Virus record (IMG/VR): IMGVR_UViG_3300034143_000010 | DNA length: 64,000 nt | Reading direction: 5' to 3' (one strand) | Origin: a virus | Shown here: positions 1 to 64,000 of the stretch, in pieces | Numbering within the stretch: position 1 is the stretch's first letter | Layout of the letters: every line of letters starts with the position of its first letter | The notes under the pieces: model-generated | Seen by the model: the letters and a program-made list of their open reading frames with translations, nothing else | Database searches by the model: none | What the model was told of the DNA's origin: nothing | Made by a program: the position numbers and the translations under genes

Positions 1-705
1 GGTGGTGCCGTTGGCCTGAAGGGTGATCTCATAACCCCCGGAAGCGGATTCGTAGGCGACGACGACGGTCGGAGCGGTGTAGGAACTCGCCGCCTCGCCT
101 TGGTAGATGCTGACCTCTCCGTAAAGATCGTAGATTACATCCGAGTTCGCTTTCTCCCTGAGCAGCGTGTGAGGCCCGTTTGATGTCCACATGAGGCCGA
201 GGTTCATCTTGTAGAGAATCTCCCGCACTTCCTGCGTCTGCCCGCCTCCGCCACCTTTGCCGCCGCCGACGGGCTGGCGCGTGACGTTGACCTCTTTGCG
301 GATTCCGTCCGTCCAGTAGATAACGGGCGCAACCCAACTTCCGCCGTACCCGTCGCCCGGATCGCCGAAGTAGATTTCGTTGAGGAGGATGCCCAGCTCG
401 GCGTTGATTACCATGTCGCCGGTCGTGCGCCCCTTCTCTATGGGCTTGGGCTTCGGAGCGAAGGCGCTCTGCAAAGCATAGCTGGCTGTATATAGCGCGG
501 CGCTGATGCCGATAGAGACGAGGATGGAGATTGGGTCGGCCACTTCGCCGCGACCGAAAGCCTCGCGCAGCTCCCTGCGCTTGCGCTCGACGAAAGATTC
601 AGGGGGCCGCGTGTAGAGCGCGGAAGGCACGCCGAAGAGGGGTAGCAATTCCCCCTTCTCATACAGTATGAGAGCAGTGCATTCGTTTTTCAGCTCCTCA
701 GTCAT
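1..705 (-). CDS. Phage tail / host-specificity protein (GTA-like), N-terminal part, runs off window
   Basis: Own translation from ATG 705, overlapping the NlpC stop: MTEELKNECTALILYEKG...PKPKPIEKGRTTGD...GGGKGGGGGQTQEV. Open to base 1. Follows DUF2460-DUF2163-NlpC. Confidence 0.85.
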   Translation of the reverse strand, partial: MTEELKNECTALILYEKGELLPLFGVPSALYTRPPESFVERKRRELREAFGRGEVADPISILVSIGISAALYTASYALQSAFAPKPKPIEKGRTTGDMVINAELGILLNEIYFGDPGDGYGGSWVAPVIYWTDGIRKEVNVTRQPVGGGKGGGGGQTQEVREILYKMNLGLMWTSNGPHTLLREKANSDVIYDLYGEVSIYQGEAASSYTAPTVVVAYESASGGYEITLQANGTT

Positions 706-1174
706 CCAGCTCCCTGATCTTCCATATCGAATGCACTCTCATGCGCCACTTCAAATCCATCCTGTGTCTTTGGACACCCCTCTCGCTACAATGAATAACG
801 TGCACGACGCCGTCCGACGCCCGGCGATCCGAGAGAAAACCGAGGTGGCGCGGCCTAGTTATGTCCCGCAAATCTTCATCACAAAAAGCGATGATGTCGG
901 CGGGAAGCGCCAGAGACATATCAGCCAACTGCATGCCATCTCGCCCGGCGATCAAATCCGTAGACGCAAGCAGCAGTTCCTGCATGAGGCTTCCGTCTTC
1001 ACGGCGCTTGTAATTGCGCACTATGCCGGTAATCCGATCAATGCCGCAGTGCCTCAACACCCCTTCGAGGAACCCCTCGCAGTCGGAGCCTAAGCCCTTC
1101 AGCATGCCCTGATGCTCGAAGGGCGTGCCGATCCATGTCTTGGCTTCCTCGATGATCTGTTCTCTTGTCGGCAT
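698..1174 (-). CDS. Phage NlpC/P60 family tail peptidase
   Basis: MPTREQIIEEAKTWIGTPFEHQG...GSDCEGF (catalytic Cys), PRHLG, VIHC. Start refined to 1174. Confidence 0.9.
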   Translation of the reverse strand: MPTREQIIEEAKTWIGTPFEHQGMLKGLGSDCEGFLEGVLRHCGIDRITGIVRNYKRREDGSLMQELLLASTDLIAGRDGMQLADMSLALPADIIAFCDEDLRDITRPRHLGFLSDRRASDGVVHVIHCSERGVQRHRMDLKWRMRVHSIWKIRELDD

Positions 1175-1176
1175 AA

Positions 1177-2019
1177 TTACTCCGGGTAGTGCAGGACGAA
1201 CCCGCGCGTCGGCGTGTCCCATTCGGCCTGAGCATTCAGGACAGCCTCTTCACCTAAAGCTTTCGCGTCCTCACGCGTGCCCTTGTAGCCTCTCGTCAGC
1301 GTTACCTCGTCGTCCTCTGCGATCTCGGAATGCATCTTGAGCTGGAGCTCGATTTCGGTTTCCGCCCCATCGTCCGTCGAAGACTTGATCTCCATCTTCT
1401 GGCCCGCATTGGTCCCGCTCGTGAACTCCGCAAGCCCGTACTGGAAATAATCTGCTTCAGGCTGCAAGTAGGAGACCTTGAACTTGCGCCTGTCGGTCAC
1501 GCTCACGACACTCGTCTCATGCGTGAAGAGGCTCACGTCAACGCCCGTGTCCCCAAGCGTCCTGTTCCTGTCGGTATTGGAGGTAAGGTCTCCGACCTTC
1601 TGGCGCAGGCGATCCTTGAGCGAGCGAAACTCGACCCTGTACTTTCGCCCGACGGGCACGAACTGGCCCGCCCAGCCTTTCATCTTGCGCACTGAGCCGA
1701 GCGAAGGGGTGCGATAATCGACGAGAATCTCTTTGTGGATGACAGCATTCGTCCAACGGCCCGCTTCGATGTCCTCTTTCGTCATCACGTCATCGGGGAT
1801 GATGAGAATCTCGGAAGTATCGGCTTCGAGCCCCGTAGTGATCACCGATGTGGAGGGCTCATTCGGCGACGCCTTATAGGTCACGCCGGCGTAGACGAGA
1901 TTACGCGTGTGCGATGCGTAAGCCGCGACCGTGCCGTCCGCCGCCGTGAACTTCCACAGATCACATGGAAAAATCACGTTGCTCGCGAGTGCGTCCTTTA
2001 TTTCCTGTGTCGCGCTCAT
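1177..2019 (-). CDS. DUF2163 / BR0599-like baseplate hub protein
   Basis: 280-aa ORF: YASHTRNLVYAGVTY, IEAGRWTNA, YFQYGLAEFTSGTNAGQKMEIK. Sits between DUF2460 and NlpC. Confidence 0.85.
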   Translation of the reverse strand: MSATQEIKDALASNVIFPCDLWKFTAADGTVAAYASHTRNLVYAGVTYKASPNEPSTSVITTGLEADTSEILIIPDDVMTKEDIEAGRWTNAVIHKEILVDYRTPSLGSVRKMKGWAGQFVPVGRKYRVEFRSLKDRLRQKVGDLTSNTDRNRTLGDTGVDVSLFTHETSVVSVTDRRKFKVSYLQPEADYFQYGLAEFTSGTNAGQKMEIKSSTDDGAETEIELQLKMHSEIAEDDEVTLTRGYKGTREDAKALGEEAVLNAQAEWDTPTRGFVLHYPE

Positions 2020-2757
2020 CTACTCTATGCCTAATTCCGCCGGTAAAATCTCTCTCAACCCCAGGCTCTGGGCTTCGCCCGATACGTCGACGCGCAGGCT
2101 GAACTGGTTATCAGTGAAGGCCATCGGCACGTCGAAGTGCGTCGTGACTCTAAGGAGTTGGCCCAGCGAGGGCTGAGAGCTGAAATAGACCCAACCGGTC
2201 GTGTTGTTGACCGTGTAATTCGTGACCACAGAATTCCCGACCTTGATGACGAGCTCCTGCTCGATCACGCGATCATCATCTCCGTCCGGCTCAAGCAGAG
2301 TGACGCTTCCGCCCTCCGCCCCCAAATCTTTCAGCCTGATATTCGTGACGGGCTTGACGATGCGGCGCACGTTCTCCCGGTTGGTGACGCCGGGCCGCCT
2401 GTAGCTGATCTGCAAGGGATATGCGAGCACCCCGCTCTGGGCCGTGCCGAAGACCTCGTCCTCGACGTAGTAGTCGTGCGGGACGATGACGCGAAAGCCT
2501 ACGCCAGAGCCCCAGCCGCCGTTGATGAAATTGACGAGGTATCTGATCTGGTCGGGATTTAGGAGCTGAAGATTGACTGTCAGGTTTTCGATCTGGTCAT
2601 ACCTGAGCACGGCGGTCTTGCATATGCCCGTTTGGTCGTTTTTCAAGACCGCGTTGGCATACTCCGGCCCGCCGACAACGGGCGACATTTGGCCCTTCGG
2701 TACGAAGAAGATATCGGGGTCTAAAAGCACCTCGTCGAAAAGAATGAAATTTGACAT
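2020..2757 (-). CDS. DUF2460 (TIGR02217-like) distal tail protein
   Basis: GGPEYANAV, VNNTTGWVYFSSQP, THFDVPMAF motifs and gene order. Confidence 0.85.
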   Translation of the reverse strand: MSNFILFDEVLLDPDIFFVPKGQMSPVVGGPEYANAVLKNDQTGICKTAVLRYDQIENLTVNLQLLNPDQIRYLVNFINGGWGSGVGFRVIVPHDYYVEDEVFGTAQSGVLAYPLQISYRRPGVTNRENVRRIVKPVTNIRLKDLGAEGGSVTLLEPDGDDDRVIEQELVIKVGNSVVTNYTVNNTTGWVYFSSQPSLGQLLRVTTHFDVPMAFTDNQFSLRVDVSGEAQSLGLREILPAELGIE

Positions 2758-2787
2758 AAATAATCTTCGCCCCGTTCATATATCTGC

Positions 2788-5349
2788 TTAGAACGGATGC
2801 TCTATTCCAACACCAACATTGTAGAGTTGTGTTACTTCAAGGTCGGTAGGTACTTTCTTCCAGAAGCCCACAGCATCAACCAAGCCATTCAGATATGCGC
2901 CGGGCACGGCTGTTGCTCCGATAATAAAAGGCGCGGTTGAGTCCTTCACCCCGCCAGAGTGCGCCGTCGTGTTAGCCGTGCCGTTATTAACGCGAATACC
3001 TATCACGTTATTAACAGAGTCATGCCAAACAATGATGTGATTCCAGAGGCCCGTAGTTGGAGAGCCGAACACGTTGGCCGTCACGCCTACCGCAGCCGTG
3101 CCAGCCGCCGAGACGTAGAACTCGAAACGGTCAGAGCCCACGGTGTATTGCAAGATGTATTCATTCTCCGTTGAGCCGCCGCCCACGGAAGTCCACTTGC
3201 CTAGTATGACCATGCTCGCCGCTTTGGTTGTTAGCTGAACCCAACAGCTTAAAAAGAAATCAATATCACCCGTTGAGAGCGCGGCATTGTCGGCGCATGA
3301 TAGATACTGCGAACTGGCAGACGCGAAACCAGCAGCATTGCCGACTCTGCCAGCCACTTGCGTTACACCGTTAACGCTCGTTAGATGGTTCGTGCTTACC
3401 GAATCACTGCGCTGCGCGCCCGTCGCCTCGCCTAGTTTCCAGAATGAGACGAGCTTTGATAGTAGAGTGCGCGGACGAGCAAATACGTCTATTGCATATC
3501 CGCTATCAGGAATAACGGCAGCGGCCCCGTTTGAATTGATGAGGCGAACGGTTATCTCGTCAGCCTTTTTGCAGTAGGCCGATGGAGTAATGCCGCCGCC
3601 TAACTCCGTCATAGGCGAGACGGAAACCCCGTCACCTATGCGCGCTCCCGCAAGTGTGGACGTGACGCTGCCCGTCACGCCGAAGATAGTTCCAAAGCTT
3701 AGAACGGGGTTTGATTGCAGATGCGCGCCGCTGGTCGTTGCAAAAGTGTGTGTCAGCGTATTAGACCAAAGCACGTTTCCGAACTCGTCGTACATGCCGA
3801 CTCTTATCTCTACGCTGCCGCCAGCAGGCCAGTACGCAACCGTATCTTCGGGGGCTCTAAAGTCAATAGTCTGCCCGTCCGATGTGGGCCATGTTGACGA
3901 GCCTGCCGTTTTAACCTGTGTTACTGTTTTCGCAACTTTCAGGCGCTCAAGAGTCGTCGTGTTGTGGATGTTGATAAAACTCTCGCTCTGAATCGTCGCG
4001 TCTTTTGTGATCGTGATGGAATTACCGCCAACATCAACGCGGCTAGTATCTGTCGCATAGAGAGAATGATAGCTGAGCGTTGCGCCCCATGTGCCGACGT
4101 TGCCGACCGCATCAACAGGATAGACAATCCAATCGTAATCACTCATCAGCCCGGCCAAGAATTTCGTTGACCGCTCGAAGGTAGTATTCGGCCCCTCGTA
4201 GATCAGCGTTACTGCGCCCGTTGAGAATTTCTGCGCGTAGAGCTTGTAGCCAACTGTGCGCGCGGCATCGCCCGCGTCCGAGCAGGCGTCCCACTTCCAC
4301 CTGTAACGCGGCCCTGCCAAAGTCTCATAGGTGAAGTTCTGAGGAAATGAATTGTTCCACGCGCTTGATTGAAGCTGCGTGACGGCGGTTGACGATGAAA
4401 GCTGGCCGGAAGCCGTCGAGTTGCCGTTGTAATCTTCAACCTTCGTGCGAATCGTAAACGTGCCGACAGCCATCGCGGGGGTTTCTATAACAGCCGCCCC
4501 GCTCGCGTCCGGGTACGCGAAACCGAAGAAGGTTTCAGTCAGGCCGGGCCGGGTAATAAAGACTGCTACTCGCTGGCTTTGCGCGAACGCTCCGAAGGTC
4601 ATCGCTGCGCGGATAACGATAGAGAATGCCCCGCTTGGAGTCCACCCCTTGACCTGTGAGAGCGTAAGCGAAGAAAGCGCGGGCGGCAGAGCTTGCGTGT
4701 ATGTGATCGTCAGCGGAGTTGTAGAGGTCTTGCCCGCGAAGCTATACGAGTAAATATGGTAGGTGCGCGTCCCCGTTGTCGGTGGTACATCGTAAGCGCG
4801 CGTACCGCCAACAATAGCCCTGAAACTATCAACCCCGCCCGTGTATTCATAGAGCAGATAATGCTTAATGGGAGCAGGAGAGGCGGCGGGGGCCGTCCAA
4901 TCAAGCCTAAGTTCAGTATAGGTGGCGTTCGGCGTGGCAACGCCTCCTGTGGGCGGCGAAGGCACAGAAGGCGTATAGACCTGTTCGACTCCCGCTGAAC
5001 TCCCGGCGCTGTTAATGGCATACACCCTATACGTGGTTGCGGTGGTTGGCGCGTTATCTCTGAATTCTCGAATATCACCGCCGTCAACAAAGACCTCAGC
5101 CCCGCTTACTGCCTTATAAACCTCATAGCGCACGCGAGGCGTAGTTGAGGCTGTCCAGCGTCCGATGATAGTTGTGCCTGTTGGCTCATTGGTAACAGTA
5201 AAGCTCGTTGCGGGGTTCGGTATAACATCTTCGGCTTCCAATGATTCTGAGATGTACTTAGCAACCATGCTGCCCGGATGAGAAGGGTTCCCGTTAGGTA
5301 CTGTCTCATCAAATACCATTACCTGATTGTGCAATATCGCCTGTGTCAT
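2788..5349 (-). CDS. Fibronectin-III-repeat and LamG/concanavalin A-like domain protein (putative receptor-binding protein)
   Basis: FN3-like units (RWTAS..YEVYK..YRVYAIN; LDWTAP..YLLY..YHIYSY) and C-terminal LVSFWKLGE...SCWVQ...NGLVDAVGFW. Confidence 0.75.
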   Translation of the reverse strand: MTQAILHNQVMVFDETVPNGNPSHPGSMVAKYISESLEAEDVIPNPATSFTVTNEPTGTTIIGRWTASTTPRVRYEVYKAVSGAEVFVDGGDIREFRDNAPTTATTYRVYAINSAGSSAGVEQVYTPSVPSPPTGGVATPNATYTELRLDWTAPAASPAPIKHYLLYEYTGGVDSFRAIVGGTRAYDVPPTTGTRTYHIYSYSFAGKTSTTPLTITYTQALPPALSSLTLSQVKGWTPSGAFSIVIRAAMTFGAFAQSQRVAVFITRPGLTETFFGFAYPDASGAAVIETPAMAVGTFTIRTKVEDYNGNSTASGQLSSSTAVTQLQSSAWNNSFPQNFTYETLAGPRYRWKWDACSDAGDAARTVGYKLYAQKFSTGAVTLIYEGPNTTFERSTKFLAGLMSDYDWIVYPVDAVGNVGTWGATLSYHSLYATDTSRVDVGGNSITITKDATIQSESFINIHNTTTLERLKVAKTVTQVKTAGSSTWPTSDGQTIDFRAPEDTVAYWPAGGSVEIRVGMYDEFGNVLWSNTLTHTFATTSGAHLQSNPVLSFGTIFGVTGSVTSTLAGARIGDGVSVSPMTELGGGITPSAYCKKADEITVRLINSNGAAAVIPDSGYAIDVFARPRTLLSKLVSFWKLGEATGAQRSDSVSTNHLTSVNGVTQVAGRVGNAAGFASASSQYLSCADNAALSTGDIDFFLSCWVQLTTKAASMVILGKWTSVGGGSTENEYILQYTVGSDRFEFYVSAAGTAAVGVTANVFGSPTTGLWNHIIVWHDSVNNVIGIRVNNGTANTTAHSGGVKDSTAPFIIGATAVPGAYLNGLVDAVGFWKKVPTDLEVTQLYNVGVGIEHPF

Positions 5350-5380
5350 GCGTCCCCGTTCACCTCTCCAGCCGCAAATA

Positions 5381-5722
5381 AGGCTAAATCAAATCACTGT
5401 TTAGTTTTGGGAGGGTGTTACGCCCCGCTTCTCCCTTGAAACCTTACGCAACCTCGGCACAGAGTTTTTTCAGGGTGTCCGCCTTGACGCCCGCAAAAGC
5501 CTACAGAATTCGAGCCTTTAATTATTCGGAGGGTGTCCGCGCTCCCTCTCACACAGCCTATAGAAAATCCCTCTTTAATTTTTAGGGGGTGTGAGTACCT
5601 TGACGCACTCCGCCGAAAAGAGCTTAGATAAAATGGATAGTTAACTTTTCAGGGGGGTGTTATGGCCTTGCCCCCACAGGCAAAGGGTAGGGCTTTTAAT
5701 GGATTAGTTTGGGGAGGGTGAA
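5381..5722 (-). promoter_or_regulatory. Tandem array 1 of six tripartite promoter-like units (about 60-bp period)
   Basis: Plus-strand GGGTG(T/A) at 5413, 5473, 5531, 5587, 5655, 5716. On the minus strand each unit reads ACACCC-N8-10-YTAA-N14-TANNNT (unit 2 degenerate at YTAA, unit 6 TCACCC). Confidence 0.75.
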
Positions 5723-5977
5723 ATGTTTATAAGCAGGAAAATAATCGCTATCGGATTGCTTTTGCTGGCGCTATGTGCGGCGGGGTGGACTTACGGGCAG
5801 CGGGCAGGGCGCGTTCAATGGGAATATAAAGTCGTCACCCTGAAAGCCGATGCCGCCATTCCAAACGACCTCAACAAATTCGGCGCGGAAGGGTGGGAGT
5901 TGATAGGCTTTAATATTGTCAGTGAAGGTGACAAATACGGCCAAGTCGGCAACTACTATTTCAAGCGTCCAAAATAA
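5723..5977 (+). CDS. DUF4177 family small exported protein
   Basis: Signal peptide then QWEYKVV...LNKFGAEGWEL...YYFKRPK. The RBS GGAGG is supplied by the last array unit. Confidence 0.8.
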   Translation: MFISRKIIAIGLLLLALCAAGWTYGQRAGRVQWEYKVVTLKADAAIPNDLNKFGAEGWELIGFNIVSEGDKYGQVGNYYFKRPK

Positions 5978-6005
5978 AACAGGGGCAAAGCTTTCGCCCT
6001 ACCCC
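5971..6005 (-). terminator. Rho-independent terminator
   Basis: Minus strand agggcgaaagctttgcccct hairpin followed by gttttatttt. Inverted copy at 36918-36952. Confidence 0.75.
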
Positions 6006-6015
6006 ATTAAACCAA

Positions 6016-6034
6016 ATTCGTCAAATTTACGATT
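6016..6034. repeat. AWTCGT-CAAATTT-ACGAWT palindromic repeat, copy 1
   Basis: attcgt caaattt acgatt read directly. Confidence 0.9.
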
Positions 6035-6073
6035 ATCAACTCTCAGTGTTTAGGGTGTGATTGGTCTATCAGT

Positions 6074-7957
6074 TTACCCAGTTGCCTCTATAGGTTCTAT
6101 CGGTAATGTAGCCTCTAAAGTTACAAGTTCGTGGGTTTCTTCTTGGATGGTCATCATGAATAGTTTTTGCCCGTCAGGCGATAAGTACATATAGCCATGC
6201 CCAACTTTACCAAAAGAAGATGGATAACCTTTCTTTAAAAGTTCAAAATGAGCGCCTGAATTTCTCAATTCGCCATTTACCTTGTATTCAGTATAACCTT
6301 GTGTCCAAGTGCCTTCTATGTATTGACCGTTTTGACTAATTGTATAAATTGTTCCGCTGTCTGACTTCCATGTACCACCGAAAACTGGATTGATCTTCTT
6401 TTCAGTAAAAAAAGTATCAGCAAATAATAATACAAATCGTTGTTGCTGTCTGGCAGTAACAAGGGTTTTATCTAAAATGGTAGACTCTTTCTCTTGTAAT
6501 TCAATAATGCTTGCAAGTGCGCTGCCTACGGCCTTATTTATATCGTTTTGCTTCTGCGCTTCCATGAGAAGGTCTTTTGCCTCCTCAAAAAGACCGATAG
6601 AAATGTATTGGTACGCGAGATTGCTCGCAGCTAGAGTGTTCTTTAATTCAACAGCTTTCTTGTAGGCTCTCATTGACAAGCCTAGCATATCAAAAGAGTG
6701 ATACTCTACTCCAAGATTATTCCAAGCTGTTGAATGATCGGGATTAAATTGATGAAGTGTCTTGTAATGTAAAACCGACAAAGGATGTCCTTTGTCTCCT
6801 TCACATGAATAGGAATATCCCGCATTAAAGTGAAGCGTTGCGTCGTTAGGTCTATTCTCGAGCGCTTTCTCTAAGCAAACCGCTCGCAATCTGTAGCTAT
6901 TATCTAATTCATAAAGTGAAGCAAGACCGGAGTAAAGTTCAGATACAGCACTCGGGTCTGTAGTTTCATTAATGGAATCTATAAGAGATTGAAACGCTTC
7001 CTTTTTGCTGCCGGTCTTGTGGAGACACTTGGCCGCGTGTACTTTCGCATATGCACTCTTATAGGGTGTTGGCGCTTTTTGAGCCGCCAGCTCATAGGCT
7101 AATATGGCCTTGTTAAAGTTTTCAGAGAGTTCATAGCTTTGACCTATCCAAAAATTGGCACTTGCCACACCTTCATCCGTAGCTCCCAAGTCTTGTAGTT
7201 TACCTAGAGCTTCTGGGTCTCCAAGCGCAAAGCAAAAATGTAAATAGATAGCATGCTTTCTTATAGACTCTTCTTTATCAGTTTCTACTTCCTCAATCTT
7301 TTTATATATTTCATGTACTTTTGATAAGTCATCTGCAACCCAAGCATCTATCATTTCATTAAATAAAGTATCAGCCGAATCAGTGGTTAGACCTACATTT
7401 TCCTCCCCCTGCTCTATGTTAGCGCCTCCTGTAAGAGATGACGTAGTTTCTATTTTTTCAGTTTGCGCTGCCTCAGATCGAGAGGTGACGCTTTTTACTT
7501 GGTGCTCAAACTCGGGCCAGAACTTTTCAAATAGTGTGTCAATTTGGGCCTCGCTAGGAGCAGTATCACCAGCAGCGATTCTAATAGCAGTTAGAAGTTT
7601 TCTAGTTTCATTTTTTTCTGCTTTAGCGCCATTGAATTGTTCGAGTGGGCCTTTTATATCCTCAAAATCTACATCCAAGAGATAAGGTACAACATGCGAT
7701 TTATCGATCAGCTTAGATAACGCGCCAGCTTCAAAAAATATCCATGGAGCAGCTAAATTATCTGGTGTAAGACATAGTATTCCAAAGTTGCACTGGTTAA
7801 GCACATTTGTCAGTTCGGTTCCCCACCTAGCCCCTTTGTAAATATTGTGGGCCGACATCCATGGCTCTACGGCTTGAATAATAAGAGGAAGAAATCCGCT
7901 CAAAGCTTCAGCGATAATCTTACTTTTATCACCTGACCAACTTATGAATACTTTCAT
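6074..7957 (-). CDS. TIR domain plus TPR-repeat protein (putative anti-phage sensor/effector)
   Basis: N-terminal KVFISWSG...ILCLTPDN..PWIFFEAGALSK (TIR catalytic Glu) and TPR-like helices (AWNNLGVEY...YKKAVEL). AT-rich gene. Confidence 0.8.
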   Translation of the reverse strand: MKVFISWSGDKSKIIAEALSGFLPLIIQAVEPWMSAHNIYKGARWGTELTNVLNQCNFGILCLTPDNLAAPWIFFEAGALSKLIDKSHVVPYLLDVDFEDIKGPLEQFNGAKAEKNETRKLLTAIRIAAGDTAPSEAQIDTLFEKFWPEFEHQVKSVTSRSEAAQTEKIETTSSLTGGANIEQGEENVGLTTDSADTLFNEMIDAWVADDLSKVHEIYKKIEEVETDKEESIRKHAIYLHFCFALGDPEALGKLQDLGATDEGVASANFWIGQSYELSENFNKAILAYELAAQKAPTPYKSAYAKVHAAKCLHKTGSKKEAFQSLIDSINETTDPSAVSELYSGLASLYELDNSYRLRAVCLEKALENRPNDATLHFNAGYSYSCEGDKGHPLSVLHYKTLHQFNPDHSTAWNNLGVEYHSFDMLGLSMRAYKKAVELKNTLAASNLAYQYISIGLFEEAKDLLMEAQKQNDINKAVGSALASIIELQEKESTILDKTLVTARQQQRFVLLFADTFFTEKKINPVFGGTWKSDSGTIYTISQNGQYIEGTWTQGYTEYKVNGELRNSGAHFELLKKGYPSSFGKVGHGYMYLSPDGQKLFMMTIQEETHELVTLEATLPIEPIEATG

Positions 7958-8088
7958 ATTAATACCTTGTCTATAGTGGCATTTGAAGAGAATAGATTTT
8001 GCATGTTATGCTCAACTCTTATTATCTTCCCTTCTTATACACCTTTGAATCAGCTTTAACCTTTGGCTGTCTGCTACTGCTTACCGTT

Positions 8089-8140
8089 TTACTTCTCTTC
8101 AGCTTTCAAATCACGAATCAATCTATCAAATGCTTTCTGA
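8089..8140 (-). pseudogene. 3' remnant of a pentapeptide-TIR gene
   Basis: Encodes KAFDRLIRDLKAEEK*, nearly identical to the end of 33481-34554 (KAFDRLLRDLKAEEK*). Confidence 0.8.
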
Positions 8141-8160
8141 TATGAACCCTGCATCCGTTC

Positions 8161-8811
8161 TTACTTCTTTAAGAGTTCATCTTGAGGAATCAGAGTATCT
8201 AAAGGGTAGCAACTGACGCTAAAGGAATCGGTGTATTCTTTCGCTTTCCAACTTGGTTCTACTAACATTGCTAAATCAGGAGGCGCTGCCCCTAAATAAG
8301 GATATACTTCTACCCCCTTTCTGTGATTGTGAACTACAAGCCAGAACTTTTCACCTAAATAGGGAGTCTTATGAATTGGTGATCTACTGTTTCTTGCTTT
8401 AATTATCCTCTCTGCTTTTGAAGTTAAAGAGTAACAAGTTCTATGAGTACCATCTGTAAAGACGCGGGCGTCGCCTTTCAATAAGCCAAGTTTTTCTAGA
8501 GTTTTAATAGTATTTGCTTCGATGTTGTCTATTTCTGATTTATCATTAATTCTAAACCATCTAATTGTACCTTGATACCATTCTAAAACATTTGCTGTAT
8601 AGTCTAATTCAAGTAGAAGTTGAAGCATTTCACTAATGCTTATTAAAATTTGCTCTTTGGCGGGAGGCTGGAGCGTCTTATCTGCTGCTTGCGCGTGCGT
8701 GATTAACGTTTCAGCTTGAGAGAAATCAATAGCAAGTTTTGCGCCATCTTGTAAGCAGTACTGTAAAGCATCATCCGTATAAGTACTCTGGCATTGGGGA
8801 CATCGTTTCAT
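8161..8811 (-). CDS. Zinc-ribbon N-terminal hypothetical protein
   Basis: MKRCPQCQSTYTDDALQYCLQDG. Start refined to the ATG 1 nt after the HTH stop. Confidence 0.7.
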   Translation of the reverse strand: MKRCPQCQSTYTDDALQYCLQDGAKLAIDFSQAETLITHAQAADKTLQPPAKEQILISISEMLQLLLELDYTANVLEWYQGTIRWFRINDKSEIDNIEANTIKTLEKLGLLKGDARVFTDGTHRTCYSLTSKAERIIKARNSRSPIHKTPYLGEKFWLVVHNHRKGVEVYPYLGAAPPDLAMLVEPSWKAKEYTDSFSVSCYPLDTLIPQDELLKK

Positions 8812-8812
8812 C

Positions 8813-9034
8813 TTACTTCTTACCACCCTTCTTACTCGCCTTTGAACTCTCAGCTTTAACCTTTGGCGGTCTGCCCGGCTTACGATCTTCAACCAGTTTC
8901 AAGTCACCTTCTTGGATGAAGTAATCCCGGCCCATCTTCTCCGCAGGCAAACGCCCTTCTTCAATAAATTGATGTACGCGACGGACGGTAACGTCTAAGC
9001 GGGAGGCAGCTTCTTTTGTCGTCAGAAGGTTCAT
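8813..9034 (-). CDS. Small excisionase-like (HTH_17) DNA-binding protein
   Basis: MNLLTTKEAASRLDVTVRRVHQFIEEGRLPAEKMGRDYFI plus basic tail. TTGACG-17-TATAAG ends 7 nt before the ATG. Confidence 0.85.
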   Translation of the reverse strand: MNLLTTKEAASRLDVTVRRVHQFIEEGRLPAEKMGRDYFIQEGDLKLVEDRKPGRPPKVKAESSKASKKGGKK

Positions 9035-9084
9035 AGTCAGCCTTATACCCCTAAATAAACTCTTCGTCAAGGTGAAGATTTCCA

Positions 9085-9113
9085 TTGACAAACCCTTCAT
9101 CTTGATGTAGAGT
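9085..9113 (+). promoter_or_regulatory. sigma70 promoter for the rightward module operon
   Basis: TTGACA-17 bp-TAGAGT upstream of the 48-aa ORF. Confidence 0.7.
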
Positions 9114-9150
9114 TTTTGTTAGTCGGACATACCACAAAGGAGCATCAAAC

Positions 9151-9297
9151 ATGAACCGCACAGCCAGCACAACCAACATCACGGTCAGCACCACAACGGC
9201 CAAGCCAGCCAGCAAATACGAGATTAAACAGAGAATCGAAGTTGATGCTTTCGGGCGCAAGCGCACGGCTGAATATGTGAAGGGCATACGTATCTGA
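9151..9297 (+). CDS. 48-aa protein ending in GIRI
   Basis: RBS aaggag, then MNRTASTTNITVSTTTAKPASKYEIKQRIEVDAFGRKRTAEYVKGIRI. Paralog at 32961-33107. Confidence 0.75.
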   Translation: MNRTASTTNITVSTTTAKPASKYEIKQRIEVDAFGRKRTAEYVKGIRI

Positions 9298-9388
9298 AAG
9301 TCAATAAGGGGCGGCTCACTGGTCAGAGTGCGCCGCCCCTTGCACATCCACCCGAATCACCGCACAGCCATATGAGGGGAAACAGGAG

Positions 9389-9790
9389 ATGCAAAATAAT
9401 CCTATCACACAACGGGGCAGCGTCGTAGACCTTGCCCTCTGGCGCAGACAATCGGAGCAGACCGACAAGGCGCTCGCCTTCGTCACCGACTCCGCCGAAT
9501 CAATCATCGTTGAATTCCAACTGACAGACGACGAGCAGGGATTCTTTCAGCGCGGTGATCGTATCTACTGCACCCGCACACAGAATCTTCTACACGGCGA
9601 AACAGGGCTCATCCTCACACCCTACGGCTACATGGTCAGGCGCTACTACATGATGCCGGAAGGCTTCGTCATGCTCAGAAGTTTATTGAACAGTCCAGAC
9701 CTGTGCCTTCATCCGAGAGAGGTCGAGATAGTTGGCCGCGCCTATCAACTTGTGCGCTCTCTGAACGGGCCTGAAAGTGAGGCCGCGTGA
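9389..9790 (+). CDS. Stand-alone degenerate S24/LexA-like C-terminal domain protein
   Basis: GDRIYC...GYMVRRY...MLRSLLNSPD...EVEIVGRAYQLVR follows the S24 pattern but lacks catalytic Ser/Lys and any HTH. Confidence 0.6.
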   Translation: MQNNPITQRGSVVDLALWRRQSEQTDKALAFVTDSAESIIVEFQLTDDEQGFFQRGDRIYCTRTQNLLHGETGLILTPYGYMVRRYYMMPEGFVMLRSLLNSPDLCLHPREVEIVGRAYQLVRSLNGPESEAA

Positions 9791-10146
9791 TGAAAAGACG
9801 AACGCGTAAGCGAGAGCGCCGGAAGATGACGGCGAAACAGGCCAAGGGATTCAGATTGCATAGCGTGAGTTGCGCCGTCGAGCTTTACGGAGCAGAGAGC
9901 GCCACGGCGAAAGGCATGGAATTGGTCAACACCGTACTGATGAGCGGGAGAAGGGACAGGAGGGCTCATGCTCTGATGGAGTTGATCTATTTGCTCTCGA
10001 CAAGGAAGGCGAGGGGCGAGCGGGCACAGATGGTCTTCTATTGCCTGTTTCAAGCGGGCCTTTTCCTTGACAGATGGCGGACGTTCTCCAGCAGGGTTGC
10101 GGCCTACATGAAAACAAGAGACAAACGGGTTCTTCACGTCAAATAA
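9787..10146 (+). CDS. Hypothetical basic protein (module gene)
   Basis: 119-aa ORF with a near-identical paralog at 32109-32462. Confidence 0.7.
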   Translation: MMKRRTRKRERRKMTAKQAKGFRLHSVSCAVELYGAESATAKGMELVNTVLMSGRRDRRAHALMELIYLLSTRKARGERAQMVFYCLFQAGLFLDRWRTFSSRVAAYMKTRDKRVLHVK

Positions 10147-10237
10147 AAGGGGCGTGAAGAGGAAGGGGCGCGGGCTCTCCCGCCAAAAGAATCGGGAGCT
10201 TGAAGCGAGCAGAGCCCGCGCCTCTCAGATAAAAGCG

Positions 10238-10738
10238 ATGGATACTTACAGAGAATTACCATTAGTCAATTCAGAGCAGATGGCGAGAGTTGATCTTGAA
10301 GATTACCTTCGCCTCAATCGCTATCGCTGGCATCTCACGCGGGTAGGTAAATACTCATACGTCTATCGGCTCAGGTGTATGGCCGGACGCTCCACGCAAA
10401 TAATGCTTCATCATGCCATCTTAGACTTACCGCAAGGCGTGCGCGTGAGGCGCATCAATAAAGAGACTCTTGATTATCGCCGCGCTAATCTGAGAATCAC
10501 TGACGGCTCTATCTATCGCAATCCACATTCAAAGCGTTGCCCCTATGCTGTGTGCATCACGATTGACGGGAAGCACTTCTACGTGGGGAGTTGGCCGACA
10601 AAGGAATGGGCGAAGAGGGCGAGAGATGCGGCGGCGGAAGCGGCAAAGACGTTGCGCGGTCGGGGGCTCTCGGAGAGGGCTATTCAGCGCGAGCTTGATC
10701 TGGCGGCGGGCCGGGATGTGAGGAAGAAAGCGGCATAG
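10238..10738 (+). CDS. Degenerate HNH-AP2 domain DNA-binding protein
   Basis: LHHAILDLPQGVRVRRINKETLDYRRANLR (HNH_3 pattern with DH replaced by RR) and ITIDGKHFYVGSWPTKEWAKRARDAAA (AP2-like). Confidence 0.7.
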   Translation: MDTYRELPLVNSEQMARVDLEDYLRLNRYRWHLTRVGKYSYVYRLRCMAGRSTQIMLHHAILDLPQGVRVRRINKETLDYRRANLRITDGSIYRNPHSKRCPYAVCITIDGKHFYVGSWPTKEWAKRARDAAAEAAKTLRGRGLSERAIQRELDLAAGRDVRKKAA

Positions 10739-10747
10739 TTTAACTAT

Positions 10748-11590
10748 ATGAGTAGAAGGCTCACACATAAAACTTGCACCGACTGCGGCGAGACAAAACC
10801 GCGCTCGGATTTTAGCTACGGCACAAAGGGCGAGACGCGACCATTCTGCGCGGATTGTCGGGACTTGCGAAACGTGCGGCGATATAAGGCTTGCACAGAA
10901 GGTCGGATGCGATACCTTGCCTCTATCAAAAACACTTCTGAGGTTAAAACCCTAGAGTGCCGCGAATGTAAATCAGTAAAACCTGTTTATGAATTTGCCA
11001 CGTATCTTAACTCAGAGGGTGAGCGGAAGCATTATAGAAGATGTAAGAGTTGCTACAACGAAGCCCAAAGACTTCTTCGCTTAAATTCAGGCTATACAAC
11101 AAAGCCTAGAATAAAAACAAAACCTTTCTTCTGTGCAAAACTTGGGCTGCTCACCAAGCTATGCTCTAAATGCGGCGAGGTCAAACCGTTAGACGAATTC
11201 CCGAAACTGTCTATTAAACGTGGATACCATACCGCCTGCGCCGTTTGCATGCGACGGGCGCACAAAGAATGGCTGAAAAAGAATCCCGACAAGTATATCG
11301 CGAATCGAATAAAGAGAATTCAAAGATTGCTTAGTGCGCCTTTAACAGAGGAAATTAACAGGGATGAAATTATCGAAAGGGATGCGCGCACTTGCTATCT
11401 CTGCGGGCGTAAACTAGAGGATGAAGTAATCACTTTAGATCATGTTATACCCCTTGCGCGGGGCGGCTCGCATACCGCTTCAAATCTTCGCGTAGCCTGT
11501 TTGAAGTGTAACAGCCGAAAAGGCGCAAAGCTTTTGCATGAATTAGATTGGATTAACGCTGAAACTTATGCAACCGCTCAAGCCCTGTAA
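10748..11590 (+). CDS. HNH endonuclease with N-terminal CxxC zinc-finger repeats
   Basis: CYLCG...TLDHVIPLARGGSHTASNLRVACLKCNSRKG and repeated CxxCGExKP units. Confidence 0.88.
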   Translation: MSRRLTHKTCTDCGETKPRSDFSYGTKGETRPFCADCRDLRNVRRYKACTEGRMRYLASIKNTSEVKTLECRECKSVKPVYEFATYLNSEGERKHYRRCKSCYNEAQRLLRLNSGYTTKPRIKTKPFFCAKLGLLTKLCSKCGEVKPLDEFPKLSIKRGYHTACAVCMRRAHKEWLKKNPDKYIANRIKRIQRLLSAPLTEEINRDEIIERDARTCYLCGRKLEDEVITLDHVIPLARGGSHTASNLRVACLKCNSRKGAKLLHELDWINAETYATAQAL

Positions 11591-12305
11591 AAAATGCGGC
11601 GAGATGAAGCCGTTGGATGCTTTTCATAAAGACCCCGGCACACGTGACAGACGGAAAAACACGTGTCGCAAGTGCCGCCAATACAGAGAATGGATGCCTC
11701 TTACTTCAAGGCCGTGCTTGAAGTGTGGAGAGGTTAAGCCTCTAACTGAATTTCTGCCTAAATCAAGACAGCCCAAAAAGCCCGGACTTGCGCAGGTAGA
11801 GCCCAACTGCCGACCATGCTACAACGCCCTTCAAAGGGCTCGCTACAGAGAGAAGCACCCGGCGCGTCCAGAGCAGCCGCCTCCCACAACTAAAAAGTGC
11901 AAAGGATGTGGTCTAGTTAAGCCGCATTCTGAATTCTATTTCTATAAAAAGAATGGTCGTATCCGATGGCATTCACCATGTAAGACCTGCTACGTAGTTG
12001 TAAACCGCAATCGTCAAGGTGTTAGACGTGCCCGGTTAAATTCCGCGCCAAAAATTGAAAAGATTGATCGTAACGAAATAATCAGGAGGGATAACGGCGT
12101 CTGCTACCTGTGCGGGCAAGATATACCTGTGAATGAAATATCTTTAGATCACGTCATCCCGCTAGCGCGTGGTGGCTCGCATACAAAGGACAATCTTCGC
12201 GCAGTCCATAAAAGATGTAACTCTCGAAAAAAGGCTAAGCTTCCGAGCGAGCTTAATTGGCTTCCGCGCCCCTCTCTTCTTGGCCTTAACCTCACAGGGG
12301 AATAA
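11568..12305 (+). CDS. HNH endonuclease with N-terminal CxxC zinc-finger repeats (paralog)
   Basis: CYLCG...SLDHVIPLARGGSHTKDNLRAVHKRCNSRKK. Confidence 0.88.
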   Translation: MQPLKPCKKCGEMKPLDAFHKDPGTRDRRKNTCRKCRQYREWMPLTSRPCLKCGEVKPLTEFLPKSRQPKKPGLAQVEPNCRPCYNALQRARYREKHPARPEQPPPTTKKCKGCGLVKPHSEFYFYKKNGRIRWHSPCKTCYVVVNRNRQGVRRARLNSAPKIEKIDRNEIIRRDNGVCYLCGQDIPVNEISLDHVIPLARGGSHTKDNLRAVHKRCNSRKKAKLPSELNWLPRPSLLGLNLTGE

Positions 12306-12309
12306 CACA

Positions 12310-15300
12310 TTACCTTGAAAGCACCCCCGCGATTGATTCCGCTAAGTCCCTATGACCTCTCTTCTGATTGAAGCTTGAGCCGCGTGGTTTGGGGACGGTG
12401 ACGTTAATATGGTTGATTGTGGTGTTACCGCCCTGTTGAGCTTGCGGCGAACCCAGTGGAATGATCTGGCCGTCAACGTCGGGCTTGAAATACTCCGTGC
12501 CGTTCTCGTTGACCTCGTAGAGAGTCCCGGCTTCTACCGGGCCGCCGAGAGCGCGCGGGCCACCGAAATTCTTTAGAGTTGGCGGCGAGGTTGGCCTGCC
12601 GGTATTCGGGCCTTCATCTGCGCTACCTCCGCCGCCATCGCCCATGCTACCGATAGCGCCACTAATTGCACCGCTGATGACAGCATTCAGGAGCCCGCCC
12701 AAGAAGCTTTGCTCATGCGGCGTCAACAGCCTCTCCATCGTAGATTCAAGTTGATGGATGCTGTTGTTCGTAGCGTTCCCCTGATTGGCAATCGTCGCCT
12801 CTATGTCCTTCCCTGTACGCTCTATCGTTTCATTGATCGAATCGGTGAGGCTTGGCGCTATCTTGCTCAGGTCTGCGGCCTCAGTTGATACAGGGCCGTC
12901 CTTATTGAGAAACTTGGATTGAAGGCCGGATATTTTCTTATGTAGTGAATCGCTGCTAAGCAAGTCGGTGAGCGAACCGAGCCCCGCATGGCTTCTTAGA
13001 GCAAGCGTGTTTTCGATTGTGGCGCGTGTGTTGTCCGCGATAACCGCGTCCGGCGAGCTATCATTTTTGACGCCTAGAATGTTGCCGAATAGCTTCTCGA
13101 ATACGCCGCCTATTAAGCCCTTGTTCTTATCACCGTCTCCAAACAGTGCATCATTGATTTTCTGAGCAAAGCTGTTGGCGATGCCGCGCTGGACGGACTC
13201 AAGGAAACCGAGGGCGAAGTTCTTTCCGGCTGTGACACCTTTCCCTCGCATGAGGTCTAGCAGTGAGTCACTGATAATGCCTTCCGTATCTTTGCTAAGA
13301 TTTTCAACCGCGTCTTTTGTTCGTGCCTCAGCCATTTCTGCGGCGTCCTGCGCTTTTTTAATCAATGGCGGTAAATTCTCAAAAGCGCTCGCCGTTTCAA
13401 GGGCCGGAAGCTGTAGGGCTCGTAATGCACGCGGGACATAGTTGATTGATAACTCGTTAGCACTTCTCTCTGTATCAATGATTTCGCTGTGCGCTCGCTT
13501 GAGTGCGTCAAATGACGGGTTAATCTTTGAAAAATCAATATCAGGAATGTAATCAACAGTCGGTATTGATGCGACGATGCGCTGTGATGCTGCAATTGCT
13601 TCACGGACTCTCAACTCTTCTTTAAGGTAGGCAAGATACTCTTCGGCGAGTTCGGTTTTCTTCTCTACCGTAAGGTTATATGCCTCTTCTGCACCGATGC
13701 GTCGCTGAAAAAAATCTTCCATCAAACGGATGTCGTCAGCGGTCAACACAAGTGCGTCTTTAGTGCTTTTCTGCTTGTTGATTCGATTGGCGCGACCTTG
13801 CAGTTCGCCTGATTGCACCCCTTCAAAGAGTGAGAATAGGTCATCTGTAATACCACTTGTGCCGACCGCTTCTTCGGGCACTATCTGCCAGGCAGGGGGG
13901 AATTTTGATGGTGGCGCGTGTCGCTCCGTATCAGACGACGGCATCACTGAGACGGGCACAAGGTTGTCGGATTGCGTCCGACTAAGACTTGCCATAATGC
14001 TCTGAATATATTTTTGTGTCTCTTTGTAGGGTGGAATGCCGTGGTATTTCTCAACCGCGCCCTCGCCCGCGTTATATGCAGCAAGGGCTAAGCGAACATC
14101 GCCAGCAAATTTATCTAGCAAGTCAGCTAGGTAGCGCGTGCCGCCTTCAATGTTCTGTGCGGGGTCAAACGGGTCATTGACGCTATACCTTCTGGCCGTG
14201 CCGTCCATCAACTGCATGAGCCCCTTCGCGCCTTTAGGCGAAACAGCATCAACCCTTCCGCGGGATTCCTGCATAATGACGGCACGGATTAGGTCAGCAG
14301 AAAGCCCCGTGCGCTTGGCATTTTCGAGGATGAGCTTTTCAATCTCAGGCGGGAACGGTTTTCTCATCCCTTCTTGCAGGCCCAGATAGAAACCCTCGGC
14401 AGCGAATAAGCCAAGTTTGATGAACTCTTTCGCTGGCGAGCGCGCGCCGATAGCGTCAGCGGTAGCCGTGATGGCGTCGTGCCCCATATTCGCGGCAGCG
14501 CCCATCACGCCCTTAGTGCCTTCGTTTATACCTTGAGCCAAGCCAGCCGCGACATTTAATCCGAGAGCGTTAATATCTCCGCTCATCACCGCCTTGACGG
14601 TGTTCTCCATCGAATCAAAGAGCCTGCTTGTGCCCGTGCTTACCCCTCCAACAAGACGATCTGCCGCCTCGCTGTTTACCCCTTGCAACATTAAGCCAAG
14701 AACTTGCTTGTAACGCTCGAATGCCGGGCCGCTCGCCGTTCCTAGCTGGCGACTAAGCGCCGTGCCAAGATTCGTTTCAATGCCGCTCGCTGTCTTCTCG
14801 CTGATCTCTTTACCAAGTCCCCCAAAGTCCTTATCAATTCCGCGAAGGATGACAGCGACGGCAGTACGGGCATTAAGCAAGCCATGCTCCGCCATTTCCT
14901 GAACTTTGGAGATTCGTTTTTCTTCTGTAAGATTGCCGAGCTTTGAATCTGTGCGCGCGATTTCGTCAGCAAGATATCTCCACGCCGGGATGCCCGCCTC
15001 TACGAGCTGGCGACTCATCTCTTCCGCAGAGACTTTTCCTTTATTCCACATCTGACCGAGCGCGAGAGTAATTGAGTCAATCTTTTGTGCCGCCTCTGCA
15101 CCAGTCTTGCCTGCCCCTGCGGCGGCATCGCCGGCGGCGCGCAGGATAGGAATAACCTGTTTGGCGTTGAAGCCCATCGCCAAAAGGCGTTGCGCCCCTG
15201 TATAGACGCCGGGCAAGTCCATCGGTGACTCTCGCTCAAAAGCGGCGAGTTGGCCCATGAAGTCTTTCGCGGCTTTTCCATCTTTGAGTATCTGAGTAAA

Positions 15301-15732
15301 ACCGAGCGCGACTTCTTCCTGCATTCTGCGGTAGTCAAATCCCAGCTTGATGCCGGAAGTCATCGCAGAAGTGACGCCGCCGATGATCGTAGTGATCGCG
15401 CTTGCCGCGAGGTTCCCCCCTGTTACCGCAAGGACGCCGCCCGAAAGGCCGCTTCCGAGTATGTTACTGAGGTTTAATTTGTCTGTGTTTTTGAGCCCTA
15501 AAATCTTGCGGGTGAGTTCGCCAATATAGCCTGTAGTGCGCTCAGCTTGACGGCCTGCGTCCCGCAGTTCGCGGTTAAAGCCTTTCATGGAGCGCTCTGA
15601 TAAACCTATGGCTTTTCCGTGTTCTCTTCCACGCGACTCAGCGCGGGCCATCCCTCTTTCATATTCAGACAGGCCACGATTAAAATCGCTCAAGTCTGCT
15701 TTGAAGAATTGTGTGAGTGTGCCAAGTTCCAA
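12310..15732 (-). CDS. Tail tape measure protein with lytic transglycosylase (SLT) domain
   Basis: Tape-measure motifs (LALGQMWNKGKVSAEE...LVEAGIP) and AVIMQESRG...GAKGLMQLM...ALAAYNAGEG. TTG start after GGAG is inferred (ORF open to 15765). Confidence 0.93.
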   Translation of the reverse strand: MELGTLTQFFKADLSDFNRGLSEYERGMARAESRGREHGKAIGLSERSMKGFNRELRDAGRQAERTTGYIGELTRKILGLKNTDKLNLSNILGSGLSGGVLAVTGGNLAASAITTIIGGVTSAMTSGIKLGFDYRRMQEEVALGFTQILKDGKAAKDFMGQLAAFERESPMDLPGVYTGAQRLLAMGFNAKQVIPILRAAGDAAAGAGKTGAEAAQKIDSITLALGQMWNKGKVSAEEMSRQLVEAGIPAWRYLADEIARTDSKLGNLTEEKRISKVQEMAEHGLLNARTAVAVILRGIDKDFGGLGKEISEKTASGIETNLGTALSRQLGTASGPAFERYKQVLGLMLQGVNSEAADRLVGGVSTGTSRLFDSMENTVKAVMSGDINALGLNVAAGLAQGINEGTKGVMGAAANMGHDAITATADAIGARSPAKEFIKLGLFAAEGFYLGLQEGMRKPFPPEIEKLILENAKRTGLSADLIRAVIMQESRGRVDAVSPKGAKGLMQLMDGTARRYSVNDPFDPAQNIEGGTRYLADLLDKFAGDVRLALAAYNAGEGAVEKYHGIPPYKETQKYIQSIMASLSRTQSDNLVPVSVMPSSDTERHAPPSKFPPAWQIVPEEAVGTSGITDDLFSLFEGVQSGELQGRANRINKQKSTKDALVLTADDIRLMEDFFQRRIGAEEAYNLTVEKKTELAEEYLAYLKEELRVREAIAASQRIVASIPTVDYIPDIDFSKINPSFDALKRAHSEIIDTERSANELSINYVPRALRALQLPALETASAFENLPPLIKKAQDAAEMAEARTKDAVENLSKDTEGIISDSLLDLMRGKGVTAGKNFALGFLESVQRGIANSFAQKINDALFGDGDKNKGLIGGVFEKLFGNILGVKNDSSPDAVIADNTRATIENTLALRSHAGLGSLTDLLSSDSLHKKISGLQSKFLNKDGPVSTEAADLSKIAPSLTDSINETIERTGKDIEATIANQGNATNNSIHQLESTMERLLTPHEQSFLGGLLNAVISGAISGAIGSMGDGGGGSADEGPNTGRPTSPPTLKNFGGPRALGGPVEAGTLYEVNENGTEYFKPDVDGQIIPLGSPQAQQGGNTTINHINVTVPKPRGSSFNQKRGHRDLAESIAGVLSR

Positions 15733-15837
15733 AATAATCACTCCGAAATAAATATCGGCGCACACACCACCCGCGCCTCTGTGATTCTCTGACCCTGCTT
15801 TTAATCGTCGTTTGAATCACATCTCACCGCCCACGTC

Positions 15838-16158
15838 TCAGGGGAATAGCACCTCATGCCGCTTGATCTTCCCCTTCCATTTCGCTTCAATCTCAATTCT
15901 CGCCTCATATTCGGCGGCAAGAATCACTTGAGCCTCTTCGATGCGGTGACAAGGTACGCGGTCTAGCTCCCAAACCCTTACGCCTAAAAAGCTGGCGATT
16001 TTATGAGAGGCAACGTAAGACGGTCTGCGCGCGCTGAAAAACTGCCCGCCGTAGAGATTGACTAAATATCTTCTATAGTCTCGTCTGTCGTCGCCGTTTC
16101 TGTCTCCGCCTCCACTCTTTTTTTTACTGTAGAACTTTTCTCCCGGCAGAATTCCCAC
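15838..16158 (-). CDS. Tail assembly chaperone C-terminal extension (gpT-like, reached by -1 frameshift)
   Basis: Overlaps the upstream TAC in the -1 frame at an A8 run (plus-strand T-run 16118-16125). Confidence 0.7.
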   Translation of the reverse strand: MGILPGEKFYSKKKSGGGDRNGDDRRDYRRYLVNLYGGQFFSARRPSYVASHKIASFLGVRVWELDRVPCHRIEEAQVILAAEYEARIEIEAKWKGKIKRHEVLFP

Positions 16159-16547
16159 AGGTCAAAAACAGCACGCGGCGGTAGTCTTAATAGAGACTCT
16201 TTCGTCGCCGGCACGGGCTCACCTTTGTGTGTGACATTCCAGCCAGCCAACACAGGCGCTTGCTCGTCGCTGCCGCGTCTCGTCAGAAGTTCCGCGAACA
16301 CCTCACGCTCAACATCGCCAGTGAGAGCAAGATTCTCGTAAGCGTCAAGCTTCACCTGATCGGACTTCGCACGCCTGCGGCCTTTTGTTTTACCCTTGTA
16401 CTGGCGCGCAAGCTCCGTAAAGCGAGTCTTGAAATAGGCAGAAGTGGCTCTCCAAAACTCAGGCGTGAAGGCATCGCGGTTGATCTGAATTTCAGCGCCG
16501 CGCCAGTTCTCAGTGACTATGTTTCCGCAAAGTAATTCGAGTTCCAT
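16062..16547 (-). CDS. Tail assembly chaperone (gpG-like)
   Basis: Position between tail tube and tape measure. LAGWNVTHKGEPVP motif. Confidence 0.75.
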   Translation of the reverse strand: MELELLCGNIVTENWRGAEIQINRDAFTPEFWRATSAYFKTRFTELARQYKGKTKGRRRAKSDQVKLDAYENLALTGDVEREVFAELLTRRGSDEQAPVLAGWNVTHKGEPVPATKESLLRLPPRAVFDLWEFCREKSSTVKKRVEAETETATTDETIEDI

Positions 16548-16554
16548 TTCAGCC

Positions 16555-16665
16555 TCAGATAGAATGGTTGATCGTCAAATCCACGCTTCCGCCCGCGACC
16601 TCGAACGGTGTCGTCACCAGGTCGTTAAGGAAGTCGGAAGCGTTCGCGAATAGAGTCAGTTCCAT
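16555..16665 (-). CDS. 36-aa ORF between tail tube and TAC
   Basis: MELTLFANASDFLNDLVTTPFEVAGGSVDLTINHSI*, starting 2 nt after the tail tube stop. Confidence 0.45.
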   Translation of the reverse strand: MELTLFANASDFLNDLVTTPFEVAGGSVDLTINHSI

Positions 16666-16667
16666 GA

Positions 16668-17990
16668 TTAATTAAGGCTCGCCAGGTTGTTCACGAAGTA
16701 GGTCTCAAACCACGATCCCATGTCGTCGTCTTCGACTAGTTCAAATGTAAAAACATAAGAATCTATGCCGTCAGTGTCGCCGTTGGGCACGGCGCCCTTG
16801 AGCTTGAGCGGCATATCGAAGACCCACTCGAAATGGTCGGTGGCACCCGGAATCTCCGCGCCAATCGCATCAACCCTCACGTACTGCGTGGGGACGCCGT
16901 CTACGCCGTTCTCTTTCGCCGTCGCATAGAGAGCATCGCTATAGGTGTTGGCTTCCATCGTGATCACGCACGTCGGCTCCATCGCCTGCTCTCCGGGCTC
17001 TTTCCACGAGGCGTGCGAGCGGCCCATGACCCTCTTCGGGATATATTTAGGCGGAAGTGTGATCTGCGCGGTGAAGTTGTCTTCGATCTCGGTTGTGCCG
17101 ATGTCATTGTAGGCTTCGTCCAGATAGATGTTGATCTGGGAGCCTGAGACGGGAGCCGAGTCCAATTCCGTCGCGCCGGCGCTGCCCTGAGTTGTGGTCG
17201 AGACAGCGAAAGTGCCACCGGTCACGCTCGTCGAGTCAAACGTCATCTGGGTGAGGTTCTGCGCGGCGAGCGCGCCCCTGAACTTGACTACGATGGCGGT
17301 GTTGGGGAGCGGCCCCCCTGTCACCGTCACGTCGCCGACGGCGATATTCGAGAGTGCTTCGAGCGCGGCCTTGATCGTCGCGGCGGATGCGTTATAAGCG
17401 ATGGCCGTCGTGGTCTGCCCTGAGTAGGTGATGGTGAAGGTGCCAGCCGTCGGTGTGCCGGTCTTCGCGATCTGCTGCACCTCGTTGCGGGCCAGATTCA
17501 TCGTCACGCCGGGCGTCACACCCTTCGCAAGAATTTCCCCCGAAACCTGCGCGCCCTTGCGCGAGAGGTTTATGACAATCGAGTTGAAGAGAGCATCGTT
17601 GGTCTGATGACCTCGTTGAAGGGAGCCGCGCTGAAGAGTAAACAGCACATAGGGGTCGATGTCGCCGAGCGCAGGCATGTAGAGCCATTTCTTTCCGCCG
17701 CCCGCGAGCGTATCGGGACCGGAGCCGCCGGAGCCCACATAAGACTCGAAGAAGTAGAGACTCTCGATAAAGGAGAGCACGCCGCTGTAATCACCCTTCC
17801 CCGTGATATCGTTAACGACGATGGTCTTATTGACCTTGGAGCCCGCCGGGCGGTAGCTATTTGTCTCAAGCTCTTCCGTGAAATTCACGGTCGTGTTAGA
17901 GAACTGCCTGGTAGGCGTGACGGGTGTGTCCGTTGCCGACTGAGCGCCGATTAAGACCTTCTGATTGACTGTTGAATTAGCACCGCTCAT
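16668..17990 (-). CDS. Major tail (tube) protein with internal accessory domain
   Basis: Position after the tail terminator gene. Internal NEVQQI...GTFTITYSGQTTTAIAYNASAATIKAALEAL segment. Confidence 0.8.
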   Translation of the reverse strand: MSGANSTVNQKVLIGAQSATDTPVTPTRQFSNTTVNFTEELETNSYRPAGSKVNKTIVVNDITGKGDYSGVLSFIESLYFFESYVGSGGSGPDTLAGGGKKWLYMPALGDIDPYVLFTLQRGSLQRGHQTNDALFNSIVINLSRKGAQVSGEILAKGVTPGVTMNLARNEVQQIAKTGTPTAGTFTITYSGQTTTAIAYNASAATIKAALEALSNIAVGDVTVTGGPLPNTAIVVKFRGALAAQNLTQMTFDSTSVTGGTFAVSTTTQGSAGATELDSAPVSGSQINIYLDEAYNDIGTTEIEDNFTAQITLPPKYIPKRVMGRSHASWKEPGEQAMEPTCVITMEANTYSDALYATAKENGVDGVPTQYVRVDAIGAEIPGATDHFEWVFDMPLKLKGAVPNGDTDGIDSYVFTFELVEDDDMGSWFETYFVNNLASLN

Positions 17991-18007
17991 CTCTTCACCT
18001 ACTCCTC

Positions 18008-18454
18008 TTATATGGGAATCACTTCGGCGCGGTAAGCACCGCCTCGATACTTGAATTTGCCGATGGCCGTATCAATGCTCGACCTGCTGCTCACCCGCTC
18101 GCGGTATGAATGAAACACGTAACCCGGAATGTCATCGTGCTCGTAGTTCGTGCATCGCTGTAAAAGATCATCCAGTTCCTTGAGCGCCGCGCGGATCGCG
18201 CTCGTCAGCGCTTCCCCCTTCGTCACCAACTCGACCAGGTAAAGCGGCTTTCCCATCACGCGCCGGGCGTTCATGGTCTGCGTATCGGCTCCACCCTGAT
18301 AGCTGATCAGGATGCAGGGGTAGGGGTTAAACGTCGGGGTAACATCCGGGATGTCCTGGTCATAGAAGCGATCACCGACGAGAGCGACAACACTCGCGCC
18401 CTCGCTCAACCTCTTTGAAAAGAACAACGGGGCTGCAATAACGTCTGCGTCCAT
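18008..18454 (-). CDS. Tail terminator-like (DUF3168-like) protein
   Basis: LVGDRFYDQDIPDV..PYPCILIS motif and gene order. Confidence 0.7.
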   Translation of the reverse strand: MDADVIAAPLFFSKRLSEGASVVALVGDRFYDQDIPDVTPTFNPYPCILISYQGGADTQTMNARRVMGKPLYLVELVTKGEALTSAIRAALKELDDLLQRCTNYEHDDIPGYVFHSYRERVSSRSSIDTAIGKFKYRGGAYRAEVIPI

Positions 18455-18798
18455 CAGCCCCTCTCTGCCGCGTCATGTGCGTGCTTCGGCGCGCGCTCGA
18501 CCGCGGACGTAAAGAAAGGGTTGGCGGGGACAAAGCTACCGCTACTCGTGTGATGGCCGAAGTTAACCGGCTCCGAGTATGTCGCACCCGATTCGAGCGT
18601 CGCCTCCGGTTTATCCGGCGTCGCTTCTTCCGTCACCTCGATATGCTCTTTCAAATAGCCGGTGTCTTCAGGTGCACCCTCGACCGCGTCGTCCTTCAAG
18701 GCGTGCGCAATCGTGTTGATGAGCCGGGCAGCCATCGTATGAACGGCGCTTCGGACATTGCCGACGTTGCTCTTAAGTTCGACCGTCTCATTCATCAA
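18454..18798 (-). CDS. HK97-gp10-like neck protein
   Basis: APEDTGYLKEHI...YSEPVNFGH...PANPFFTSA. Confidence 0.8.
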   Translation of the reverse strand: MMNETVELKSNVGNVRSAVHTMAARLINTIAHALKDDAVEGAPEDTGYLKEHIEVTEEATPDKPEATLESGATYSEPVNFGHHTSSGSFVPANPFFTSAVERAPKHAHDAAERG

Positions 18799-19175
18799 CT
18801 TGCTCCCTGCAATGTGCCGAGGACGAACCGCCAGAGGTCGCTCGGTTTAGTGACATCGCCGTAAACCCTAAGCGCCTGACCGGTAGAAGCCAGGATGAGC
18901 AGGTCTCCCGCCTTAGGCGTCTTCGTCGCCGGCAATTTGACCTTGTGCGTGGCCGAAGAGTTGATGCTCTGCGCGGCCACTAACTGAAAGGCGTTCATCG
19001 GAACGGCCTCGCAGGGTACACCCTCTTCAATCGTCTCCGGGTCGTCCGCTTCGTCGCCGCCTATGGGCTGTGGCGCAGCCGGGCGCATGTGCGTGCAGGT
19101 GTCAAGCAGGATGTCCCCAGCCTCTGCCGCGAGCGCGGCGCGGGCCTCCTCAATGCCTTCCGAGTAATCGCTCAT
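18795..19175 (-). CDS. Head-closure / head-tail adaptor protein
   Basis: LLDTCTHMRP...VPCEAVP...VKLPA motif and gene order. Confidence 0.65.
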   Translation of the reverse strand: MSDYSEGIEEARAALAAEAGDILLDTCTHMRPAAPQPIGGDEADDPETIEEGVPCEAVPMNAFQLVAAQSINSSATHKVKLPATKTPKAGDLLILASTGQALRVYGDVTKPSDLWRFVLGTLQGAS

Positions 19176-19453
19176 CCTCGAAGCAACCTGATGCCGATGC
19201 CGCCGCTACCCTCTTCATCGAAGAAGAGCATCCGGCTCACCCGCTCCGTGATCGCCGCCCGCCTTCTGTCAAATCCAAGATCAACACCTTCCGGCTTGAG
19301 GTGCTTGTTGCGGATGGAGTTCCATTCCTCGATGTCGGCCCGCAGAGAGGCATACTGAGCGGCGGTTCGAGACCGCTGGTTGAATTCGACCTCTTCGTAC
19401 TGCTTGCCGCAGATTTCCGCGACAGTGACGATCTCTTCGTCATTAAGCGCCAT
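19172..19453 (-). CDS. Putative head-tail connector
   Basis: 93-aa ORF translationally coupled in the neck position. Confidence 0.5.
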   Translation of the reverse strand: MALNDEEIVTVAEICGKQYEEVEFNQRSRTAAQYASLRADIEEWNSIRNKHLKPEGVDLGFDRRRAAITERVSRMLFFDEEGSGGIGIRLLRG

Positions 19454-19746
19454 TACTGACCCTCGCCTGCGCCTTCAGGCTGCGAGCTTGCGTATCCGGC
19501 GGAAGCCTTTATGGCTGCGATCACCTGGACGTTGGACATGCCCGGGGTGATCTTCACGTCGTAGCGCGCGGCTACCTCGGCAAGCTGAGGCCGCTTCATC
19601 TGCTCAAGAGTATCAGGAGCCGTGCCCGCCGTCTCGCTCTTCTCTTCAAAGAGCGTGTGCAAATCCGGGTTGAAATCCGACTTGTTGATGATCGTAAAAT
19701 CATCTGGCTCGGTCGGATGTTTGACTTTCACTGTCTCGATAAACAT
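19453..19746 (-). CDS. Small capsid-adjacent protein
   Basis: ETVKVKHPTEPDDFTIINKSDFNPDLHTLF plus a Rho-N-like helical tail. Confidence 0.6.
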   Translation of the reverse strand: MFIETVKVKHPTEPDDFTIINKSDFNPDLHTLFEEKSETAGTAPDTLEQMKRPQLAEVAARYDVKITPGMSNVQVIAAIKASAGYASSQPEGAGEGQ

Positions 19747-19841
19747 GCCTTACCTCGTATGAACTGCGTATCGGGCGAGGGCGAGAGGAGCTATCAAACT
19801 CACCCTCGCCCGACTTCGGCACGGCCCTCGTCCTGTTACGA

Positions 19842-20975
19842 TTAGCCGAGCAGGATGGCGGTGTGTTCCGGCTTGATGTTCGACGCACCCCAGGCGAGAG
19901 AAATCTCGTAGCGGATGCGGCGATACTGCTTGTACATCGCGACCTCGAACGTGAGGCCCGAGCGCGGGTCGGTGACGAGCATGCGGTCATCCGCCATGTC
20001 GCCCTCTTCCGGCAATGCGGGCGGACGTGCGACAAGCACCATGGCGCTTCTGTGGAAGGCCATGTTCGCCTCGTAGTTATTGCCAACTGTCAGAGCGGCG
20101 TTATCGGCCAGAGCGGCGCGCAGGCCCGGCTTATTGAGCGAGAGAATGTTCGCCGCGAGTGCGGTGCCAACGATGTACTTGTTGGTGTCTCCCGCGCCCG
20201 TCACGACATCGCCAGCGACGATGGTGCCCGTGCCCGTATCGACCGTGATGTCGGTGTCGCCGATGGCGTAGGCAGCGTGGTTCACCTGATAGTTTGCGCC
20301 CGTGCCTTTGGTGTGCGTCTTGACCTGTGCTGACTCTCTGATCATCAAGCCGAACAGGTTCAGCAGCACGCCCTGGCGAAGCAACGTATCGCCGCCTGCC
20401 TCGTTCGCCTTGTTGAGTTGCGAGAGGCTGCGCATGTTCGCGCCAGCGGTCGTGCCGATGATCAGGTGCAGGTCGCCTTCCGGCGCGCCGTTGTCCTTCA
20501 AAATCTTCAACACTTGCGCGGCTTCCGCGAGATTGGTCGCAAACGGGGTCGTGCCGGCAGTGCCGTAGGCGCGCGAAGAACGCTTATAGAGCAGGGCCAC
20601 ATCCGACTCGACCTCGTTGACGAGCGTCCTGATGGCCTGGGCGATCTGCTGCACGCGGATGGCTCTGTAGCCGGGACCGGTGTTGATGCCCTTCTGCTCT
20701 TCGCCCGTCCAGCGGAACGGGACAGTGCGCGCCTTCGTGATCGAAAGCTGGGCGTTGCCGATCACCTGATCACCGGTGTCGGGCGGGGTCGTGCCGGGCG
20801 TGACATCTTCGGCGGAAGCCGCCGGTGTGATGGGCACGCGAATCGTCTGGCCGACGGCAGCGCGCTCGGCAGCTGCGTCGAGCGTCACGGCGGGAATGAA
20901 CCCGACCAGCTCACGCGACACAACGTCGAGAGCCTCAAACAGGTCGGGCGTCAGTGCAGTCAATGTATTTGACAT
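19842..20975 (-). CDS. Major capsid protein, P22 coat-like
   Basis: LDVVSRELVGFIPAV...VGQTIRVP...LTFEVAMYKQYRR.RYEISLAWG. Confidence 0.88.
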   Translation of the reverse strand: MSNTLTALTPDLFEALDVVSRELVGFIPAVTLDAAAERAAVGQTIRVPITPAASAEDVTPGTTPPDTGDQVIGNAQLSITKARTVPFRWTGEEQKGINTGPGYRAIRVQQIAQAIRTLVNEVESDVALLYKRSSRAYGTAGTTPFATNLAEAAQVLKILKDNGAPEGDLHLIIGTTAGANMRSLSQLNKANEAGGDTLLRQGVLLNLFGLMIRESAQVKTHTKGTGANYQVNHAAYAIGDTDITVDTGTGTIVAGDVVTGAGDTNKYIVGTALAANILSLNKPGLRAALADNAALTVGNNYEANMAFHRSAMVLVARPPALPEEGDMADDRMLVTDPRSGLTFEVAMYKQYRRIRYEISLAWGASNIKPEHTAILLG

Positions 20976-21026
20976 TACGAATCTTCCTTATAAATTAAAT
21001 GCGGCACCCTCTTTTAAGGGCGCGGC

Positions 21027-21809
21027 TCAGTCAACGACGGTGCCGCCCGATTTGACGTGCGCCATCTGATCCGATGGGGCCATCTGCTCGAACGCGTCGC
21101 GTTTGACGGTTTTGGCTCCGCCCGAACCGCCGCCACTGCCGCCCGCCGGAGCACCGCTCCCGCCTGCGCCCGAAGCCCCGTAGAACTTCGGCTTTTGCGA
21201 TTTGAATTCTTCACCCCAGAACCTATCGAGAGTCATGCTGCTCTCGTCGCCCTCTTTGTCGAGCACCACGGGCTGGCGCTTGTCGTTGAGCCTGAATCGA
21301 TGAGACGTGATCTTCAGTACATCCTCGATGTCGTCCGCGAGCACTCCGGCCTTCAGCGCCGCGTCTCTCACCGGGCTGATCAGTTCGTACCCATCGAGCC
21401 GGGAATCGCGCTCGGCGAGCTGCTTCTTTAATTCAGCCGCCTCTGCGTCGAATTCTTCCGAGCGCTTCTTCATCAAGCGGTCGAACTCATCTTCCCGTTT
21501 CTTCAGCAGCCGTTCGAACTCGCCCTTGTCTATCAGGGCCTTTTCGTCCAGCTCGTTGAGCTTTTTGAGAGCCTCGCGGGCCTTCTCCGGATCAATGTCC
21601 CTGTACTTTTCAAGCTCGGCCCTGGCAGCCTTACGCTCTTCGCGCTCGTGCTTTAACGCTCCCGCCTGCTCCTCTTTATCGTCCCACTCGAATTCTTCGA
21701 GCTTCTCCGGGTCAACGGAAAAACTGCCATCTTTCTCGACATACAGCCCGCGGTATGCCTCCGGCACCTCGTCGAGCTTCGTAACCTTCTTAAATTTGAA
21801 CTTTGCCAT
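21027..21809 (-). CDS. Capsid scaffolding protein
   Basis: Charged coiled coil, ALKHEREERK...YRDIDPEKAREAL, Gly-rich C-terminus. Immediately upstream of the capsid gene. Confidence 0.8.
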   Translation of the reverse strand: MAKFKFKKVTKLDEVPEAYRGLYVEKDGSFSVDPEKLEEFEWDDKEEQAGALKHEREERKAARAELEKYRDIDPEKAREALKKLNELDEKALIDKGEFERLLKKREDEFDRLMKKRSEEFDAEAAELKKQLAERDSRLDGYELISPVRDAALKAGVLADDIEDVLKITSHRFRLNDKRQPVVLDKEGDESSMTLDRFWGEEFKSQKPKFYGASGAGGSGAPAGGSGGGSGGAKTVKRDAFEQMAPSDQMAHVKSGGTVVD

Positions 21810-21895
21810 TCGAGCACCGCTCCAAATGTTTTTGAGTCGCGCGAGCACCGCCCGCGGGACAAGATTCGCCGCCCCTGAGGCGGCCAGAGGATGTC

Positions 21896-21938
21896 AGACT
21901 AAGGGATATGGGAATTTAATTATTCGGAGGGTGTCCGC
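21896..21938 (-). promoter_or_regulatory. Single copy of tripartite late-promoter-like motif
   Basis: Minus strand GCGGACACCC-tccgaataa-TTAA-N14-TAGTCT, upstream of scaffold/capsid. Confidence 0.75.
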
Positions 21939-22006
21939 TTTTTTGGCGGGAAGGATGAACGCGGAAGGATGAATGTAAAGATGACGTTTACCCCTTTACA
22001 TTCCAT

Positions 22007-22025
22007 AATCGTCAAATTTACGATT
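22007..22025. repeat. Palindromic repeat, copy 2
   Basis: aatcgt caaattt acgatt. Confidence 0.9.
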
Positions 22026-22307
22026 TTGATTGCTCTTCAATCTCTCTCAAGCTCTTCGTATAGCGACTCCGGCCCCAGCGCCTTGAGCGCCTCTTGCCGA
22101 CGAAATCTTCAAGTTTTACATCGCCCTGCTTAAAAACCCCTTTGGCGCTCGGCAATCTTGCCAGTACGGCCCTGATGAAAGCCTTCATGCCTGGCGAGCG
22201 CAAAATCCTTGCAAGCTTTCTCAACCCACCCCCGGAGGACGCCCCCTGCGTCCGCGCCGTTCGCCGTGCAGGCAACGGCTCTAAACTTCCGTGAAAGGAG
22301 TCTCCGC

Positions 22308-22652
22308 ATGGTTCAGGCATTAATTGAGAATAACAATTTAGAGCTTCTCGCCACTCAACTGGTGCAGGCCCAGGAGCTATTCGGTGCCCAACGCAGCTGA
22401 ATGGCAGACTTGCAATGGGAACTCGACTCAACTACCACCGCTAGAGACAAAGCCTCTACTACCTTCTGCGCTTCTGCGAGGCCGCTGAGCGATAACATAA
22501 AGCAACTCATGGAGCCTGCTCTTAACCTGCTCTTCGAGCACAATATCTACACCAATCTTCCTGAGCCCGACCACGCAATACTTCGCCTGATGGAGATAGT
22601 CGCCCCTGATCTTGAACAGGCTTATGAATCGTTCACGGAAGAAAGACGTTAA
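22308..22652 (+). pseudogene. Small gene split by in-frame TGA (22398-22400)
   Basis: RBS aaggag-ATG MVQALIENN...QRS*MADLQWEL... continues in the same frame to 22652. Confidence 0.5.
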
Positions 22653-22667
22653 ATATCATTTTTGTAT

Positions 22668-23054
22668 TCACCGTCGGCTACCGCGAATCAAAAGACCGAT
22701 GACGAGCCCGGCTGCCGCCGAGATCAATATCGCCTGGCCCGGATTCTGGCGCGCGTAGTCTTTGGCCTGATTGGCGACCTCTTTGTAGTCCGTGTTCTGC
22801 AAGTCCTTGAACTTGTCAACCACCGGGGTCATCTTGTCAGACACGTAGTCCTTGGCTGTCGAAGCAGCATCGGCAACCTTCTTGCCGTATTCCTGTGCTG
22901 ACACGGCAAGCCCTGTTGCTGTCCCTGTCCCTATCGCTCCTGGATCATTGTATTGTCTCTCCCACTCCTCTCGCTCCCTTTTAAGTCTATCTATTTCATC
23001 AATCTCGCCAGGCTTTTCTTTCTCTTGTGCCTTGATGGTTTCCTGCTCAGACAT
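22668..23054 (-). CDS. DUF883 / ElaB-YqjD-like tail-anchored membrane protein
   Basis: AKDYARQNPGQAILISAAAGLVIGLLIRGSRR C-terminus. Confidence 0.8.
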   Translation of the reverse strand: MSEQETIKAQEKEKPGEIDEIDRLKREREEWERQYNDPGAIGTGTATGLAVSAQEYGKKVADAASTAKDYVSDKMTPVVDKFKDLQNTDYKEVANQAKDYARQNPGQAILISAAAGLVIGLLIRGSRR

Positions 23055-23778
23055 CGCTATCCTCCTTAGTAGTGAGGTCGCCCTCGGTCTTATTCATGCT
23101 CGGTGCACTCGGGCTGACGATTGTTGTGGCGGTCCATTTTGTGCCTCTCGCAAATATTATAAATTCAACCTTGTAGGCGGTTTTATCATTCGTTAATAGC
23201 TCAACTAGCTGCTGATCTCGAATTGTTTCTCCTGGTTCTATCCACGCGTGCCTTTCCAATACGTTAAAGGGCGCTAAATATTTCCAGGGGACACTCCGTA
23301 CTCTGCGTTGTTGAGCCTCTATCTCTGGCACCTGAAGCCTAAACCTTTCATGGAAAATATTTAGGCTAACGCCCCTTTGTGTGAGTTCAACTTTTGAAGA
23401 GCCGACATTTTTAAGACTAACAGAAATTCTCAGGTGGCTAACGTTACCGATTTTGATGATCTCCCCAGAGACACTTGTTTCTAAACGGGATATAAACACC
23501 CGCTCCTTAATAAATTTAAAATATGTCCAAATTCCACCCAAGATTAAGGCTGTAACTGTAGCGAGATGCTCAAAGGTGGAAGTCAAACTTTCCAAATCGC
23601 TAATTGTCATGCTCCAACTAATTTTTACTGAAGGTGACAGCGTCATCGCAATGAAGCTATCGCATACTAATACAACGTACATGACAAGGGCAGGTTTGAA
23701 ATCTTTCAATAGCTCTCTAATGCTTTGAAAGTCTATTGGCATGGAAGAAATATCCTTAAAGAGTGGTGAGATCAACAA
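23047..23778 (-). CDS. Hypothetical membrane protein
   Basis: 243-aa AT-rich ORF with hydrophobic N-terminal segments. Start uncertain. Confidence 0.6.
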   Translation of the reverse strand: MLISPLFKDISSMPIDFQSIRELLKDFKPALVMYVVLVCDSFIAMTLSPSVKISWSMTISDLESLTSTFEHLATVTALILGGIWTYFKFIKERVFISRLETSVSGEIIKIGNVSHLRISVSLKNVGSSKVELTQRGVSLNIFHERFRLQVPEIEAQQRRVRSVPWKYLAPFNVLERHAWIEPGETIRDQQLVELLTNDKTAYKVEFIIFARGTKWTATTIVSPSAPSMNKTEGDLTTKEDSDV

Positions 23779-24080
23779 ACAAAGGTAAGACCACTGTCAG
23801 TAAGGAGAAACGCAGCAGAGAATATTACTGTGGGATATTGCTGTCAATATTTAGCTGCAGGTTATTAGGTGAGGTCTATTTACCGTGTTTGCCTTTACTA
23901 GGAAATAACAGTATATGATAAGCAAACATTAATCTCGCCTAAAGAGAAAATTTATCATACACTCCAACTCTTGCCAGTTGACCGCCTTGAGAGCGAGCTT
24001 TATGACAGCAAACTTCCACCACTTTACCTATTGTTGTCGAAAGAAGTTAACCACATCAAATGTTTATCGGGAGGGGAAAC

Positions 24081-24296
24081 ATGGGGTTCTCCACGTACAC
24101 TATAGAAGTGCAGAACAAAGCAATAGTTTTGCATCCCGACTCTACTCCTGATCAGCCAATCCAAATTGAAATTACCGACCGAAGTTCAGCGTACTCGGTT
24201 GTTAAGTGGGCTGGCGGGAAACAGTGGCTAGCTGTAGCAGCTAAACAACTAGCCCCGCCTAACTGGAATGGAAGATATTATGAAACATTCATATAA
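24081..24296 (+). CDS. Small hypothetical protein
   Basis: RBS ggagggg before ATG 24081, MGFSTYTIEV... Confidence 0.55.
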   Translation: MGFSTYTIEVQNKAIVLHPDSTPDQPIQIEITDRSSAYSVVKWAGGKQWLAVAAKQLAPPNWNGRYYETFI

Positions 24297-24335
24297 GTTA
24301 TTGTGTATCCCCCACAATCAGACAATTGCTGAATC

Positions 24336-25832
24336 TCATTGACCAGCACCCGCGCCAGCCCCGCCGCCGCCATCAAAATCCTTCAGCAAGGAAGCGCCCG
24401 GATTCTTCGCCTGATCCTTCAATCTCTGCTCTTCCACTTTTGGATCGAACGTATCCGGCAAAGCATCAGAGTTCTGCATTATCTCCCACATGGTTAGAAG
24501 CGAGAGCTGGCCCTGCGCGGCCATACTGCTGTAGGTGGCGATCTGCGCCTGTGTGAGCCGCATGCTCTTCAGGTGAGAGCCCAAGGTGACGGAGCCGCCC
24601 TTATCTTCGCCAAGGTCCAAGTACTGCGCGTGAAAGCCCATGCACTGCTCAAGCATATCGCTGAAGGAGCGCGCCATCGTTTCCAGTTCCGACGACTCCT
24701 GAGTGAAATCTATGACCGTCTCAGTGGCCGTGGCTTCAGCCTGCCGCTGCCCGGCGATCACTGAGAGGCCGAGGGTGGCCATCTCGCCGCGGAGGTCTTG
24801 CAGGTCGAGGCGCGACTCTTCAAGCGAGTTACCAGTCGGCTCCATATAGTAAGCATCACCATCTGCCGGAACTCTGATTCCAAGACCGGAGCCCACTTCT
24901 ATCTTTTTGATTCCCTCATCCACGCCTTTGAAAATAGGAATTGGAAAGTTGCATTTATGAAGGTTGCGGTCTCGATCAGACTTCTTTTGAAAGTAGCTGA
25001 TATTCAAGAGCGCCAGGTCTAGCAGGGGCGGCTGGCTCTGAAGGAAGCCTTTCTTCTTACCGTAGGCGACGCTGACGGGGATGCGCGAGAGCTTAGGGAT
25101 TACGCCCCCGTCTATGACCGGGAAAGCGTCCTCTCCGTTTAGTCCCTTTTGCTTCTCTTTCAACTCCCATCTGACTTCCATCTTCACTTCGGAGCTGATC
25201 AGATCTGTATAAGGAACAAGGGTGAATGTGCGATAGCGCATGACTGTCTTCTCGCCATATTCGCCATCCTCCACGCACGTCTCCTCCTCGAAGGTAATCT
25301 GGCCAATCTCGGTCTGCCCGTTAATGGTCGCCTTGCGGAAATTAATAGCTTGGTCGGCGGTGTATTTCACCCAGTAGGGGCGCAGGCCCGCTCTCAGCTC
25401 GTCTTCAAGCGTAGCGCCGGGACCGAGCGCCTTCTGCATGTCCACGAGCACGAGCACATGCCCGTCGAAGAGGTCTTCAAATGCCTCTTTAGCAAACACG
25501 TCGAGATGCGTTCCGGCGAGGTCAATATTCTCCGCATGATCTTTGATTTGTTGCGGCACGTCTTCGTTGAGCACCGGATTCTTCTTAAAGACCATGCCAA
25601 CGAGGCCCTGCACGGTGCGCACGTACGCGTTGAAGAGCGTAGCCGTGCCCAGCCGATCTTTATAATCGTCAGCATGCTCTGCCGGAAACTGCGGTAGATA
25701 GGCTTTCCCCAGGTCGCGCAGGTGAAGCGCAGTCTTTGACACGTCCCTGACTATCTTCCAAGCGCGCGCCATCGCCAGATAAGTTTTATTCCGATAGCTT
25801 GGTTTATTACTTTCGTTATTAGTCATGATCAA
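24336..25832 (-). CDS. Portal protein (DUF4055-like)
   Basis: YLPQFPAEHADDYKDRL..ATLFNAY.RTV.GLVGMVF..., PPLLDLALLNI.YFQK.SD. Follows the terminase. Confidence 0.88.
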   Translation of the reverse strand: MIMTNNESNKPSYRNKTYLAMARAWKIVRDVSKTALHLRDLGKAYLPQFPAEHADDYKDRLGTATLFNAYVRTVQGLVGMVFKKNPVLNEDVPQQIKDHAENIDLAGTHLDVFAKEAFEDLFDGHVLVLVDMQKALGPGATLEDELRAGLRPYWVKYTADQAINFRKATINGQTEIGQITFEEETCVEDGEYGEKTVMRYRTFTLVPYTDLISSEVKMEVRWELKEKQKGLNGEDAFPVIDGGVIPKLSRIPVSVAYGKKKGFLQSQPPLLDLALLNISYFQKKSDRDRNLHKCNFPIPIFKGVDEGIKKIEVGSGLGIRVPADGDAYYMEPTGNSLEESRLDLQDLRGEMATLGLSVIAGQRQAEATATETVIDFTQESSELETMARSFSDMLEQCMGFHAQYLDLGEDKGGSVTLGSHLKSMRLTQAQIATYSSMAAQGQLSLLTMWEIMQNSDALPDTFDPKVEEQRLKDQAKNPGASLLKDFDGGGGAGAGAGQ

Positions 25833-27595
25833 ATCCTGAACTCAACTGATCCCACTTCTTTGGTTTTGAATAGGAAGTCGGGAGCGACTGACAACACGAA
25901 GCCGTCACCGTCGTCGGGCGAGCGACCCAATCGTTTGGGTTTGCGAAACTCTATCTTCGACTCCAGCCTCTTAACGTCCACGCCCTTGAGGTTGACCCAC
26001 TCGTAAAGGCGCTCACACAGATCGGCTTCGAGCGTCTCCGGGGGCTTTTCGATGCGTATCCCCTTCAGCGTCTCCGCCGCTTCGGCCATCGCTTGAGTGA
26101 TCAGATCGTGATAGGACTTCTCGTCGGTGGCACTGGCATTGAAATGCACTTCGTAGACACGGAAGTCTATGAACGCGGCGCGCAGCTCCATATCGGTTTT
26201 GAGCTTGTCCACGACGCCGCCACCGAAGCCGCCGCCGCCATCGACGCGGATGTGCAGGCTTTTAACGCCCTTCCCGGCGAGCTTGAGAGCCTCTGCCTTG
26301 ATGACGCGCGCATAATCGTTCGTGTCCTGTTTCCAGAACTGCGCGGCGCGCCAGGCGCGGCCCATGTAGCGAATAAAGAGTGTTCCGTAGTCACGCCCGT
26401 AGCGAGATACGTCCACGCCCATGCGCGCGCGCGTCGGGTCTTCTGCTGGAGCCTCCCGCTTGCAGGCAGCCTCGTAGCGCCCGACGGTAATCAGGCTCTT
26501 GTCGGAGATATTTGCCGGAGCAATGCCGAGCACGCGGAACATGAATTCCGGGTCGGGCTTAAAGATCGTGCCCTCCGGATGCGTGCCGTCTTTAGTGACG
26601 ACCGGGAAAGGTAGCTCGAAGGTCAAGTCATCTTCAGAGTGCTCAGTGACAACCTCGCAGTGCTTCTCCACCATTTCCTCGACGTACTGCCGCTTGACCG
26701 CGCCCGGCACGACCTCACGGCCTGCGACGACGTTCGGGTGATGAATGCAGGAGATGCGAAAGCTCTTGACGTTGGAATTGTTTTTCGCCTTATGAAACTT
26801 CGACGAGCGGGTCTTAGGGTTCGCCAGCATGAGCACGATGGAGATTCCGCCCGAGGTCATCGAATCAACCGCATTCCAGACGAAGTCGGCTACGCCCTCG
26901 GCCTCATCCAGCACATAGAGGTTATATTTGCCGTGCTGGCCCTGCGCGCGCTCTGTTCCTGTGCCGCTGGCGTTGTTTGTCGCCTTGCCCTTGATGAAGT
27001 GCTCGTCGCCTACCCTGATCTCCAAATCCATGACCCGGCCCGGAAGGCCCTTGTCGCGCCTGTCAGTCTTTATCTCCTTGAATAGCAGGTCATGAATCTG
27101 CTCGCCTGAAGGCGCAAAGCAGTACCCGACGCATGGCGTGAAGTGATCGAAGAAGTGGTTGACCAAGCCGGAGGTCAGCTTGGTCTTACCGACGGTGTGA
27201 CCGGCTTCGACACGAATACGGTTTTTAATGACTTGTCCGGGCTTCCAATACTGTAGATCGTCAACTGTAATAGGCCCCGGCTTCAGCCACGGGCAATACG
27301 GCGCATCTTCTTCGGAAAGGAAGCCAGCTTCGTATGCCTTGCGCTCGTGCTGCTGTCGTAGCGCGAGCACGTAAGCGTCTATAACCTGCTGCTGACCGGG
27401 ATGATCTTCGTCTCCGCTCCATGGCTCCCAGCCCAGATGATTCTTGATATAGGTGGCCGGTTCGTAGTGCGTAGCATTGAAGCGGCTCGTCTGAGGAGCT
27501 GGGCCATAGACCTTTAAGGCAAGCTGCGCGGCCTCCGCCTGTTGGTCAGGCGGCAACTGCATTATGCGTGCATAGACTTCCTCACGACTGAGCAT
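25829..27595 (-). CDS. terL: Terminase large subunit
   Basis: Walker A-like AGHTVGKT, Walker B VLDEAEG, nuclease GVDVSRYGRD and SPDDGDG. Start refined to MLSREEVY. Confidence 0.9.
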   Translation of the reverse strand: MLSREEVYARIMQLPPDQQAEAAQLALKVYGPAPQTSRFNATHYEPATYIKNHLGWEPWSGDEDHPGQQQVIDAYVLALRQQHERKAYEAGFLSEEDAPYCPWLKPGPITVDDLQYWKPGQVIKNRIRVEAGHTVGKTKLTSGLVNHFFDHFTPCVGYCFAPSGEQIHDLLFKEIKTDRRDKGLPGRVMDLEIRVGDEHFIKGKATNNASGTGTERAQGQHGKYNLYVLDEAEGVADFVWNAVDSMTSGGISIVLMLANPKTRSSKFHKAKNNSNVKSFRISCIHHPNVVAGREVVPGAVKRQYVEEMVEKHCEVVTEHSEDDLTFELPFPVVTKDGTHPEGTIFKPDPEFMFRVLGIAPANISDKSLITVGRYEAACKREAPAEDPTRARMGVDVSRYGRDYGTLFIRYMGRAWRAAQFWKQDTNDYARVIKAEALKLAGKGVKSLHIRVDGGGGFGGGVVDKLKTDMELRAAFIDFRVYEVHFNASATDEKSYHDLITQAMAEAAETLKGIRIEKPPETLEADLCERLYEWVNLKGVDVKRLESKIEFRKPKRLGRSPDDGDGFVLSVAPDFLFKTKEVGSVEFRI

Positions 27596-28100
27596 TGTCA
27601 GCAGGCAGCTCGTCAGGAGAAGCGCCAAGAAGTTCTGCCAGAGCCTCACGCGCATTAACCTTCACGTCTACTTTCTGGCGGCGGTCGCCCATCTCTTTAG
27701 CGATGTCATCAAGCAGGCCACGGAATTGCGTAACCTCCGCTGAATTGAAAGTATCGACATCAACGATTTCCTGAAAATCGCCACTGCCGACGGCCTTCCT
27801 ATCGGGCAGCCACAACCGGCCATTTTCGAGTAGGTCTTTCTCCAGTTCTTCGGCGAGCTTATTCAGCGACTCAACGCGCCGCTCCTTGCGGGCAAAACCT
27901 ACTTTCAGCGCGCTCGTCTCCGCTTCATCCTTAATCTGCGAGACCTTCACTTTGCGCGTTTTGCGATAGTGGTCTACCTGCTGGCGTGAGACTGAGTAAG
28001 GCTCGTCGAACTTACTTGCCTGCTCGTTAATCTCGTTGCTTTCGAGGCCCTCTGAGATCAATGCGAGCAGGTGCTTTTTTTGGTCGCTGTTCAGCTTCAT
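27582..28100 (-). CDS. Putative terminase small subunit
   Basis: Helical ORF overlapping the terL start. VSRQQVDHY, LDDIAKEMG. Confidence 0.65.
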   Translation of the reverse strand: MKLNSDQKKHLLALISEGLESNEINEQASKFDEPYSVSRQQVDHYRKTRKVKVSQIKDEAETSALKVGFARKERRVESLNKLAEELEKDLLENGRLWLPDRKAVGSGDFQEIVDVDTFNSAEVTQFRGLLDDIAKEMGDRRQKVDVKVNAREALAELLGASPDELPADNAQS

Positions 28101-28308
28101 CGTTTTCTTGCCCAGGCTCGGCATCAACGAACCTGACTGTTACTTCAAGGAGACGCGCGCGCCCGTGATGCGCGAGCAGAAGCGCCGCGTCGGCTTCGGA
28201 GGCTGGCAGGTCGAGCTTGATGCGCGCACCGTCGCCTCGCCCACCGGAGAAAGTCACAGCGCTTTGAATCGGCGGCAGTGAGGCGAGGAATTTGATCTCA
28301 TCTACCAA
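28027..28308 (-). CDS. Hypothetical protein
   Basis: DEIKFLASLPPIQSAVTFSG.GDGARIKLDLP. TTG start inferred. Confidence 0.5.
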   Translation of the reverse strand: MVDEIKFLASLPPIQSAVTFSGGRGDGARIKLDLPASEADAALLLAHHGRARLLEVTVRFVDAEPGQENDEAEQRPKKAPARIDLRGPRKQRD

Positions 28309-28495
28309 GCTGTCCCGCCTTGAATTGGAGGAATCTGTAAGGCTCTGTGTTCCTGTATTGCAGCGCGGCGCACCTGTCGCACCGCCGCACTTCCCTGTCC
28401 CTGCGAACGGTGCCGCCGTGCCAGACGCACCAGGCATGGAGAGGAAGGAGGTTGCAGAGTAAGAATTTAAGAATTTTGTTCATCGCACTTGTCAC
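28298..28495 (-). CDS. Small Cys-containing hypothetical protein
   Basis: LCNLLPLHAW...RCDRC. Coupled to neighbouring ORFs. Confidence 0.45.
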   Translation of the reverse strand: MTSAMNKILKFLLCNLLPLHAWCVWHGGTVRRDREVRRCDRCAALQYRNTEPYRFLQFKAGQLGR

Positions 28496-28505
28496 CCGTT
28501 ACTTG

Positions 28506-28901
28506 TCAGGCCTGCACAGTAAGTTGGCGGGCCATCTGCCGCGCACGCTTCGCCTCGCGCCGGTTCACCTTCGGCTCCTTGCGCACGGCGGTGATGCCGC
28601 GTATGAAATTGCCATCTTCTGGGTTCACACGGTCTGATCGGTGCGCATAGACGCCGTAGCGACCGCACACAGCTGATGGCTTATCAGCCTCTTCCTGCCG
28701 CTTCTGAAGCTCGTAGCGGCGTACATTACACTCAGCTTGAGAGCGCGCCGTATCCGGGTGCTTACAAGCCCTGTGATAGCCCGCCTCAACCGTTCCTGCT
28801 TCGATCAGGTCTGCGAGCAGCCTGATCTTGACCTCCTGCGGGTCGGTCTGCCGCTCCATCTCAGCGGCGACCTTCAGTTCTATTTCTTCGAGATCGATCA
28901 T
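28506..28901 (-). CDS. Hypothetical protein
   Basis: RBS ggag before MIDLEEIELK. Confidence 0.55.
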   Translation of the reverse strand: MIDLEEIELKVAAEMERQTDPQEVKIRLLADLIEAGTVEAGYHRACKHPDTARSQAECNVRRYELQKRQEEADKPSAVCGRYGVYAHRSDRVNPEDGNFIRGITAVRKEPKVNRREAKRARQMARQLTVQA

Positions 28902-29007
28902 TTTGTCTCCTGTTTGACTGCTCCGACGAAGCCTTGATAACAGAGGATTTGAATCACCAGAGTTATGGCCCGGTTTATGATCTTCACTGCGATACCTCAT
29001 GCTTCAA

Positions 29008-29026
29008 AATCGTCAAATTTACGAAT
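29008..29026. repeat. Palindromic repeat, copy 3
   Basis: aatcgt caaattt acgaat. Confidence 0.9.
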
Positions 29027-29027
29027 A

Positions 29028-29216
29028 TCAACTCTGTAGATTCTCGGCCCACTCGACCTGTCCCCGCACCACGAAGAACTGCGCGCCGCAGTCGTGCGGA
29101 CAAATGATCGAAGGCTCAGCCGACCATGTGCCGCCTTCGTGCTGTGTGATCTCGTGTTCGTCGAGAGTCATCCAGCCGCCGCAGCGCGGGCACTTGATTT
29201 TCTTCCTGATACTCAA
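29028..29216 (-). CDS. Small zinc-binding protein (DUF6527-like)
   Basis: CPRCG...TWSAEPSIICPHDCGAQFFVVRGQVEW. Confidence 0.55.
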   Translation of the reverse strand: MSIRKKIKCPRCGGWMTLDEHEITQHEGGTWSAEPSIICPHDCGAQFFVVRGQVEWAENLQS

Positions 29217-29341
29217 GACTCTTGCTCCCTCTTCGCCCGCTCCTTGTAGTAGTTGTCAAGCAACTTCTGAATGACGATGCTCAGAATGCCGATAAAAGCG
29301 ACGATCACGCTTGCAACGCCGCTATCTAATTTCCTGCGCAT
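29213..29341 (-). CDS. 42-aa single-TM protein
   Basis: MRRKLDSGVASVIVAFIGILSIVIQKLLDNYYKERAKREQES*, overlapping both neighbours. Confidence 0.5.
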   Translation of the reverse strand: MRRKLDSGVASVIVAFIGILSIVIQKLLDNYYKERAKREQES

Positions 29342-29937
29342 GGAAGCTTCTCCTCTGGAATTCTGAAGAATGCCTGAACGACCCTTGGGTCGAACTGGCT
29401 GCCGCTACAACGTGTCAGCGCCGCGGCTGCCGCCTGATAGCCTTTCCCTGCGCGATAACACCGGTTATTCGTGATGGCGTCATAAGCATCGGCCACGGCC
29501 ACGATGCGCGCCCCGAGCGTGATCCCAGCGCCTGCAAGGCCGCACGGGTAGCCATGTCCGTCAAATCGCTCGTGATGCTGGCCGACGATATCAACGATAT
29601 GGACGGGCATCTCCAGTTCGGCGAGGGCCGCCGTGCCCTCGATAACATGCGCTCGCATGTGCATGCGCTCGATAGCCGTTAATTCGCCTTCCTTCTTGAG
29701 CACAGAGTCTTTCGTGCAAATCTTGCCGATGTCGTGAAGCTGTGCGCCGTAATAGAGCGCGAGCAACTCGGCGCGCTCGAGCTTCAGCTCTCTGCCGATA
29801 AGCACGGAAACACGCGCGACCCGTAAAACATGGTCATGCGTTCCCCTATCCTTTAACTTGAGCGCAACTAACAATGCACTGCTAGCGATTCTTAGTGCAT
29901 CGCCCGTAAGTGCAGAAGATTTTAATGTTATCGGCAT
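29326..29937 (-). CDS. Stand-alone HD-GYP phosphodiesterase
   Basis: HVLRV, LHDIGKI, HVIEG, QHHERFDGHGYPCGL, ARIVAVADAYDAIT, GSQFDP. Confidence 0.92.
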   Translation of the reverse strand: MPITLKSSALTGDALRIASSALLVALKLKDRGTHDHVLRVARVSVLIGRELKLERAELLALYYGAQLHDIGKICTKDSVLKKEGELTAIERMHMRAHVIEGTAALAELEMPVHIVDIVGQHHERFDGHGYPCGLAGAGITLGARIVAVADAYDAITNNRCYRAGKGYQAAAAALTRCSGSQFDPRVVQAFFRIPEEKLPCAGN

Positions 29938-30263
29938 TTAATTATTCGGACGGTGTTATGCCCTGAAACCCTTCCACCGATGTAGCTTAGGTAAATCCGG
30001 TCTTACGTTTTGGGAGGGTGTCCGCGCCCCTCACGAACAGGTTATCTAAGACCTCTCTTTAGTTTATTTAGGGTGTCCGCCCGCCCGCCATTGAGAGCCT
30101 AATAAAGCCCGACGTTTAATTACTCAGAGGGTGTCCGCCTTGACGCACTCCGCCGAAAAGAGCTTAGATAAAATGGATATTTAACTTTTCAGGGGGGTGT
30201 TACGGCTTTTGCCCCTACAGGCAAAGGGTAGGACTTTTAATTGATTAGTTTGGGGAGGGTGAA
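29919..30263 (-). promoter_or_regulatory. Tandem array 2 of six tripartite promoter-like units
   Basis: (G/C)GGTG(T/A) at 29951, 30016, 30071, 30129, 30195, 30257. Each has YTAA (GTAA in unit 2) and a TANNNT hexamer at 13-14 nt on the minus strand. Confidence 0.75.
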
Positions 30264-30266
30264 ACG

Positions 30267-30299
30267 GTGAATAGGAAGAGAATAATTGCTATCGGTTTA
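30267..30299 (+). pseudogene. 5' remnant of a DUF4177-like gene
   Basis: GTG-NRKRIIAIGL resembles MFISRKIIAIGL of 5723 at the same position relative to the array, then similarity stops. Confidence 0.6.
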
Positions 30300-30346
30300 C
30301 CTTCGCCTCTAGTTTGCCGTCACTTTGATAGTTTCTCTTAGCTTAT

Positions 30347-30500
30347 CAAAGTGATCGCGCGTGCCCGTGACTACTCCGCATTACGCGGCTTCTCAAGCAA
30401 CGCCCTCCCTAATGGGACACGTTTGCGCTTGAAGGTTAAGCCCTAACCTCAATATCTCTAATGCGGCAGAGTGGTCACGACTAACACTCAAGCCGCATGT
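30347..30500 (-). ncRNA. Predicted TnpB omega-RNA (scaffold ending at TCAC 30367, guide beyond)
   Basis: Minus strand gagaagccgcgtaatgcggagtagTCAC is a typical IS200/605 right end just after tnpB. The 5' extent is a guess. Confidence 0.55.
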
Positions 30501-31514
30501 TTGGCATTCATGCCAGCGTTGCGAGAGTGTTTTAGGTACGCCAGCGCCGCATGTGCATCTCTGTGATGTTCCGCGAGGGTCAACTTTAACCAGCTTGCGT
30601 CCAGTCTCTTCCACTTTGTACGCAACCTTATTTAAAAAGCTTGACCATCCAGCATCATTAACAGACTTGGCTAGCATTCCGCTCGCCAAGCCTTTAATGT
30701 TCAAATCTTCTATGGCGATCAATCCGTAATTGTTGACGAGAGCGCGAGAGGCTTTATGGTGAAAGTCTGCGCGTTGATTCTTAATGTGGGCATGAATGCG
30801 CTGTAGAAGTTGCACGGCTTTCCGGCGACGATGAGAGCCTTTCTTCCGTCGTGCTACTTTGCGCTGTGCCCTGCGAAGCTTGGCTTGTGCTGTCTTGAAA
30901 TAGCGCGGGTTCTCTATTTCTGTACCATCAGAGAGGGTAGCGAAAGTGGTAAGGCCAACATCTATTCCAATAGACTCAGAGCAAGGCGGCAATGGCTTCT
31001 CTTCACATTCAAGACTAAAACACACGTACCAACGTCCAGCCTCGCGCTTAACAGAAACTGTCTTGATCTTGCCTTCGATAACGCGGTGAAGTTTTACTTT
31101 AACGAGCCCAATCCCTTGCAGTCTTAACTTGCCATTATCAAGTAAGCGGCAACCATTACCATAAGCAGGATAGGTAAAGCTGTCGAAGCGGCGTGCAGAT
31201 TTAAATCGCGGAAATCCCGCTTTCTCTTTACGCTTCACGCGAGCAAAGAAAGCCTTGAACGTCTTATCAAGACGGCGCAATACATCATGCGCTACGTTGC
31301 AATTGAAGATACCAGTGTCGCCCTCCGCTCGAATCTCTTTAAGCTGGCGTGTTTGATCGTATAGTTGGATGGACTTGCGCTCTAACTTCCAAGCGTCGCG
31401 GCGCTCCTGAAGCCCAGCGTTATAAAGTCTGCACGCCTCCGCTAGTTGACCATTCAGCAAGTCAACCTGTGCGCGTGTCGGATACAACCTATACTTGAAA
31501 GTCTTACGAATCAT
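30393..31514 (-). CDS. tnpB: RNA-guided endonuclease TnpB (IS605/IS1341-type)
   Basis: KTFKYRLYPT N-terminus, RuvC IGIDVGL / IAIEDLN / SRDHSAA, zinc finger CTCG...CQTCG. No tnpA in the window. Confidence 0.95.
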   Translation of the reverse strand: MIRKTFKYRLYPTRAQVDLLNGQLAEACRLYNAGLQERRDAWKLERKSIQLYDQTRQLKEIRAEGDTGIFNCNVAHDVLRRLDKTFKAFFARVKRKEKAGFPRFKSARRFDSFTYPAYGNGCRLLDNGKLRLQGIGLVKVKLHRVIEGKIKTVSVKREAGRWYVCFSLECEEKPLPPCSESIGIDVGLTTFATLSDGTEIENPRYFKTAQAKLRRAQRKVARRKKGSHRRRKAVQLLQRIHAHIKNQRADFHHKASRALVNNYGLIAIEDLNIKGLASGMLAKSVNDAGWSSFLNKVAYKVEETGRKLVKVDPRGTSQRCTCGAGVPKTLSQRWHECQTCGLSVSRDHSAALEILRLGLNLQAQTCPIREGVA

Positions 31515-31521
31515 CTGCTAT

Positions 31522-32022
31522 TTACGCAGCCTTCTTTCTCACATCCCGGCCCGCCGCCAGATCAAGCTCGCGCTGAATAGCCCTCTCCGAGAGCCCCCGA
31601 CCGCGCAACGTCTTTGCCGCTTCCGCCGCCGCATCTCTCGCCCTCTTCGCCCATTCCTTTGTCGGCCAACTCCCCACGTAGAAGTGCTTCCCGTCAATCG
31701 TGATGCACACGGCAAACGGGCAACGCTTTGAATGAGGATTGCGATAGATAGAGCCGTCAGTGATTTTCAGATTAGCGCGGCGATAATCAAGAGTCTCTTT
31801 ATTGATGCGCCGCACGCGCACGCCTCGCGGCAAATCCAACACGGCATGATGAAGCATTATTTGTGTGGAGCGTCCGGCCATACACCTGAGCCGATAGACG
31901 TATGAGTATTTACCTACGCGCATGAGATGCCAGCGATAGCGATTGAGGCGCAGGTAATCTTCAAGATCAACTATCGCCGTCTGCTCTGAATTGACTAATG
32001 GTAATTCTCTATAAGGTTTCAT
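31522..32022 (-). CDS. Degenerate HNH-AP2 domain protein (paralog of 10238-10738)
   Basis: Near-identical sequence, same loss of HNH catalytic residues. Confidence 0.7.
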   Translation of the reverse strand: MKPYRELPLVNSEQTAIVDLEDYLRLNRYRWHLMRVGKYSYVYRLRCMAGRSTQIMLHHAVLDLPRGVRVRRINKETLDYRRANLKITDGSIYRNPHSKRCPFAVCITIDGKHFYVGSWPTKEWAKRARDAAAEAAKTLRGRGLSERAIQRELDLAAGRDVRKKAA

Positions 32023-32108
32023 CGCTTTTGATTCGAGGCGCGGCCCACTCGCTTCAAGCTCCCGACCTTTGGCGAGAGAGCCCGCGCCCCGTCCTCTTCA
32101 CGCCCCTT

Positions 32109-32462
32109 TTATTTGACGTGAAGAACCCGCTTGTCCCTGGTTTTCATGTAGCCCGCAACCCTGCTGGAGAACGTCCGCCACCTGTCAAGGAAAAGGCCCG
32201 CCTGAAACAGGCAATAGAAAACCATCTGTGCCCGCTCGCCCCGCTCCTTCCTTGTAGAGAGCAGATAGATCAACTCCATCAGAGCATGAGCCCTCCTATC
32301 CCTTCTCCCGCTCATCAGTACGGTGTTGACCAAAGCCATACCCTTCGCCGTGGCGCTCTCTTCTCCGTAAAGCTCGACGGCGCAACTCACGCTATTCAAC
32401 CTGAATCCCTTGACCTGTCGTGCCGTCATCTTCCGGCGCTCGCGCTTTCGTCTACTCATCAC
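32109..32462 (-). CDS. Hypothetical basic protein (paralog of 9787-10146)
   Basis: Near-identical translation. Confidence 0.7.
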   Translation of the reverse strand: MMSRRKRERRKMTARQVKGFRLNSVSCAVELYGEESATAKGMALVNTVLMSGRRDRRAHALMELIYLLSTRKERGERAQMVFYCLFQAGLFLDRWRTFSSRVAGYMKTRDKRVLHVK

Positions 32463-32860
32463 GCGGCCTCACTTTCAGGCCCGTTCAGAGAGCGCACAAG
32501 CTGGTAGGCGCGGCCAACTATCTCGACCTCGCTCGGATGAAGGCACAGGTCTGGACTATTCAATAAACTTCTGAGCATGACGAAGCCTTCCGGCATCATG
32601 TAGTAGCGCCTGACCATGTAGCCGTAAGGTGTGAGGACGAGCCCTGTTTCGCCGTGTAGAAGATTGTTCGTGCGGGTGCAGTAGATACGGTCGCCGCGCT
32701 GAAAGAATCCCTGCTCGTCGTCTGTCAGTTGGAATTCAACGATGATTGATTCGTCGGAGTCGGTGACGAAGGCGAGCGCCTTGTCGGTCTGCTCCGATTG
32801 CTTTCGCCAGAGGGCAAGGTCTGACACGTTGCCCCGTTGTATGTTAGGATTGTTTTGCAT
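32459..32860 (-). CDS. Degenerate S24/LexA-like C-terminal domain protein (paralog of 9389-9790)
   Basis: Near-identical translation. Confidence 0.6.
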   Translation of the reverse strand: MQNNPNIQRGNVSDLALWRKQSEQTDKALAFVTDSDESIIVEFQLTDDEQGFFQRGDRIYCTRTNNLLHGETGLVLTPYGYMVRRYYMMPEGFVMLRSLLNSPDLCLHPSEVEIVGRAYQLVRSLNGPESEAA

Positions 32861-32960
32861 CTCCTGTTCTTCCCCTCAATTTTTGGCTGTGCGGGTGGAT
32901 AGGTTGGTGTTCAGGCAGCGGCGCACTCTGACCAGTGCGCCGCTGCTATTTAGTTTCACC

Positions 32961-33107
32961 TCAGATACGGATGCCCCTCACATATTCAGCCGTGCGCTTG
33001 TGCCCGAAGGCATCAACTTCGATTCTCTGTTTAATCTCGTATTTGCTGGCAGGCTTGGCCGTCGTGGTGCTGACCGTGATATTGGTTGTGCTGGCTGTGC
33101 GGTTCAT
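32961..33107 (-). CDS. 48-aa protein ending in GIRI (paralog of 9151-9297)
   Basis: MNRTASTTN...AEYVRGIRI*. TTGACA-18-TAACAT promoter upstream. Confidence 0.75.
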   Translation of the reverse strand: MNRTASTTNITVSTTTAKPASKYEIKQRIEVDAFGHKRTAEYVRGIRI

Positions 33108-33225
33108 CTCTTTAGCTCCTGTCGTGATGTGTAACTGACGGAAGAGATGTTAACGCACGAGTAAGCGTCTTGTCAAGCAAATAATTACTCTTGCGTAAAT
33201 ATCTTTTTGGATTTAGAATGCGCGC

Positions 33226-33447
33226 ATGGTCAAAGGAATGTTTACTACTGAAGAGGCAGCAGCAGAATTAGGCGTGACCTCTGCGCGCGTGCGGCAGATG
33301 ATTATTGATGGCACTATTGAAGCTGAGAAGTTTGGGCGCGACCTTTTGATAACAGCAGAGGCGCTTCAAGTGGCGAGGCAGAGAAAAACGAAGCCCGGCC
33401 CGACTCCAACAGCTAAGAAATCAGCAAAGAAAAGCAGTAAGAAGTAA
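33226..33447 (+). CDS. Small excisionase-like (HTH_17) DNA-binding protein
   Basis: FTTEEAAAELGVTSARVRQMIIDGTIEAEKFGRDLLI. TTGCGT-17-TAGAAT ends 6 nt before the ATG (probably leaderless). Confidence 0.85.
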   Translation: MVKGMFTTEEAAAELGVTSARVRQMIIDGTIEAEKFGRDLLITAEALQVARQRKTKPGPTPTAKKSAKKSSKK

Positions 33448-33480
33448 CAAGCCTCTTACCCCTCACCGGAGCTAATCATT

Positions 33481-34554
33481 ATGGCTGACCCTGAACATTT
33501 AAAGCTTCTCCTAGAGTATGATGTATTCACTTGGAATAATTGGAGAGAGAGTAACCCTGAAGTAACTCCTGATCTTAGCGAAGCTATTCTTGATAAAGTA
33601 AATCTAATTAGGTTCAACCTCAGTTGGGCGAATTTGAATGACGCGAGACTTTCTGATGTAGACCTTTCAAAAGCTATTCTTGATCGAGCAGACCTAAGAG
33701 ACGCATATCTCTTTGATACAAACCTTGAAGGCGCTGATCTAATACAGTCAAACCTTGAAGGCGCAACTCTATTCAGAGTAACGTTGCGCGAGGCTAGACT
33801 TGTAGAGACGATCTTACGATTTACAACACTCTTCAGCACAAACCTAGACTCAGCAGACCTAACGAGAGCGGACTTTGCTGATGCTAGAATTGCTGATGTC
33901 AATTTTATCCGCAATGACCTTAGCGTAGTTAATAATCTACATTCAGTACGTCACTCTGGGCCTTCAAATATAAGCATTGATACGCTGTATATATCCTCTG
34001 GGGGAATTCCGGAAGTCTTTCTGCATGGCTGTGGCGTACCCGAGTCATTTATTTTTCAAGTCCCTGCACTTGTCGCATCAATTGAACCAATCCAGTTCCA
34101 CTCTTGCTTTATTAGCTACAGTACAAAAGATGAGGGATTTGCTAGACGGCTTTATTCACGAATGCGAGATGAGAAATTGCGCGTATGGTTTGCCCCTGAA
34201 GATATAAAGGGTGGGCAGAAATTGCATGAACAGATAGAGCGAGCTATTCAACTGCATGACAGACTTTTATTAGTGTTATCTGAGAACAGTATGCAAAGCG
34301 AATGGGTAATAACTGAGATTCAGGGGGCACGGAAAACAGAGATTGAAGAGAACAGACGTAAACTGTTCCCGATTACTATTGTAAATTTCGATAAAGTCAA
34401 AACTTGGAAATGCTTCGATGCTGACAGCGGCAAAGATTTAGCTAAAGAGGTGCGCGAGTATTACATACCTGATTTCTCAAACTGGAAAGATCAGGATTCA
34501 TTCGAGAAAGCATTCGATAGATTGCTTCGTGATTTGAAAGCTGAAGAGAAGTAA
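33481..34554 (+). CDS. Pentapeptide-repeat plus TIR domain protein
   Basis: A(D/N)LxxA pentapeptide repeats, SCFISYSTKD...VRVWFAPED, SEWVITEI (catalytic Glu). Confidence 0.9.
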   Translation: MADPEHLKLLLEYDVFTWNNWRESNPEVTPDLSEAILDKVNLIRFNLSWANLNDARLSDVDLSKAILDRADLRDAYLFDTNLEGADLIQSNLEGATLFRVTLREARLVETILRFTTLFSTNLDSADLTRADFADARIADVNFIRNDLSVVNNLHSVRHSGPSNISIDTLYISSGGIPEVFLHGCGVPESFIFQVPALVASIEPIQFHSCFISYSTKDEGFARRLYSRMRDEKLRVWFAPEDIKGGQKLHEQIERAIQLHDRLLLVLSENSMQSEWVITEIQGARKTEIEENRRKLFPITIVNFDKVKTWKCFDADSGKDLAKEVREYYIPDFSNWKDQDSFEKAFDRLLRDLKAEEK

Positions 34555-34625
34555 AATGGTAAGCAGGAGTAGACCGCTAAAGGCTAAAGACGATTCAAAG
34601 GTGAGTAAGAAGGGTAGAAAGGCCA

Positions 34626-35696
34626 GTGGACAAGCGTTATCAAGTCTTTGTTAGCTCAACTTATGTTGATCTTCAAGAAGAAAGGCAAGAAGTAATCCAA
34701 GCTCTACTAGAACTGGATTGCATTCCTGCCGGGATGGAGCTTTTTCCTGCCGCAGATGATGACCAATGGACATTGATAAAGAAAGTTATTGACGACTGTG
34801 ATTATTACATTGTGATTATTGGTGGCCGGTACGGTTCTTTGTCCCCCTCTGGCGTGAGTTACACACAGATGGAATATGAGTATGCTGTGTCTCAAGGGAA
34901 GCCTATTATCGGATTTATTCATAGAGACCCCGGCTCTATCCCTGCGTCCAAAACAGAGCAATCAGAAGAAGGGAGAGCAAAACTTGAATCATTTCTTGAA
35001 TTGGTTAAACGGAAGGTTTGTAAATATTGGACTACGCCATCAGAATTGGGGTCAGTTGTGAGTAGAAGTTTGGTTCAATTAATCAAAAAGAAACCTGCGA
35101 TAGGATGGATTCGAGCGGATTTGATTTCAGATGAGGCAGCGCAGGAAATTTTAAAATTAAGGAAGCAACTTGAAGATTATGAACTTCTATTAGAAGCATC
35201 CCGCTTTAAATCACCAGAAGGAACGGACGAACTATCACAGGGGGACGATGAGGTTATTATTAATTATACATGTGATAAGTGCGCTTTCTTGACAGAGGGA
35301 GAAACCGAACGTATTAAGATATGCTATGAGGTTTGGCACACAACTTGGAATGCTATGTTTGCGGCCATTTCCCCCTTAATGCTTGATGAAGCCTCTAGTG
35401 ATTCATTAAAAATAGCTTTGGATAAGCTATTAGAGGATGAGCAATACCTCTCTTTAATGTTAGACGTAGAAGATAAGAGTATTGGTTTTATAAATTTTAT
35501 GATTGGAGAGGCGGATTTTCAAACCATCATAATCCAGTTTCGCGCCCTCGGGCTAATAACTAAAAGTAATAGGGAGAAAGTCTCTACAGATAAATCAACA
35601 TATTGGTCTTTGACTCCGTATGGTGATTATCTAATGACTAAATTGAGGGCATACAAAAGACCGCAGAAACCATCTGAAACTCAAGAGTCAATATAG
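34626..35696 (+). CDS. DUF4062 domain protein
   Basis: KRYQVFVSSTYVDLQEERQ...PAGMELFPAA...DCDYYIVIIGGRYGS...SYTQMEYEYA. GTG start. Confidence 0.9.
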   Translation: MDKRYQVFVSSTYVDLQEERQEVIQALLELDCIPAGMELFPAADDDQWTLIKKVIDDCDYYIVIIGGRYGSLSPSGVSYTQMEYEYAVSQGKPIIGFIHRDPGSIPASKTEQSEEGRAKLESFLELVKRKVCKYWTTPSELGSVVSRSLVQLIKKKPAIGWIRADLISDEAAQEILKLRKQLEDYELLLEASRFKSPEGTDELSQGDDEVIINYTCDKCAFLTEGETERIKICYEVWHTTWNAMFAAISPLMLDEASSDSLKIALDKLLEDEQYLSLMLDVEDKSIGFINFMIGEADFQTIIIQFRALGLITKSNREKVSTDKSTYWSLTPYGDYLMTKLRAYKRPQKPSETQESI

Positions 35697-35856
35697 CTAC
35701 TAACTTGTGATCCACCAATTGACACCCCACACTCCACACTCATATCTTACCCTCGCTATTCAATGAGAGATTGTTAGACTGACTGTCTGTTGATTGTCTG
35801 GGCTAATTTGTGCGCCAAGGCTGCTATACCTTATAGAGAATTCTAGGAGAAAAGCT

Positions 35857-36762
35857 ATGGGAGAAACAAATTCCAATAACATGAGTTTGGATGATTCTCT
35901 TAAACGTGCTCAACTTAAGAAAATACGTTTGGAGATAAAACAACTAAAAAAAGGAAATGGGTGGGGAGAAGCAATCACTCAATTTATTCCTTTAATTTCT
36001 GTTTTAATTGCTGTCGGTGGTTTTTTATTCGGTATTTACGAGTTCCAGAAAAAAAGTAAAGTAGAACAAGATAAGATGTTGTTCGAGCAACAAAAAGATC
36101 GAGAAACGAGAGAAGCAGATCAAACTATTAGAATCCAAGGCCAAATACGGTCTGACCTTGAGCAGTTGTTCAATTTCACACAAGATAAACAACAGACTAT
36201 CTCCAAAGTACTTTTCACCCTTGGGGACTTGAAAGCTTATCTTGAAATTGAAAAAACCTTAAAACAATCTGGCTCTAATTCTTATAAGACAAGAGATATA
36301 ACTACCAATTTAATTAAAAGTGTTATTGATGATTGCGATTTCGACGTACATAGAGATGTCAAATATGACCGCGCCTTGATGAATCATTGGGAAGATAGCC
36401 GACCATATCTCAGAGAAAATACTGGGATGAATGAATATATTTTATATAAGTATAGTGAGGCTTTACGGAAAATTTATAACATCGATCCCTCTGTAGTTAG
36501 CAGTTTAAAATATACGGGTCAGCGGTTTGATTACCCCGATGGGTATCGGAAACTTAGTTCGCCACAAATACGTCATTTAGAGGAGATTATTACGAGCTTT
36601 AACGAACACATGCAGCTATTCGAGGCAGACGACGTTAAGAAGCATTACCAAAAAAAATTTCAGGTGGCAACATGTAATTCTACGCTGACAGAGCAAATAT
36701 TCGGGGTTAAGTTCGACCCCAGTGGTGATCGTGAGCTAGAGCGTTGCCCCAATACTAAATAA
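35857..36762 (+). CDS. Hypothetical single-TM protein within an integron-type cassette
   Basis: RBS aggaga. Flanked by GTTAGAC (35773) and GCCTAAC-aactca (36811). Confidence 0.7.
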   Translation: MGETNSNNMSLDDSLKRAQLKKIRLEIKQLKKGNGWGEAITQFIPLISVLIAVGGFLFGIYEFQKKSKVEQDKMLFEQQKDRETREADQTIRIQGQIRSDLEQLFNFTQDKQQTISKVLFTLGDLKAYLEIEKTLKQSGSNSYKTRDITTNLIKSVIDDCDFDVHRDVKYDRALMNHWEDSRPYLRENTGMNEYILYKYSEALRKIYNIDPSVVSSLKYTGQRFDYPDGYRKLSSPQIRHLEEIITSFNEHMQLFEADDVKKHYQKKFQVATCNSTLTEQIFGVKFDPSGDRELERCPNTK

Positions 36763-36887
36763 GTAGTGAGTTGTTAAAAGCATTATCTTGTTTATACACA
36801 ACAGGTGGCTGCCTAACAACTCACTCACTCAAAATACATAGACTCCACCTCTCCCCTATCATCCCATTCAATATCCATGAAGTAGAT

Positions 36888-36906
36888 AATCGTAAATTTG
36901 ACGAAT
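36888..36906. repeat. Palindromic repeat, copy 4 (inverted)
   Basis: aatcgt aaatttg acgaat. Confidence 0.9.
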
Positions 36907-36917
36907 TTGGATATTAC

Positions 36918-36952
36918 GGGGTAGGGCGAAAGCTTTGCCCCTGTTTTGTTTT
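36918..36952 (+). terminator. Rho-independent terminator
   Basis: agggcgaaagctttgcccct plus gttttgtttt. Reverse complement of 5971-6005. Confidence 0.75.
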
Positions 36953-36968
36953 CTGCTAAATTTGCGGC

Positions 36969-37412
36969 ATGGCTCACACTTCACTGCATAAGCTTATACC
37001 TTGCATCATATTGGCGTTTTCCGCCCTGATAACTCCTAGCATCCGCGCCCAAGTTGACGCTGTTGCAACTGCGCGCTATGACGAGCAAGGCCAGATGGTT
37101 ACGTTGTTCGGTATATACGGAACTGACAATGCCAAAGAATCAAAGTGTAGCCTGTTCACGCTCACAGGAAATATTGTTTCCGTAGAGCATGACAGTAAAG
37201 GGCAGATCACGAATTTCTACATCAAGCCGCGCAGGGGCAAATCTCAGAACGTCTATCTAACAGGAATTACAGTTGACAAGCGATTACCAGCAGACGAAAT
37301 CAAGAGGCTGCCGTCTTTGATAGCCAGAGGTAAAAGGGTACGGCTGCGCTATTACGGCTGCGGCACAACGGGCGCGCACAATGAAGCAGATGGAATTGAC
37401 GCTTTGAACTAA
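36969..37412 (+). CDS. Secreted hypothetical protein
   Basis: Signal-peptide-like N-terminus (LIPCIILAFSALITPSIRA). Confidence 0.65.
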   Translation: MAHTSLHKLIPCIILAFSALITPSIRAQVDAVATARYDEQGQMVTLFGIYGTDNAKESKCSLFTLTGNIVSVEHDSKGQITNFYIKPRRGKSQNVYLTGITVDKRLPADEIKRLPSLIARGKRVRLRYYGCGTTGAHNEADGIDALN

Positions 37413-37419
37413 AAAGCCC

Positions 37420-37944
37420 TCAATCCGTGTAAGGAAAGACTTGCAGCAAATGCAGCCCGAAAGGCAGCTTGAAGGATTCGGGCAGTACCCACAGATGCCT
37501 CAAGTTAGCTTCATTTATCAACCTTGACTCGCTCGGAAAGACTTCGATAGCTGTTCGCTCATAGCCCCGCAACCCGTTCTTTATCCTCTGCAAATCATCC
37601 CAGCTTTGAATGGGCCGTTTATCTTCTCGCCAGATCATCATTAGATCAACGTCGCCCCATTCGCAGGGAATGCGCCCGATGAATACTATAAAGAATCTAT
37701 TCCTGAAACATTCATAAACACAATTCAGCATCGGGTCAACGCCTTCATGTGCGGGAACGGGAAAGCGTTGCCATTCTCCCCACGCGGGAAGAGAGCCGCC
37801 TATTTTCCTCTGCCTGAAATCATTCATCAGAGGTTTGACCCCTTCATTTTCGCGTCCGTCAGATATGCTCATGCCACAACAAGCGGCCAGCCGTCGCCTT
37901 TGCCTCTTGATTGTTTTATTCTTTTGTCTGGCTACTTTGCTCAT
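37420..37944 (-). CDS. Conserved phage protein (DUF7694-like)
   Basis: SWDDLQRIKN...ERTAIEVFPSESRLINEANLRHLWVLP. Confidence 0.65.
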   Translation of the reverse strand: MSKVARQKNKTIKRQRRRLAACCGMSISDGRENEGVKPLMNDFRQRKIGGSLPAWGEWQRFPVPAHEGVDPMLNCVYECFRNRFFIVFIGRIPCEWGDVDLMMIWREDKRPIQSWDDLQRIKNGLRGYERTAIEVFPSESRLINEANLRHLWVLPESFKLPFGLHLLQVFPYTD

Positions 37945-38009
37945 CGCGCGTGCCCCTGTCTTTCAGCTTGAGAGCGACGAGCAGGGCAGCCGTTGCCGCT
38001 CTCAGCTCG

Positions 38010-38291
38010 TTACCGCTCACGTCGCCCCTTTTCAGAAAGCGCGTCCCTGATCTTCTCGACGTTCTTATCAATCCGCTCGACCGTCTTCCAGCGCTCGTCT
38101 AAAAGCTCGCGCGTGACCATCTTCTCCTGCGCCTTCTCGACCGCGTCAATCCTGTCGGTCGTGCGCGCCTGCGTAACCCAGACAGAGAGGGTTGCGCCGC
38201 CGATGCTGACGGCGAGCGCAATAACGATTTGAATTATGGAGAGTTTTTCGAGCAGGGACTTTCTCGTCTCGCTCTCTACGACGGGTGACAT
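38010..38291 (-). CDS. Single-TM coiled-coil protein of the lysis cassette
   Basis: IIQIVIALAVSIGGATLSVWV followed by a coiled coil. Adjacent to the holin-like gene. Confidence 0.55.
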   Translation of the reverse strand: MSPVVESETRKSLLEKLSIIQIVIALAVSIGGATLSVWVTQARTTDRIDAVEKAQEKMVTRELLDERWKTVERIDKNVEKIRDALSEKGRRER

Positions 38292-38300
38292 GCGCGCTCC

Positions 38301-38708
38301 TTACTGCTGCGGAAAGGCCTGATTCAGAGCGTCGCGCAGCGGAACCAGGAAGCGGGCGAACTTCGGACGCCTGATCTTGTCTGTGACCAGCGCCGTGACG
38401 GTGGAGATGGCCTGATTGATGAGAAGGTCTTGCCAGCCGCTGAACACACTCGAAGAGGCAGCTGCACTCAGGGCCTGCACATTCGACCCACGGGGAAGCG
38501 CCAGCGCCCAGTTCAGCAGATTGCTCGTCTTGACTTTGTCTCTCTGTCCCCAGAACAGAGAGTAAAACGCCATCACCGAGCCGATGAACTGGAGGGCGTA
38601 AGTGACAAAGCCTTCCTGTTGCTCAGGAGTGATCTTGCCCTTAGTGGCGAGATACGTTCCCAGAATGCCGAGCGCCCAGCGAAGAGCGGATGCGATTTTT
38701 GGATTCAT
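38301..38708 (-). CDS. Putative holin
   Basis: Two N-terminal TM helices (SALRWALGILGTYLATKG; ALQFIGSVMAFYSLFW). Late position. Confidence 0.6.
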   Translation of the reverse strand: MNPKIASALRWALGILGTYLATKGKITPEQQEGFVTYALQFIGSVMAFYSLFWGQRDKVKTSNLLNWALALPRGSNVQALSAAASSSVFSGWQDLLINQAISTVTALVTDKIRRPKFARFLVPLRDALNQAFPQQ

Positions 38709-38838
38709 ATAGTCTCCGATCGAAAGATTTGGCAGGCGCTTCGTAAATGAGGCACTCAGGGCGACCGGAGCACAGTCAGATTATTCGCCTCGCTATGCGG
38801 TGCGCTCCATTTCTGTAGAAGCGCCTGCCTGAGGCCAG

Positions 38839-38881
38839 AGACTAGACCAGGGAGGGATTTAATTATTCGGAGGGTGTCCGC
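38839..38881 (-). promoter_or_regulatory. Single copy of tripartite late-promoter-like motif
   Basis: GCGGACACCC-tccgaataa-TTAA-N14-TAGTCT upstream of the holin-like genes. Confidence 0.75.
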
Positions 38882-38885
38882 TTTG

Positions 38886-39332
38886 CTACGGGACGATATC
38901 GCCGAAGGGGCGGCCTGTGAGATAGATATCCATGCGCTTCGGGCCAGGCCGGAGACTTTGGCGCGGACGCCATTCCGCTGCCTTGGCTTCGATCAACTCA
39001 TTAACAATCTTAACGACCGTCGCCTTCACAATTGAAGTCTCCTCGCAGATATCCGTGATGGAATTGCATCCCTTGTACTTGATGGCTCGCAAGATATCTT
39101 TGACACTCTCATCCTTACTTTGCCCGCCGTGCTTGCGCATCTTATGTACGAGCCGGTAAAGATCTCTCAGAAGTTCTTTATTCTCCGGCTGATGCCAGTA
39201 CTCTGATCCATCTACCTGCCAGAGCAGTTCCTGAGCGCGCTCATTTGCTTCGGCCCGGCGATCATCCATCTGCTTTCGCCTGCGCACCGTTCTCGAGCTG
39301 GGGGAAGGAATAAGTGTTTCAGGTAATGCCAT
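38886..39332 (-). CDS. Winged-helix DNA-binding protein (candidate late activator)
   Basis: ILRAIKYKGCNSITDICEETSIVKATVVKIVNELIEAKAAEW. Located in the usual late-regulator slot. Confidence 0.6.
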   Translation of the reverse strand: MALPETLIPSPSSRTVRRRKQMDDRRAEANERAQELLWQVDGSEYWHQPENKELLRDLYRLVHKMRKHGGQSKDESVKDILRAIKYKGCNSITDICEETSIVKATVVKIVNELIEAKAAEWRPRQSLRPGPKRMDIYLTGRPFGDIVP

Positions 39333-39338
39333 AAAAAT

Positions 39339-39863
39339 TTATCTCTGATTAATTCTACGCCTGAGTTTCGATGCCTCGGCCTTGGCCTTTCGCGCCGCAT
39401 GATGCTCCCTGTAGAGGCGCTTCAGCAGTTCAATGGTGCCGAAGTAAGAGAGAAGCGCCGGCGTTTCGTACTGCGCGAGGTGATCATTGAGGATTTGCCG
39501 GATAATCAGGCAATCTCGTGCGACTGTCCTGAGCCCGCCCGAGGCTTCGATAAGGGCGAGCATGTCTTCCTGTGCCTCGCGCAGCTTGCCCTTCTCAGTT
39601 TTGACCTCAATGGCCCAGAGGCGGCCTGTGATGGGGAGAATCGCTGTGATATCTGGCCAGCCCGCAGGCTTGACCAGTTGCCGTTTGCCTTCATCTGTTT
39701 CGACCGTCCGAGCATTTGTGACGGCATAGACGACGTTTCGCGCGTCAAGGTAACTCGTGATTGATTTCTGTACTCCGGCCTCGTCAGGGCCTAAGACCCG
39801 CAGGGCACGAGCCCTCTCGCCTTGCTCAAATGGTAATCCGCCGCTGTATGCACGCCTTTTCAC
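39339..39863 (-). CDS. VRR-NUC / PD-(D/E)XK nuclease
   Basis: EAGVQKSITSYL...GWPDIT...WAIEVKTEKGKLREAQ. Confidence 0.85.
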   Translation of the reverse strand: MKRRAYSGGLPFEQGERARALRVLGPDEAGVQKSITSYLDARNVVYAVTNARTVETDEGKRQLVKPAGWPDITAILPITGRLWAIEVKTEKGKLREAQEDMLALIEASGGLRTVARDCLIIRQILNDHLAQYETPALLSYFGTIELLKRLYREHHAARKAKAEASKLRRRINQR

Positions 39864-39870
39864 CAGAGCG

Positions 39871-39912
39871 CTTATACAGAGATGCGGGATTTAATTGTCT
39901 TGAGGGTGTCCG
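39871..39912 (-). promoter_or_regulatory. Single copy of tripartite motif (TATAAG -10)
   Basis: CCGGACACCC-tcaagacaa-TTAA-N14-TATAAG upstream of VRR-NUC and the wHTH gene. Confidence 0.65.
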
Positions 39913-39938
39913 GCTGCCCCGAAGAGTGAGCAGCCGGA

Positions 39939-40259
39939 CTAAGCCCCATGGAGAGGACAGTCGCTGACCAGCTCCTTAAAGAGTTCCGTCAGATACTGGT
40001 CTTCGAGCGGGATGAGCACGTCCGCGCCGGTCTCGTCGCGGCCCCGGATGCCGTTATTCCTGATGCCGAGCACCGTGACTTCCTTGCCCTGGAAGTCGAT
40101 GGTGGGATTCTTATGGTTGATGATCTTGCGGTTGACCCAGTCTTTAAGATAAAGGCCGGCGTCCGCCTCTGCGACCGGTTGCTGAGCCATAGCAGTGCCG
40201 GTGGCCGCGCCCGTTCCCGCGGTCTTGGTTGCCACTGAAGAGTTCAATTTGTCATCCAT
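39939..40259 (-). CDS. Hypothetical protein
   Basis: RBS aaggag before MDDKLNSS. Confidence 0.65.
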   Translation of the reverse strand: MDDKLNSSVATKTAGTGAATGTAMAQQPVAEADAGLYLKDWVNRKIINHKNPTIDFQGKEVTVLGIRNNGIRGRDETGADVLIPLEDQYLTELFKELVSDCPLHGA

Positions 40260-40731
40260 TATGTGCTCCTTAAGTGATGGATTAAGTTGACCGATACGCC
40301 GGGATTGGCATATCTTCACTTTGAACAACGGAGCACAGGGAGATGCCAAGCGCCTCCTCTTGCATACTGTAGGGGAAGCGCCAGCAGAATTCATCACGGA
40401 GTTCTCAGGCAGAAGGCGAAGAATTCTCGCCGCTTCCCAAAAACAACCTTGAGCGCCCTGCATTAGCCGATTGGTATGCAGGGCGTTCGTGTCAATCCCA
40501 CAAGACCACCGGGATATTGGAGAGCGGTAATCTACGAGTCTGAGCGTGATTAGGTCGCTAGTAGCGGTATTTGACTCCTATTTAATGTGTTAGACCGGTA
40601 GCGGTAGTTGGTGGGAGTTCCTATATAATTACCGCCTGCGGCCTATTTATAGTTAGAAACCGCCTGATCGCATCGACATGAGAGCAAGCAGAAAGAGATC
40701 TGCTGCTGCCTCATGTCGCTGCTCAGTGGCG

Positions 40732-40842
40732 GTCTAACAACTCATTGAACCTCGACGCCTCGATAGCGTGCCTTTCATGCTCATCTTGTTCCTCGTAGCT
40801 TGAATGCTATATGCTCGGCGCGGGTTAATTCGAGCGTTCGGT
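40732..40842 (+). other. attC site 1
   Basis: GTCTAAC-aa-ctcattgaacc ... ggttaattcgag-c-GTTCGGT imperfect palindrome. Confidence 0.85.
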
Positions 40843-40893
40843 TGCTACGTGTATAGACAGCGTGTCATCTCAATCGAGATGGGGAGAAGTTAA

Positions 40894-41640
40894 ATGAAAG
40901 AGGTGGATTACGCGAAACTATCTGAACAGTACGCCAGCTTCCTTGTAGCAGCCGGCGGTGTCAGTATTACTGTGCTTACCCTTGTTTTAGGTTTGAGTTC
41001 TCCTCCAACCACAGTAACTGAAAAAAATGCACGATTGTTTTTGGTCGCAGCTCTAATCGCAGCAACAGTCTCATGTTTCGTAGGTGCTCACATGATGGCG
41101 GAAACAGCAGCGTTCTTTACTCATAAACCATCAGAAAAAACACCGCCAGCTAAAATACCGTTAGGGCGGCGACTATTCGTATTAGCTAGCAGCAACATTT
41201 TCGTCGCAATAGCTTTGGTGCTATTCTCAATAGTATTGCTTCCAACTGCTACTGGGAAGATCGAATTGGCCGCTAGTCTTAAACCTATTACTCATGTGGT
41301 CTTTCTGGGGGTTGTGATTGGCGCACTCTGCTGGATGGCTCTCGCGGCCATTGATCGTACAAGTGTGGGCGGAGAAGGCTGGTATGCTATTGCAGGCGGG
41401 ATCATTGTGGGGGTCTTGGGCGGAGCTATTTTTCATTATTTCTCTAAGGACAACTGGCCACAGGTAATATTCATAATTATCGTCTCTTTTACCGCTGCAT
41501 CTCTGCTTTACTTTGCTGTAATTTTTAAGATCGGGAAAGCCTGCACCCGAAAAGCTTGCATCATAGAAATAGGAGTCTTCAGTTCAGCCATTACCATTTC
41601 GTATGTATCTCTTATAATCTCTTACTTTAAAATACTGTAA
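40894..41640 (+). CDS. Multi-pass membrane protein (cassette ORF)
   Basis: About seven hydrophobic helices. Single ORF between attC1 and attC2. Confidence 0.8.
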   Translation: MKEVDYAKLSEQYASFLVAAGGVSITVLTLVLGLSSPPTTVTEKNARLFLVAALIAATVSCFVGAHMMAETAAFFTHKPSEKTPPAKIPLGRRLFVLASSNIFVAIALVLFSIVLLPTATGKIELAASLKPITHVVFLGVVIGALCWMALAAIDRTSVGGEGWYAIAGGIIVGVLGGAIFHYFSKDNWPQVIFIIIVSFTAASLLYFAVIFKIGKACTRKACIIEIGVFSSAITISYVSLIISYFKIL

Positions 41641-41684
41641 AGTTTATGAACCACTAAAGTTGAATGCTAAAGAAAATGGCCGCA

Positions 41685-41792
41685 ACCGAACAACTCATTC
41701 AACCCGACGCCTCGATAGCATGCTTCTCAAGTTGCCTCCTTCGATGTAGATTGAATATCTGCGCTCGGCGCGGGTTAATTCGGGCGTTAGGC
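41685..41792 (+). other. attC site 2
   Basis: ACCGAAC-aa-ctcattcaaccc ... gggttaattcgg-gc-GTTAGGC. Confidence 0.85.
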
Positions 41793-41845
41793 GCTCTACC
41801 TTAAGGCGTCATGGATTTGTCCAAATCTAGATAAGGAGCGGTCAA

Positions 41846-42616
41846 ATGACAACAGGGGAGGCTAAACCCTCAACCACACGCTCGCTAACACCCTTGTGGG
41901 TCGTTTCTTTATTTGTCTCACTAACCGAAACAGTGTTAGGTATTGGAGTTATTCAAACTACCGGTGGCATACAGATAGCTCTTACAGTATTTGTTATGAT
42001 ATTCCCACTCTTAATCGCTGGAGCCTTCTTCGGGATTCTTTGGCACAAACCTTATGTTTTTTATTCTCCTAGCGAGTATGCTCAACAAGACGTTCGTCAA
42101 TACGTTGAAGCTATGCAATCTCGGTCACGCATTGATAGTAAGCTATTTCCTGAACTTGAACATATCGTTCGTTCACAGTTGTCCTCAAGCGAAGTCGTTG
42201 CCGAACTTACCGAAACCATTTCCCGCAGGGCCGGTGACCGTGTTGAGGGGCAAATAGCCAAAATCTTAACATCTGTTGCAGACAGAACTGTTGAATCAAT
42301 CAAAGATGAAAACTTCCTAACAGTAGATTCACGGAAACTAGTAGGCGTAGATGGTGATATTTGGCGCATACCATATAGCAGATACGTGACTGTTTCTGAA
42401 CTGCTCGATAATGTTTGGTTCCTACTTGAACCATACGGCACACCCTCAATGCAGTATGGTGTTATCTGGGCGTTGCGCGACAAAAGAACCGGCACTGTCC
42501 TAAAAGATATGGGGAGAACGTGGGCTAGAAAACAAGGTAAGATTCAAGATGGGCGCACCTTATCACAGGTCGGAATCACGCCGGGTATGTACTTGGAAGC
42601 AGTACCACTAAAATGA
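41846..42616 (+). CDS. Membrane protein with C-terminal ubiquitin-like segment (cassette ORF)
   Basis: Two N-terminal TM helices. C-terminus QDGRTLSQVGITPGMYLEAVPL. Confidence 0.7.
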   Translation: MTTGEAKPSTTRSLTPLWVVSLFVSLTETVLGIGVIQTTGGIQIALTVFVMIFPLLIAGAFFGILWHKPYVFYSPSEYAQQDVRQYVEAMQSRSRIDSKLFPELEHIVRSQLSSSEVVAELTETISRRAGDRVEGQIAKILTSVADRTVESIKDENFLTVDSRKLVGVDGDIWRIPYSRYVTVSELLDNVWFLLEPYGTPSMQYGVIWALRDKRTGTVLKDMGRTWARKQGKIQDGRTLSQVGITPGMYLEAVPLK

Positions 42617-42635
42617 ATCTTAGCCGTGGCGACGT

Positions 42636-42660
42636 GCCTAACAAAGGCATGCACCCGATT
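42636..42660 (+). other. Truncated attC (left half only)
   Basis: GCCTAAC-aaaggcatgcacccga, with no matching right half before the next RBS. Confidence 0.6.
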
Positions 42661-42679
42661 GAAAACTCGGAGGACTATC

Positions 42680-43702
42680 ATGTCACCTCACCGAGACATA
42701 GATCATCTTGAAGACTGGGCCGCAGAAACGCATGAATCAATCTCTGCGCGTCTCGAAGGCGCGAAGGCTGCACAGACACAGACTCGCTTGACGCTTGGCA
42801 CGATGGCCGTCATCTCAATGATGATGCTGATTGCGTCATACAACGCCTATTTATCCTATGACTACAATTGGATCACCGCAGCGAGATGTCAACAATCTAA
42901 AGCTGCTGAGGAGTCGAACATTTCCAAAGAGCAAACATCTGACCCCAACACACTCAAAGAGCAGGCCCCCACAGCCGCGGATGATTCCAAGATACTCAAA
43001 GAACAAGCATATAAAGATTGGGCGGCATCAAGAACCATCCTGATCTCAATTCTCGGCATTCGCGTCTCCGTTGATGACGCAGCAGTGTTGGGCACAGCGG
43101 TGCTCTTCGTCCTTTCGCTATGGCTCTTGCTCGTGGCGCGGAGGGAGAACCACACCATTGGCTTCTTGCTTCGCGACACGGACACGCCCCGCCGCGCTGA
43201 TAAGAGAGAGCGATCAGATACGTCTTCAACGGAGAGGCGGCTGCAGACGGATGCCGACGGGGAACGTTGGCGCATCTATCATACGATCATTTCAAATAGC
43301 CTCTTCATCACATTCGACCGCCTGCCGCACGTGCACACACTCATCGGCCCTAATTCATTGCAGGTCACTACCAGACGCAGAGGCAGCGGCTGGCGCGACA
43401 AAGTAGGTCTCAAACCTATCCGAGGCTTCTTCTTCTGGTTCCCTGTCGTCACTTCCATCGCCGTGTTTAGTCTTGATTGGTGGTCATACTTCAGCGACGA
43501 TCCATTTAACCTCGGATGTGAACCCGACCGCTACACGCCTTTTTTCTGGAGAACCAGGGTTGTGTTTCTCATGTGTTGGGTCCCGATGACAATCTGCTGT
43601 ATGAGGTCGAACCGATATTCGAGGGCTACGGAAAGGGTATTACGCAAGTATGGCAGAAGGCTTTTCGCCAACTTAAAACGGAAGCAGGCCGTGAAAAGTT
43701 GA
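42680..43702 (+). CDS. Multi-pass membrane hypothetical protein (cassette ORF)
   Basis: RBS ggagg before MSPHRDID. Several TM segments. Confidence 0.75.
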   Translation: MSPHRDIDHLEDWAAETHESISARLEGAKAAQTQTRLTLGTMAVISMMMLIASYNAYLSYDYNWITAARCQQSKAAEESNISKEQTSDPNTLKEQAPTAADDSKILKEQAYKDWAASRTILISILGIRVSVDDAAVLGTAVLFVLSLWLLLVARRENHTIGFLLRDTDTPRRADKRERSDTSSTERRLQTDADGERWRIYHTIISNSLFITFDRLPHVHTLIGPNSLQVTTRRRGSGWRDKVGLKPIRGFFFWFPVVTSIAVFSLDWWSYFSDDPFNLGCEPDRYTPFFWRTRVVFLMCWVPMTICCMRSNRYSRATERVLRKYGRRLFANLKRKQAVKS

Positions 43703-43765
43703 AAATGGAAGACCGCCTCTCCAATAATCGAGTGTGACAGATTTGAAGGTTTGAATCGGAAAGCG

Positions 43766-43795
43766 GTCTAACACCTCATTCAACCCGACTCTCAT
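43766..43795 (+). other. Truncated attC (left half only)
   Basis: GTCTAAC-ac-ctcattcaacccgac, cut off by the convergent phage gene. Confidence 0.65.
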
Positions 43796-44184
43796 CAAGC
43801 AACATCTTTCTTTTGCTCAGCACGCAGTTCATCGAGACGCTTCAAATGCTGCTCTGCTTCTACAACCAGCGCCCTTGTTCGCGGAGCCCAGAGCCAGTCG
43901 GGGTGTCGGTGATATTCCCTAACGAACTCCCGCATCTCGGCTTCGATAGCTCGCAACTCTTCGATCTCGCCTTTTACTTCTTCCTTTGCATTTTCCATGG
44001 GCTCACAGACCTCATATGAAGGATTTCTGGCCTGTAAATTAGAATAGTTTATTTTTGCGCGGCAGTTGTCACAACTGGCAAACCCGGAAGTTTGCCATTC
44101 TTTGCGGTCGAAGAAGTTTCGGTAGCTGCACGGGCAGCGTACAGCGATTGTGAGGGGAGTTGAGCCGAGGAAGGTGGCTTTCAT
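43795..44184 (-). CDS. Zinc-finger hypothetical phage protein
   Basis: RCPC...CDNC plus helical C-terminus. Confidence 0.55.
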   Translation of the reverse strand: MKATFLGSTPLTIAVRCPCSYRNFFDRKEWQTSGFASCDNCRAKINYSNLQARNPSYEVCEPMENAKEEVKGEIEELRAIEAEMREFVREYHRHPDWLWAPRTRALVVEAEQHLKRLDELRAEQKKDVA

Positions 44185-44249
44185 TCTTGGCTAAGGCCTT
44201 GCACAAAAAGTCTGTGACTTGGACAAAAAGTCTGTAGAATCCCTTTCTC

Positions 44250-44747
44250 ATGGAAAAGAAGATTCGAGTACTCGCCACAAACGGGGAATGGGTTAAAGAG
44301 TTCCTTTACTTCGTTCAGAACCCAAAGGGCGATATTTACTATGGGCTTTCCGGCCCAGAAGGCACAAAAACTTCCATTCATGCCAGTGGTGTCACACATA
44401 TGCGGACGGGTCAACATAGAATACCTTTAGGAAGAGGAACTAAATTAAGCGAGTTCAAAGGTATTCGGCAGCTTTTTGCGACAAGCATTGGACGGCTTGT
44501 TTTCCCTAACCCATACTTCGGCAAGGAATATTCTGGAAAAGCAAGCAACGCCCTTGTCACAATAGACATTAGAAAATTTAAGACCGAAATTGGCCTTATG
44601 GCGTTCCTACTAGAGCCTGAACACGCTGGCGAATTGAACATGCTTCTGCGAATAATCGAGCAGCCGCAATTCACTGTCATTACTGAAATGAATCCTTGGC
44701 TTGTCTTAGCAGTTTATCCTTCAGGGCCACCTAGTCCGATTTCGTGA
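44250..44747 (+). CDS. Hypothetical protein (inserted against operon direction)
   Basis: 165-aa AT-richer ORF on the plus strand. Confidence 0.6.
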   Translation: MEKKIRVLATNGEWVKEFLYFVQNPKGDIYYGLSGPEGTKTSIHASGVTHMRTGQHRIPLGRGTKLSEFKGIRQLFATSIGRLVFPNPYFGKEYSGKASNALVTIDIRKFKTEIGLMAFLLEPEHAGELNMLLRIIEQPQFTVITEMNPWLVLAVYPSGPPSPIS

Positions 44748-44893
44748 ACCTCTAAAAACTCCGCTTCGTCGCCGGCGTCGTCCGCGACAGGTGCGCCGGG
44801 TCGTGCGTCCAACAGCAAATGTTGGCAGCATGGAAGGTCATGGCCGCATTGCTCTCTTACCTGCTGCAAAGTGATTCGTTAGATGATTTCCAT
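44714..44893 (-). pseudogene. Small phage gene with TAA at codon 5
   Basis: RBS ggaggg-ATG, MEII*RITLQQVREQCGHDLPCCQHLL... in frame to 44714. Confidence 0.4.
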
Positions 44894-44926
44894 AACCCTC
44901 CCTAGCGTCAAAGAGCGTCAAAGTTT

Positions 44927-45700
44927 TCAGCTTTGCTTGCTGTGCTCGCGTAGCACTGTGATTGCGCGTTCAAGTTGCGCGAAGTCTTGTGCATCACCGC
45001 CGGCGTCAGGGTGGAATTTCTTCGCTGCCTGCCTGTAGCAGGTCTCGGCAAAGGATAGGCTTGCTAAAATCGGCTCTGATTGAACAGCATCAAGACCGAC
45101 CGTTTTCGCGAAGTATTCAGCGATCACGAAGGCTGCCATCTCAGGCGTTAGGCTTTGCTGCGCGGGCGCGGGCGGGAGCGCGCGAAAGCCTATGTACTGC
45201 GCACCTTGGTTTAGCCCGTAGCGATCCATCTTGCGCTGCGCCTCAAGGCCGAGGGCGATAGCGCGGACGTTCTCTTTCCATTGAGTGAAGTTGTCGCAGA
45301 CGTAGCGCATTTTGATCGGCACAGGGTTCGGATCGGCGCACGGGGCATAAACGCCGCTCTCTTTGGTCGGATGCTGCCACTTGCTATCTTTTAAGAGGCG
45401 ACTTGAACCGATGCGGCAATGCTCGCAGTTCGCTTGATCTGGTGGACAGGGAATAGAAAAGGTCAGGATTACGCCGGGATGCGACGGCGCGCGTGAGTCG
45501 GAGCGAAGGAGGCCATCAAGGCGTACATCTTCAGCGCTGTGCATCGTATGGATGATGACGTTGCTCGCTCGGATGTGTGATAACTCCTTCTCAAGCAGGT
45601 CTTGGGTCTGCGTCCACGTAGAGCTGAAGGGCGAATCCTTGCGGGGCGAGGTCGCCTTGCCCGGCCACTTATCAAGCGGTTGTATTGAAAGCTTCATCAC
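44927..45700 (-). CDS. Phage protein with C-terminal DnaJ (J) domain
   Basis: CDNFTQWKENVRAIALGLEAQR..RYG and YRQAAKKFHPDAGG. Confidence 0.85.
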   Translation of the reverse strand: MMKLSIQPLDKWPGKATSPRKDSPFSSTWTQTQDLLEKELSHIRASNVIIHTMHSAEDVRLDGLLRSDSRAPSHPGVILTFSIPCPPDQANCEHCRIGSSRLLKDSKWQHPTKESGVYAPCADPNPVPIKMRYVCDNFTQWKENVRAIALGLEAQRKMDRYGLNQGAQYIGFRALPPAPAQQSLTPEMAAFVIAEYFAKTVGLDAVQSEPILASLSFAETCYRQAAKKFHPDAGGDAQDFAQLERAITVLREHSKQS

Positions 45701-45723
45701 GCTCCCTTTCTCCGAACATTGAA

Positions 45724-45742
45724 ATTCGTCAAATTTACGATT
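45724..45742. repeat. Palindromic repeat, copy 5
   Basis: attcgt caaattt acgatt. Confidence 0.9.
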
Positions 45743-45757
45743 TTGGATTTAAGAATT

Positions 45758-46015
45758 TCAGGGTGAAATAATTCCTTCACCTAACTGCCAGACCAGCAAG
45801 CCCAGTTCCGCCAGCCCTCCCATCAGCATCCAGAACATTACGATGGTGGCGACCGCCGCAATCTCGCTCCTCGTCGAAGGCATACGCGGGCAGAACGCCC
45901 ACGCTGAACCGGCGGCGCTTGCGCCGGTCAAGATCACGATCAGTATGTAGAGGTAGAAGAAGGTCATCAAAACCTCGTTGGAGACGATGCCTATTAATAG
46001 CGCTGAGGAATCCAA
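45758..46015 (-). CDS. Small two-TM membrane protein
   Basis: Two hydrophobic stretches. Start uncertain. Confidence 0.5.
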   Translation of the reverse strand: MDSSALLIGIVSNEVLMTFFYLYILIVILTGASAAGSAWAFCPRMPSTRSEIAAVATIVMFWMLMGGLAELGLLVWQLGEGIISP

Positions 46016-46266
46016 TTGCGGATTTGCAGATACTGATTATCTGAGAGGAATTCCCTCATCTGCACATAATCCTTAAACAATTCGTAGTAGCGTTCTGTAT
46101 ATAGCGACCACTGGCAATAGCCATCCACGCCGGGCGGAATCAGCCAGTAGCCGTCGTCTCGCTCTCTCCCGACCGGGACAGTTCCGTGCTCTAATCCCGT
46201 CAACTCATAGATTTCCCCAAGTCGTAGCCCTATGAAAATGCGTTCCTCGCTCATAAGCCCTCTCAA
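45994..46266 (-). CDS. Hypothetical protein
   Basis: 90-aa ORF in operon context. Confidence 0.5.
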   Translation of the reverse strand: MRGLMSEERIFIGLRLGEIYELTGLEHGTVPVGRERDDGYWLIPPGVDGYCQWSLYTERYYELFKDYVQMREFLSDNQYLQIRNWIPQRY

Positions 46267-46298
46267 CTTTCTCTAACTTCTAAAGAATTTCCGCTGCT

Positions 46299-46517
46299 TT
46301 ACGGCCTCCCCTTCTCTTCCCAGATGTCGAAAAGAAGCTTGAGCGTCCCCTCGTCCGTATGCACGGAGCCGCCCGCGTTATGCACGTACCTTCGGAAGCG
46401 ATGCGCCTCATGGCCCAGACGACTCCTTGCAACGAATGCCTGAAACGGCGTATTGCAATCGTGCGAGGTCATCACCGGTGACGGCTTGGTTGAAACTGCC
46501 GATCTGACGAATCTCAT
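46299..46517 (-). CDS. Hypothetical protein
   Basis: RBS ggagg before MRFVRSAV. Confidence 0.5.
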   Translation of the reverse strand: MRFVRSAVSTKPSPVMTSHDCNTPFQAFVARSRLGHEAHRFRRYVHNAGGSVHTDEGTLKLLFDIWEEKGRP

Positions 46518-46855
46518 GAATCCTCCTTCGATGGCGACACCCATTCGTGACGTGTGCTCATGCGCCGGCGGAACTCGACACGTCCTCGCAACATTTTGGT
46601 TTTGAGTGGACAGTCGCAGCTCGTCAGAATCTTGCTGATCTGATTGGTCGGCTGATCGTAGACGAAAACCGTGGCCGTCCACTCTTCGCGGGCGCAAAAC
46701 GAGCCGTGTTCCCACTGCACGCTGCCGGCGGCGTCCAAGTCGAGCACGAACACGATGCCGCTCTCGTCATTGGCCTCAATGCAGTTTTCGAGCAGCTTGC
46801 CGTCGAGATAAACCTCGTGCCTGTAAAACTCAGCTATACCTGTGTGCAACCGCAT
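46514..46855 (-). CDS. Hypothetical phage protein
   Basis: VYLDGKLLENCIEANDESGIV...RGRVEFR. Confidence 0.55.
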   Translation of the reverse strand: MRLHTGIAEFYRHEVYLDGKLLENCIEANDESGIVFVLDLDAAGSVQWEHGSFCAREEWTATVFVYDQPTNQISKILTSCDCPLKTKMLRGRVEFRRRMSTRHEWVSPSKEDS

Positions 46856-46873
46856 CTCGCTCGCCCTCTCGCC

Positions 46874-47809
46874 TCACGTCTGCCCCGCGTGAACCATCCG
46901 CTCGCCCTTAGGCCCGGCCCGCGCCGAGTTCAGCCCCGGATGCTCGCACTTGCGCATGCCACGCCCTGGATTTGACGGGTCAACGTAGACTCTCCCACTC
47001 GCTCCCCTGCCGGTTGTCCCGTCACAGTCCGAGCAACTCAAGCACGGCGCACGACTGCCGTTCGCCACTGGTATCACCTCCTGCTCCCGCTCCCAGTCTT
47101 CGACCTGCACGATGATGGCCGTCAGTTTCAAGCCCTCGGCAGTCAGCGCCGTATCAAGCCAGCCACGACCGAGCGGAGGACTCTGGTTGCGAGCAAACCG
47201 CTTCAGCCGCTCGAAAGACGGTCTCTCAGCCACACTCACACACGCCGCCGCAGGCGGCTCGTCCGACGGCGCGCCAGCGCCGAGTCTGGTGTGTGTGAGT
47301 TGGTTTTCGGTCTGGTCTACGGACTGATTTACGGTTTGGTCAACCGCGCGCGCGTCTATATATGCACCGTCACTCACCAGTGACGGTGCGTCATTCGGGA
47401 GTGACGGTGCGTCACTGTGCAGTGACGGGGTGTCACTCACCAGTGACGGTGTGTCATTCGGGAGTGACGGCTTCGAAGCCTTCTTCCTCTGCTCTCGCAG
47501 CTCCCTGAGGAAGGTGCCGACGCGCAAATAAATGAGGCCGCCGCGCTCTTCGATCCAGCCTTTATGGCGCAGGGTCGTCATGGCGTTCTTGACCGTGCCG
47601 AGCTTGAGGACAGTGAATTTCGCCAGCCGGGCGTTGGCGGCAAAGCGAGCCTCGACGATTCCCGTTTCAGGATCGCCGAAAGCGCATAGCTGCGCGTATA
47701 CGTCCCACGTAGAACGGCTTACTTCGCCCCTGCGGCTGATGGCGTCGTCCGGTGTATAGGCCATTCCCCTCCGCTTGTACCCGCCCGGGTAGTAATTAGT
47801 GGCGGCCAA
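46874..47809 (-). CDS. Replication initiator (N-terminal winged helix, internal repeats)
   Basis: HTH-like VYAQLCAF...TVKNAMTTLRHKGWIE, 7-aa repeats, C-terminal CxxC. Confidence 0.7.
   Translation of the reverse strand: MAATNYYPGGYKRRGMAYTPDDAISRRGEVSRSTWDVYAQLCAFGDPETGIVEARFAANARLAKFTVLKLGTVKNAMTTLRHKGWIEERGGLIYLRVGTFLRELREQRKKASKPSLPNDTPSLVSDTPSLHSDAPSLPNDAPSLVSDGAYIDARAVDQTVNQSVDQTENQLTHTRLGAGAPSDEPPAAACVSVAERPSFERLKRFARNQSPPLGRGWLDTALTAEGLKLTAIIVQVEDWEREQEVIPVANGSRAPCLSCSDCDGTTGRGASGRVYVDPSNPGRGMRKCEHPGLNSARAGPKGERMVHAGQT
47365..47470. repeat. Five 21-bp iteron-like repeats (putative phage origin)
   Basis: agtgacgg at 47379, 47400, 47421, 47442, 47463, each within a gtca(c/t)t-N4-agtgac inverted repeat. 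Confidence 0.8.
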
Positions 47810-47848
47810 CCCCTCAGAGAGGCCCCGCCGGGAATTTATGAATGCTCG

Positions 47849-48223
47849 CTACCCGCGCCGGTCGTCGGGCCGGAAGCAGCCGTTACAATAAAGTGGCCTG
47901 TTGTTCTTCGGCCTGAACGGCACGGTCGTAGGCTTGCCGCACTTCGCACAGGTGATTTCGTAAGAGACGCGATGATCGGGCAGAGAGACTTTCTCTCGCG
48001 GCGCGCCCTCCCCGCGTGCGGAGCGCGCGCCCTTCCGGCACTCCTGACATCGCCTCGGCTCATGCTTGAAGCCCTTCTCCTTGAAGAACTCCTGCTCGCT
48101 CGCCGTCCAAACGAAATCCTGATCGCAATCTACGCAGTGAAGCCGCTTGTCGGTGAACTGGTGCGCGCTCTGCTGACGCGCCTCTCGTCCGTGGCGTACA
48201 TGTGCGCTCACGTCTTTGCTCAT
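47849..48223 (-). CDS. Zinc-ribbon / CxxC-x17-CxxC domain protein
   Basis: CVDCDQDFVWTASEQEFFKEKGF..EPRRCQECR and CAKCGKPTTVPFRP....LYCNGC. Confidence 0.88.
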   Translation of the reverse strand: MSKDVSAHVRHGREARQQSAHQFTDKRLHCVDCDQDFVWTASEQEFFKEKGFKHEPRRCQECRKGARSARGEGAPREKVSLPDHRVSYEITCAKCGKPTTVPFRPKNNRPLYCNGCFRPDDRRG

Positions 48224-48236
48224 TCGGAAACCTCTT

Positions 48237-48809
48237 TCACTTTAAATTGCGATAATTCAAGTAGGGTTCAATTCTCGTCCCTTGAATCTGAAGCCGGACT
48301 GCGGCGGCTACTTCCGGTCCCTCGCGCTGTTCAACATCCCAGACGCTCTGATGGCCGCTACAAGGCACTGGCTTTTGTAGTGGAACTATGTCATCGAACA
48401 TCCACATGAAGCGCCCGCTCGCGTAATTGCCGAACGCGTACTCGTTGCTGTCAGGTTTCGGAAGACAGATTGCGCTTCCGATGGTTGGCTCACAACGCAC
48501 GAGTCGAACAACAGCGACGATTGCGCCGCGCGGCATGAATGGATGGTCAACCATCTTTTTTAAGAAGCCCTCGCCACGCCAGTATTCATTAGTGTGCTGT
48601 TCGAGTGCTTTGGTAAGTACGGTACAGAACGGTTCAACACCGCACTGCTCTCTCAGGCCACGCTCGCCGCCGACCGGCCCAAGCCCCTTTGCCGCGTGAA
48701 TAGCGAGAGCCATAACGCCGCCGGGCGCGCGCCAAGAGCGTGTCTCAATCTTCTTCGCGCCGATGGCTATAAGAGTGGCCCAAGGTTGGGTTAGTGATAA
48801 TGCTTTCAT
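48237..48809 (-). CDS. ASCH domain protein
   Basis: MKALSLTQPWATLIAIGAKKIETRSW...LAIHAAK. Confidence 0.9.
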   Translation of the reverse strand: MKALSLTQPWATLIAIGAKKIETRSWRAPGGVMALAIHAAKGLGPVGGERGLREQCGVEPFCTVLTKALEQHTNEYWRGEGFLKKMVDHPFMPRGAIVAVVRLVRCEPTIGSAICLPKPDSNEYAFGNYASGRFMWMFDDIVPLQKPVPCSGHQSVWDVEQREGPEVAAAVRLQIQGTRIEPYLNYRNLK

Positions 48810-48883
48810 CAGAACATCTTCCCCTGAGCGGCTTCGTAGTCGCTCAACTTGAAAGCCTGCGCGACCGGCTCCATGTCAGGCCG

Positions 48884-49534
48884 TCACACGCCGTACTCCT
48901 CGACCTCTCTGGCGTAGCCTTCCCAGTCGGGCTTACGAAGCGCAGGCCCGCCCTTCTCGGTTCGCGTCGCATGTTTCAGGTAATGAAAAACGCACGCCTC
49001 CATCTGAAGATGAGTGAAGCGCGCGCGGCAATTGTCGGCGGCGATCCAGAGGATGAAGTTCGTCTCGGTCTCCGTGCGCAGGAGCCCCGAAGGCACGATC
49101 AGCTTGCCGTAGGTGCGCTTGCCGCCCGTGCTTCCGCCGCTCTTTTTCCAGTAGTAGTTGACGGTGAATTTGAGGAGGAATCTGAACTCCTCGAAGCGGC
49201 TGATCAGGTTATGGGCAATCGTCTGGATTTCAGGAGCCGGAAGAAACTCCTCTCCCTTATTCTCAAACGTCGCTTCTTCAGGTACAGGGAAAGCAGTATC
49301 AACCGGCTGCGCGTCTACTGTCTTTTGCTCTTCATCCTGAGTCTCGCCTCCCATTGCGTAGACACCCGGAGGGAGCTGCCTGCGCCTATCCGAGCCGTTT
49401 GAAGCTTCTTCTTCGACAACCCCCTCGATAATGGCGAGACCCTCTTCAGGCTCGTGTGATGGAAGGCCGCTTTCAATGATAGCGAGCGCAGTTGACGCCC
49501 CGCCGCTGGTATTGTCTGAACTTACCCTCTTCAT
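48884..49534 (-). CDS. Phage metallopeptidase-like domain protein (degenerate HExxH)
   Basis: NFILWIAAD...EACVFHYLKH...LRKPDWEGY.REVEEYG. Confidence 0.6.
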   Translation of the reverse strand: MKRVSSDNTSGGASTALAIIESGLPSHEPEEGLAIIEGVVEEEASNGSDRRRQLPPGVYAMGGETQDEEQKTVDAQPVDTAFPVPEEATFENKGEEFLPAPEIQTIAHNLISRFEEFRFLLKFTVNYYWKKSGGSTGGKRTYGKLIVPSGLLRTETETNFILWIAADNCRARFTHLQMEACVFHYLKHATRTEKGGPALRKPDWEGYAREVEEYGV

Positions 49535-49537
49535 GAA

Positions 49538-49771
49538 TTAGCTCCCTTCAAAGTTGGTTGTTGGCCCGAGCGCCTGCCGGGCCTTGGTTTCGACCGCCTC
49601 GTTCGGCCACTTGCCTTCGCGCGACAATATTTTGATTCGCTCAAGATCGTAGGGGCGGCGCAATCGCTTCACGCGCCATCCTTGATCAACGATGTGGATG
49701 AGCACCTGACGGCCCTGCGAGACCGCCAGAAACTTCTGCGCTCCCAACTGCAAGAGTTGAATGTCGGCCAT
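49538..49771 (-). CDS. Hypothetical protein
   Basis: 77-aa ORF coupled to the ThiF gene. Confidence 0.5.
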   Translation of the reverse strand: MADIQLLQLGAQKFLAVSQGRQVLIHIVDQGWRVKRLRRPYDLERIKILSREGKWPNEAVETKARQALGPTTNFEGS

Positions 49772-49780
49772 TGTCTATCC

Positions 49781-50764
49781 TCACGAAGCCATCGCCATAC
49801 ACTCTTCGGCCTGCACGTAAGAGACTGGTTTATCAATCGAGTCGGCCACCTCTTCCGGCGTCAGGTAGTAGGGCTTTGAAGAATGCGCCGCCAGGTTGAC
49901 TTCCCAGCCGTAGCACTTCAGGTCTCTCGTTAGCAGAAGGCTGGTTGCGAACTCCGCCGCCTCCGCAGCGATCCGCGCGTTGATGTTGAAGGACTGAAGG
50001 CCGCGCGCGGTCAGTTCCGCGCAGCTCAGGTCGTTGCCTTCAATCTCTTCCGGCTCGGGGATAAGAAGGCTCGGATATAGAAGTGTCGGGCTCGGAATAC
50101 TGATGCATCTCTTCCGGCCAAGAAAAGCGCCGCGCATCTGCTCCACCGCGGGGGCCGTGCCGAGCAGCACTCTCCCGCTCCTGCGGTGATTGCCTAGATC
50201 AAGCCAGAAGATAGAAGGCAGCGCGTCCGGGGCTTCCGGCTGCACGGGGTTGTGCTGGAGAGTATCTGCGAGCGTGCGGCGGGCGGCGGCGTTGTCCGCG
50301 CAGCCGACGAGAAGCGTGAGATCTGCGCCGATCAGAAGATTCTCACTGTACTCACCGACGTAGGCGAGGGCATTTAAGCCCCATGCCTGACCGTAGCGGC
50401 GCGCCACCGCCTCCGCCTTCGGCACGCCGAGTTCTGCGTAGCAGAAGAGTTGGCGACCGATGTTTTTCTCTTCGACCATTTGCGGGTCACAGACTGTCAG
50501 GTTGACAACCTTGCCCGCGCGGTCGAGCGCGTATGCGAGACGCCCCATGTGCATCGTCATGTAAGAACCGTTACCGCCCGCGCCGGCGATGATGACCTGA
50601 ACGGAATCGAAGGGGCGCGTTGCGACCACAGAAGCGTTATAGAAGCCAAGGTTGACGGAGGGCGGCGGTTCGGGCTCTACTGTCGGCTGCGCCGGTTGTA
50701 CTGGGCGGGGTGAAATATGTTGTGGCTGTCGCGGGAACTTTTTCTTGACTTTTCTTTTGCTCAT
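49781..50764 (-). CDS. E1-like ThiF family protein (PRTRC ThiF-like)
   Basis: IAGAGGNGS, VEEKNIGRQ, VGCADN..AR, WLDLGN, DLSCAE. Confidence 0.9.
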   Translation of the reverse strand: MSKRKVKKKFPRQPQHISPRPVQPAQPTVEPEPPPSVNLGFYNASVVATRPFDSVQVIIAGAGGNGSYMTMHMGRLAYALDRAGKVVNLTVCDPQMVEEKNIGRQLFCYAELGVPKAEAVARRYGQAWGLNALAYVGEYSENLLIGADLTLLVGCADNAAARRTLADTLQHNPVQPEAPDALPSIFWLDLGNHRRSGRVLLGTAPAVEQMRGAFLGRKRCISIPSPTLLYPSLLIPEPEEIEGNDLSCAELTARGLQSFNINARIAAEAAEFATSLLLTRDLKCYGWEVNLAAHSSKPYYLTPEEVADSIDKPVSYVQAEECMAMAS

Positions 50765-51492
50765 GATTGCTCCTGAAGTAGGCAGTCGGTTAAGCCTTCC
50801 GGCAGCTCGAAAAACTCACTCGCCGGATATTCCATAAAATGCCCGAACAGTCCGACGCGTGCGCGAATCGTCGGCCTCTTGAAGATCGTGCCGATGACAG
50901 CGTAGATTCTGAACGTGGGTCCACCCTCGTCCGCGTCGTCCTTTTCGGAGAAGCGGGCCTCACCCGCGTGATGGCTATGCACCTCGATAATGGCTCGCGC
51001 CTCGGAGCTTCCCTGCCCTTGGTGAAGAGGCTTGACCTCGTCATCGGTCGCGCGCTGATCCGGGCATTCCAGATGCCAGCCGCGTGAGAGTAAGGGCGGC
51101 CCGAACGCAGGCTCGATGCACTGCCTGAAGTGGGTGTCTCCGAATGAAAGATGGAAAAGTGCCTCTTTCAATTCCGTGCGGCTGCGCACGAGCGAGACCT
51201 GAAGCATCAGCTCGACGAGCTGCTCCGGGACTTTCGGATAGCCCCACTGGACGTAAGGCTCGACGGTCTTGAGGCCATGCATCTCGTAGAGAGCAACAGG
51301 CACACACGCTTCGAGCCCGGCTTTGCGGCTACGCACGAATGTGCCGGTCGAGCCGACGACCCGCTCATAGAGAAGCGACTCGTCAACGGGCGGAAGCTGC
51401 TTGCCGCGAAGAGCGAAATAATTTTCTGTAAGACGGAAGCTCATTGGTTCGGTCTTCACTGTTTGAGTTGGCGGGGCGGTTCTCATTGCCAT
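50761..51492 (-). CDS. JAB/JAMM metallopeptidase (PRTRC protein A-like)
   Basis: IIEVHSHHAGEARFSEKDDADE. Confidence 0.9.
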   Translation of the reverse strand: MAMRTAPPTQTVKTEPMSFRLTENYFALRGKQLPPVDESLLYERVVGSTGTFVRSRKAGLEACVPVALYEMHGLKTVEPYVQWGYPKVPEQLVELMLQVSLVRSRTELKEALFHLSFGDTHFRQCIEPAFGPPLLSRGWHLECPDQRATDDEVKPLHQGQGSSEARAIIEVHSHHAGEARFSEKDDADEGGPTFRIYAVIGTIFKRPTIRARVGLFGHFMEYPASEFFELPEGLTDCLLQEQS

Positions 51493-51575
51493 TGAGCGGC
51501 TGCTCCGTTTTAGCTGCGCGCAATCCGCCGTGGAGCATCTCCCGGCTGAGACGTGCCGAATCCCGCCCGCGAAAC

Positions 51576-52295
51576 TTACGACGGTATCTCTCCCGTCTCG
51601 AAGAACACCCTGATCGCTTTATCAAGCGTTACGCCCACGTCGCGTACCTGCCGCATAAGATCATCGACCGGGTAGCGATCACAGCCTGCGCTTGACAGCT
51701 CTCGCAGCATCACGCGCACGTCTTGGCCTTCACGCTTCGATCTGCCCTTCGCCAGGTGGTTATTGAAGGTCGTCCCCATGAAGAGGTTAAACGCCTGAAG
51801 GAGAGCGAGAGGAGAGGAACGCGGCGGCTGCAAATCACCCCAGCAGACACGACCATCCTGGTAGAGATTGGAGAGCGGGGCGCGGTAGATTTCATGATAG
51901 GGTTCGAGATGGTCAGTCTTGACCGCCCAAACGAAGTAATCAACCTTGATGCCGAAACAGACGAGCCCCGGCAGAGGGATAGTGAGACGATCAACTTGGC
52001 TTTGCTGGCCGTCCGCGCCCTCGCGCGAGACTTCGAGCGTGTAGCGGCGCGGCGGCATAAACGCGAGCGCCCACTCTAACCCTCGATGACGGCCCGTGCG
52101 GCGAATTTCGGGCGGCAGCCATCCGGTGTCAATGGGGACGTTTGCGAACGCCTCCACAATCGCTTCGGGCGCGACGAATTTCTCCTGCACGCATCCTTGC
52201 TGATTCGTAAACCTGACGAGATATTGCCCGTCGGCGATCTCGATCATCGGGTTGGTCAGCCCGTCCTGCACAAGCTTCGTCATCGCTTCTGTCAT
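51576..52295 (-). CDS. Prokaryotic E2-like protein (PRTRC protein B-like)
   Basis: PLPGLV...FVWAVK...YRAPLSNLYQDGRVCWG with conserved Cys. Start refined to MTEAMTK. Confidence 0.85.
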   Translation of the reverse strand: MTEAMTKLVQDGLTNPMIEIADGQYLVRFTNQQGCVQEKFVAPEAIVEAFANVPIDTGWLPPEIRRTGRHRGLEWALAFMPPRRYTLEVSREGADGQQSQVDRLTIPLPGLVCFGIKVDYFVWAVKTDHLEPYHEIYRAPLSNLYQDGRVCWGDLQPPRSSPLALLQAFNLFMGTTFNNHLAKGRSKREGQDVRVMLRELSSAGCDRYPVDDLMRQVRDVGVTLDKAIRVFFETGEIPS

Positions 52296-53236
52296 TGCTC
52301 TCCCTCCGCGCGCCCCATAAGCGCCGTGAATATTTCCGTGTCCAGCATCCCCTCGAATCCTGATTCCCTCTCCAAAGCCGCCGCCTCGTTCCACAACTCC
52401 ACGGCGCGCGCAATGCGAGGCCCTGCGTCCTCGTCGAGCCACCGGTCGAGCTCCCCTACCCTGTAGTTCATCGCTTCGGCTTCCGCCCTCTTGTAGAGAA
52501 GCCAGGCCACGTTCTCGTGAGTCCACTCGAAACCGGCGCGGCCCGCTTGTGTTGGCAGATCGAGCCACGGATTTCCCGTTTTGTAGCAGACCATGTGGAA
52601 GGCCAGCGGCAGATGCCGAAGCGGCGTCTCTTCGACCGCGCAGGAATAGAGAAAGTGAGTCCAGCCGTAGGCTGCGAGCGGCGGCGAGGCCTCCTGCGTG
52701 AGCCCGTAATGCCTTGCGAGAGCAGTCCAGCCGTCAGGGGAATGCCCCGAGAGGACGAGCACGACCTTGAAGACGGTCTGAAGCTTCTGGAATGGGCAGC
52801 AGCCTCCCAGCCAGTTGTGCTGCTGCGTGCCCCTCACCGGGATATATTCGAGAAAGAAGTAGGGGTCACTCGCGATATTGCTTTCGAGCTCGTCTTCCAG
52901 GTCAGCGCTTAAGCAGAGCGGAAAGAGGCGCTTGTTGACGAGGCGGTAGAACTCGTGCTCGCGCTCGGTGGAATAGAGCGGGGCCTGCGAGCGCGCGTAC
53001 TCTTCCGGAAAGCTCTCGCGGAAGATGCTCATGACGCGGAGCGCGATATGAACGCGCTTGTCATAGGTCAATTGCCCGTGCGTCGCAGCCACGCCGATAA
53101 ATTCGGCAGCGCCGAGCGGCGTGCGCACGCGCGCGCGCCCCGCCAGATAAGTGCTGGCCCGGTCTAGGCTGAGCAGCTCGCGGCGCGCGAGAATGAATTC
53201 AGCGGCAGGCTGTGTTGTTTGAAGGCCGTCGAACAT
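52292..53236 (-). CDS. Hypothetical protein in the PRTRC protein F position
   Basis: Between the Ub-like and E2 genes, TGNPWLD motif. Confidence 0.55.
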   Translation of the reverse strand: MFDGLQTTQPAAEFILARRELLSLDRASTYLAGRARVRTPLGAAEFIGVAATHGQLTYDKRVHIALRVMSIFRESFPEEYARSQAPLYSTEREHEFYRLVNKRLFPLCLSADLEDELESNIASDPYFFLEYIPVRGTQQHNWLGGCCPFQKLQTVFKVVLVLSGHSPDGWTALARHYGLTQEASPPLAAYGWTHFLYSCAVEETPLRHLPLAFHMVCYKTGNPWLDLPTQAGRAGFEWTHENVAWLLYKRAEAEAMNYRVGELDRWLDEDAGPRIARAVELWNEAAALERESGFEGMLDTEIFTALMGRAEGEQ

Positions 53237-53241
53237 CGTTC

Positions 53242-53583
53242 TTATCCCCAGTTCGGCGTGCCCATCAGACGCGCAAGATTCTTTCGATTGAGCCCGGCCC
53301 TGATGGAGCGCACCATCACGCGATTAGCTTGCATGGCTTTGGGGTCTTCTTTCGTCTCACGCCACGTCTCCGCCGTGCAATGCAGTTGAAGCTCCTCGCC
53401 AGCATCGCCGACTCCGATACAAAAGACTTTGCCGGGCTCGACCGTCGGGTTGAACATGACGGGAATGCCTTCGAGTTCTTCCCCGCTCGGCTGTCCGGCT
53501 TTCTCGTCCGTCGCGCCATAAGCCTTCGCTATTTCTTCACGCGGAGCGGTCGTGAGCGTCCAGTCTTTGTTTTATTCTTTCAT
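53242..53583 (-). pseudogene. Gene with TAA at codon 4 (distal part open as 53242-53457)
   Basis: MKE*NKDWTLTTAPREEIAKAYG...GIPVMFNPTVEPG in one frame. Confidence 0.55.
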
Positions 53584-53594
53584 CGTCTGCACCT

Positions 53595-54062
53595 TCAGAA
53601 TCCGACCGGCACTTTGTTTGACGGAGACGGCGCAGCATGGATGAGCGCGACAAGCGTCTTACTCACCGCGCGCCCCTCGCGCTCCCCTTCGATCAGCGCG
53701 CGCTCGACCTCGCCTCGCCTAAGCGCGCCGTCCATGAAGCCTGTGTCGCCCATCGCCTCGGCTCGCATCGCTTCGGCTGCCAGTCGAATGGCCGGGTTGA
53801 CGTGTTTGGGCGCGCGCTCAAGCACTGCGACAAGCTCTTCCTGCTCCTGCGAGAGAGCGCCCTTGCCCTGCCCTCGCTTGACGACAGAGACCGAAGGCGC
53901 TGCGCCCGGCGTTATGCCGCGCTCGATAGTGATCTCCGCGTTCTCAATCGTGGGGATTTCTGCGGCGAGCGCCGCCCTGATTGCGGGTACACCCGCCTCG
54001 ACGATCTGGCTGGGGAGCGAGATGGGTTTCCCGTCCACATTCACAGTTGACATTTTGGACAT
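53595..54062 (-). CDS. Prokaryotic ubiquitin-like protein with C-terminal extension (PRTRC protein C-like)
   Basis: RBS ggag. VNVDGKPISLP...IRAALA..IPTIENAEI...VVKRGQGKG followed by about 85 further residues. Confidence 0.7.
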   Translation of the reverse strand: MSKMSTVNVDGKPISLPSQIVEAGVPAIRAALAAEIPTIENAEITIERGITPGAAPSVSVVKRGQGKGALSQEQEELVAVLERAPKHVNPAIRLAAEAMRAEAMGDTGFMDGALRRGEVERALIEGEREGRAVSKTLVALIHAAPSPSNKVPVGF

Positions 54063-54078
54063 GGTTATACTCCTCGGG

Positions 54079-55758
54079 TTATTTGGTAGCCCGCGTGCGG
54101 CTCTTCTTCGATGACCTGGCAGAAGACTTCGCGGCGCTCTTCTTGGTAATGGCCTTCTTCGATGAGCGTGCAGAGCTCTTCTGAGCGGGCTTACGCTTCT
54201 GCGACGCGATTTTCGGCTGGGCATCACCCTTCTTCGTCGGGGCGGAAGCGGGCTTGTTTTTCACGCCAAGCTTTTCCTGAATCTGCTTCATAACAGGCTC
54301 TGGGAAACGCACCTCGCTGACGGCAAGCAGCTCGCGGCTCGCTTCTGAGACCTTGCCGTCGGCCATGACGGAGACCTGCGCCAAGCCCTTCACGCCAGGC
54401 ATGTTGAAAGTAAAGGTGACGGCGACCGGGCGGCCACGGAGAAGTGTCTCGATTGAAGGGCGCGCCGCCGCCTCTGCGTGAGCGCGCTCTTGAGTTGCAG
54501 GCCGGGCCGAGGCGGTAGTTGTCGTGGTAGCTGCCGGCGGGCGGGTGCTAGGCGATGGCGTCTCTGAAGCGGGAGGCGCTTCTTCCGTGGCCTTTTCTTC
54601 GACGTGCGCGACCGCACCGGTCGCGCTTGCGCTTGGAACGTTATCTGCCACCTCAGCCTCTTCGATGATCATCAGCGGCTGGGAAGTCAGCTCATATGAG
54701 CCGCTCTCGCCTCGCCTGATGAGGCCGTCCTGCTCGGCGATGATGATTGGATAACGCTCGCAGCCCAAATCTTCGAGCGCCATCAGCGTGAGAGGGCCGC
54801 GCTCTCGGATAGCCGCGACCACGTCGTCGGAAGTCCAAGGCCGCGCCAAGGGCTGATCCTGTGTAGACGTTACCGGCTTATGGCTGTCGACGATCTCTTT
54901 CGCCGTCGAGTGCGTGATCTGCTCGCCTGCCGCAGCGCGCTCAGCTGCTTCCTCTCGCGCACCTTCAGGAGTTGACGGGGCCGACAGAACATATATGGCT
55001 GACTGACCGAGCTGATCTTCGAGTCCCCGAAAGCGCGGGTTCTCAACAAAGAACCGGGCCGCGCGCATCCACTTCTCGGCGCTCGAAATTGACCCCTGAA
55101 ACTCCGCCTTCAGCCATTCGCCGAACTTCCCGTGCCCGAGATTTTCTTTAATGGTTTGGAGGCGCTCGCCGACTTCGACGATGCTGTTTCTGATTGTGCC
55201 CAAACGCTCTTTGATCTCGCGCGTACAGGTCTGCACCACGTCGCGCGTGTCTTCGTCAAGCGCGGAGTAATCGAAGGAGAAAGTGAGCTGCTCCGGGTCG
55301 GGAGCGACGAGTGCAGCGTCGGGCTCGACTACGAAGTCGTTCCTCTCCGCGTATAGCCGCCGGCTGCACTCGTCAAGGGCCTGCTTGAGCGCCTTCTGGC
55401 CGGTCGGAGTGAAGCGCTCGTCGCGCGCTTCATCTATATAGGGCACGTTATGCAGGTTGTGCTCATCAAGAAAATGCTGAAAGTCTGACGGCGTTTTAAT
55501 CAGTGCGAGCCTGGCGATGAAGGGCATGACGGGAAGTGCGTTCGGTGCGTTCTTTTCCTCATGCTCCACGTCCATCTCGCACGCAGCGGCGACCGCGTGC
55601 AGCTCCCGCTCGCAGAGGGCGGTCTTCATGCCGAAGCGTTCGTTCTCGGCGTAGAATTTGCCGCTCTCTTTGTCGCGGCGAAGTTTCCATCCCTTGACTC
55701 TTAGCTCGGGCGGGATGACGCCCGCGTTAGGTGACGGCGTTGTGACTGCTGAGCTCAT
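54079..55758 (-). CDS. DUF3102 domain protein with PRTRC protein E-like C-terminus
   Basis: IVEVGERLQTIKENLGHGKFGEWLKAEF..SISSAEKWM. First gene of the operon. Confidence 0.75.
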   Translation of the reverse strand: MSSAVTTPSPNAGVIPPELRVKGWKLRRDKESGKFYAENERFGMKTALCERELHAVAAACEMDVEHEEKNAPNALPVMPFIARLALIKTPSDFQHFLDEHNLHNVPYIDEARDERFTPTGQKALKQALDECSRRLYAERNDFVVEPDAALVAPDPEQLTFSFDYSALDEDTRDVVQTCTREIKERLGTIRNSIVEVGERLQTIKENLGHGKFGEWLKAEFQGSISSAEKWMRAARFFVENPRFRGLEDQLGQSAIYVLSAPSTPEGAREEAAERAAAGEQITHSTAKEIVDSHKPVTSTQDQPLARPWTSDDVVAAIRERGPLTLMALEDLGCERYPIIIAEQDGLIRRGESGSYELTSQPLMIIEEAEVADNVPSASATGAVAHVEEKATEEAPPASETPSPSTRPPAATTTTTASARPATQERAHAEAAARPSIETLLRGRPVAVTFTFNMPGVKGLAQVSVMADGKVSEASRELLAVSEVRFPEPVMKQIQEKLGVKNKPASAPTKKGDAQPKIASQKRKPAQKSSARSSKKAITKKSAAKSSARSSKKSRTRATK

Positions 55759-56023
55759 AAAGTGACTCCTCTGAGGCTGGCTCCTCCGCCAGCGTTGAAT
55801 TGCTCATCAGGGTTTGATCGCTGCGCGCTTCACAAAGGGCGCGAGCGAGATTGCGCCTGTAAACAGCCGCGTGATGCTCGCGCCCTTCCTCTACGGCCCG
55901 CTGAATGCCTTCGACATATAGCTCGATGGTCTTGTCGATAAACGATCCCGGCACGTCTATCCTCAGAAGTGAATGCCGACTAAAAAGGAATGTCGTTGTC
56001 GTCTTGGCCGCCCGTGCTATCAC
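55727..56023 (-). CDS. Hypothetical protein
   Basis: 98-aa ORF coupled to neighbours. Start uncertain. Confidence 0.4.
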   Translation of the reverse strand: MIARAAKTTTTFLFSRHSLLRIDVPGSFIDKTIELYVEGIQRAVEEGREHHAAVYRRNLARALCEARSDQTLMSNSTLAEEPASEESLYELSSHNAVT

Positions 56024-56801
56024 CCACCCCCTGTTGCCCGGCTTCGTTAGCGGCGATTAAAGCATCAAGCTTCTGAGAGAGGTGGCCCTTCAATTCGCGC
56101 AAACGGTCAATGTCAAGACCATCAAAGCCCCCCGTCGTCATTAACGTCTCATTGACGTAGGCATTAAGAAGGGCCTTCGACCAGCGCGGCGTGTGCCCGG
56201 CATGATTCATCGCCGCGCATATCTGCTCGACCTCTTCGACGAGTTGCCCGCGCTCTGGACTTGGCTCTGCTGCCGCAGGAGGAGCGGCACTAAGAGAGCG
56301 CTCGTTGACCAGGCGCGCGCCGGGGATGGTCTCAGTCTCGGATTCGTCGAGAAAGCCGAGCCCGCAGATGCTCAAAGTCACGCGCCGCCGCGCCTTTGTT
56401 TCCGCCTTCATCATGGCGTTGCAGAGCGCATCGCCGCTCAGGCCCTTGATGGAGACGGCCCCGATGGATTCGTCCGTGCGGCCATCGTGCGTCGTAGCCC
56501 TGGCCGTCACGATGTATACGTCTTCCGACTTCTCGCGCCCGACGATCTGGACGCTCACGTTATTGATCTTGCGTAACTGGTCGGTGCAGTCCTTGCGCGC
56601 GTAGAGCGTCAGCTTGTTGTTGAGCGTGATGTACTCGAAGGGCCGGGTGAACGGGTTGAGCCCGACCGACTGGCAGACGGCGTTGTAATAGCGCGTTCTG
56701 TCTGCCGGGGTGAGTTTGGAGAGATCGCCGGCGACAATAACTCTTTCCATTATCTCACCGGCTTCACCTGATTTCTGTAACGCCTGACTTGCCTGAACCA
56801 T
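55980..56801 (-). CDS. Single-strand annealing (RecT/Redbeta-like) recombinase
   Basis: GLNPFTRPFEYI.LNNKLTLYA...AMMKAETKARRRVTLSICGLGFLDESE. C-terminus DDNDIPF. Confidence 0.8.
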   Translation of the reverse strand: MVQASQALQKSGEAGEIMERVIVAGDLSKLTPADRTRYYNAVCQSVGLNPFTRPFEYITLNNKLTLYARKDCTDQLRKINNVSVQIVGREKSEDVYIVTARATTHDGRTDESIGAVSIKGLSGDALCNAMMKAETKARRRVTLSICGLGFLDESETETIPGARLVNERSLSAAPPAAAEPSPERGQLVEEVEQICAAMNHAGHTPRWSKALLNAYVNETLMTTGGFDGLDIDRLRELKGHLSQKLDALIAANEAGQQGVGDSTGGQDDNDIPF

Positions 56802-57002
56802 GATGCATCCTCTCTTTCCTTCGATCGGTTATTGGCCGGTTCCTTGAAACTGAAACCATAGCCGGTTAGCTCTTTTGTTTACCCCGCTCACAGTAGAGCC
56901 TCCTGCGAATCTCGCCGGGTTCGGGAGTGATGACGGGCGGAGACCAGAGGCGCATGACGCGCCGGATGACCTTGCCGATTAAGCTTCTGAAGAAGGCGAT
57001 CA

Positions 57003-57254
57003 TCAATCGGCCTCCTCGATTCCGAAAAATCTGACCTCTCTCAAAGGGGCTTTGAGTTCCCTGCGCCTCTGCTTTCGTCGAAGCGCCTTGACGCCGCTTT
57101 CGATCTCGCGAATCCGCTCGTTGACAGCGAGGGTCTCAAGGGCGAGCAGCGCGCGCCTGGCCGCTAATTCGCCGAGCGCCTCTTCCGCAAGCTCAAGCTC
57201 ACGGTCGGATTCATCTGCGTGGACGGGATGGATGTATCGCGCCTCAGCGGCCAC
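57003..57254 (-). CDS. Coiled-coil hypothetical protein
   Basis: RBS ggagg, 83 aa. Confidence 0.55.
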   Translation of the reverse strand: MAAEARYIHPVHADESDRELELAEEALGELAARRALLALETLAVNERIREIESGVKALRRKQRRRELKAPLREVRFFGIEEAD

Positions 57255-57257
57255 TCT

Positions 57258-57560
57258 TCACCTCCCGGAAGCGGCGCTCACGCCGGCTGGCTGTTCAAGT
57301 TTTCTCATCCGCGCAGCTTCTGCACGGGCGGCGCAGGAGTCTTCGAGGCGCGCCCTTTCTCTAAGAAGCAGAGCACGCGAAGCCTTGATAACCTGGCGCT
57401 CTCCGACCTCGTCCTCATGGACGCCCACGGGTTTCTGGCCCGAGCTGCGCGCGAAGCCGCACGTCCGCTGATAAGTTTCCGCGACGAGTGCGATCCGGCG
57501 ACCGCAGCCCCCTTTTTCCAGGCGACAGATGTAATCGGTGTCTCGGATTTGATTGTTCAT
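57258..57560 (-). CDS. Hypothetical protein
   Basis: 100-aa ORF in the early operon. Confidence 0.55.
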   Translation of the reverse strand: MNNQIRDTDYICRLEKGGCGRRIALVAETYQRTCGFARSSGQKPVGVHEDEVGERQVIKASRALLLRERARLEDSCAARAEAARMRKLEQPAGVSAASGR

Positions 57561-57787
57561 GAGACCCTTGCCCCTCTCGCCTTTGTCTGCTTAGCCGCGC
57601 TGCTGCTAATCACGTCGTCCCAGCACTCATCACACATCGCTCGACGGCTCCGCGTGCAGAGAGAGCTATTGGTGTGTTGCCAGGTATGCTTGCGAACCGC
57701 GCAGTAATGAGTGTGCGCGGACGGCGCGCCTGTGCGATTTTTAGTTGAAGATGAAGGCGGGTGTGCTGTAGAATTTAGATCAGTCAC
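57557..57787 (-). CDS. Small Cys/His-rich protein
   Basis: HTHYCAVRKH...CDECW. Confidence 0.45.
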   Translation of the reverse strand: MTDLNSTAHPPSSSTKNRTGAPSAHTHYCAVRKHTWQHTNSSLCTRSRRAMCDECWDDVISSSAAKQTKARGARVS

Positions 57788-57849
57788 GATCGGTTTCCTT
57801 TCTAATTCGGGCCATCCGTTGTTTGCAGCGCCGGATGGCCTTTCGATTT

Positions 57850-58122
57850 TTAAGTCCCGTAAACAAGCTCTAAGGGGCGGCCCTGCTGCTCCTTTGCGTC
57901 CGTGATGAGCAAGCGGATGTGCAACTCAAGCTCGGAGCGCAGAAGGAAGACGCGACGGCGCTTGCCTGCCCCCTGCCGGACTCTTGTCAGATTGGCCGTG
58001 CCCGCTCTGCCCTTGCGGATGGTGCTCTCGTCAAGGCATAGCATCTCAGCCGCCTCTTTGAGGGGGATGAGTTCGTCGAGCGGGGCGAGGCTCTGTTTGT
58101 TTCGTCGTACGAGGCCGCTCAT
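57850..58122 (-). CDS. Excisionase-like HTH protein
   Basis: LIPLKEAAEMLCLDESTIRKG. Confidence 0.75.
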   Translation of the reverse strand: MSGLVRRNKQSLAPLDELIPLKEAAEMLCLDESTIRKGRAGTANLTRVRQGAGKRRRVFLLRSELELHIRLLITDAKEQQGRPLELVYGT

Positions 58123-58829
58123 CTGACGCTCCCTTCTTCGACCATGACGGATGAGCGGGCCAGGCTACGGGAGGAAGCCGAACCCAGCCCGCTCGTTGTG
58201 GCCGCGCCGTGTGCGGCCAAGTCAGATTGTTCAAGCCGCGCAAGCTCTGCGCGCAGGCAGCCTTCAAGAGCATCGAGCGCCGCGCGCGCCTCCGCGATCT
58301 CGGTCAGCGCCGCCCGGATTTCTTCCGCGTCATAGCCGTCGACGGCGCAGGCGACGAGCAGCTCTACCACCTCGGAGCTTTCCTTGACCTGGCGTCGGAG
58401 CGTGGAGCAGATGCCTTCGCCGTCTCGCGCCTCACGCAGGCCGGCTTCGGCGTCCAGCTCATCCACGACCTCGACGAAATGGGAGGCTGCGAGGCGCGCG
58501 TTGCCGGGATTGCCGGGGTTGCTTTGATCTCCCCTGTGGATTTTGCGGATGTATTTTTCCGCGCCGTCGAGGGGGTTGTGTTTTGCGCCTCTGCGCCAGT
58601 CGCGCACGGTCGAATCGAGGACTCCCCAGGCAAGCGCGAACTGCTTGATCAGCCCTTTAGTGATTCCGGCGCGCACGATCTGTGAGGTTGTGAAGGATGG
58701 CATGGTGCGTATTCCCTGAAAGCGCGCCGCCCTCTTCGCCCTTCGTCGCCCCGTGCGCCTGAAGGAAAAGTGAGCGTCGTCTTTCGCTGGCGATGTAGCT
58801 TTCGTATGCTGCCCGGCATGAAGCCTCAT
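58119..58829 (-). CDS. CII-like regulatory protein
   Basis: HTH-like FALAWGVLDSTVRDWRRG and helical RQVKESSEVV...LTEIAEA. The start may be 58703. Confidence 0.5.
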   Translation of the reverse strand: MRLHAGQHTKATSPAKDDAHFSFRRTGRRRAKRAARFQGIRTMPSFTTSQIVRAGITKGLIKQFALAWGVLDSTVRDWRRGAKHNPLDGAEKYIRKIHRGDQSNPGNPGNARLAASHFVEVVDELDAEAGLREARDGEGICSTLRRQVKESSEVVELLVACAVDGYDAEEIRAALTEIAEARAALDALEGCLRAELARLEQSDLAAHGAATTSGLGSASSRSLARSSVMVEEGSVR

Positions 58830-58907
58830 CGTGTTATCCCCTCGCCCTCAAAATTAAGAGGAGCCGACGCGAGCGACTCTCGCCGCCCGTATCGGCTCCC
58901 ACCATCT

Positions 58908-59420
58908 TTAAATCCTGATGCCTCTGACCGTTTCAACCACTTGGCCGCCGACAAAGGCGCGCTTCACTCGCCAGTCCGGGAACTGCTCCACGCTGGCAAC
59001 CCTGCCCCCCAGGGCCGCCAGTGGAGCGTCTGGCGCGGCTTCCCCTCGGGCGCGCGCCGGATTCTGAGGGAGCGGGCCGTCGAGCAGCAGCGCCGTCTCG
59101 ACCTGGCCGTCCAGATCGGCCTCGGCTTCAAGCTGCTCAAGTGCCTCGAAGTAGCGGCGCACGAGTTGTGCGGCTGCTCTATGTTTGCAGGGCATGTGGA
59201 ATTCGTATGCAGCGCACTGGCAGGAGCCATTGGCCGTATAGACGTTGCAGGAGGTGTCGCTCATGATTATGAGCTCATTGTCCCTGTATTCGGTGTAAGG
59301 GTTGCCGTCGAGCATCACGACCGCTTTGTCAATCGCTGCGATCCATCTGGCGTCGCCATTCGTGTTGTGTTTGGCTGTTTCCACGACCATCGCGAAGATT
59401 TCAGGGTTGATGTTCAGCAT
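58908..59420 (-). CDS. SWIM zinc-finger protein ending in GIRI
   Basis: SCQCAAYEFHMPCKHRAA. RBS ggaggg before MLNINPE. Confidence 0.75.
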   Translation of the reverse strand: MLNINPEIFAMVVETAKHNTNGDARWIAAIDKAVVMLDGNPYTEYRDNELIIMSDTSCNVYTANGSCQCAAYEFHMPCKHRAAAQLVRRYFEALEQLEAEADLDGQVETALLLDGPLPQNPARARGEAAPDAPLAALGGRVASVEQFPDWRVKRAFVGGQVVETVRGIRI

Positions 59421-59447
59421 GTGCGTTCCCTCCACTGGAACGCATAT

Positions 59448-59485
59448 TAACATCGAATGTTATGCGTTGTCAACATATCATGTTA
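59448..59485. promoter_or_regulatory. Two AACAT-N3-ATGTT operators over a minus-strand TTGACA-18-TAATAT promoter
   Basis: taacatcgaatgtta and caacatatcatgtta read directly. Confidence 0.75.
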
Positions 59486-59725
59486 AGTTCGGGCAGGAAT
59501 ATTTTGAGTCGCCGCTAATGGTTGATCGTAAAGGAGATCGGTTAGGTTGTGCCCGAGTCGTTGTGCGATACGAGCTAACAAGAGGGGGGAGACGGCGACA
59601 CCTGTTTCAACCCTTGAGATTGTAACTGATGTAACTCCAAGCTCTTCAGCGAGTTGCTGTTGGGTGAGCCCGGCGTCTTTGCGTAGTTTAGCGACCCTCG
59701 CATGGTCGTAGTATTTCGCATCCAT
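59483..59725 (-). CDS. Cro-like XRE HTH protein
   Basis: LRKDAGLTQQQLAEELGVTSVTISRVETG. TTGACA-17-TAGCAT ends 6 nt before the ATG. Confidence 0.88.
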   Translation of the reverse strand: MDAKYYDHARVAKLRKDAGLTQQQLAEELGVTSVTISRVETGVAVSPLLLARIAQRLGHNLTDLLYDQPLAATQNIPART

Positions 59726-59757
59726 GCGCGCATGCTATACGAAGCCCATCGCTGTGT

Positions 59758-59815
59758 CAACATGAAATGTTAAGAATATAGCATTGTAATGTTAATAACA
59801 TCAGATTTAACATCC
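59758..59815. promoter_or_regulatory. CI/Cro divergent control region with AACAT-N3-ATGTT operator
   Basis: caacatgaaatgtta plus two degenerate half-matches. Confidence 0.7.
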
Positions 59816-59821
59816 TGTGTT

Positions 59822-60253
59822 ATGAACGGACGGGGCAATAAATCGCCAACGAAGGTGCTCTGGAAGGAATTTGGAGCATGGATACAGCGCGAGCGCGAAC
59901 TTGCCGGGTTGAAGCAAGATCAGGTTGCCGCGAAGGTTGGTATTCACCCCGTTCAATTATCGCGTATTGAAAATGGAGAGAGCGGCACGAAGCGCGATAC
60001 AGTGATCGCCCTAGCATGTGCAATTGATATCAACGAAGCCGAGGCGTTGCAAAGAGCGGGCTTTGCTTCTCCCACCGAAGCCGCAAAGCCTAACGGCTAT
60101 GATGAATCCGAGTTCGCCCTACTTCACTCAAGGGTCAAAAAATTGACACCCCAACAGAAACGTGACTTCTATATCTTTTGGAATGCCGCTGAAAGATATG
60201 TGGCAGAGAAAGAGCGGGAGAACCAGCAGAATAACGGAAACGACGAGGGATAA
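59822..60253 (+). CDS. CI-like XRE repressor
   Basis: RERELAGLKQDQVAAKVGIHPVQLSRIENGES. No S24 autocleavage domain. Confidence 0.85.
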   Translation: MNGRGNKSPTKVLWKEFGAWIQRERELAGLKQDQVAAKVGIHPVQLSRIENGESGTKRDTVIALACAIDINEAEALQRAGFASPTEAAKPNGYDESEFALLHSRVKKLTPQQKRDFYIFWNAAERYVAEKERENQQNNGNDEG

Positions 60254-60256
60254 GGT

Positions 60257-61054
60257 ATGCGCCTCATCCACTTCATTATATTCACGATATTGCTGGCCGT
60301 GCTCACTTGGCCCATCTCGGCCCAAGAGCGCCGTCGGGCAAGGCTAATCCTGAAAGATCGAACTGTAATCACGGGCACGATCACCCGGATGACATCAAGC
60401 GAAATAGAACTGGTCGAAGATTCGACTGCCAGCACCGCCAAGCTTGTAACGGTTAAGCTGAGCGGTGTCTCTAACATCGAATTTATTGAGGACAAGCCGG
60501 CAGATGATTCGGCCTCCACTCAGCCTTCGAATGCAGCGCCCGCTTTAACAGCGTGCGGCTCTACAGCAGTTCCCACGCCAGAACTGCGAAGCCTGCGTCT
60601 TGGAATGAGTTGGGAAGATTATCGGAAGATTCCTTTTGGAAGAGTGCAATTTGTAAATGAGCCGGACGAACTTGGGGTACGTCAGGAACATATAAGCCGC
60701 GGCATTTCTTTATCATCACAAGAGAATGAAAAACTAAAAGGGCTTGAACTAATCCGACTCACATTTATAGATGATCGCTTGGCGAAGATAGAGCTTAGCT
60801 ATGACGATTCAGTCAAATGGGGCAATGATCTGGAATTCACATCCGCTATTGCTGACTCTTTAAAACTGCCCAGAACAGGATGGCGGGGGCACTTTCCTAC
60901 CGTGCTCAACTGTGAAGCGTTCAAAGTAGAAACGTATAGCTTGGGTAACGGGATCGGCAACAGATTAATAATCACGAAGAACGGCCTAGAACAAGAGATA
61001 GCGCGTCGCCGTCAGCAGTATGAAGAGAAGCAAAAACAGACCTTCAAACCATAG
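60257..61054 (+). CDS. Secreted hypothetical protein
   Basis: Signal peptide MRLIHFIIFTILLAVLTWPISAQ. Confidence 0.7.
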   Translation: MRLIHFIIFTILLAVLTWPISAQERRRARLILKDRTVITGTITRMTSSEIELVEDSTASTAKLVTVKLSGVSNIEFIEDKPADDSASTQPSNAAPALTACGSTAVPTPELRSLRLGMSWEDYRKIPFGRVQFVNEPDELGVRQEHISRGISLSSQENEKLKGLELIRLTFIDDRLAKIELSYDDSVKWGNDLEFTSAIADSLKLPRTGWRGHFPTVLNCEAFKVETYSLGNGIGNRLIITKNGLEQEIARRRQQYEEKQKQTFKP

Positions 61055-61113
61055 GAGCAAGCGCGCAGCGAGAAGTAAAGAGGACGCACAGTTTTAAGCA
61101 AGGAAGCTACCTC

Positions 61114-61539
61114 GTGAATTACATTCCTAAAATATTACTCGCGCTCGGCTGGAATAAGCGTCTGCTCAACTTCTCCGACTTCGAGGCGCTCTGCGAGCAT
61201 CTGGGCATCGCCATCCTGCGAGAGAACACAAAGACGCCGGGGATGTATTTCGTTCGAGACGATAAGCCCTACATAGGCTTGAGCACGAAACTCTCAGGCG
61301 TGCAGCTCTGGTTCACTGCATGGCACGAGATGGCTCACCATCTTCTGCACGCGCCCGGCCTACGCTGCTTCAGTCCAGGCTCGGTCAGTAAGGCGGAGGC
61401 CGAAGCAGAGGCGATAGCCATCTGTGCATTGATAGACGAGAACACTCTTTATCGAATAATCAGATACGGCGAACTGCATGACTTTCCGAGAAAGCTTTTG
61501 ATGAAGAGATTACGGATTCTAGAAAGATACGGATTTTAA
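61114..61539 (+). CDS. ImmA/IrrE family metallopeptidase
   Basis: WFTAWHEMAHHLLH...EAEAEAIA. Confidence 0.85.
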   Translation: MNYIPKILLALGWNKRLLNFSDFEALCEHLGIAILRENTKTPGMYFVRDDKPYIGLSTKLSGVQLWFTAWHEMAHHLLHAPGLRCFSPGSVSKAEAEAEAIAICALIDENTLYRIIRYGELHDFPRKLLMKRLRILERYGF

Positions 61540-61580
61540 TTCCACCGCACAGCCCTCCCGACCGTGCGCTCAATAGTCAA

Positions 61581-61599
61581 AATCGTCAAATTTACGATT
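61581..61599. repeat. Palindromic repeat, copy 6
   Basis: caaaatcgt caaattt acgattttg (perfect 9-bp arms). Confidence 0.9.
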
Positions 61600-61639
61600 T
61601 TGGAATTAACCCAACCTCCCGAGAGAAAGGCCAACTCAT

Positions 61640-61744
61640 ATGGCTACGCTTCCGCGAAAAGTAGAAGAGCGATTAATAGCAGCTCTTAAGCGCTTCCAGC
61701 CGGTTCTCACCTCATTACAGAAAAGGAGCCCTTCAAATGAATAA
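61640..61744 (+). pseudogene. N-terminal fragment resembling HsdR-N domain proteins
   Basis: MATLPRKVEERLIAALKRFQPVL, then ends after 34 codons. Family resemblance is from memory only. Confidence 0.4.
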
Positions 61745-62684
61745 GCGAGTTTCCCTCATCATCCTCCTCGTCACTTCATTCCTGATTCCACAATCAGCAC
61801 AGGCATGGGACGCTGTCGGCCATCAGGTGGTGGCTCGTATCGCCTGGGAAAATATGACTCCCACCGCCAGGCGAAACGTCGTTAACCTTCTCCGCGAGGC
61901 TCCCAGAGACGCCTGCCTCCGAAACCTGTTTCCCAACAACTCACAGCCACTTTCTGTGCGCCAGCGCCAGTTCTTCATGCTGGCATCCACATGGCCTGAC
62001 ATCGTGCGACCCGGGAGAAATGACACACGCCCCTGCACCCGCTTCCACCAAAGGGACTGGCACTTCATCAACTTTTTCTGGAGCGGGGTTTCAGGCGATG
62101 CCCCGCAGGACGTGACCAGCATTCCGACCCCGCTGATCAACGCCGTCGAGCGGCTAGGTGTCTTCCGTTCCTCGGTTAACGGTGGCGGACAGGCTAGTGA
62201 TCGGGCAACTCAACTGGCGTGGATTTTGCACCTCGTCGGAGACATCCATCAACCCCTGCACACCAGCGCACGAGTCACAACGGAAGCCGGCGAAAGCCGG
62301 GGTGATCAGGGCGGCAACCTATTCAAGTTAGGCCCGGGTGAGAATGCATTATCTCTGCATAGCTACTGGGATGGCATCATAGGCCGCTCCATACGCAGGC
62401 GGAGGAATGAGGGGGATTTTGCGTATCTTGACCGCGTCGCCGGAAGGATCATGGCAGATCATCCCCGTGCATCGTTGATCGGGCGACTGCGGCCACTCCA
62501 ATTCGACGCCTGGGCGAGAGAAGGATTCGACACGACGAAGAGGGCGGTTTACCCCTCATCGCTAGAGCGAGGACAAATGCCAAGTGAGAACTATCGAAGG
62601 AACGCTTTTACCATCGCCGACGAAGCGATCGCTATTGGTGGGTATCGGCTCGCGGATATGATGAATCAGCTCTTCGGTTCATGA
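61737..62684 (+). CDS. S1/P1 nuclease
   Basis: Signal peptide, AWDAVGHQVVA, STWPDIVR, WHFIN, HLVGDIHQPLH, LHSYWD. Confidence 0.95.
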   Translation: MNKRVSLIILLVTSFLIPQSAQAWDAVGHQVVARIAWENMTPTARRNVVNLLREAPRDACLRNLFPNNSQPLSVRQRQFFMLASTWPDIVRPGRNDTRPCTRFHQRDWHFINFFWSGVSGDAPQDVTSIPTPLINAVERLGVFRSSVNGGGQASDRATQLAWILHLVGDIHQPLHTSARVTTEAGESRGDQGGNLFKLGPGENALSLHSYWDGIIGRSIRRRRNEGDFAYLDRVAGRIMADHPRASLIGRLRPLQFDAWAREGFDTTKRAVYPSSLERGQMPSENYRRNAFTIADEAIAIGGYRLADMMNQLFGS

Positions 62685-62818
62685 ACAAGATTGTTACACT
62701 AAGCACTTAAAGCTTGAAGTTGTCGAACAGTTGATACTGATGGCGCTGTGTTTGTAGGCACTAGCTATGATCACAGCATCATCGGTTTCGGCCAAGGTAG
62801 AATTTAAAGGAGATCTTA

Positions 62819-63160
62819 GTGAAACATCTCACCAGATTGCTGTTGCTCTTCATCATATCTCTTTCGATCATACAACCTCTGCCCTCGGCAAAGGCTGTGA
62901 TACCCAGCGCAGCAACCACGATCAATACGCTTGCGCCGGCGTCACCGCTTCAAAGACGCCGAGGGCGCTCCCCTCGCAGAATCCCCAGGCGTTCTGGCCG
63001 CTCCTACATCAACATTGACGGCGAGCGTATCCCGTCACCCGTTCATAGCAGAAGAGCGCCGGTGGGCGCCACGGCTCAATGCGGAGACGGCACATATAGC
63101 TTCAGCCGCCACGCAAGGGGAACATGTTCGCATCACGGCGGAGTATCAAGGTGGCTTTAG
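62819..63160 (+). CDS. DUF3761 domain secreted protein
   Basis: GATAQCGDGTYSFSRHARGTCSHHGGVSRWL. Confidence 0.9.
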   Translation: MKHLTRLLLLFIISLSIIQPLPSAKAVIPSAATTINTLAPASPLQRRRGRSPRRIPRRSGRSYINIDGERIPSPVHSRRAPVGATAQCGDGTYSFSRHARGTCSHHGGVSRWL

Positions 63161-63165
63161 TTCTT

Positions 63166-64000
63166 ATGAAAAGAGTTCTCGTTCTACTTATCGTCTCGTT
63201 CTTATTTGCCTTCACCGGCACAGGCCCTTCCTGGACATTCAGCCATCCGGCTATCCTTCCTGCGACTGCTAACAGCCTCCAGGTCTATGCGCTGGATATA
63301 GGTCAGGGCGACAGCCTTTTAATCATCTCCCCGACGGGGAAGACCATCCTTGTCGATACGGGTGATACCGGCAACGACAAGCGCGTGCTGGGGGCGCTCA
63401 TGAGCCACTCGGGTGCTCAGAAACTTGACCTCTTCATCGCCTCCCACCCGCACCAAGATCACATCGGCGTTGCAGACCTAGTCATCAATGCCGCTGCTAC
63501 TAACGCCACCAGCGTGCTCGATAGCGGCTTCCCTTACACGACTCAGACTTACAAGAGATACCTCGAAGCGATCCAGAAGAGCGGCGCGAAGTTCATCGAC
63601 GCAGAGCCGGGGCAGACCTTTGACATCGGGGGCGGTGCTGTCATCACCGTACTCGCCCCCATCAAGCCCTTCTTCAAGAAATCGGAGCTGCGTTCGGGCG
63701 CAACGGAGCCTAACGCCAACTCGGTCGTCGTCAGGCTTGATTACAAAAGCTTCTCCATGATCTTTACGGGCGATGCCGAGGCGGAGACAGAAGGAAGAAT
63801 GATCACGAACAAGGCGAATCTCAGGGCCAAAGTCCTCAAGGTCGGACATCACGGGTCGAGGTACGCGACGAGCGAAGCTTTCCTTCAAGCGGTCAAGCCG
63901 GAGGCGGGGATAATTTCCGTGGGTGCTGCCAATAACTACGGCCACCCGACACAGGAGGCTCTGGATAGGCTAAAGGCGGCGGGCGTGAAAGTGTACCGGA
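63166..64000 (+). CDS. ComEC/Rec2-like metallo-beta-lactamase fold hydrolase (runs off window)
   Basis: Own translation: LDIGQGDSLLI, SHPHQDHIG, NANSVV, FTGDAE, LKVGHHGS, NNYGHP. Confidence 0.92.
   Translation, partial: MKRVLVLLIVSFLFAFTGTGPSWTFSHPAILPATANSLQVYALDIGQGDSLLIISPTGKTILVDTGDTGNDKRVLGALMSHSGAQKLDLFIASHPHQDHIGVADLVINAAATNATSVLDSGFPYTTQTYKRYLEAIQKSGAKFIDAEPGQTFDIGGGAVITVLAPIKPFFKKSELRSGATEPNANSVVVRLDYKSFSMIFTGDAEAETEGRMITNKANLRAKVLKVGHHGSRYATSEAFLQAVKPEAGIISVGAANNYGHPTQEALDRLKAAGVKVYR

Follow-up and report, generated by a model that had tools for sequence, protein, structure and literature searches.

Between the tnpB gene and the late genes of a siphovirus-like prophage lies a short stretch of degenerate tandem units, and it is this locus, here called array 2, whose function is in question. 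The window (the whole 64,000-nt stretch of DNA analysed, IMG/VR record IMGVR_UViG_3300034143_000010) contains a second such stretch, array 1. The late genes are encoded on the minus strand and comprise terminase (27655 to 25829), portal, scaffold (21848 to 21027), major capsid, tail and tape measure (15765 to 12310) genes, with DUF2460 and Gp84 as tail-tip genes. The units might be a CRISPR-like array, an RNA connected with TnpB, binding sites for a phage protein, or signals that drive the late genes. We consider each possibility where the relevant evidence is given.

The units of array 2 and their spacing

Array 2 spans window positions 29930-30263 on the minus strand and is made up of units of 55-66 bp. 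Read along that strand, a unit consists of (GCGG)ACACCCTCC, N5-7, TTAAAN, N11-12 and TANNNT, with the third box mostly TA(G/A)NCT. The ACACCC-box anchors fall at 30262, 30200, 30134, 30076, 30021 and 29956 (spacings of 62, 66, 58, 55 and 65), and those of array 1, also on the minus strand, at 5721, 5660, 5592, 5536, 5478 and 5418. TANNNT was found 32-34 nt from the anchor in 14 of the 15 units of the window, the remaining one having TATAAG in its place; shuffled sequences (n=2000) averaged 2.9, with 6 as the highest value. Motif searches gave 8 matches where 0.46-1.6 were expected. The three-box units at 55-66 bp described in an earlier, sequence-only reading of this DNA are therefore real, since the spacing of their boxes lies beyond all 2000 shuffles, and they face the downstream late gene (HD, minus strand) as that reading had proposed.

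A motif model built solely from the sequences of 17 sites (R1) scored 13 copies in the window, all of them intergenic, on the minus strand and just 5' of late genes: five in array 1, four in array 2, three single copies and a partial copy at 29930-56 (Table 1). Array 2 had been presented as an array of six units. Its six anchors are present, but they do not mark six equal units: array 2 is confirmed as a real, non-random cluster of late-operon promoter-like motif copies, of which four are complete, one is truncated and one is marginal by R1.

Unit 2 is the last complete unit, with a box spacing of 32; transcription from it would start near 29977 and give a leader of ~40 nt to the HD start codon. 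The apparent -10 of the proximal, truncated unit 1 (TAAAAT) falls within HD codons L-K-S, and this unit cannot serve as a promoter. The HD start codon itself has no Shine-Dalgarno sequence and lies inside the TTAAAT box of the truncated unit (…GAATAATTAAATG; window 29935-29960, minus strand); in relatives HD is translationally coupled (ATGA) to the gene before it. At the other end of array 2 the middle box of 'unit 6' is off-register. 'Unit 6' is marginal in both arrays; read in reverse complement, its first box is the Shine-Dalgarno sequence of the divergent, plus-strand DUF4177 gene (GGGGAGGGTGA; GGGGAGGGTGAAATG).

Tandem Repeats Finder returned 0 rows for the arrays because only short degenerate boxes are common to the units, which are 50-70% identical. 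Both arrays recur with 100% identity in three independent metagenome assemblies and in the Logan contigs, and are therefore not an assembly artefact. Exact-protein look-ups matched 100%-identical contigs of the same strain only.

Table 1. Positions of the array units, the single motif copies and the neighbouring genes and segments in the window. R1, motif model; E, E-value.
Feature	Position	Strand	Description
Array 2 unit 1, truncated	29938..29960	-	ACACCGTCCGAATAATTAA fused to HD start codon; partial R1, E 0.03
Array 2 unit 2	29961..30025	-	GCGGACACCCTCC / GTAAGA / TAAGCT; R1 29984-30025, E 1e-6
Array 2 unit 3	30026..30080	-	GCGGACACCCTAA / CTAAAG / TAACCT; R1 30038-30080, E 2e-5
Array 2 unit 4	30081..30138	-	GCGGACACCCTCT / TTAAAC / TAGGCT; R1 30094-30138, E 1e-6
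Array 2 unit 5	30139..30204	-	ACACCCCCC / TTAAAT / TAAGCT; R1 30159-30201, E 7e-9
Array 2 marginal 'unit 6'	30205..30266	-	TCACCCTCC + TACCCT, spacing 32; no R1 score
Recombination or gene-conversion patch	30139..30263		118/125 identical (94.4%) to 5598-5722
DUF4177 gene stub	30264..30306	+	~14 codons, GTG start; homology to 5723-5765 stops at 30306
11-bp-stem hairpin	30354-30320	-	Overlaps HD-derived 16-mer; putative right-end region 30320..30370
Putative tnpB right end TCAC	30370-30367	-	Followed by HD-derived 16-mer GGGCACGCGCGATCAC (30366-30351)
tnpB (OrfB_IS605 / Cas12f1-like TNB)	30393..31514	-	Pfam; 5' of array 2, same strand
HD_5 / HD-GYP-like gene	29326..29937	-	Pfam HD_5 2e-30; homologous to L033 2382-2972
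Leftover resident-HD 5' fragment	37943..38020	-	MSGNELRAATAALLVALKLKDRGTRD; cut at 37943 by ~8.1-kb block
Winged-helix protein, candidate late activator	38886..39332	-	148 aa, pI 9.45; weak HTH_24/MarR_2
Array 1	5350..5722	-	Scored units 5619-60, 5554-92, 5496-5540, 5440-82, 5380-5419; marginal unit 6
Single motif	21895..21938	-	5' of scaffold and major-capsid genes; homologous sites in L018, L019, L033
Single motif	38837..38881	-	5 nt past winged-helix stop, 5' of holin gene; same arrangement in L033, L116, L181
Single motif, -10 TATAAG	39874..39912	-	5' of VRR-NUC and winged-helix genes; homologue L033 280-320

Late-promoter reading and candidate activator

We lean towards reading array 2 as a stack of activator-dependent late promoters that lack a -35 and sit at an island junction. 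TANNNT would act in each unit as a -10 of the sigma70 type. The -35 is absent, and its place would be taken by the GCGGACACCCTCC box at approximately -49 to -37 and the TTAAA box at approximately -30 to -25, a layout that would fit a phage-encoded activator. In line with this, a promoter scan of the arrays found no canonical sigma70 promoter. The units may have multiplied and then diverged through unequal crossover; the boxes were kept while identity between them fell to 50-70%, which implies selection on every unit. We infer promoter activity, the identity of the activator and the firing of each individual unit from the sequence.

The same conservation bears on the alternative that the arrays are functionally neutral debris, that is, promoter ends left behind by repeated recombination between island and backbone, of which the proximal unit alone matters. 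This would explain why arrays are found at island junctions only and are absent from relatives, why a truncated unit sits at the HD start codon, and why the arrays show an unequal-crossover junction and a conversion patch (see below). However, the sequence between the boxes has diverged to near the floor, yet 9-10 units of the two arrays have kept all three boxes and the distances between them. Since neutral debris would have lost the boxes as well, we regard this alternative as distinctly improbable.

Five loci in the window carry the motif, upstream of the scaffold, holin, VRR-NUC, HD (array 2) and LamG (array 1) genes. Array 1 lies 5' of the gene for an 853-aa Laminin_G_3 protein (5349 to 2788; Pfam), and transcripts starting from its proximal unit would have a ~25-nt leader that includes the Shine-Dalgarno sequence GGAGAGG. 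Within the 5.5-Mb genome no further copies were found outside the phage sites, and 3 of 150 further family genomes had motif matches, all three of them related prophages. The motif is restricted to the phage clade of the window. Related Acidobacteriota phages (L033/G061, L018/G063, L019/G062 and L181/G010) have single copies at homologous positions, always along the late genes: at VRR-NUC, past the winged-helix gene before the lysis genes, and at scaffold. Their first box is slightly altered (GCCACCCCTCC; GCGGAGCCACCCCTCC) with unchanged spacing, and all 17 sites, from 3 lineages, keep the TA of the third box. The 47-kb, 91% complete L033/G061 has exactly three motif sites; its HD gene is translationally coupled to the preceding gene, its tape-measure gene is directly followed by DUF2460, and it has no array at either position.

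The motif pattern showed no excess over control across 60 relatives. Searches of IMG/VR and JGI metagenomes with motif and tandem-box patterns returned no further arrays, the matches being unrelated coding or simple repeats and the known relative L033/L034, and an IMG/VR search with the LamG and winged-helix proteins recovered no close relatives. The nearest capsid relatives (89%) are found in Pyrinomonadaceae/Blastocatellia MAGs, and the host is therefore an Acidobacteriota bacterium. To our knowledge, nothing is known of phage regulation in Acidobacteriota (Blastocatellia/Pyrinomonadaceae); should the units be promoters, they would provide the first late-transcription signal, together with a candidate activator, for phages of these bacteria.

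The candidate for the phage-encoded activator would be the 148-aa basic winged-helix protein. A copy of the motif lies 3-10 nt past its stop codon, before the lysis genes, in four lineages (window, L033, L116 and L181), and the protein is 39% identical between lineages whose box shifts from GGACACCCTCC to GCCACCCCTCC. In L181 1100-1640 (G010, from another genus of the family) the winged-helix stop is followed after 3 nt by GCCAGCACCCCTC...TAAAAC...TAGTCT and then by an amidase-like lysis gene; the order regulator-motif-lysis is therefore conserved beyond the close clade. The atlas neighbours of the protein are MarR/IclR-type winged-helix proteins. Compared with known late-activator families, it gave Pfam matches to HTH_24/MarR_2 that are weak and below cut-off and none in PHROGs, and membership of the Ltr (RinA/ArpU) or Mor/C families was rejected on the basis of both. 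Further points count against the promoter reading or this choice of activator: the units are spaced at 55-68 bp, less than the footprint of RNA polymerase, and cannot all be occupied at once; the arrays have 4-5 copies where each core operon has one; and the VRR-NUC/winged-helix operon has its own motif 5', so that a different regulator could be responsible.

The close spacing is also what would be expected if the arrays were not promoters but platforms with multiple binding sites for a DNA-binding protein of the phage, acting as an activator sink that sets the timing of late expression or as a 'stoperator'-like repressor block. We consider this unlikely, as we do the related proposal that such a platform insulates the late genes from island transcription, for example from tnpB, with at most the proximal unit firing. 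tnpB does point into array 2, and since no intrinsic terminator is predicted between the tnpB right end and the array, read-through is possible. In mycobacteriophage L5, stoperators are 13-bp repressor sites with an asymmetric, phage-specific motif and no attached -10, present genome-wide in short intergenic gaps in one orientation with respect to transcription. The window motif is likewise asymmetric, phage-specific, intergenic and in a single orientation. In contrast to stoperators, which are not known to occur in tandem arrays, it forms such arrays and carries a -10. A pure binding site has no need of the -10-like TANNNT that stands at a fixed distance in every unit, including the distal ones; moreover, the 55-68 bp spacing shows no helical phasing, and single copies occur where island-free relatives need promoters.

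Promoters stacked in one direction before a single operon are also known from T7, where A1-A2-A3 are strong early promoters for host sigma70, ~100 bp or more apart. The 4-5 window units resemble these in arrangement, but they lack a -35, are 55-68 bp apart and lie at junctions between islands and late genes.

The motif and the winged-helix protein may be functionally analogous to the Ltr/RinA system and to the C-dependent late promoters of Mu. In the Ltr/RinA system each late activator is a small basic protein, and its recognition repeats follow directly after the gene that encodes it, serving as several activator sites for one promoter (PMC3753634). As in the Ltr superfamily (RinA, LtrA-C and ArpU, acting at terS promoters of Gram-positive phages), the gene for a small basic protein (148 aa, pI 9.45) precedes lysis/packaging genes (PMC3753634), the presumed recognition sequence lies a few nt past its stop, and the late promoter has no good -35. 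The window regulator differs in having a MarR-like winged-helix fold without Pfam or PHROG membership and an Acidobacteriota host, and the motif differs in being reused at three single sites and two arrays, with its own -10 for each array repeat. The late promoters of Mu (C/Mor) and P2 (Ogr) are dispersed, have an activator box 5' of the -10 and a poor or absent -35, and are silent without the phage activator (PMC4461284; bioRxiv 10.1101/2025.05.02.651988). The window resembles them in its several dispersed sites with a common box 5' of a -10 and no -35; however, the Mu and P2 sites are dyad-symmetric and occur once per promoter, whereas the window box is asymmetric and tandemly multiplied, and the regulator is unrelated.

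Other readings of the boxes were rejected. Plus-strand, T7-like, sigma54 and sigma28 promoters were discarded by eye for mismatches in spacing or consensus, and single copies of the motif have no plus-strand gene downstream of them. Taking the middle box as the -10 and the third as a lambda Q-type pause is less likely, the middle box usually lacking the -7 T. Iterons, a centromere or a pac-cos site do not agree with the irregular 55-68 bp spacing or with five loci that include tail and lysis operons.

Array turnover and the neighbouring tnpB

The sequence-only reading had noted that the distal units of the two arrays are nearly identical and that the proximal ones differ, with pieces of array 1 reappearing at other positions. 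Both statements stand. Across the patch in Table 1, the unit 6 pair is 90% and the unit 5 pair 94% identical between arrays, and the other pairs are 50-70% identical, as are units within one array. The proximal units are diverged and partly reshuffled: an exact 19-mer, AGGGTGTCCGCCTTGACGC, is present in array 1 unit 2 (5472-5490) and array 2 unit 4 (30128-30146), and CCGCGC(T/C)CCCTC in array 1 unit 3 and array 2 unit 2. Array 2 unit 4 combines the head of array 1 unit 2 with the tail of array 1 unit 4, joined via the 19-mer, and is a putative product of unequal crossover with its junction at the repeated CCTTGACGC.

The further proposal, that units are gained or exchanged at one end, is not supported on closer inspection of the patch. 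It is sharply bounded, and identity is lower on both flanks: 63% on the proximal side (the next unit pair) and 70% on the distal side (30/43 in the DUF4177 stub; Fisher p = 8e-5). This drop on both sides points to recent gene conversion or recombination between the paralogous arrays, and a 125-bp conversion patch would have homogenised their units 5-6. These patterns indicate that the arrays would have changed by ordinary tandem-repeat turnover and a recent conversion patch, not by polar acquisition.

Polar, CRISPR-like growth, in which units are taken up at one end, would account for distal units common to both arrays and proximal ones that differ, but not for the fall in similarity distal to the patch too. 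The repeats are not identical, the variable segments had no further matches when compared with the genome and the window, no cas or integrase-like partner is found at the array, and related phages have single motifs rather than arrays of differing unit number. We find this account barely credible. A CRISPR array as such was rejected too: it needs near-identical direct repeats of 23-50 nt, its spacers would have no target here, and the neighbours are HD, the DUF4177 stub and tnpB. The sole feature shared with CRISPR or ToxI-type repeats is a period of ~60 bp; unlike those, the window repeats are non-identical and lack targeted spacers, an RNA structure signal and cas or toxN-type partners.

Array 2 had also been placed about 100 bp beyond the tnpB right end on the same strand, with possible co-transcription with the omega-RNA. 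The distance is correct: the tnpB stop is at 30393, and the gap from its putative right end to the array edge (30263) is ~104 nt. No features favouring co-transcription of array 2 with the omega-RNA were found. The array is outside the IS and is a member of the phage's own family of putative late promoters, and since tnpB is not found near array 1 or any of the three single copies, no functional link with TnpB is indicated. Nor does the array qualify as the omega-RNA itself, because it starts past the putative right end only after a 16-nt HD-derived flank and the hairpin. The CRISPR-like or TnpB-linked reading is attractive but unsupported, and is corrected here.

A broader proposal is that the units act as RNA, whether as tandem small RNAs, antitoxin-like repeats, put-like antitermination elements or anti-Shine-Dalgarno CCUCC decoys, perhaps co-transcribed with omega-RNA. 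Each unit contains ACACCCUCC, which is complementary to a Shine-Dalgarno sequence, a GAGGG/CCCUC hairpin can form in some units, and array 2 comes after the tnpB right end in the same orientation. However, the folding of both arrays on either strand was no better than that of shuffled sequences (z = +1.06, -1.05, +1.03), no Rfam family matched anywhere in the window, the boxes keep a DNA-style spacing to the -10, and neither the single copies nor array 1 lie near tnpB. We therefore judge an RNA role very improbable. Type III toxin-antitoxin (ToxI-like) repeats in particular were rejected: such repeats are near-identical where the units share 50-70% identity, the fold z values are +1.06 / -1.05, and the downstream gene encodes an HD phosphohydrolase.

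Accessory islands upstream of the arrays

Each array forms the downstream edge of its own accessory island within the late operon. Accessory DNA occupies 30.3-37.9 kb before HD; the accessory DNA before DUF2460 comprises 5.7-12.3 kb and, in addition, the LamG gene. The islands contain convergent genes and terminators, and the downstream late genes therefore need new promoters. Without re-initiation, an island would cut off the late genes behind it; as stacked late promoters, the arrays would restart late transcription, array 2 into HD/terminase and array 1 into the LamG/tail-tip genes. HD is the first late gene after array 2, with terminase and portal next, and its N-terminus (MPITLKS) aligns with MTATELKS of L033.

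A sibling phage with an intact HD gene and neither the island nor array 2 came to light in Logan contigs of the source samples. Its joint connects 37943 to 29822 with 10 nt between (depth 82 vs 46 in one run) and restores an in-frame HD (...KDRGTRD-HSV-RVA...). By this comparison, array 2, the DUF4177 stub and the diverged HD 5' end lie inside an insertion of ~8.1 kb relative to the sibling. The leftover HD fragment shares a 13-mer, GGGCACGCGCGAT, with the DNA immediately after the tnpB right end (30366-30354); CAC comes next there, which matches the sibling HD. The block enclosed by the two 13-mers resembles a TnpB-ended insertion flanked on either side by its target sequence.

It is conceivable, and we put it forward tentatively, that multiplication of stacked late promoters is adaptive, enabling a temperate phage to accommodate large defence/accessory islands in its late operons, the arrays serving as restart cassettes. 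An island might bring or select for the stacked promoters, and the cassettes might exchange sequence by gene conversion as portable modules of mosaicism, a suggestion that we hold with equal reserve. If true, this would be a concrete route by which multi-kilobase accessory/defence islands are tolerated amid essential late operons.

Several minor observations concern the islands and their assembly. G000, a fragmented assembly, is without window 22.9-31.5 kb (portal, terminase, HD, array 2 and tnpB; 8.7 kb), and its contigs C30, C11 and C20 end in repeats of 110-230 bp (10581-10690, about 22800 and 31523-31700). Since the gene order of the window matches that of L033, the join across 22900-31550 looks correct. 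A 72-bp module at 5971-6041 recurs inverted at 36881-36952 (92% identical), at the edges of both islands; it consists of a bidirectional terminator and the palindrome TCGTCAAATTTACGA, of which shorter copies are found at 29005, 45722, 21989 and 61578.

On the JGI contig Ga0643823_0000591 (L177), a TIR-pentapeptide island ends in a 55%-identical DUF4177 gene, a context with no array. The contig shares short patches of 72-91% identity with window 5792-5967, 8089-8145, 33438-33509 and 34482-34621. These patches fall in both islands, which therefore draw from a common pool of defence-like cassettes. Beside array 1, a low-GC (40%) segment holds the gene for a TIR-TPR protein (6074-7957, minus strand), which is probably anti-phage defence cargo.

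What the first reader, a model, noticed from the sequence alone, without database searches (positions are those of the whole stretch)
30320..37960. TnpB guide duplicated 7.6 kb away: candidate RNA-guided homing of a defence cargo block
Immediately after the right-end TCAC (30367) the minus strand reads GGGCACGCGCGAT-cactttg. The same 13-mer recurs at 37955-37943 (gacag-GGGCACGCGCGAT-gagc) and supplies the AT of the start codon of the 174-aa gene. A given 13-mer is expected about 0.002 times in 128 kb of uniform random sequence. The two copies bracket tnpB, the regulatory module, TIR, DUF4062 and three more genes. Removing the block would recreate GACAG plus a full-length guide match, while the filled allele keeps only 13 nt. 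This fits TnpB cutting the empty allele and copying a multi-gene cargo without TnpA (inference). The RuvC D-E-D triad is intact.
Basis: partly seen in the sequence, partly recalled or inferred. Interest (0 to 1): 0.88.

Follow-up and report, generated by a model that had tools for sequence, protein, structure and literature searches.

The report
TnpB-guided island inside phage HD gene
The repeated 13 bases are not chance: an 8.1-kb accessory island sits inside a prophage HD-GYP gene, its transposase-less TnpB carries a guide RNA copied from the uninterrupted gene, and that uninterrupted gene still exists in a related phage in the same soils, so TnpB probably acts as an RNA-guided homing endonuclease for the whole island, though cutting is untested.

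Summary
The copy of ATCGCGCGTGCCC at 37943-37955 is the last 13 nt of a 26-codon stub of an old HD-GYP gene (38020-37943, minus strand). The copy at 30354-30366 is the first 13 nt of a 17-nt piece of the same gene, which abuts the precise right end (..GTCAC) of tnpB.

A related phage from the same metagenomes (L112; also IMG/VR L120) has the uninterrupted gene. Its flanks align to window 38877-37943 and 29822-29212, and 10 nt stand in place of 8,120 nt. That allele reads GACAG-AGGCACGCGCGATCACTCCG, which matches guide positions 2-17.

It also brings a promoter-like repeat array and a recoded new 5' end for the HD gene, with 6 mismatches to the guide.

tnpB has an intact D-E-D triad and zinc finger. 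Its omega-RNA scaffold is supported by covariation. It has no left end and no TnpA.

Homing or exclusion by TnpB is coherent but inferred. The TAM is unknown: relatives that keep a left end use CCAT, not GACAG. The surviving empty allele mismatches guide position 1. This scan has noted solo phage TnpBs with empty-allele guides on other DNA. The multi-gene cargo and the recoded rescue are what is new here.

The parts
37943..38020 (-). Stub of the old HD-GYP gene: codons 1-26, ending ..KDRGTRD. Its last 13 nt are copy 2 of the 13-mer (37943-37955). GACAG at 37956-37960 lies where a TAM would lie.
   Evidence: tblastn with the N-terminus of P0126: 88% identity over 26 aa, E 1e-9. blastn to L112 runs exactly to 37943.
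29823..37942 (.). Accessory island of 8,120 nt. It is absent from the related phage L112, where 10 nt (CACTCCGTGA) stand in its place.
   Evidence: Joint 29822->37943 in contigs of runs X1 and X2. L112 alignment. GC 46% against 52-56% in the backbone. Also absent from the collinear phage G051:C170.
37420..37944 (-). 174-aa DUF7694 gene. Its annotated ATG straddles the island junction.
   Evidence: Pfam DUF7694, E 1.3e-15; ORF list.
36969..37412 (+). 147-aa ORF of unknown function, with a hydrophobic N-terminus.
   Evidence: ORF list; no Pfam or PADLOC family.
36880..36952 (.). Hairpin plus palindromic motif, shared with island A (5971-6041) and with 29010-29034.
   Evidence: Self-blast; motif search gave 3 hits against 0 expected.
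35794..36762 (+). 322-aa cargo ORF of unknown function.
   Evidence: No family found.
34626..35696 (+). DUF4062 protein (cargo).
   Evidence: Pfam DUF4062, E 1e-30.
33481..34554 (+). Pentapeptide-repeat plus TIR protein (cargo).
   Evidence: Pfam Pentapeptide E 1.6e-27 and TIR_2 E 4.5e-22; PADLOC TIR models.
33226..33447 (+). HTH_17 (Xis/MerR-like) small regulator, divergent from the core genes.
   Evidence: Pfam HTH_17, E 1.9e-6.
31522..32860 (-). Core genes of 133 aa (weak S24-like), 117 aa and 166 aa (weak match to an HNH-endonuclease PHROG). They are 92% identical to an inverted paralogous copy at 9138-10737.
   Evidence: Self-blast; PHROG and Pfam weak hits.
30393..31514 (-). tnpB, 373 aa, with intact RuvC D-E-D and CCCC zinc finger. 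Its ATG lies 7 nt after the stop of the 166-aa gene, so there is no left end.
   Evidence: Pfam HTH_OrfB_IS605, OrfB_IS605 and Cas12f1-like_TNB; alignment to ISDra2-numbered structures; no left-end motif in the window.
30367..30520 (-). Omega-RNA scaffold and right end, ending ..GTAGTCAC at 30367.
   Evidence: Alignments. Consensus fold of 9 homologues: 26 predicted pairs, 15 with compensatory changes.
30350..30366 (-). Guide: 17 nt GGGCACGCGCGATCACT, identical to old HD gene sequence (last base of codon 22 to first base of codon 28). The first 13 nt are copy 1 of the 13-mer.
   Evidence: Comparison with the stub and with L112, L120 and G051.
30320..30354 (.). Perfect 11-bp inverted repeat with a 13-nt loop. 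On the minus strand it starts at guide position 13.
   Evidence: Read from the sequence; self-hits.
29938..30338 (.). Array of 5-6 units of about 55-66 nt carrying GGGTGT (ACACCC on the minus strand), plus the truncated start of a DUF4177 gene. Paralogous to 5389-5765.
   Evidence: the DUF4177 assignment rests on the intact copy at 5723-5977.
29823..29937 (-). New, recoded 5' end of the HD gene (35 codons up to ..GTHD). GC 43.5%; 64% nt identity to the stub.
29326..29822 (-). Remainder of the HD-GYP gene, 89% identical to L112. It would serve as the distal homology arm.
   Evidence: Pfam HD_5, E 2e-30; blastn; exact runs up to 79 nt.

Best explanation
Shown:
- A prophage of an acidobacterial (Pyrinomonadaceae/Blastocatellia-like) genome carries an 8,120-nt island inside the 5' end of its HD-GYP gene.
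- On one side, a 26-codon stub of the old gene is left.
- On the other side, the island supplies a repeat array and a recoded new 5' end, so the HD reading frame is whole again.
- Inside the island sits a tnpB without TnpA and without a left end. Its catalytic residues are intact and its omega-RNA scaffold is conserved by covariation.
- The precise right end of tnpB abuts 17 nt of the old HD sequence. That is about the natural TnpB guide length.
- The guide therefore spells the uninterrupted allele. That allele exists in a related phage found in the same samples.

Inferred:
- TnpB with its omega-RNA cuts uninterrupted HD alleles of related phages that enter the same cell.
- The break is repaired from the island-bearing genome, using the holin/97-aa arm and the HD arm.
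- Repair copies the whole island with its TIR and DUF4062 cargo. This is non-restorative, intronless-type homing.
- If repair fails, the competitor phage is destroyed instead.

Inferred self-protection:
- The stub keeps only 13 nt of the target.
- The working HD copy is recoded (6 of 17 mismatches).
- The guide's own template is preceded by the right end (..GTCAC), not by GACAG.
For: - Empty allele. Contigs of runs X1 and X2 join 29822 to 37943 with 10 other letters between. Their depth is 82 and 8, against about 46 and 4-7 for the filled form.
- L112 is a 54-kb phage contig with holin, a 97-aa gene and HD contiguous. It aligns to 38877-37943 (80%) and 29822-29212 (89%).
- The same allele is in an IMG/VR genome from the JGI sample that also holds the filled contig L037.
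- Stub.
- The guide matches L112 at positions 2-17. It matches the virtual ancestral allele (stub plus L112 continuation) at positions 1-17.
- The target codes for the conserved GTRDH motif, which carries the same codons in the distant phage G051.
- Right end and scaffold. Catalytic residues.
- Recoding and base composition.
- The homology arms hold exact runs of 37 and 79 nt.
- Relatives at 70-76% identity in phage contexts also start 1-8 nt behind an upstream gene, with no left end, and some lie next to HNH genes.
- The paralogous island A has two HNH endonuclease genes in the tnpB slot.
- Literature: ISDra2 guide of about 16 nt and cuts 15-21 bp from the TAM (PMC8612924). A TnpB-dependent drive of IS605 in plasmids that is barely affected by TnpA inactivation, as summarised in the review PMC13565253; primary preprint 10.1101/2025.02.20.638934 (listed, not read).
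Against: - No cleavage data exist.
- The TAM is unknown. Four relatives with a left end share CCAT just 5' of it, and the two G021 copies share TTAC; the site here has GACAG. The presumed TAM-reading helix of this TnpB does differ from the CCAT group, so the point stays open.
- The only empty alleles found carry A instead of G at guide position 1 and differ at positions 18-19.
- The arms are only 80-89% identical.
- The island was seen in one genetic background only.
- Neither transposition nor homology-directed copying predicts the 13-nt overlap of stub and guide.
- tnpB is linked to module B across a 131-bp exact repeat. That link rests on the window's own assembly and on synteny with L112 and G051. 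Short-read contigs break there.
Confidence: 0.5

Rival explanations
1. Historical footprint. tnpB once landed in, or was recombined next to, an HD gene. The island then grew by unrelated recombination at a variable spot of the phage genome. The guide-target match only records that history. TnpB today does nothing for the island, or only maintains itself.
For: - Any TnpB right-end flank matches its empty site by construction.
- The locus is a mosaic: a truncated DUF4177 gene, a paralogous island A in inverted order, and a 13-nt overlap that no clean mechanism predicts.
- The TAM of left-end-bearing relatives is CCAT, not GACAG.
- The surviving empty allele mismatches guide position 1.
Against: - tnpB is full length with all catalytic and zinc residues.
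- Its scaffold keeps covarying pairs.
- Exactly one guide length (17 nt) of old HD sequence is retained next to the right end, while everything beyond it was replaced.
- The left-end-less lineage persists in several phages at 70-76% identity.
- The working HD copy is recoded at the target.
Confidence: 0.34
2. Short-guide regulator. The hairpin that starts at guide position 13-14 leaves about 13 free guide bases. TnpB then binds, without cutting, the 13-nt site at the start of the 174-aa gene and tunes its expression, in the manner of TldR.
For: - The 11-bp inverted repeat at 30320-30354 begins at guide position 13.
- The 13-nt site overlaps the annotated start codon at 37942-37944.
Against: - The 13-mer is explained by descent from the HD gene.
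- The RuvC triad is intact, whereas TldRs are nuclease-dead (PMC13565253).
- The annotated N-terminus of the 174-aa ORF may be spurious, because the DUF7694 match starts at residue 96.
Confidence: 0.07
3. Site-specific integration. The 13-bp direct repeats are attL and attR cores of a circular element inserted by a recombinase.
For: Direct repeats flank a 7.6-kb block.
Against: - No integrase or recombinase family was found among the island genes searched.
- Against the empty allele the indel is 8,120 nt and ends at 29823, not at the second 13-mer.
Confidence: 0.03
4. Chance recurrence of a GC-rich 13-mer.
For: 0.6-0.9% of 13-mers recur somewhere in this window. A perfect 15-nt inverted repeat with no evident meaning lies in the same region.
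Against: Both copies lie within fragments of the same HD gene segment, and their flanks align to an uninterrupted allele.
Confidence: 0.01

Closest known systems
ISDra2 TnpB with its reRNA/omega-RNA (IS200/IS605; PDB 8EXA, 8BF8, 8H1J)
   Same: - Same domain set and the same D-E-D and CCCC residues (phmmer E 8e-56).
- The scaffold overlaps the 3' end of the gene.
- A guide of about 16-17 nt is taken from the DNA past a precise right end.
- The guide matches the uninterrupted site.
   Different: - No TnpA and no left end.
- The residues at ISDra2 TAM-contact positions differ and the TAM is unknown.
- The insert relative to the empty site is an 8.1-kb multi-gene island, not a 1.7-kb IS.
TnpB-driven gene drive of IS605 elements in plasmids, 'non-restorative homing' (bioRxiv 10.1101/2025.02.20.638934; review PMC13565253)
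   Same: The proposed mechanism is the same. TnpB cuts the orthologous site that lacks the insert on another copy, and repair copies the insert. This does not depend on TnpA.
   Different: That work concerns complete ISs in laboratory plasmids. Here the case is a natural prophage, the copied unit would carry TIR/DUF4062 cargo and a recoded piece of the target gene, and nothing has been tested.
Free-standing homing endonuclease genes of T-even phages (Seg, Mob; intronless homing and marker exclusion), as summarised in PMC13565253
   Same: - A nuclease gene sits among phage genes.
- The target lies in a conserved gene of related phages, at or near the insertion point.
- The carrier is protected by sequence differences at the target.
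- Neighbouring DNA is co-converted.
- HNH genes occupy the same slot in the paralogous island.
   Different: Recognition would be by a guide RNA, not by protein. The target gene is physically split, and the island restores it with a new 5' end.
TldR (nuclease-dead TnpB-like repressors)
   Same: TnpB lineage, no transposase, and a guide with a nearby partial match at the 5' end of a gene.
   Different: RuvC is intact here, so the locus does not meet the defining loss of nuclease residues.
Engineered home-and-rescue / cleave-and-rescue gene drives (from my own knowledge; no paper was read here)
   Same: A nuclease and a guide aimed at a conserved gene, together with a recoded, guide-resistant copy of the targeted part and linked cargo.
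   Different: Those are synthetic, Cas9-based and eukaryotic. Here the resemblance is an inference from natural architecture.

Membership tests
TnpB/omega-RNA (OMEGA) RNA-guided nuclease, IS200/IS605 type | HTH_OrfB, RuvC (OrfB_IS605) and zinc-ribbon TNB domains | tested here: met
   Pfam E 3e-9, 2e-29 and 5e-17.
TnpB/omega-RNA (OMEGA) RNA-guided nuclease, IS200/IS605 type | Catalytic D-E-D and CCCC zinc finger present | tested here: met
   Aligned with D191, E278, D361 and C331/C334/C351/C354 in ISDra2 numbering.
TnpB/omega-RNA (OMEGA) RNA-guided nuclease, IS200/IS605 type | Structured RNA scaffold over the 3' end of the gene, up to a precise right end | tested here: met
   Conservation ends at ..GTCAC in 9 loci. 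15 of 26 predicted pairs show compensatory changes. Expression of the RNA was not tested.
TnpB/omega-RNA (OMEGA) RNA-guided nuclease, IS200/IS605 type | The guide (about 16 nt past the right end) matches the uninterrupted site | tested here: met
   17 nt identical to old HD sequence; 16 contiguous nt to L112, L120 and G051.
TnpB/omega-RNA (OMEGA) RNA-guided nuclease, IS200/IS605 type | A TAM 5' of the target that the protein accepts | tested here: inconclusive
   The site has GACAG. Left-end-bearing relatives have CCAT or TTAC. The presumed TAM-reading helix differs from theirs. A biochemical screen is needed.
Complete IS200/IS605 insertion sequence (TnpA peel-and-paste) | Left end with a subterminal hairpin next to the target motif | tested here: not met
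   7 nt separate the upstream stop codon from the tnpB ATG. The left-end motif of relatives was not found anywhere in the window.
Complete IS200/IS605 insertion sequence (TnpA peel-and-paste) | Y1 (HUH) TnpA gene | tested here: not met
   No Y1_Tnp among the island ORFs searched. It is present in relative L033.
Complete IS200/IS605 insertion sequence (TnpA peel-and-paste) | Insertion without target duplication | tested here: not met
   13 nt of the target are present on both sides.
Free-standing homing endonuclease with intronless homing | The allele lacking the element carries the target at the insertion point | tested here: met
   L112, L120 and Logan contigs.
Free-standing homing endonuclease with intronless homing | The carrier allele is protected by sequence differences | tested here: inconclusive
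   In silico only: a 13-nt stub, a recoded copy with 6 of 17 mismatches, and the right end in the TAM position. Resistance to cutting was not tested.
Free-standing homing endonuclease with intronless homing | Cleavage-dependent conversion of empty alleles to filled alleles | not testable with these tools
   Needs a co-infection or two-plasmid assay.
TldR nuclease-dead repressors | Loss of RuvC catalytic residues | tested here: not met
   The triad is intact.

The most novel reading that the evidence does not exclude
A natural 'home-and-rescue' RNA-guided gene drive in a phage. A TnpB that has lost its transposase and left end targets a conserved motif-coding stretch of the HD-GYP gene of related phages. 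The unit that is copied into the break is an 8-kb island. It carries TIR-type cargo, its own promoter array and a recoded, guide-resistant 5' end that restores the target gene. The varying TAM-reading helix among left-end-less phage TnpBs would then reflect retargeting once TnpA no longer constrains the TAM.
Probability: 0.33. Interest if true: 0.85.

Novelty: new variant of a known kind. Interest (0 to 1): 0.68.

Why it matters
- TnpB is the most abundant family of RNA-guided nucleases, and many copies lack a transposase. What keeps those copies alive is an open question.
- This locus offers filled and empty alleles from the same natural communities, a defined guide-target pair, a candidate TAM and explicit self-protection features. 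The homing-endonuclease reading can therefore be tested directly.
- If the reading holds, RNA-guided homing can move multi-gene accessory islands between phages, here with TIR and DUF4062 genes.
- It would also show that nature arrived at the 'nuclease plus recoded rescue' layout used in engineered gene drives.
- If it fails, the locus is still a clean example of how a guide records the history of an insertion.

Tried and rejected
- Megablast of 29900-38100 against the phage collection: no match.
- Exact guide 20-mer in viral contigs, and the right-junction 20-mer in viral contigs and metagenome contigs: no match.
- tnpB in the held assembly G000: absent. G000 lacks window 22815-31569 and breaks at repeats.
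- The search for related loci with TnpB in genome contigs: only one relative, at 30% identity.
- The search for related loci with the HD protein in metagenome contigs: nothing above 59% identity over a short segment, and at most 46% over most of the protein.
- Contexts of the identical 93-aa and HD proteins: all filled.
- Guide-prefix duplication in seven relatives' loci (about 2.5 kb of flank on each side): none meaningful.
- HD stub upstream of the tnpB block of the Mu-like phage L132: none, so the architecture was not replicated there.
- L028 guide in viral contigs: only chance hits. 13 of the 15 hits to the window's 16-mer were also chance.
- Stub of the 853-aa gene at island A: none.
- Rfam on 29000-38500: nothing relevant.
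- A simple inversion deriving B from an A-like layout was rejected, because no remnant of the DUF4177 3' part lies beyond 36952.
- An alternative assembly path, with the 21 kb between the inverted 1.6-kb repeats flipped, was considered. It was set aside because L112 and G051 are collinear with the window's order. It has not been excluded by reads.
- The TAM could not be derived for this protein.

Full report
**1. The observation**

The 13-mer ATCGCGCGTGCCC occurs at 30354-30366 and 37943-37955. No other hit at up to one mismatch exists in the window. The similarity extends to 17 of 19 nt.

tnpB (30393-31514, minus strand, 373 aa) has the three Pfam domains of TnpB. I aligned its 3' flank with six homologous loci, and compared two copies of one IS in genome G021. 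Conservation stops exactly after ..GTCAC/..ATCAC in all of them.

The residues matching ISDra2 D191, E278, D361 and the four zinc cysteines are present (numbering from PMC10097598).

Within this window 0.6-0.9% of 13-mers recur. The 13-mer occurs three times in the 5.5-Mb assembly. On statistics alone the repeat would be only mildly unusual.

**2. What the two copies are**

I laid Logan contigs of two metagenome runs on 28500-38500. One contig in each run joins 29822 to 37943 with ten other letters between. Its depth is 82 and 8, against about 46 and 4-7 for the form in the window. Read on the minus strand, that contig is an uninterrupted HD-domain gene (..KDRGTRDHSVRVARV..).

The closest HD homologue (P0126, 93% identity) lies on a 54-kb phage contig, L112. 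There the holin gene, a 97-aa gene and the HD gene are contiguous. L112 aligns to window 38877-37943 (80%) and to 29822-29212 (89%). Ten nucleotides (CACTCCGTGA) stand where the window has 8,120 nt.

Window 38020-37943 (minus strand) encodes codons 1-26 of that old HD gene (tblastn E 1e-9). Copy 2 of the 13-mer is thus the end of a gene stub.

Copy 1 is the start of a 17-nt piece of the same gene (GGGCACGCGCGATCACT, 30366-30350) that directly abuts the right end. The two pieces overlap by 13 nt, and that overlap is the repeat.

The same motif-coding sequence, with the same codons, is found in the HD gene of the more distant collinear phage G051:C170. It is also found in an IMG/VR genome, L120, from JGI sample 3300034137. 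That sample also holds a contig of the filled form, L037.

**3. The real unit**

Against the empty allele, the insert is 29823-37942. Its GC is 46%, against 52-56% in the flanks. In minus-strand order it holds:
- a DUF7694 gene;
- a 147-aa ORF;
- a hairpin/motif element;
- a 322-aa ORF;
- a DUF4062 protein;
- a pentapeptide-TIR protein;
- an HTH_17 regulator, divergent from three small core genes (133, 117 and 166 aa);
- tnpB with its right end;
- the 17-nt guide;
- an 11-bp perfect inverted repeat;
- the truncated start of a DUF4177 gene;
- an array of five to six 55-66-nt units;
- a new 5' end for the HD gene (29937-29823).

The new 5' end has 43.5% GC and is 64% identical in nucleotides to the stub, yet it encodes nearly the same peptide. 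At the guide site it reads GGGAACGCATGACCATG, which is six mismatches in 17. The island therefore splits the HD gene and repairs it with a recoded piece.

L112 has no such motif in the 20 kb held.

**4. State of tnpB**

Its ATG lies 7 nt after the stop of the 166-aa gene. No TnpA is present in the window. The left-end motif that four relatives share was not found anywhere in the window.

Relatives at 70-76% identity (L026, L027, L028, L031, L034) also start 1-8 nt, or in one case about 66 nt, behind an upstream gene. They lie in phage-like contexts, some next to HNH genes. L033 keeps a Y1 TnpA, and L033 and L088 both keep a left end.

The omega-RNA scaffold folds consistently in nine homologues. 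15 of 26 predicted pairs show compensatory changes.

The window also holds a paralogous island A (5389-12305), with the same core genes at 92% identity and in inverted order. Island A carries a TIR-TPR cargo, and two HNH endonuclease genes sit where island B has tnpB. tnpB thus sits in a slot used by classical homing endonuclease genes.

**5. Mechanism**

Established knowledge:
- ISDra2 TnpB uses a guide of about 16 nt taken from the right flank, and cuts 15-21 bp from a TAM (PMC8612924).
- TnpB promotes the spread of IS605 in plasmid populations largely independently of TnpA activity. A recent review calls this non-restorative homing (PMC13565253; primary preprint 10.1101/2025.02.20.638934, listed but not read).

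The architecture here fits that mode:
- The guide spells an allele that exists in co-occurring phages.
- The arms hold exact runs of 37 and 79 nt.
- Any repair of a break templated from the filled genome would copy the whole island.
- The carrier has three plausible protections: a 13-nt stub, a recoded gene, and the right end in the TAM position.

I put this reading at about 0.5.

Weak points:
- The TAM is unknown. Relatives with a left end have CCAT, and the G021 pair has TTAC.
- The helix that aligns with the ISDra2 TAM contacts reads NFSACQ in the CCAT group and NCNVAH here. It differs in every left-end-less phage copy. That leaves GACAG possible but unproven.
- The empty alleles found have A at guide position 1 (a synonymous AGG to AGA change) and differ at positions 18-19. 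This could be an escape variant, or it could simply mean the guide no longer has a target.
- The 13-nt overlap is not produced by peel-and-paste transposition or by homology-directed copying. I cannot explain it. It lies close to the expected cut zone, which is only suggestive.

**6. Rivals**
- Historical footprint with no present role, about 0.34.
- Regulator using a 13-nt guide, about 0.07. This is weakened by the intact RuvC.
- Integrase att cores, about 0.03. No recombinase was found, and the indel boundary does not fit.
- Chance, about 0.01. This is refuted by homology.

**7. Caveat on assembly**

The held assembly G000 lacks window 22815-31569. Short-read contigs break at a 131-bp exact repeat (31570-31700, equal to 10690-10560). 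The link of tnpB to module B therefore rests on two things: the window's own long contig, and collinearity with L112 and G051.

**8. Comparison and novelty**

As a nuclease and RNA, this is a member of the TnpB/omega-RNA family. As a mobile element, it fails the tests for a complete IS200/IS605: no left end, no TnpA, and a target overlap.

It would work like a free-standing phage homing endonuclease, but with RNA-guided recognition. This scan has already noted solo phage TnpBs whose guides match empty alleles on other DNA. The general idea is therefore not new.

What is new here is the unit: an 8.1-kb island with TIR and DUF4062 genes that splits a conserved gene and restores it with a recoded end. 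I rate it a new variant of a known kind, with interest 0.68.

Noticed in passing
window 5389-12305: Paralogous island A lies between the tape-measure gene and an 853-aa tail gene. It has the same repeat array and an intact DUF4177 gene. It also has a TIR-TPR protein (627 aa; PADLOC TIR-TM model, E 6e-60) and the same three core genes at 92% identity, in inverted order. Two HNH endonuclease genes sit where island B has tnpB.
   Followed up: partly
window 5389-5765 and 29938-30306: Arrays of five to six units of 55-66 nt, each with TTTAAT-like, GAGGGTGTCCGC-like and further boxes. The distal units are shared between the two arrays. No such motif occurs in the 20 kb of L112 that was held.
   Followed up: partly
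window 6018-6042, 29010-29034, 36880-36904: The near-palindromic 25-nt motif TCGTCAAATTTACGAWTATCAACTC occurs three times, against 0 expected. Two copies lie next to the hairpins that close the cargo of islands A and B. It may be an operator or a terminator-associated site.
   Followed up: no
window 22815-31569: This stretch, which includes tnpB, the HD gene and the terminase, is missing from the held assembly G000. It exists as a separate 8.9-kb contig in ENA metagenome assemblies. Contigs break at 131-156-bp repeats shared by islands A and B.
   Followed up: yes
TnpB residues about 68-80 (window) and homologues L026-L034, L033, L087, L088, L095: The helix aligned with the ISDra2 TAM contacts K76/F77/Q80 is constant (NFSACQDVL) in relatives that keep a left end with CCAT. 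It is different in every left-end-less phage copy. This hints that TAM specificity drifts once TnpA is gone.
   Followed up: partly
L112:10061-10085 and L120: The co-occurring empty allele differs from the guide at position 1 by a synonymous AGG to AGA change. Under the homing reading this is what an escape variant would look like. It is a single lineage, so the point is anecdotal.
   Followed up: partly
L026:3635-3649: In relative L026 the called downstream gene starts at an ATG inside the right-end hairpin (ATGCGGAGTAGTCAC) and reads on into the flank. The right end may supply a start codon to an interrupted gene. In the window the same ATG opens only an 11-codon frame.
   Followed up: no
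window 32003-32017 and 35828-35842: A perfect 15-nt inverted repeat lies at the start of the 166-aa gene and upstream of the 322-aa gene. No function is evident. It shows that short exact repeats occur in this region without any known meaning.
   Followed up: no
window 29326-29937: The interrupted and restored gene is a stand-alone HD_5/HD-GYP-type phosphohydrolase at the head of the packaging operon. It is conserved in position in L112, G051 and L132.
   Followed up: partly

Follow-up and report, generated by a model that had tools for sequence, protein, structure and literature searches.

An attI-led integron fragment, probably of chromosomal origin, within a prophage of a soil acidobacterium

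Integrons and attI-led CALINs have been described in phages (Qi et al. 2023, PMC9892861), CALIN being the IntegronFinder class for a cluster of attC sites without an integron-integrase (Neron et al. 2022, PMC9024848). The array of integron cassettes found in a prophage of a soil acidobacterium (Pyrinomonadaceae-like) raises the question of how it arrived there, whether loaded cassette by cassette, as in a first-pass annotation by which the prophage may take up cargo with the host integrase acting in trans, or captured in one piece. Here, we analyse this array in a 64,000-nt stretch of DNA (record IMGVR_UViG_3300034143_000010; hereafter the window, to whose positions all coordinates refer). We conclude that 40524-43789 is very probably part of a chromosomal integron of the sedentary type that was captured in one piece, has since decayed, and is carried as passenger DNA in the prophage.

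The integron-derived block (40524-43789, 3.3 kb) lies among the early genes of the prophage and comprises, in order, a putative attI site, a hairpin cassette that has no ORF but a complete attC (attC_A), the ORF1 cassette with a complete attC (attC_B), the ORF2 cassette with a truncated attC, and a now leaderless ORF3 cassette, its attC likewise truncated. The features of the block and its flanks are:

39339-39863, VRR-NUC nuclease gene, next to the 174-aa left flanking gene
39939-40463, minus strand, left flanking gene, 174 aa, where intI would be
40524-40658, plus strand, attI site homologue (alignment A3), with an upstream box GCGGTAAT (40524-31), DR1 TTAGGTCG (40550-57), DR2 TTAGACCG (40590-97), an L box CGGCCTA (40639-45) and an R box GTTAGAA with an invariant GTT at 40652-54
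40653-40836, plus strand, ORF-less hairpin cassette, a 75-nt near-perfect hairpin (40659-40733) followed by attC_A
40732-40842, plus strand, predicted complete attC_A, 111 bp, R'' GTCTAAC, R' GTTCGGT
40894-41640, plus strand, ORF1, 248 aa, about 7 transmembrane helices predicted from hydropathy, in a cassette at 40837-41786
41685-41792, plus strand, predicted complete attC_B, 108 bp, R'' ACCGAAC, R' GTTAGGC
41846-42616, plus strand, ORF2, 256 aa, predicted to have two N-terminal transmembrane helices, a helical linker and a C-terminal ubiquitin-like beta-grasp domain
42636-42658, plus strand, predicted truncated attC_C, R'' GCCTAAC and L'' (AAAGGCATGCACCCGA) only
42680-43702, plus strand, ORF3, 340-aa membrane protein, in a cassette without its native first ~115 nt
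43766-43789, plus strand, predicted truncated attC_D, R'' GTCTAAC and L'' (ACCTCATTCAACCCGAC), the right end of the block
43795-44184, minus strand, right flanking phage gene P0001, 129 aa, Cys-rich N-terminal motifs

Both flanks of the block are phage DNA, with holin, VRR-NUC, terminase, portal and capsid genes to the left, and phrog_9210, a phage metallopeptidase and an E1/E2/JAB operon to the right. The prophage carries TerL, portal, scaffold, MCP, TMP (tape measure), holin, VRR-NUC and phage metallopeptidase genes, and there is an integrase-like match just outside the window (C20:34178). It is also heavily mosaic, with IS, TIR morons and the E1/E2/JAB operon, and the IS transposase within it means that the prophage may be cryptic. 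The array was correctly reported to point against the phage operon, being on the plus strand with the flanking phage genes on the minus strand. The 174-aa left flanking gene has no Pfam or PHROG match, was ruled out as IntI in a TIGR02249 search, and has no relationship to its positional counterpart in G057 or to the IS1595 transposase that adjoins attI in G010.

The left end of the block is formed by the putative attI. We aligned it with the sequence immediately upstream of an intact intI in five related genomes (G002, G003, G010, G042 and G048) and with contig C25 of G000 (alignment A3). Two direct repeats, DR1 and DR2 (TTAGRYCG), are 40 bp apart in every sequence of A3 and, in genomes having intI, lie ~125 nt from its start; they are followed by an L/R simple site with a GTT core at its end. 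This GTT (40652-54 in the window) is invariant in 7/7 sequences, and, judged by this architecture, 40524-40658 is a predicted attI site with its true crossover core at 40652-40654. In the five homologues the site adjoins intI at its 5' end and precedes the first cassette; in the window intI is absent and the unrelated 174-aa gene takes that place. The GTTAGAC heptamer at 40589 had been read as the opening core of a first cassette, a boundary we reject because A3 identifies it as DR2. Thus, of four cassette units originally described, those of ORF1, ORF2 and ORF3 stand, and the first resolves into attI followed by the hairpin cassette at 40653-40836. No promoter-like site was found in the attI region by a sigma-70 and terminator scan (counts were near those of shuffles), and there is no Rfam match in 40300-44100.

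The hairpin at 40659-40733 folds as DNA at -36.1 kcal/mol (z = -8.2), with 0/200 shuffles folding as well. Homologues of this cassette are the first after attI in four other places (C25, G002, G006:C39 and G010:C223) and lie between two attC sites in three further genomes (G011, G005 and G041). A speculative possibility, and not a likely one, is that this recurrent cassette by attI does something in itself, for instance by insulating or by recombining very efficiently.

Two complete attC sites of about 110 bp were noted at the outset, and both are borne out. A profile made from attC_A and attC_B returns them from the window at E values of 9.4e-26 and 5.8e-24, respectively, and finds ~100 copies of a ~108-bp family in the host genome, arranged in arrays at 500-1500 bp spacing; attC_A is 90% identical to one of these (C25:42501). 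Both sites fit the attC pattern of R'' (RYYYAAC) and R' (GTTRRRY) boxes set 57-141 bp apart, with the fourth base of attC_A R' (C) departing from R, and the AAC and GTT are retained in >90% of 47 host copies. Opening cores had also been described as exact complements of the closing inverse cores in three units. This holds for the ORF1 unit (opening GTTCGGT, closing ACCGAAC; cassette start TTCGGTT against its own R'' AACCGAA) and for the ORF2 unit, in which the opening GTTAGGC is the exact complement of the attC_C R'', GCCTAAC; that of the first unit is the DR2 heptamer rather than a cassette boundary. The same rule, that an opening is complementary to the R'' of its own attC, follows from the circular form of a cassette; it is exact in 38/71 neighbouring host sites, whereas shuffled pairings average 7.8 and reach 16 at most, and is thus far beyond chance in the host arrays.

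In single-sequence DNA folds of both strands, neither attC_A (z 0.34) nor attC_B (z -1.7) is significantly stabler than shuffles, the latter value being that of a bottom-strand fold in which the R and L arms pair (-20.1 kcal/mol). RNAalifold predicted no pairs on a MAFFT alignment of the 47 sites, and a 23-pair stem was therefore specified by hand and tested by counts. In this stem, 85.3% of cells across the 47 host copies form pairs, a share that drops to 29-47% once the partner is slid; double-change cells number 83, compared with 49 in shuffles, with 0/500 shuffles as high. Five pairs switch between GC and CG (e.g. 27-99, with GC in 18 and CG in 15), and alignment columns 21 and 29, in the 5' arm, stay unpaired, with bulged bases on the L'' arm. 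By sequence, cassette rule and compensatory covariation of the stem, attC_A and attC_B are genuine attC sites.

The two half sites, too, are real, truncated attCs. attC_C can be aligned to the 5' arm of a complete attC downstream of an ORF2 homologue (80% identical) in the metagenomic array L045 (GCCTAAG AACGACATACACCCGAC...), as well as to host site C23:215, and these two alignments led us to reject a chance match. attC_D corresponds to the 5' arm of the complete attC found after an ORF3 homologue (90% identical) in L062, then diverges, and ends 5 nt before the stop codon of P0001. Both are cut after L'', directly following 'ACCCGA', a shared cut point that random decay does not predict. The attC and attI sites of the block are shown to be members of the families of the host lineage. 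The base composition of the block (GC 0.479) compares with 0.48-0.54 for the host arrays, 0.55 for the phage flanks and 0.60 genome-wide, in favour of an origin from such arrays.

The three ORFs encode predicted membrane proteins, and nothing ties them to defence; none has a Pfam or PADLOC match, and with these searches none falls in a known or candidate defence family. Neither PHROGs nor their Atlas neighbours, which are unnamed, give a function, and tblastn finds no paralogues in the host genome. ORF1 has 135 homologues, several of them named Pyrinomonadaceae MAG proteins and none with a telling Pfam family. ORF2 has 88, and its N-terminus matches a PHROG of unknown function; an AlphaFold model reaches a pLDDT of about 91 over residues 155-256, and Foldseek matches this protein to ubiquitin, ISG15 and YukD (TM by target 0.6-0.7). 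ORF3 has 250 homologues, without a Pfam family in any. Homologues of ORF2 are cassettes in arrays L045 and L061, and the ORF3 homologue of L062 lies between two complete attCs, its homology to the window beginning only 22 nt before the ATG. ORF1-3 are shown, as far as array context tells, to be bona fide cassettes elsewhere.

The reported lack of intI in the window was confirmed by a TIGR02249 search of all 64 kb. We define a complete integron by an intact intI with the integron-specific domain, above the 265-bit TIGR02249 cut-off and adjoining the array; the block is not one, and with two complete and two truncated attCs within 3.1 kb and no intI in 64 kb it falls in the CALIN class. No match above the cut-off, and hence no intact intI, was found in the host assembly (97% complete, 41 contigs), in which arrays lie at contig ends, so an intact gene may sit in a gap. 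The best host match (97.6 bits, C21:258837-259001) covers residues 260-314 only, a C-terminal remnant of 55 residues with an internal stop (TGA). The genome-wide look for intI and matching attCs that had been suggested therefore delivers the attCs, ~100 of them in arrays, and of intI this remnant only. An intact intI is present in 54/101 relatives, a count that takes in the unpublished genome G023.

The proposal that the prophage recruits host IntI in trans and loads cassettes singly, making the array an active, phage-owned cargo platform, can draw on this frequency of IntI in the lineage, on the attI homologue with two intact attCs, and on the perfectly matching ends of the ORF1 and ORF2 cassettes. 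Nonetheless, the left end of the block includes the whole attI together with upstream DNA, the right end is inside an attC, and neither outer junction is a G/TT crossover. The cassette next to attI is still the hairpin cassette that comes first in chromosomal arrays of the host and its congeners (C25, G002, G006 and G010), so that attI shows no sign of insertion since capture. Two of the four attCs have been destroyed. With ends that are not IntI crossovers and an intI remnant alone in the host assembly, loading in trans is unsupported, and we regard it as improbable. A related and slightly less doubtful idea, still an unlikely one, is that attI and the two intact attCs form a working docking platform without an integrase of its own, at which the IntI of an IntI-positive host, such as those 54 relatives, swaps cassettes between chromosome and phage. 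If so, temperate phages would shuttle integron cassettes among soil Acidobacteria.

It might also be asked whether the block is in one prophage at all, rather than being a chromosomal integron remnant between two separate mobile elements, with structural and lysis genes on the left and early genes and an integrase on the right. Other small attC clusters of the host adjoin integrases (e.g. on C18), the mosaicism described above is heavy, and 100 related genomes, IMG/VR and a metagenome scan yielded no close array-free relative of the entire phage; the 100 genomes gave two distant P0001 matches only, and none useful for the 174-aa gene. Against this, the genes of both flanks run in one direction, like a single early-to-late phage transcription unit, the left part has no integrase or replication genes, and the right part has no structural genes. 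Moreover, in a related phage (L041, G057) a P0001 homologue is followed by one small gene and then a VRR-NUC gene, with no array between, a synteny that supports one phage genome as the probable setting. Host-type attCs with phage genes on both sides thus agree with the original placement of the array inside a prophage, and the two-element reading is very unlikely. An assembly artefact, in which attC repeats chimerically joined cassettes into a phage contig, is less probable again. The attC family does have ~100 copies, and sample contigs break within attC_A and attC_B, so that only attC repeats link the piece with the ORF1 cassette (40803-41715) to what lies on either side of it, and its position rests on two concordant assemblies and equal depth. 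Yet unbroken Logan contigs with 0 differences span both outer junctions, one from phage into attC_A (38495-40788) and another, of 24 kb, from attC_B into phage (41766 to beyond 47000), and sample-contig depth is uniform (about 39-48). No sample contig joins the phage flanks without the array, and many short joints between 40751/40838 and 41689/41773 were set aside because their sides are ~20 nt and derive from attCs of other arrays.

We therefore favour capture of a chromosomal integron fragment in one piece. The block would have entered whole, by illegitimate or non-site-specific recombination, at an accessory-gene region that separates the early operon from the VRR-NUC/late genes, and would not have been built up cassette by cassette via IntI. 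After capture, one deletion may have fused the ORF2 and ORF3 cassettes, and another event presumably took the 3' half of the last attC. The block would now be moron-like cargo of three membrane proteins travelling with the phage, in which only attI, attC_A and attC_B are potentially usable by an IntI from another host.

Integron DNA in a phage is of a kind already reported, and the host phylum is apparently new for it. The closest parallel is the CALIN of the Shewanella sp. prophage M16-3 (PMC9892861), which likewise begins with a host-type attI, has no adjacent integrase, is flanked by phage structural genes and lies in a possibly cryptic prophage. However, M16-3 also has a complete integron with an intact IntI, which neither the prophage nor the host assembly has here, its host belongs to the Gammaproteobacteria rather than the Acidobacteriota, and two attCs are truncated in our case. 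The Vibrio anguillarum temperate phage Va_90-11-286_p16 (PMC9892861) similarly carries a sedentary chromosomal integron fragment with conserved host-type attCs and cargo of mostly unknown function, but that fragment includes intIA and occupies the ends of the prophage, excision taking place at attC sites, whereas the present block is internal, without intI, and its ends are not attC crossovers. The CALIN class (PMC9024848) shares two or more attCs in the same orientation with no intI nearby, but is silent on attI; because the block retains a recognisable attI, a more fitting description is that of an integron whose intI has been lost.

Ghaly et al. 2021 (PMC8352920) described sedentary chromosomal integrons whose attCs are specific to taxa, with an attC model for Acidobacteria among them. 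The block resembles such integrons in its lineage-specific, highly similar ~108-bp attCs with ~100 host copies and in cassettes of mostly unknown function, but differs in being a copy in a phage genome whose host has its own integrase degraded.

Phage morons are accessory genes inserted between phage modules. Like them, the block consists of low-GC foreign genes between early and late modules, opposite to the phage operon; unlike them, it has integron architecture.

Although the case reveals no new mechanism, it is a clear and well-delimited example of attI and cassettes in a temperate phage, from soil Acidobacteriota, a lineage absent from the phage cases that Qi et al. 2023 (PMC9892861) list. 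As by-products, it defines the attI architecture of the integrons of this lineage – two repeats at a distance of 40 bp, together with an L box and a GTT core – and a recurrent non-coding hairpin cassette. It also illustrates how a decayed passenger looks, with intI lost, cassettes fused and attCs halved, which helps the reading of CALINs elsewhere. Finally, it supports phage transfer as one exit route for cassettes and docking sites from sedentary chromosomal integrons.

The cassette block at 40524-43789 contains two repeats of ~110 bp (40729-40843 and 41682-41793) with arms that are 85-93% alike, and a third copy represented by its first ~27 nt only (43763-43789). Both full-length repeats begin with an RYYYAAC-type heptamer and end with a GTT heptamer, and three open reading frames occupy the gaps between repeats.

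Features of the cassette block and its flanks (window coordinates)
Left flank, - strand: genes for tape measure, major tail, capsid, scaffold, portal, large terminase, holin, wHTH protein, and VRR-NUC nuclease
40732-40738 and 40836-40842, + strand: attC_A, opening GTCTAAC and closing GTTCGGT
40894-41640, + strand: ORF1
41685-41691 and 41786-41792, + strand: attC_B, opening ACCGAAC and closing GTTAGGC
41846-42616, + strand: ORF2
42680-43702, + strand: ORF3
Right flank, - strand: P0001, phrog_9210 protein, phage metallopeptidase, and E1/JAB/E2 operon

The array thus opposes the phage operon, with ORF1-3 on the + strand and the flanking phage genes on the - strand, as the first-pass annotation had described.

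An nhmmer profile seeded with attC_A and attC_B finds ~100 copies of this attC family in the host assembly (5.53 Mb in 41 contigs, 97% complete), in same-strand arrays with spacing of 500-1500 bp. C15:137991-167999 has 36 copies and C14 has ~38, and further copies are on C25, C21, C38, C23, C18, and C33; the family is spread over at least five contigs, with arrays on C14, C15, C25, C38, and C23. The cassette rule – that the variable bases after GTT of one site exactly complement those before AAC of the next – is exact in 38 of 71 neighbouring pairs in the host arrays, whereas shuffled pairings average 7.8 and reach at most 16, and the window pair attC_A and attC_B keeps it (TTCGGTT/AACCGAA). 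In 47 host copies, a 23-pair R/L stem, set by hand and not by prediction, has 85.3% of cells paired versus 29-47% with the partner slid by 1-3 columns, and 83 double-change cells versus 49 in shuffles (0/500 as high); five of the pairs alternate between GC and CG. RNAalifold predicted no stem from a MAFFT alignment of the host sites, and the single-sequence folds of attC_A and attC_B are unremarkable. Unpaired bases are located on the R''-L'' arm, an established attC trait. Three integron-specific properties – the cassette rule, stem covariation, and the unpaired bases on this arm – are thus present in the family, and the profile family in host arrays, the cassette rule, and the covariation show that the two complete attC sites proposed initially are real. 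On C18 (106132-107421 and 108463-109551), three attCs, of which the last is truncated, form a further small cluster; a Phage_integrase-family gene and an HTH_36 gene are ~1 kb away, and the cluster may be another integrative element carrying cassettes.

The left end of the block was aligned (window 40464-40760) with the sequence directly preceding intact intI genes in five related genomes (G002, of the same genus as the host, G003, G010, G042, and G048), together with host contig C25. Common to all are a GCGGTAA box, two TTAGRCCG repeats spaced 40 bp apart (and, where intI is present, lying ~125 nt from its start), a CGGYCTAA L box, and an invariant GTT (window 40652-40654). Beyond the GTT they diverge, as expected because the first cassettes differ, except for an ORF-less hairpin cassette common to the window, C25, and G002. 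Judged from this alignment, the left end is an attI and not a cassette, and GTTAGAC at 40589, previously read as the opening core of a first unit, belongs to an attI repeat and is not a cassette boundary.

The ORF-less cassette contains a long hairpin at 40659-40733 (-36 kcal/mol, z = -8.2). In members of this cassette family (window 40653-40836, host C25:40335-40447, L047:2648-2746, and loci L068, L069, L070, L071, and L074), the R'' of an attC is joined to a near-perfect hairpin of ~75 nt whose loop region is conserved (GCAAGCAGAA..ATCTGC). In five loci, G006:C39 and G010:C223 among them, it is the first cassette to follow attI; in three others (in G011, G005, and G041) it has an ordinary attC on either side. 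Possible roles are as an insulator, as a small RNA, or as a substrate that recombines very efficiently.

The two half sites noted in the first pass are also genuine, with 5' arms that match complete attCs beside homologues of ORF2 and ORF3. Metagenome contig L045 has an ORF2 homologue of 80% identity and, after it, a complete attC whose 5' arm (GCCTAAG AACGACATACACCCGAC) matches window 42636-42658 (GCCTAAC AAAGGCATGCACCCGA), beyond which the window diverges; this half site, attC_C, shares its L'' variant with host site C23:215. In locus L062, a 90%-identical ORF3 homologue is bounded by two complete attCs; its cassette begins G|TTAGACCGC with a leader of ~115 nt, homology with the window starts only 22 nt before the ORF3 ATG, and the downstream attC matches 43766-43789 (attC_D) and extends on where the window does not. 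These two comparisons suggest that a single deletion, removing the 3' part of attC_C and the ORF3 leader, fused two cassettes. attC_D breaks off after L'', and the stop codon of phage gene P0001 lies 5 nt away; both half-site cuts fall after ACCCGA. Truncated attCs are common in the host arrays too, with varied end positions and 5' halves far commoner than 3' halves. Outside obvious arrays, an ORF3 homologue of 77% identity is also found, together with its attC, directly after a tRNA-like sequence (L063:3440-4864).

Genome G057 has a P0001 homologue, one small gene, and a VRR-NUC gene in succession, and this proximity indicates that both flanks represent one phage module. The GC content of the block, 0.479, agrees with that of host arrays (0.48-0.54) and departs from that of the phage flanks (0.55) and of the genome (0.60). 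At both outer junctions, Logan contigs from two soil and biocrust samples, possibly the source of the assembly, run through with no differences and with even depth; their only breaks are inside attC_A and attC_B. A 21.6-kb contig of higher depth in the same samples resembles the holin region (38495-38739) and 46523-46810 at ~85-88% similarity but differs in the ~6.8 kb separating them; it is probably a second, related phage. The window spans three host contigs (C30, C11, and C20), and within 1-31569 the segment 22815-31569 (terminase, portal, IS transposase) was not found in the host assembly.

Searches with TIGR02249 and by tblastn with a congener IntI gave no match in the window, bearing out the initial claim, and in the host assembly only a remnant (C21:258837-259001) of 55 residues (272-326) that is 82% identical, carries a stop, and adjoins an attC array (C21:260015-262536). 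TIGR02249 matches above the curated cut-off occur in 54/101 genomes of relatives (a tally including unpublished genome G023, on which nothing else here depends), among them five of seven congeners, a sixth having a partial match below cut-off. Two attI-led arrays without intI in related genomes have other genes in its place – an IS1595-type transposase in L068 (G010:C223) and a FlgT_C-domain gene in L070 (G006:C39) – so losing intI while keeping attI is a recurrent event in the lineage.

The first-pass annotation proposed that a host integrase may load cassettes into the prophage in trans. This reading is not upheld. Neither outer junction is an IntI crossover, the left one falling ahead of attI and the right one within an attC; chromosomal arrays carry the same cassette next to attI; and the host assembly has no intact intI. 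For these same reasons we infer that a ready-made block of attI and cassettes was captured by non-site-specific recombination and subsequently decayed. A block captured in this way would move along with its phage. Should that phage enter an IntI-positive host, recombination at attI, attC_A, and attC_B could still take place, whereas ORF2 and ORF3 would be fixed in place.

ORF1 has about seven transmembrane helices, ORF2 has two, then a helical linker and, at its C-terminus, a ubiquitin-like beta-grasp domain modelled with confidence, and ORF3 is a membrane protein. Soil metagenomes contain 88 to 250 homologues of each, with names pointing to Pyrinomonadaceae. None of the three matches a named family or a PADLOC entry, so an anti-phage role is no more than a possibility. 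The ORF2 beta-grasp domain is without a terminal Gly-Gly, and the E1/JAB/E2 operon lies in the same prophage at 49781-52568.

A screen of 10,705 phage genomes reported three complete integrons, one In0, and 17 CALINs (Qi et al. 2023, PMC9892861). Among the phages described there, temperate phages of Vibrio anguillarum carry fragments of the sedentary chromosomal integron, as this phage carries a chromosomal integron fragment, and Shewanella prophage M16-3 similarly has an attI-led CALIN flanked by phage genes. Because of these cases, and because Acidobacteria-type chromosomal attCs were already known (Ghaly et al. 2021, PMC8352920), the block belongs to a known kind, and its main use lies in its clean anatomy, with a lineage-specific attI and hairpin cassette.
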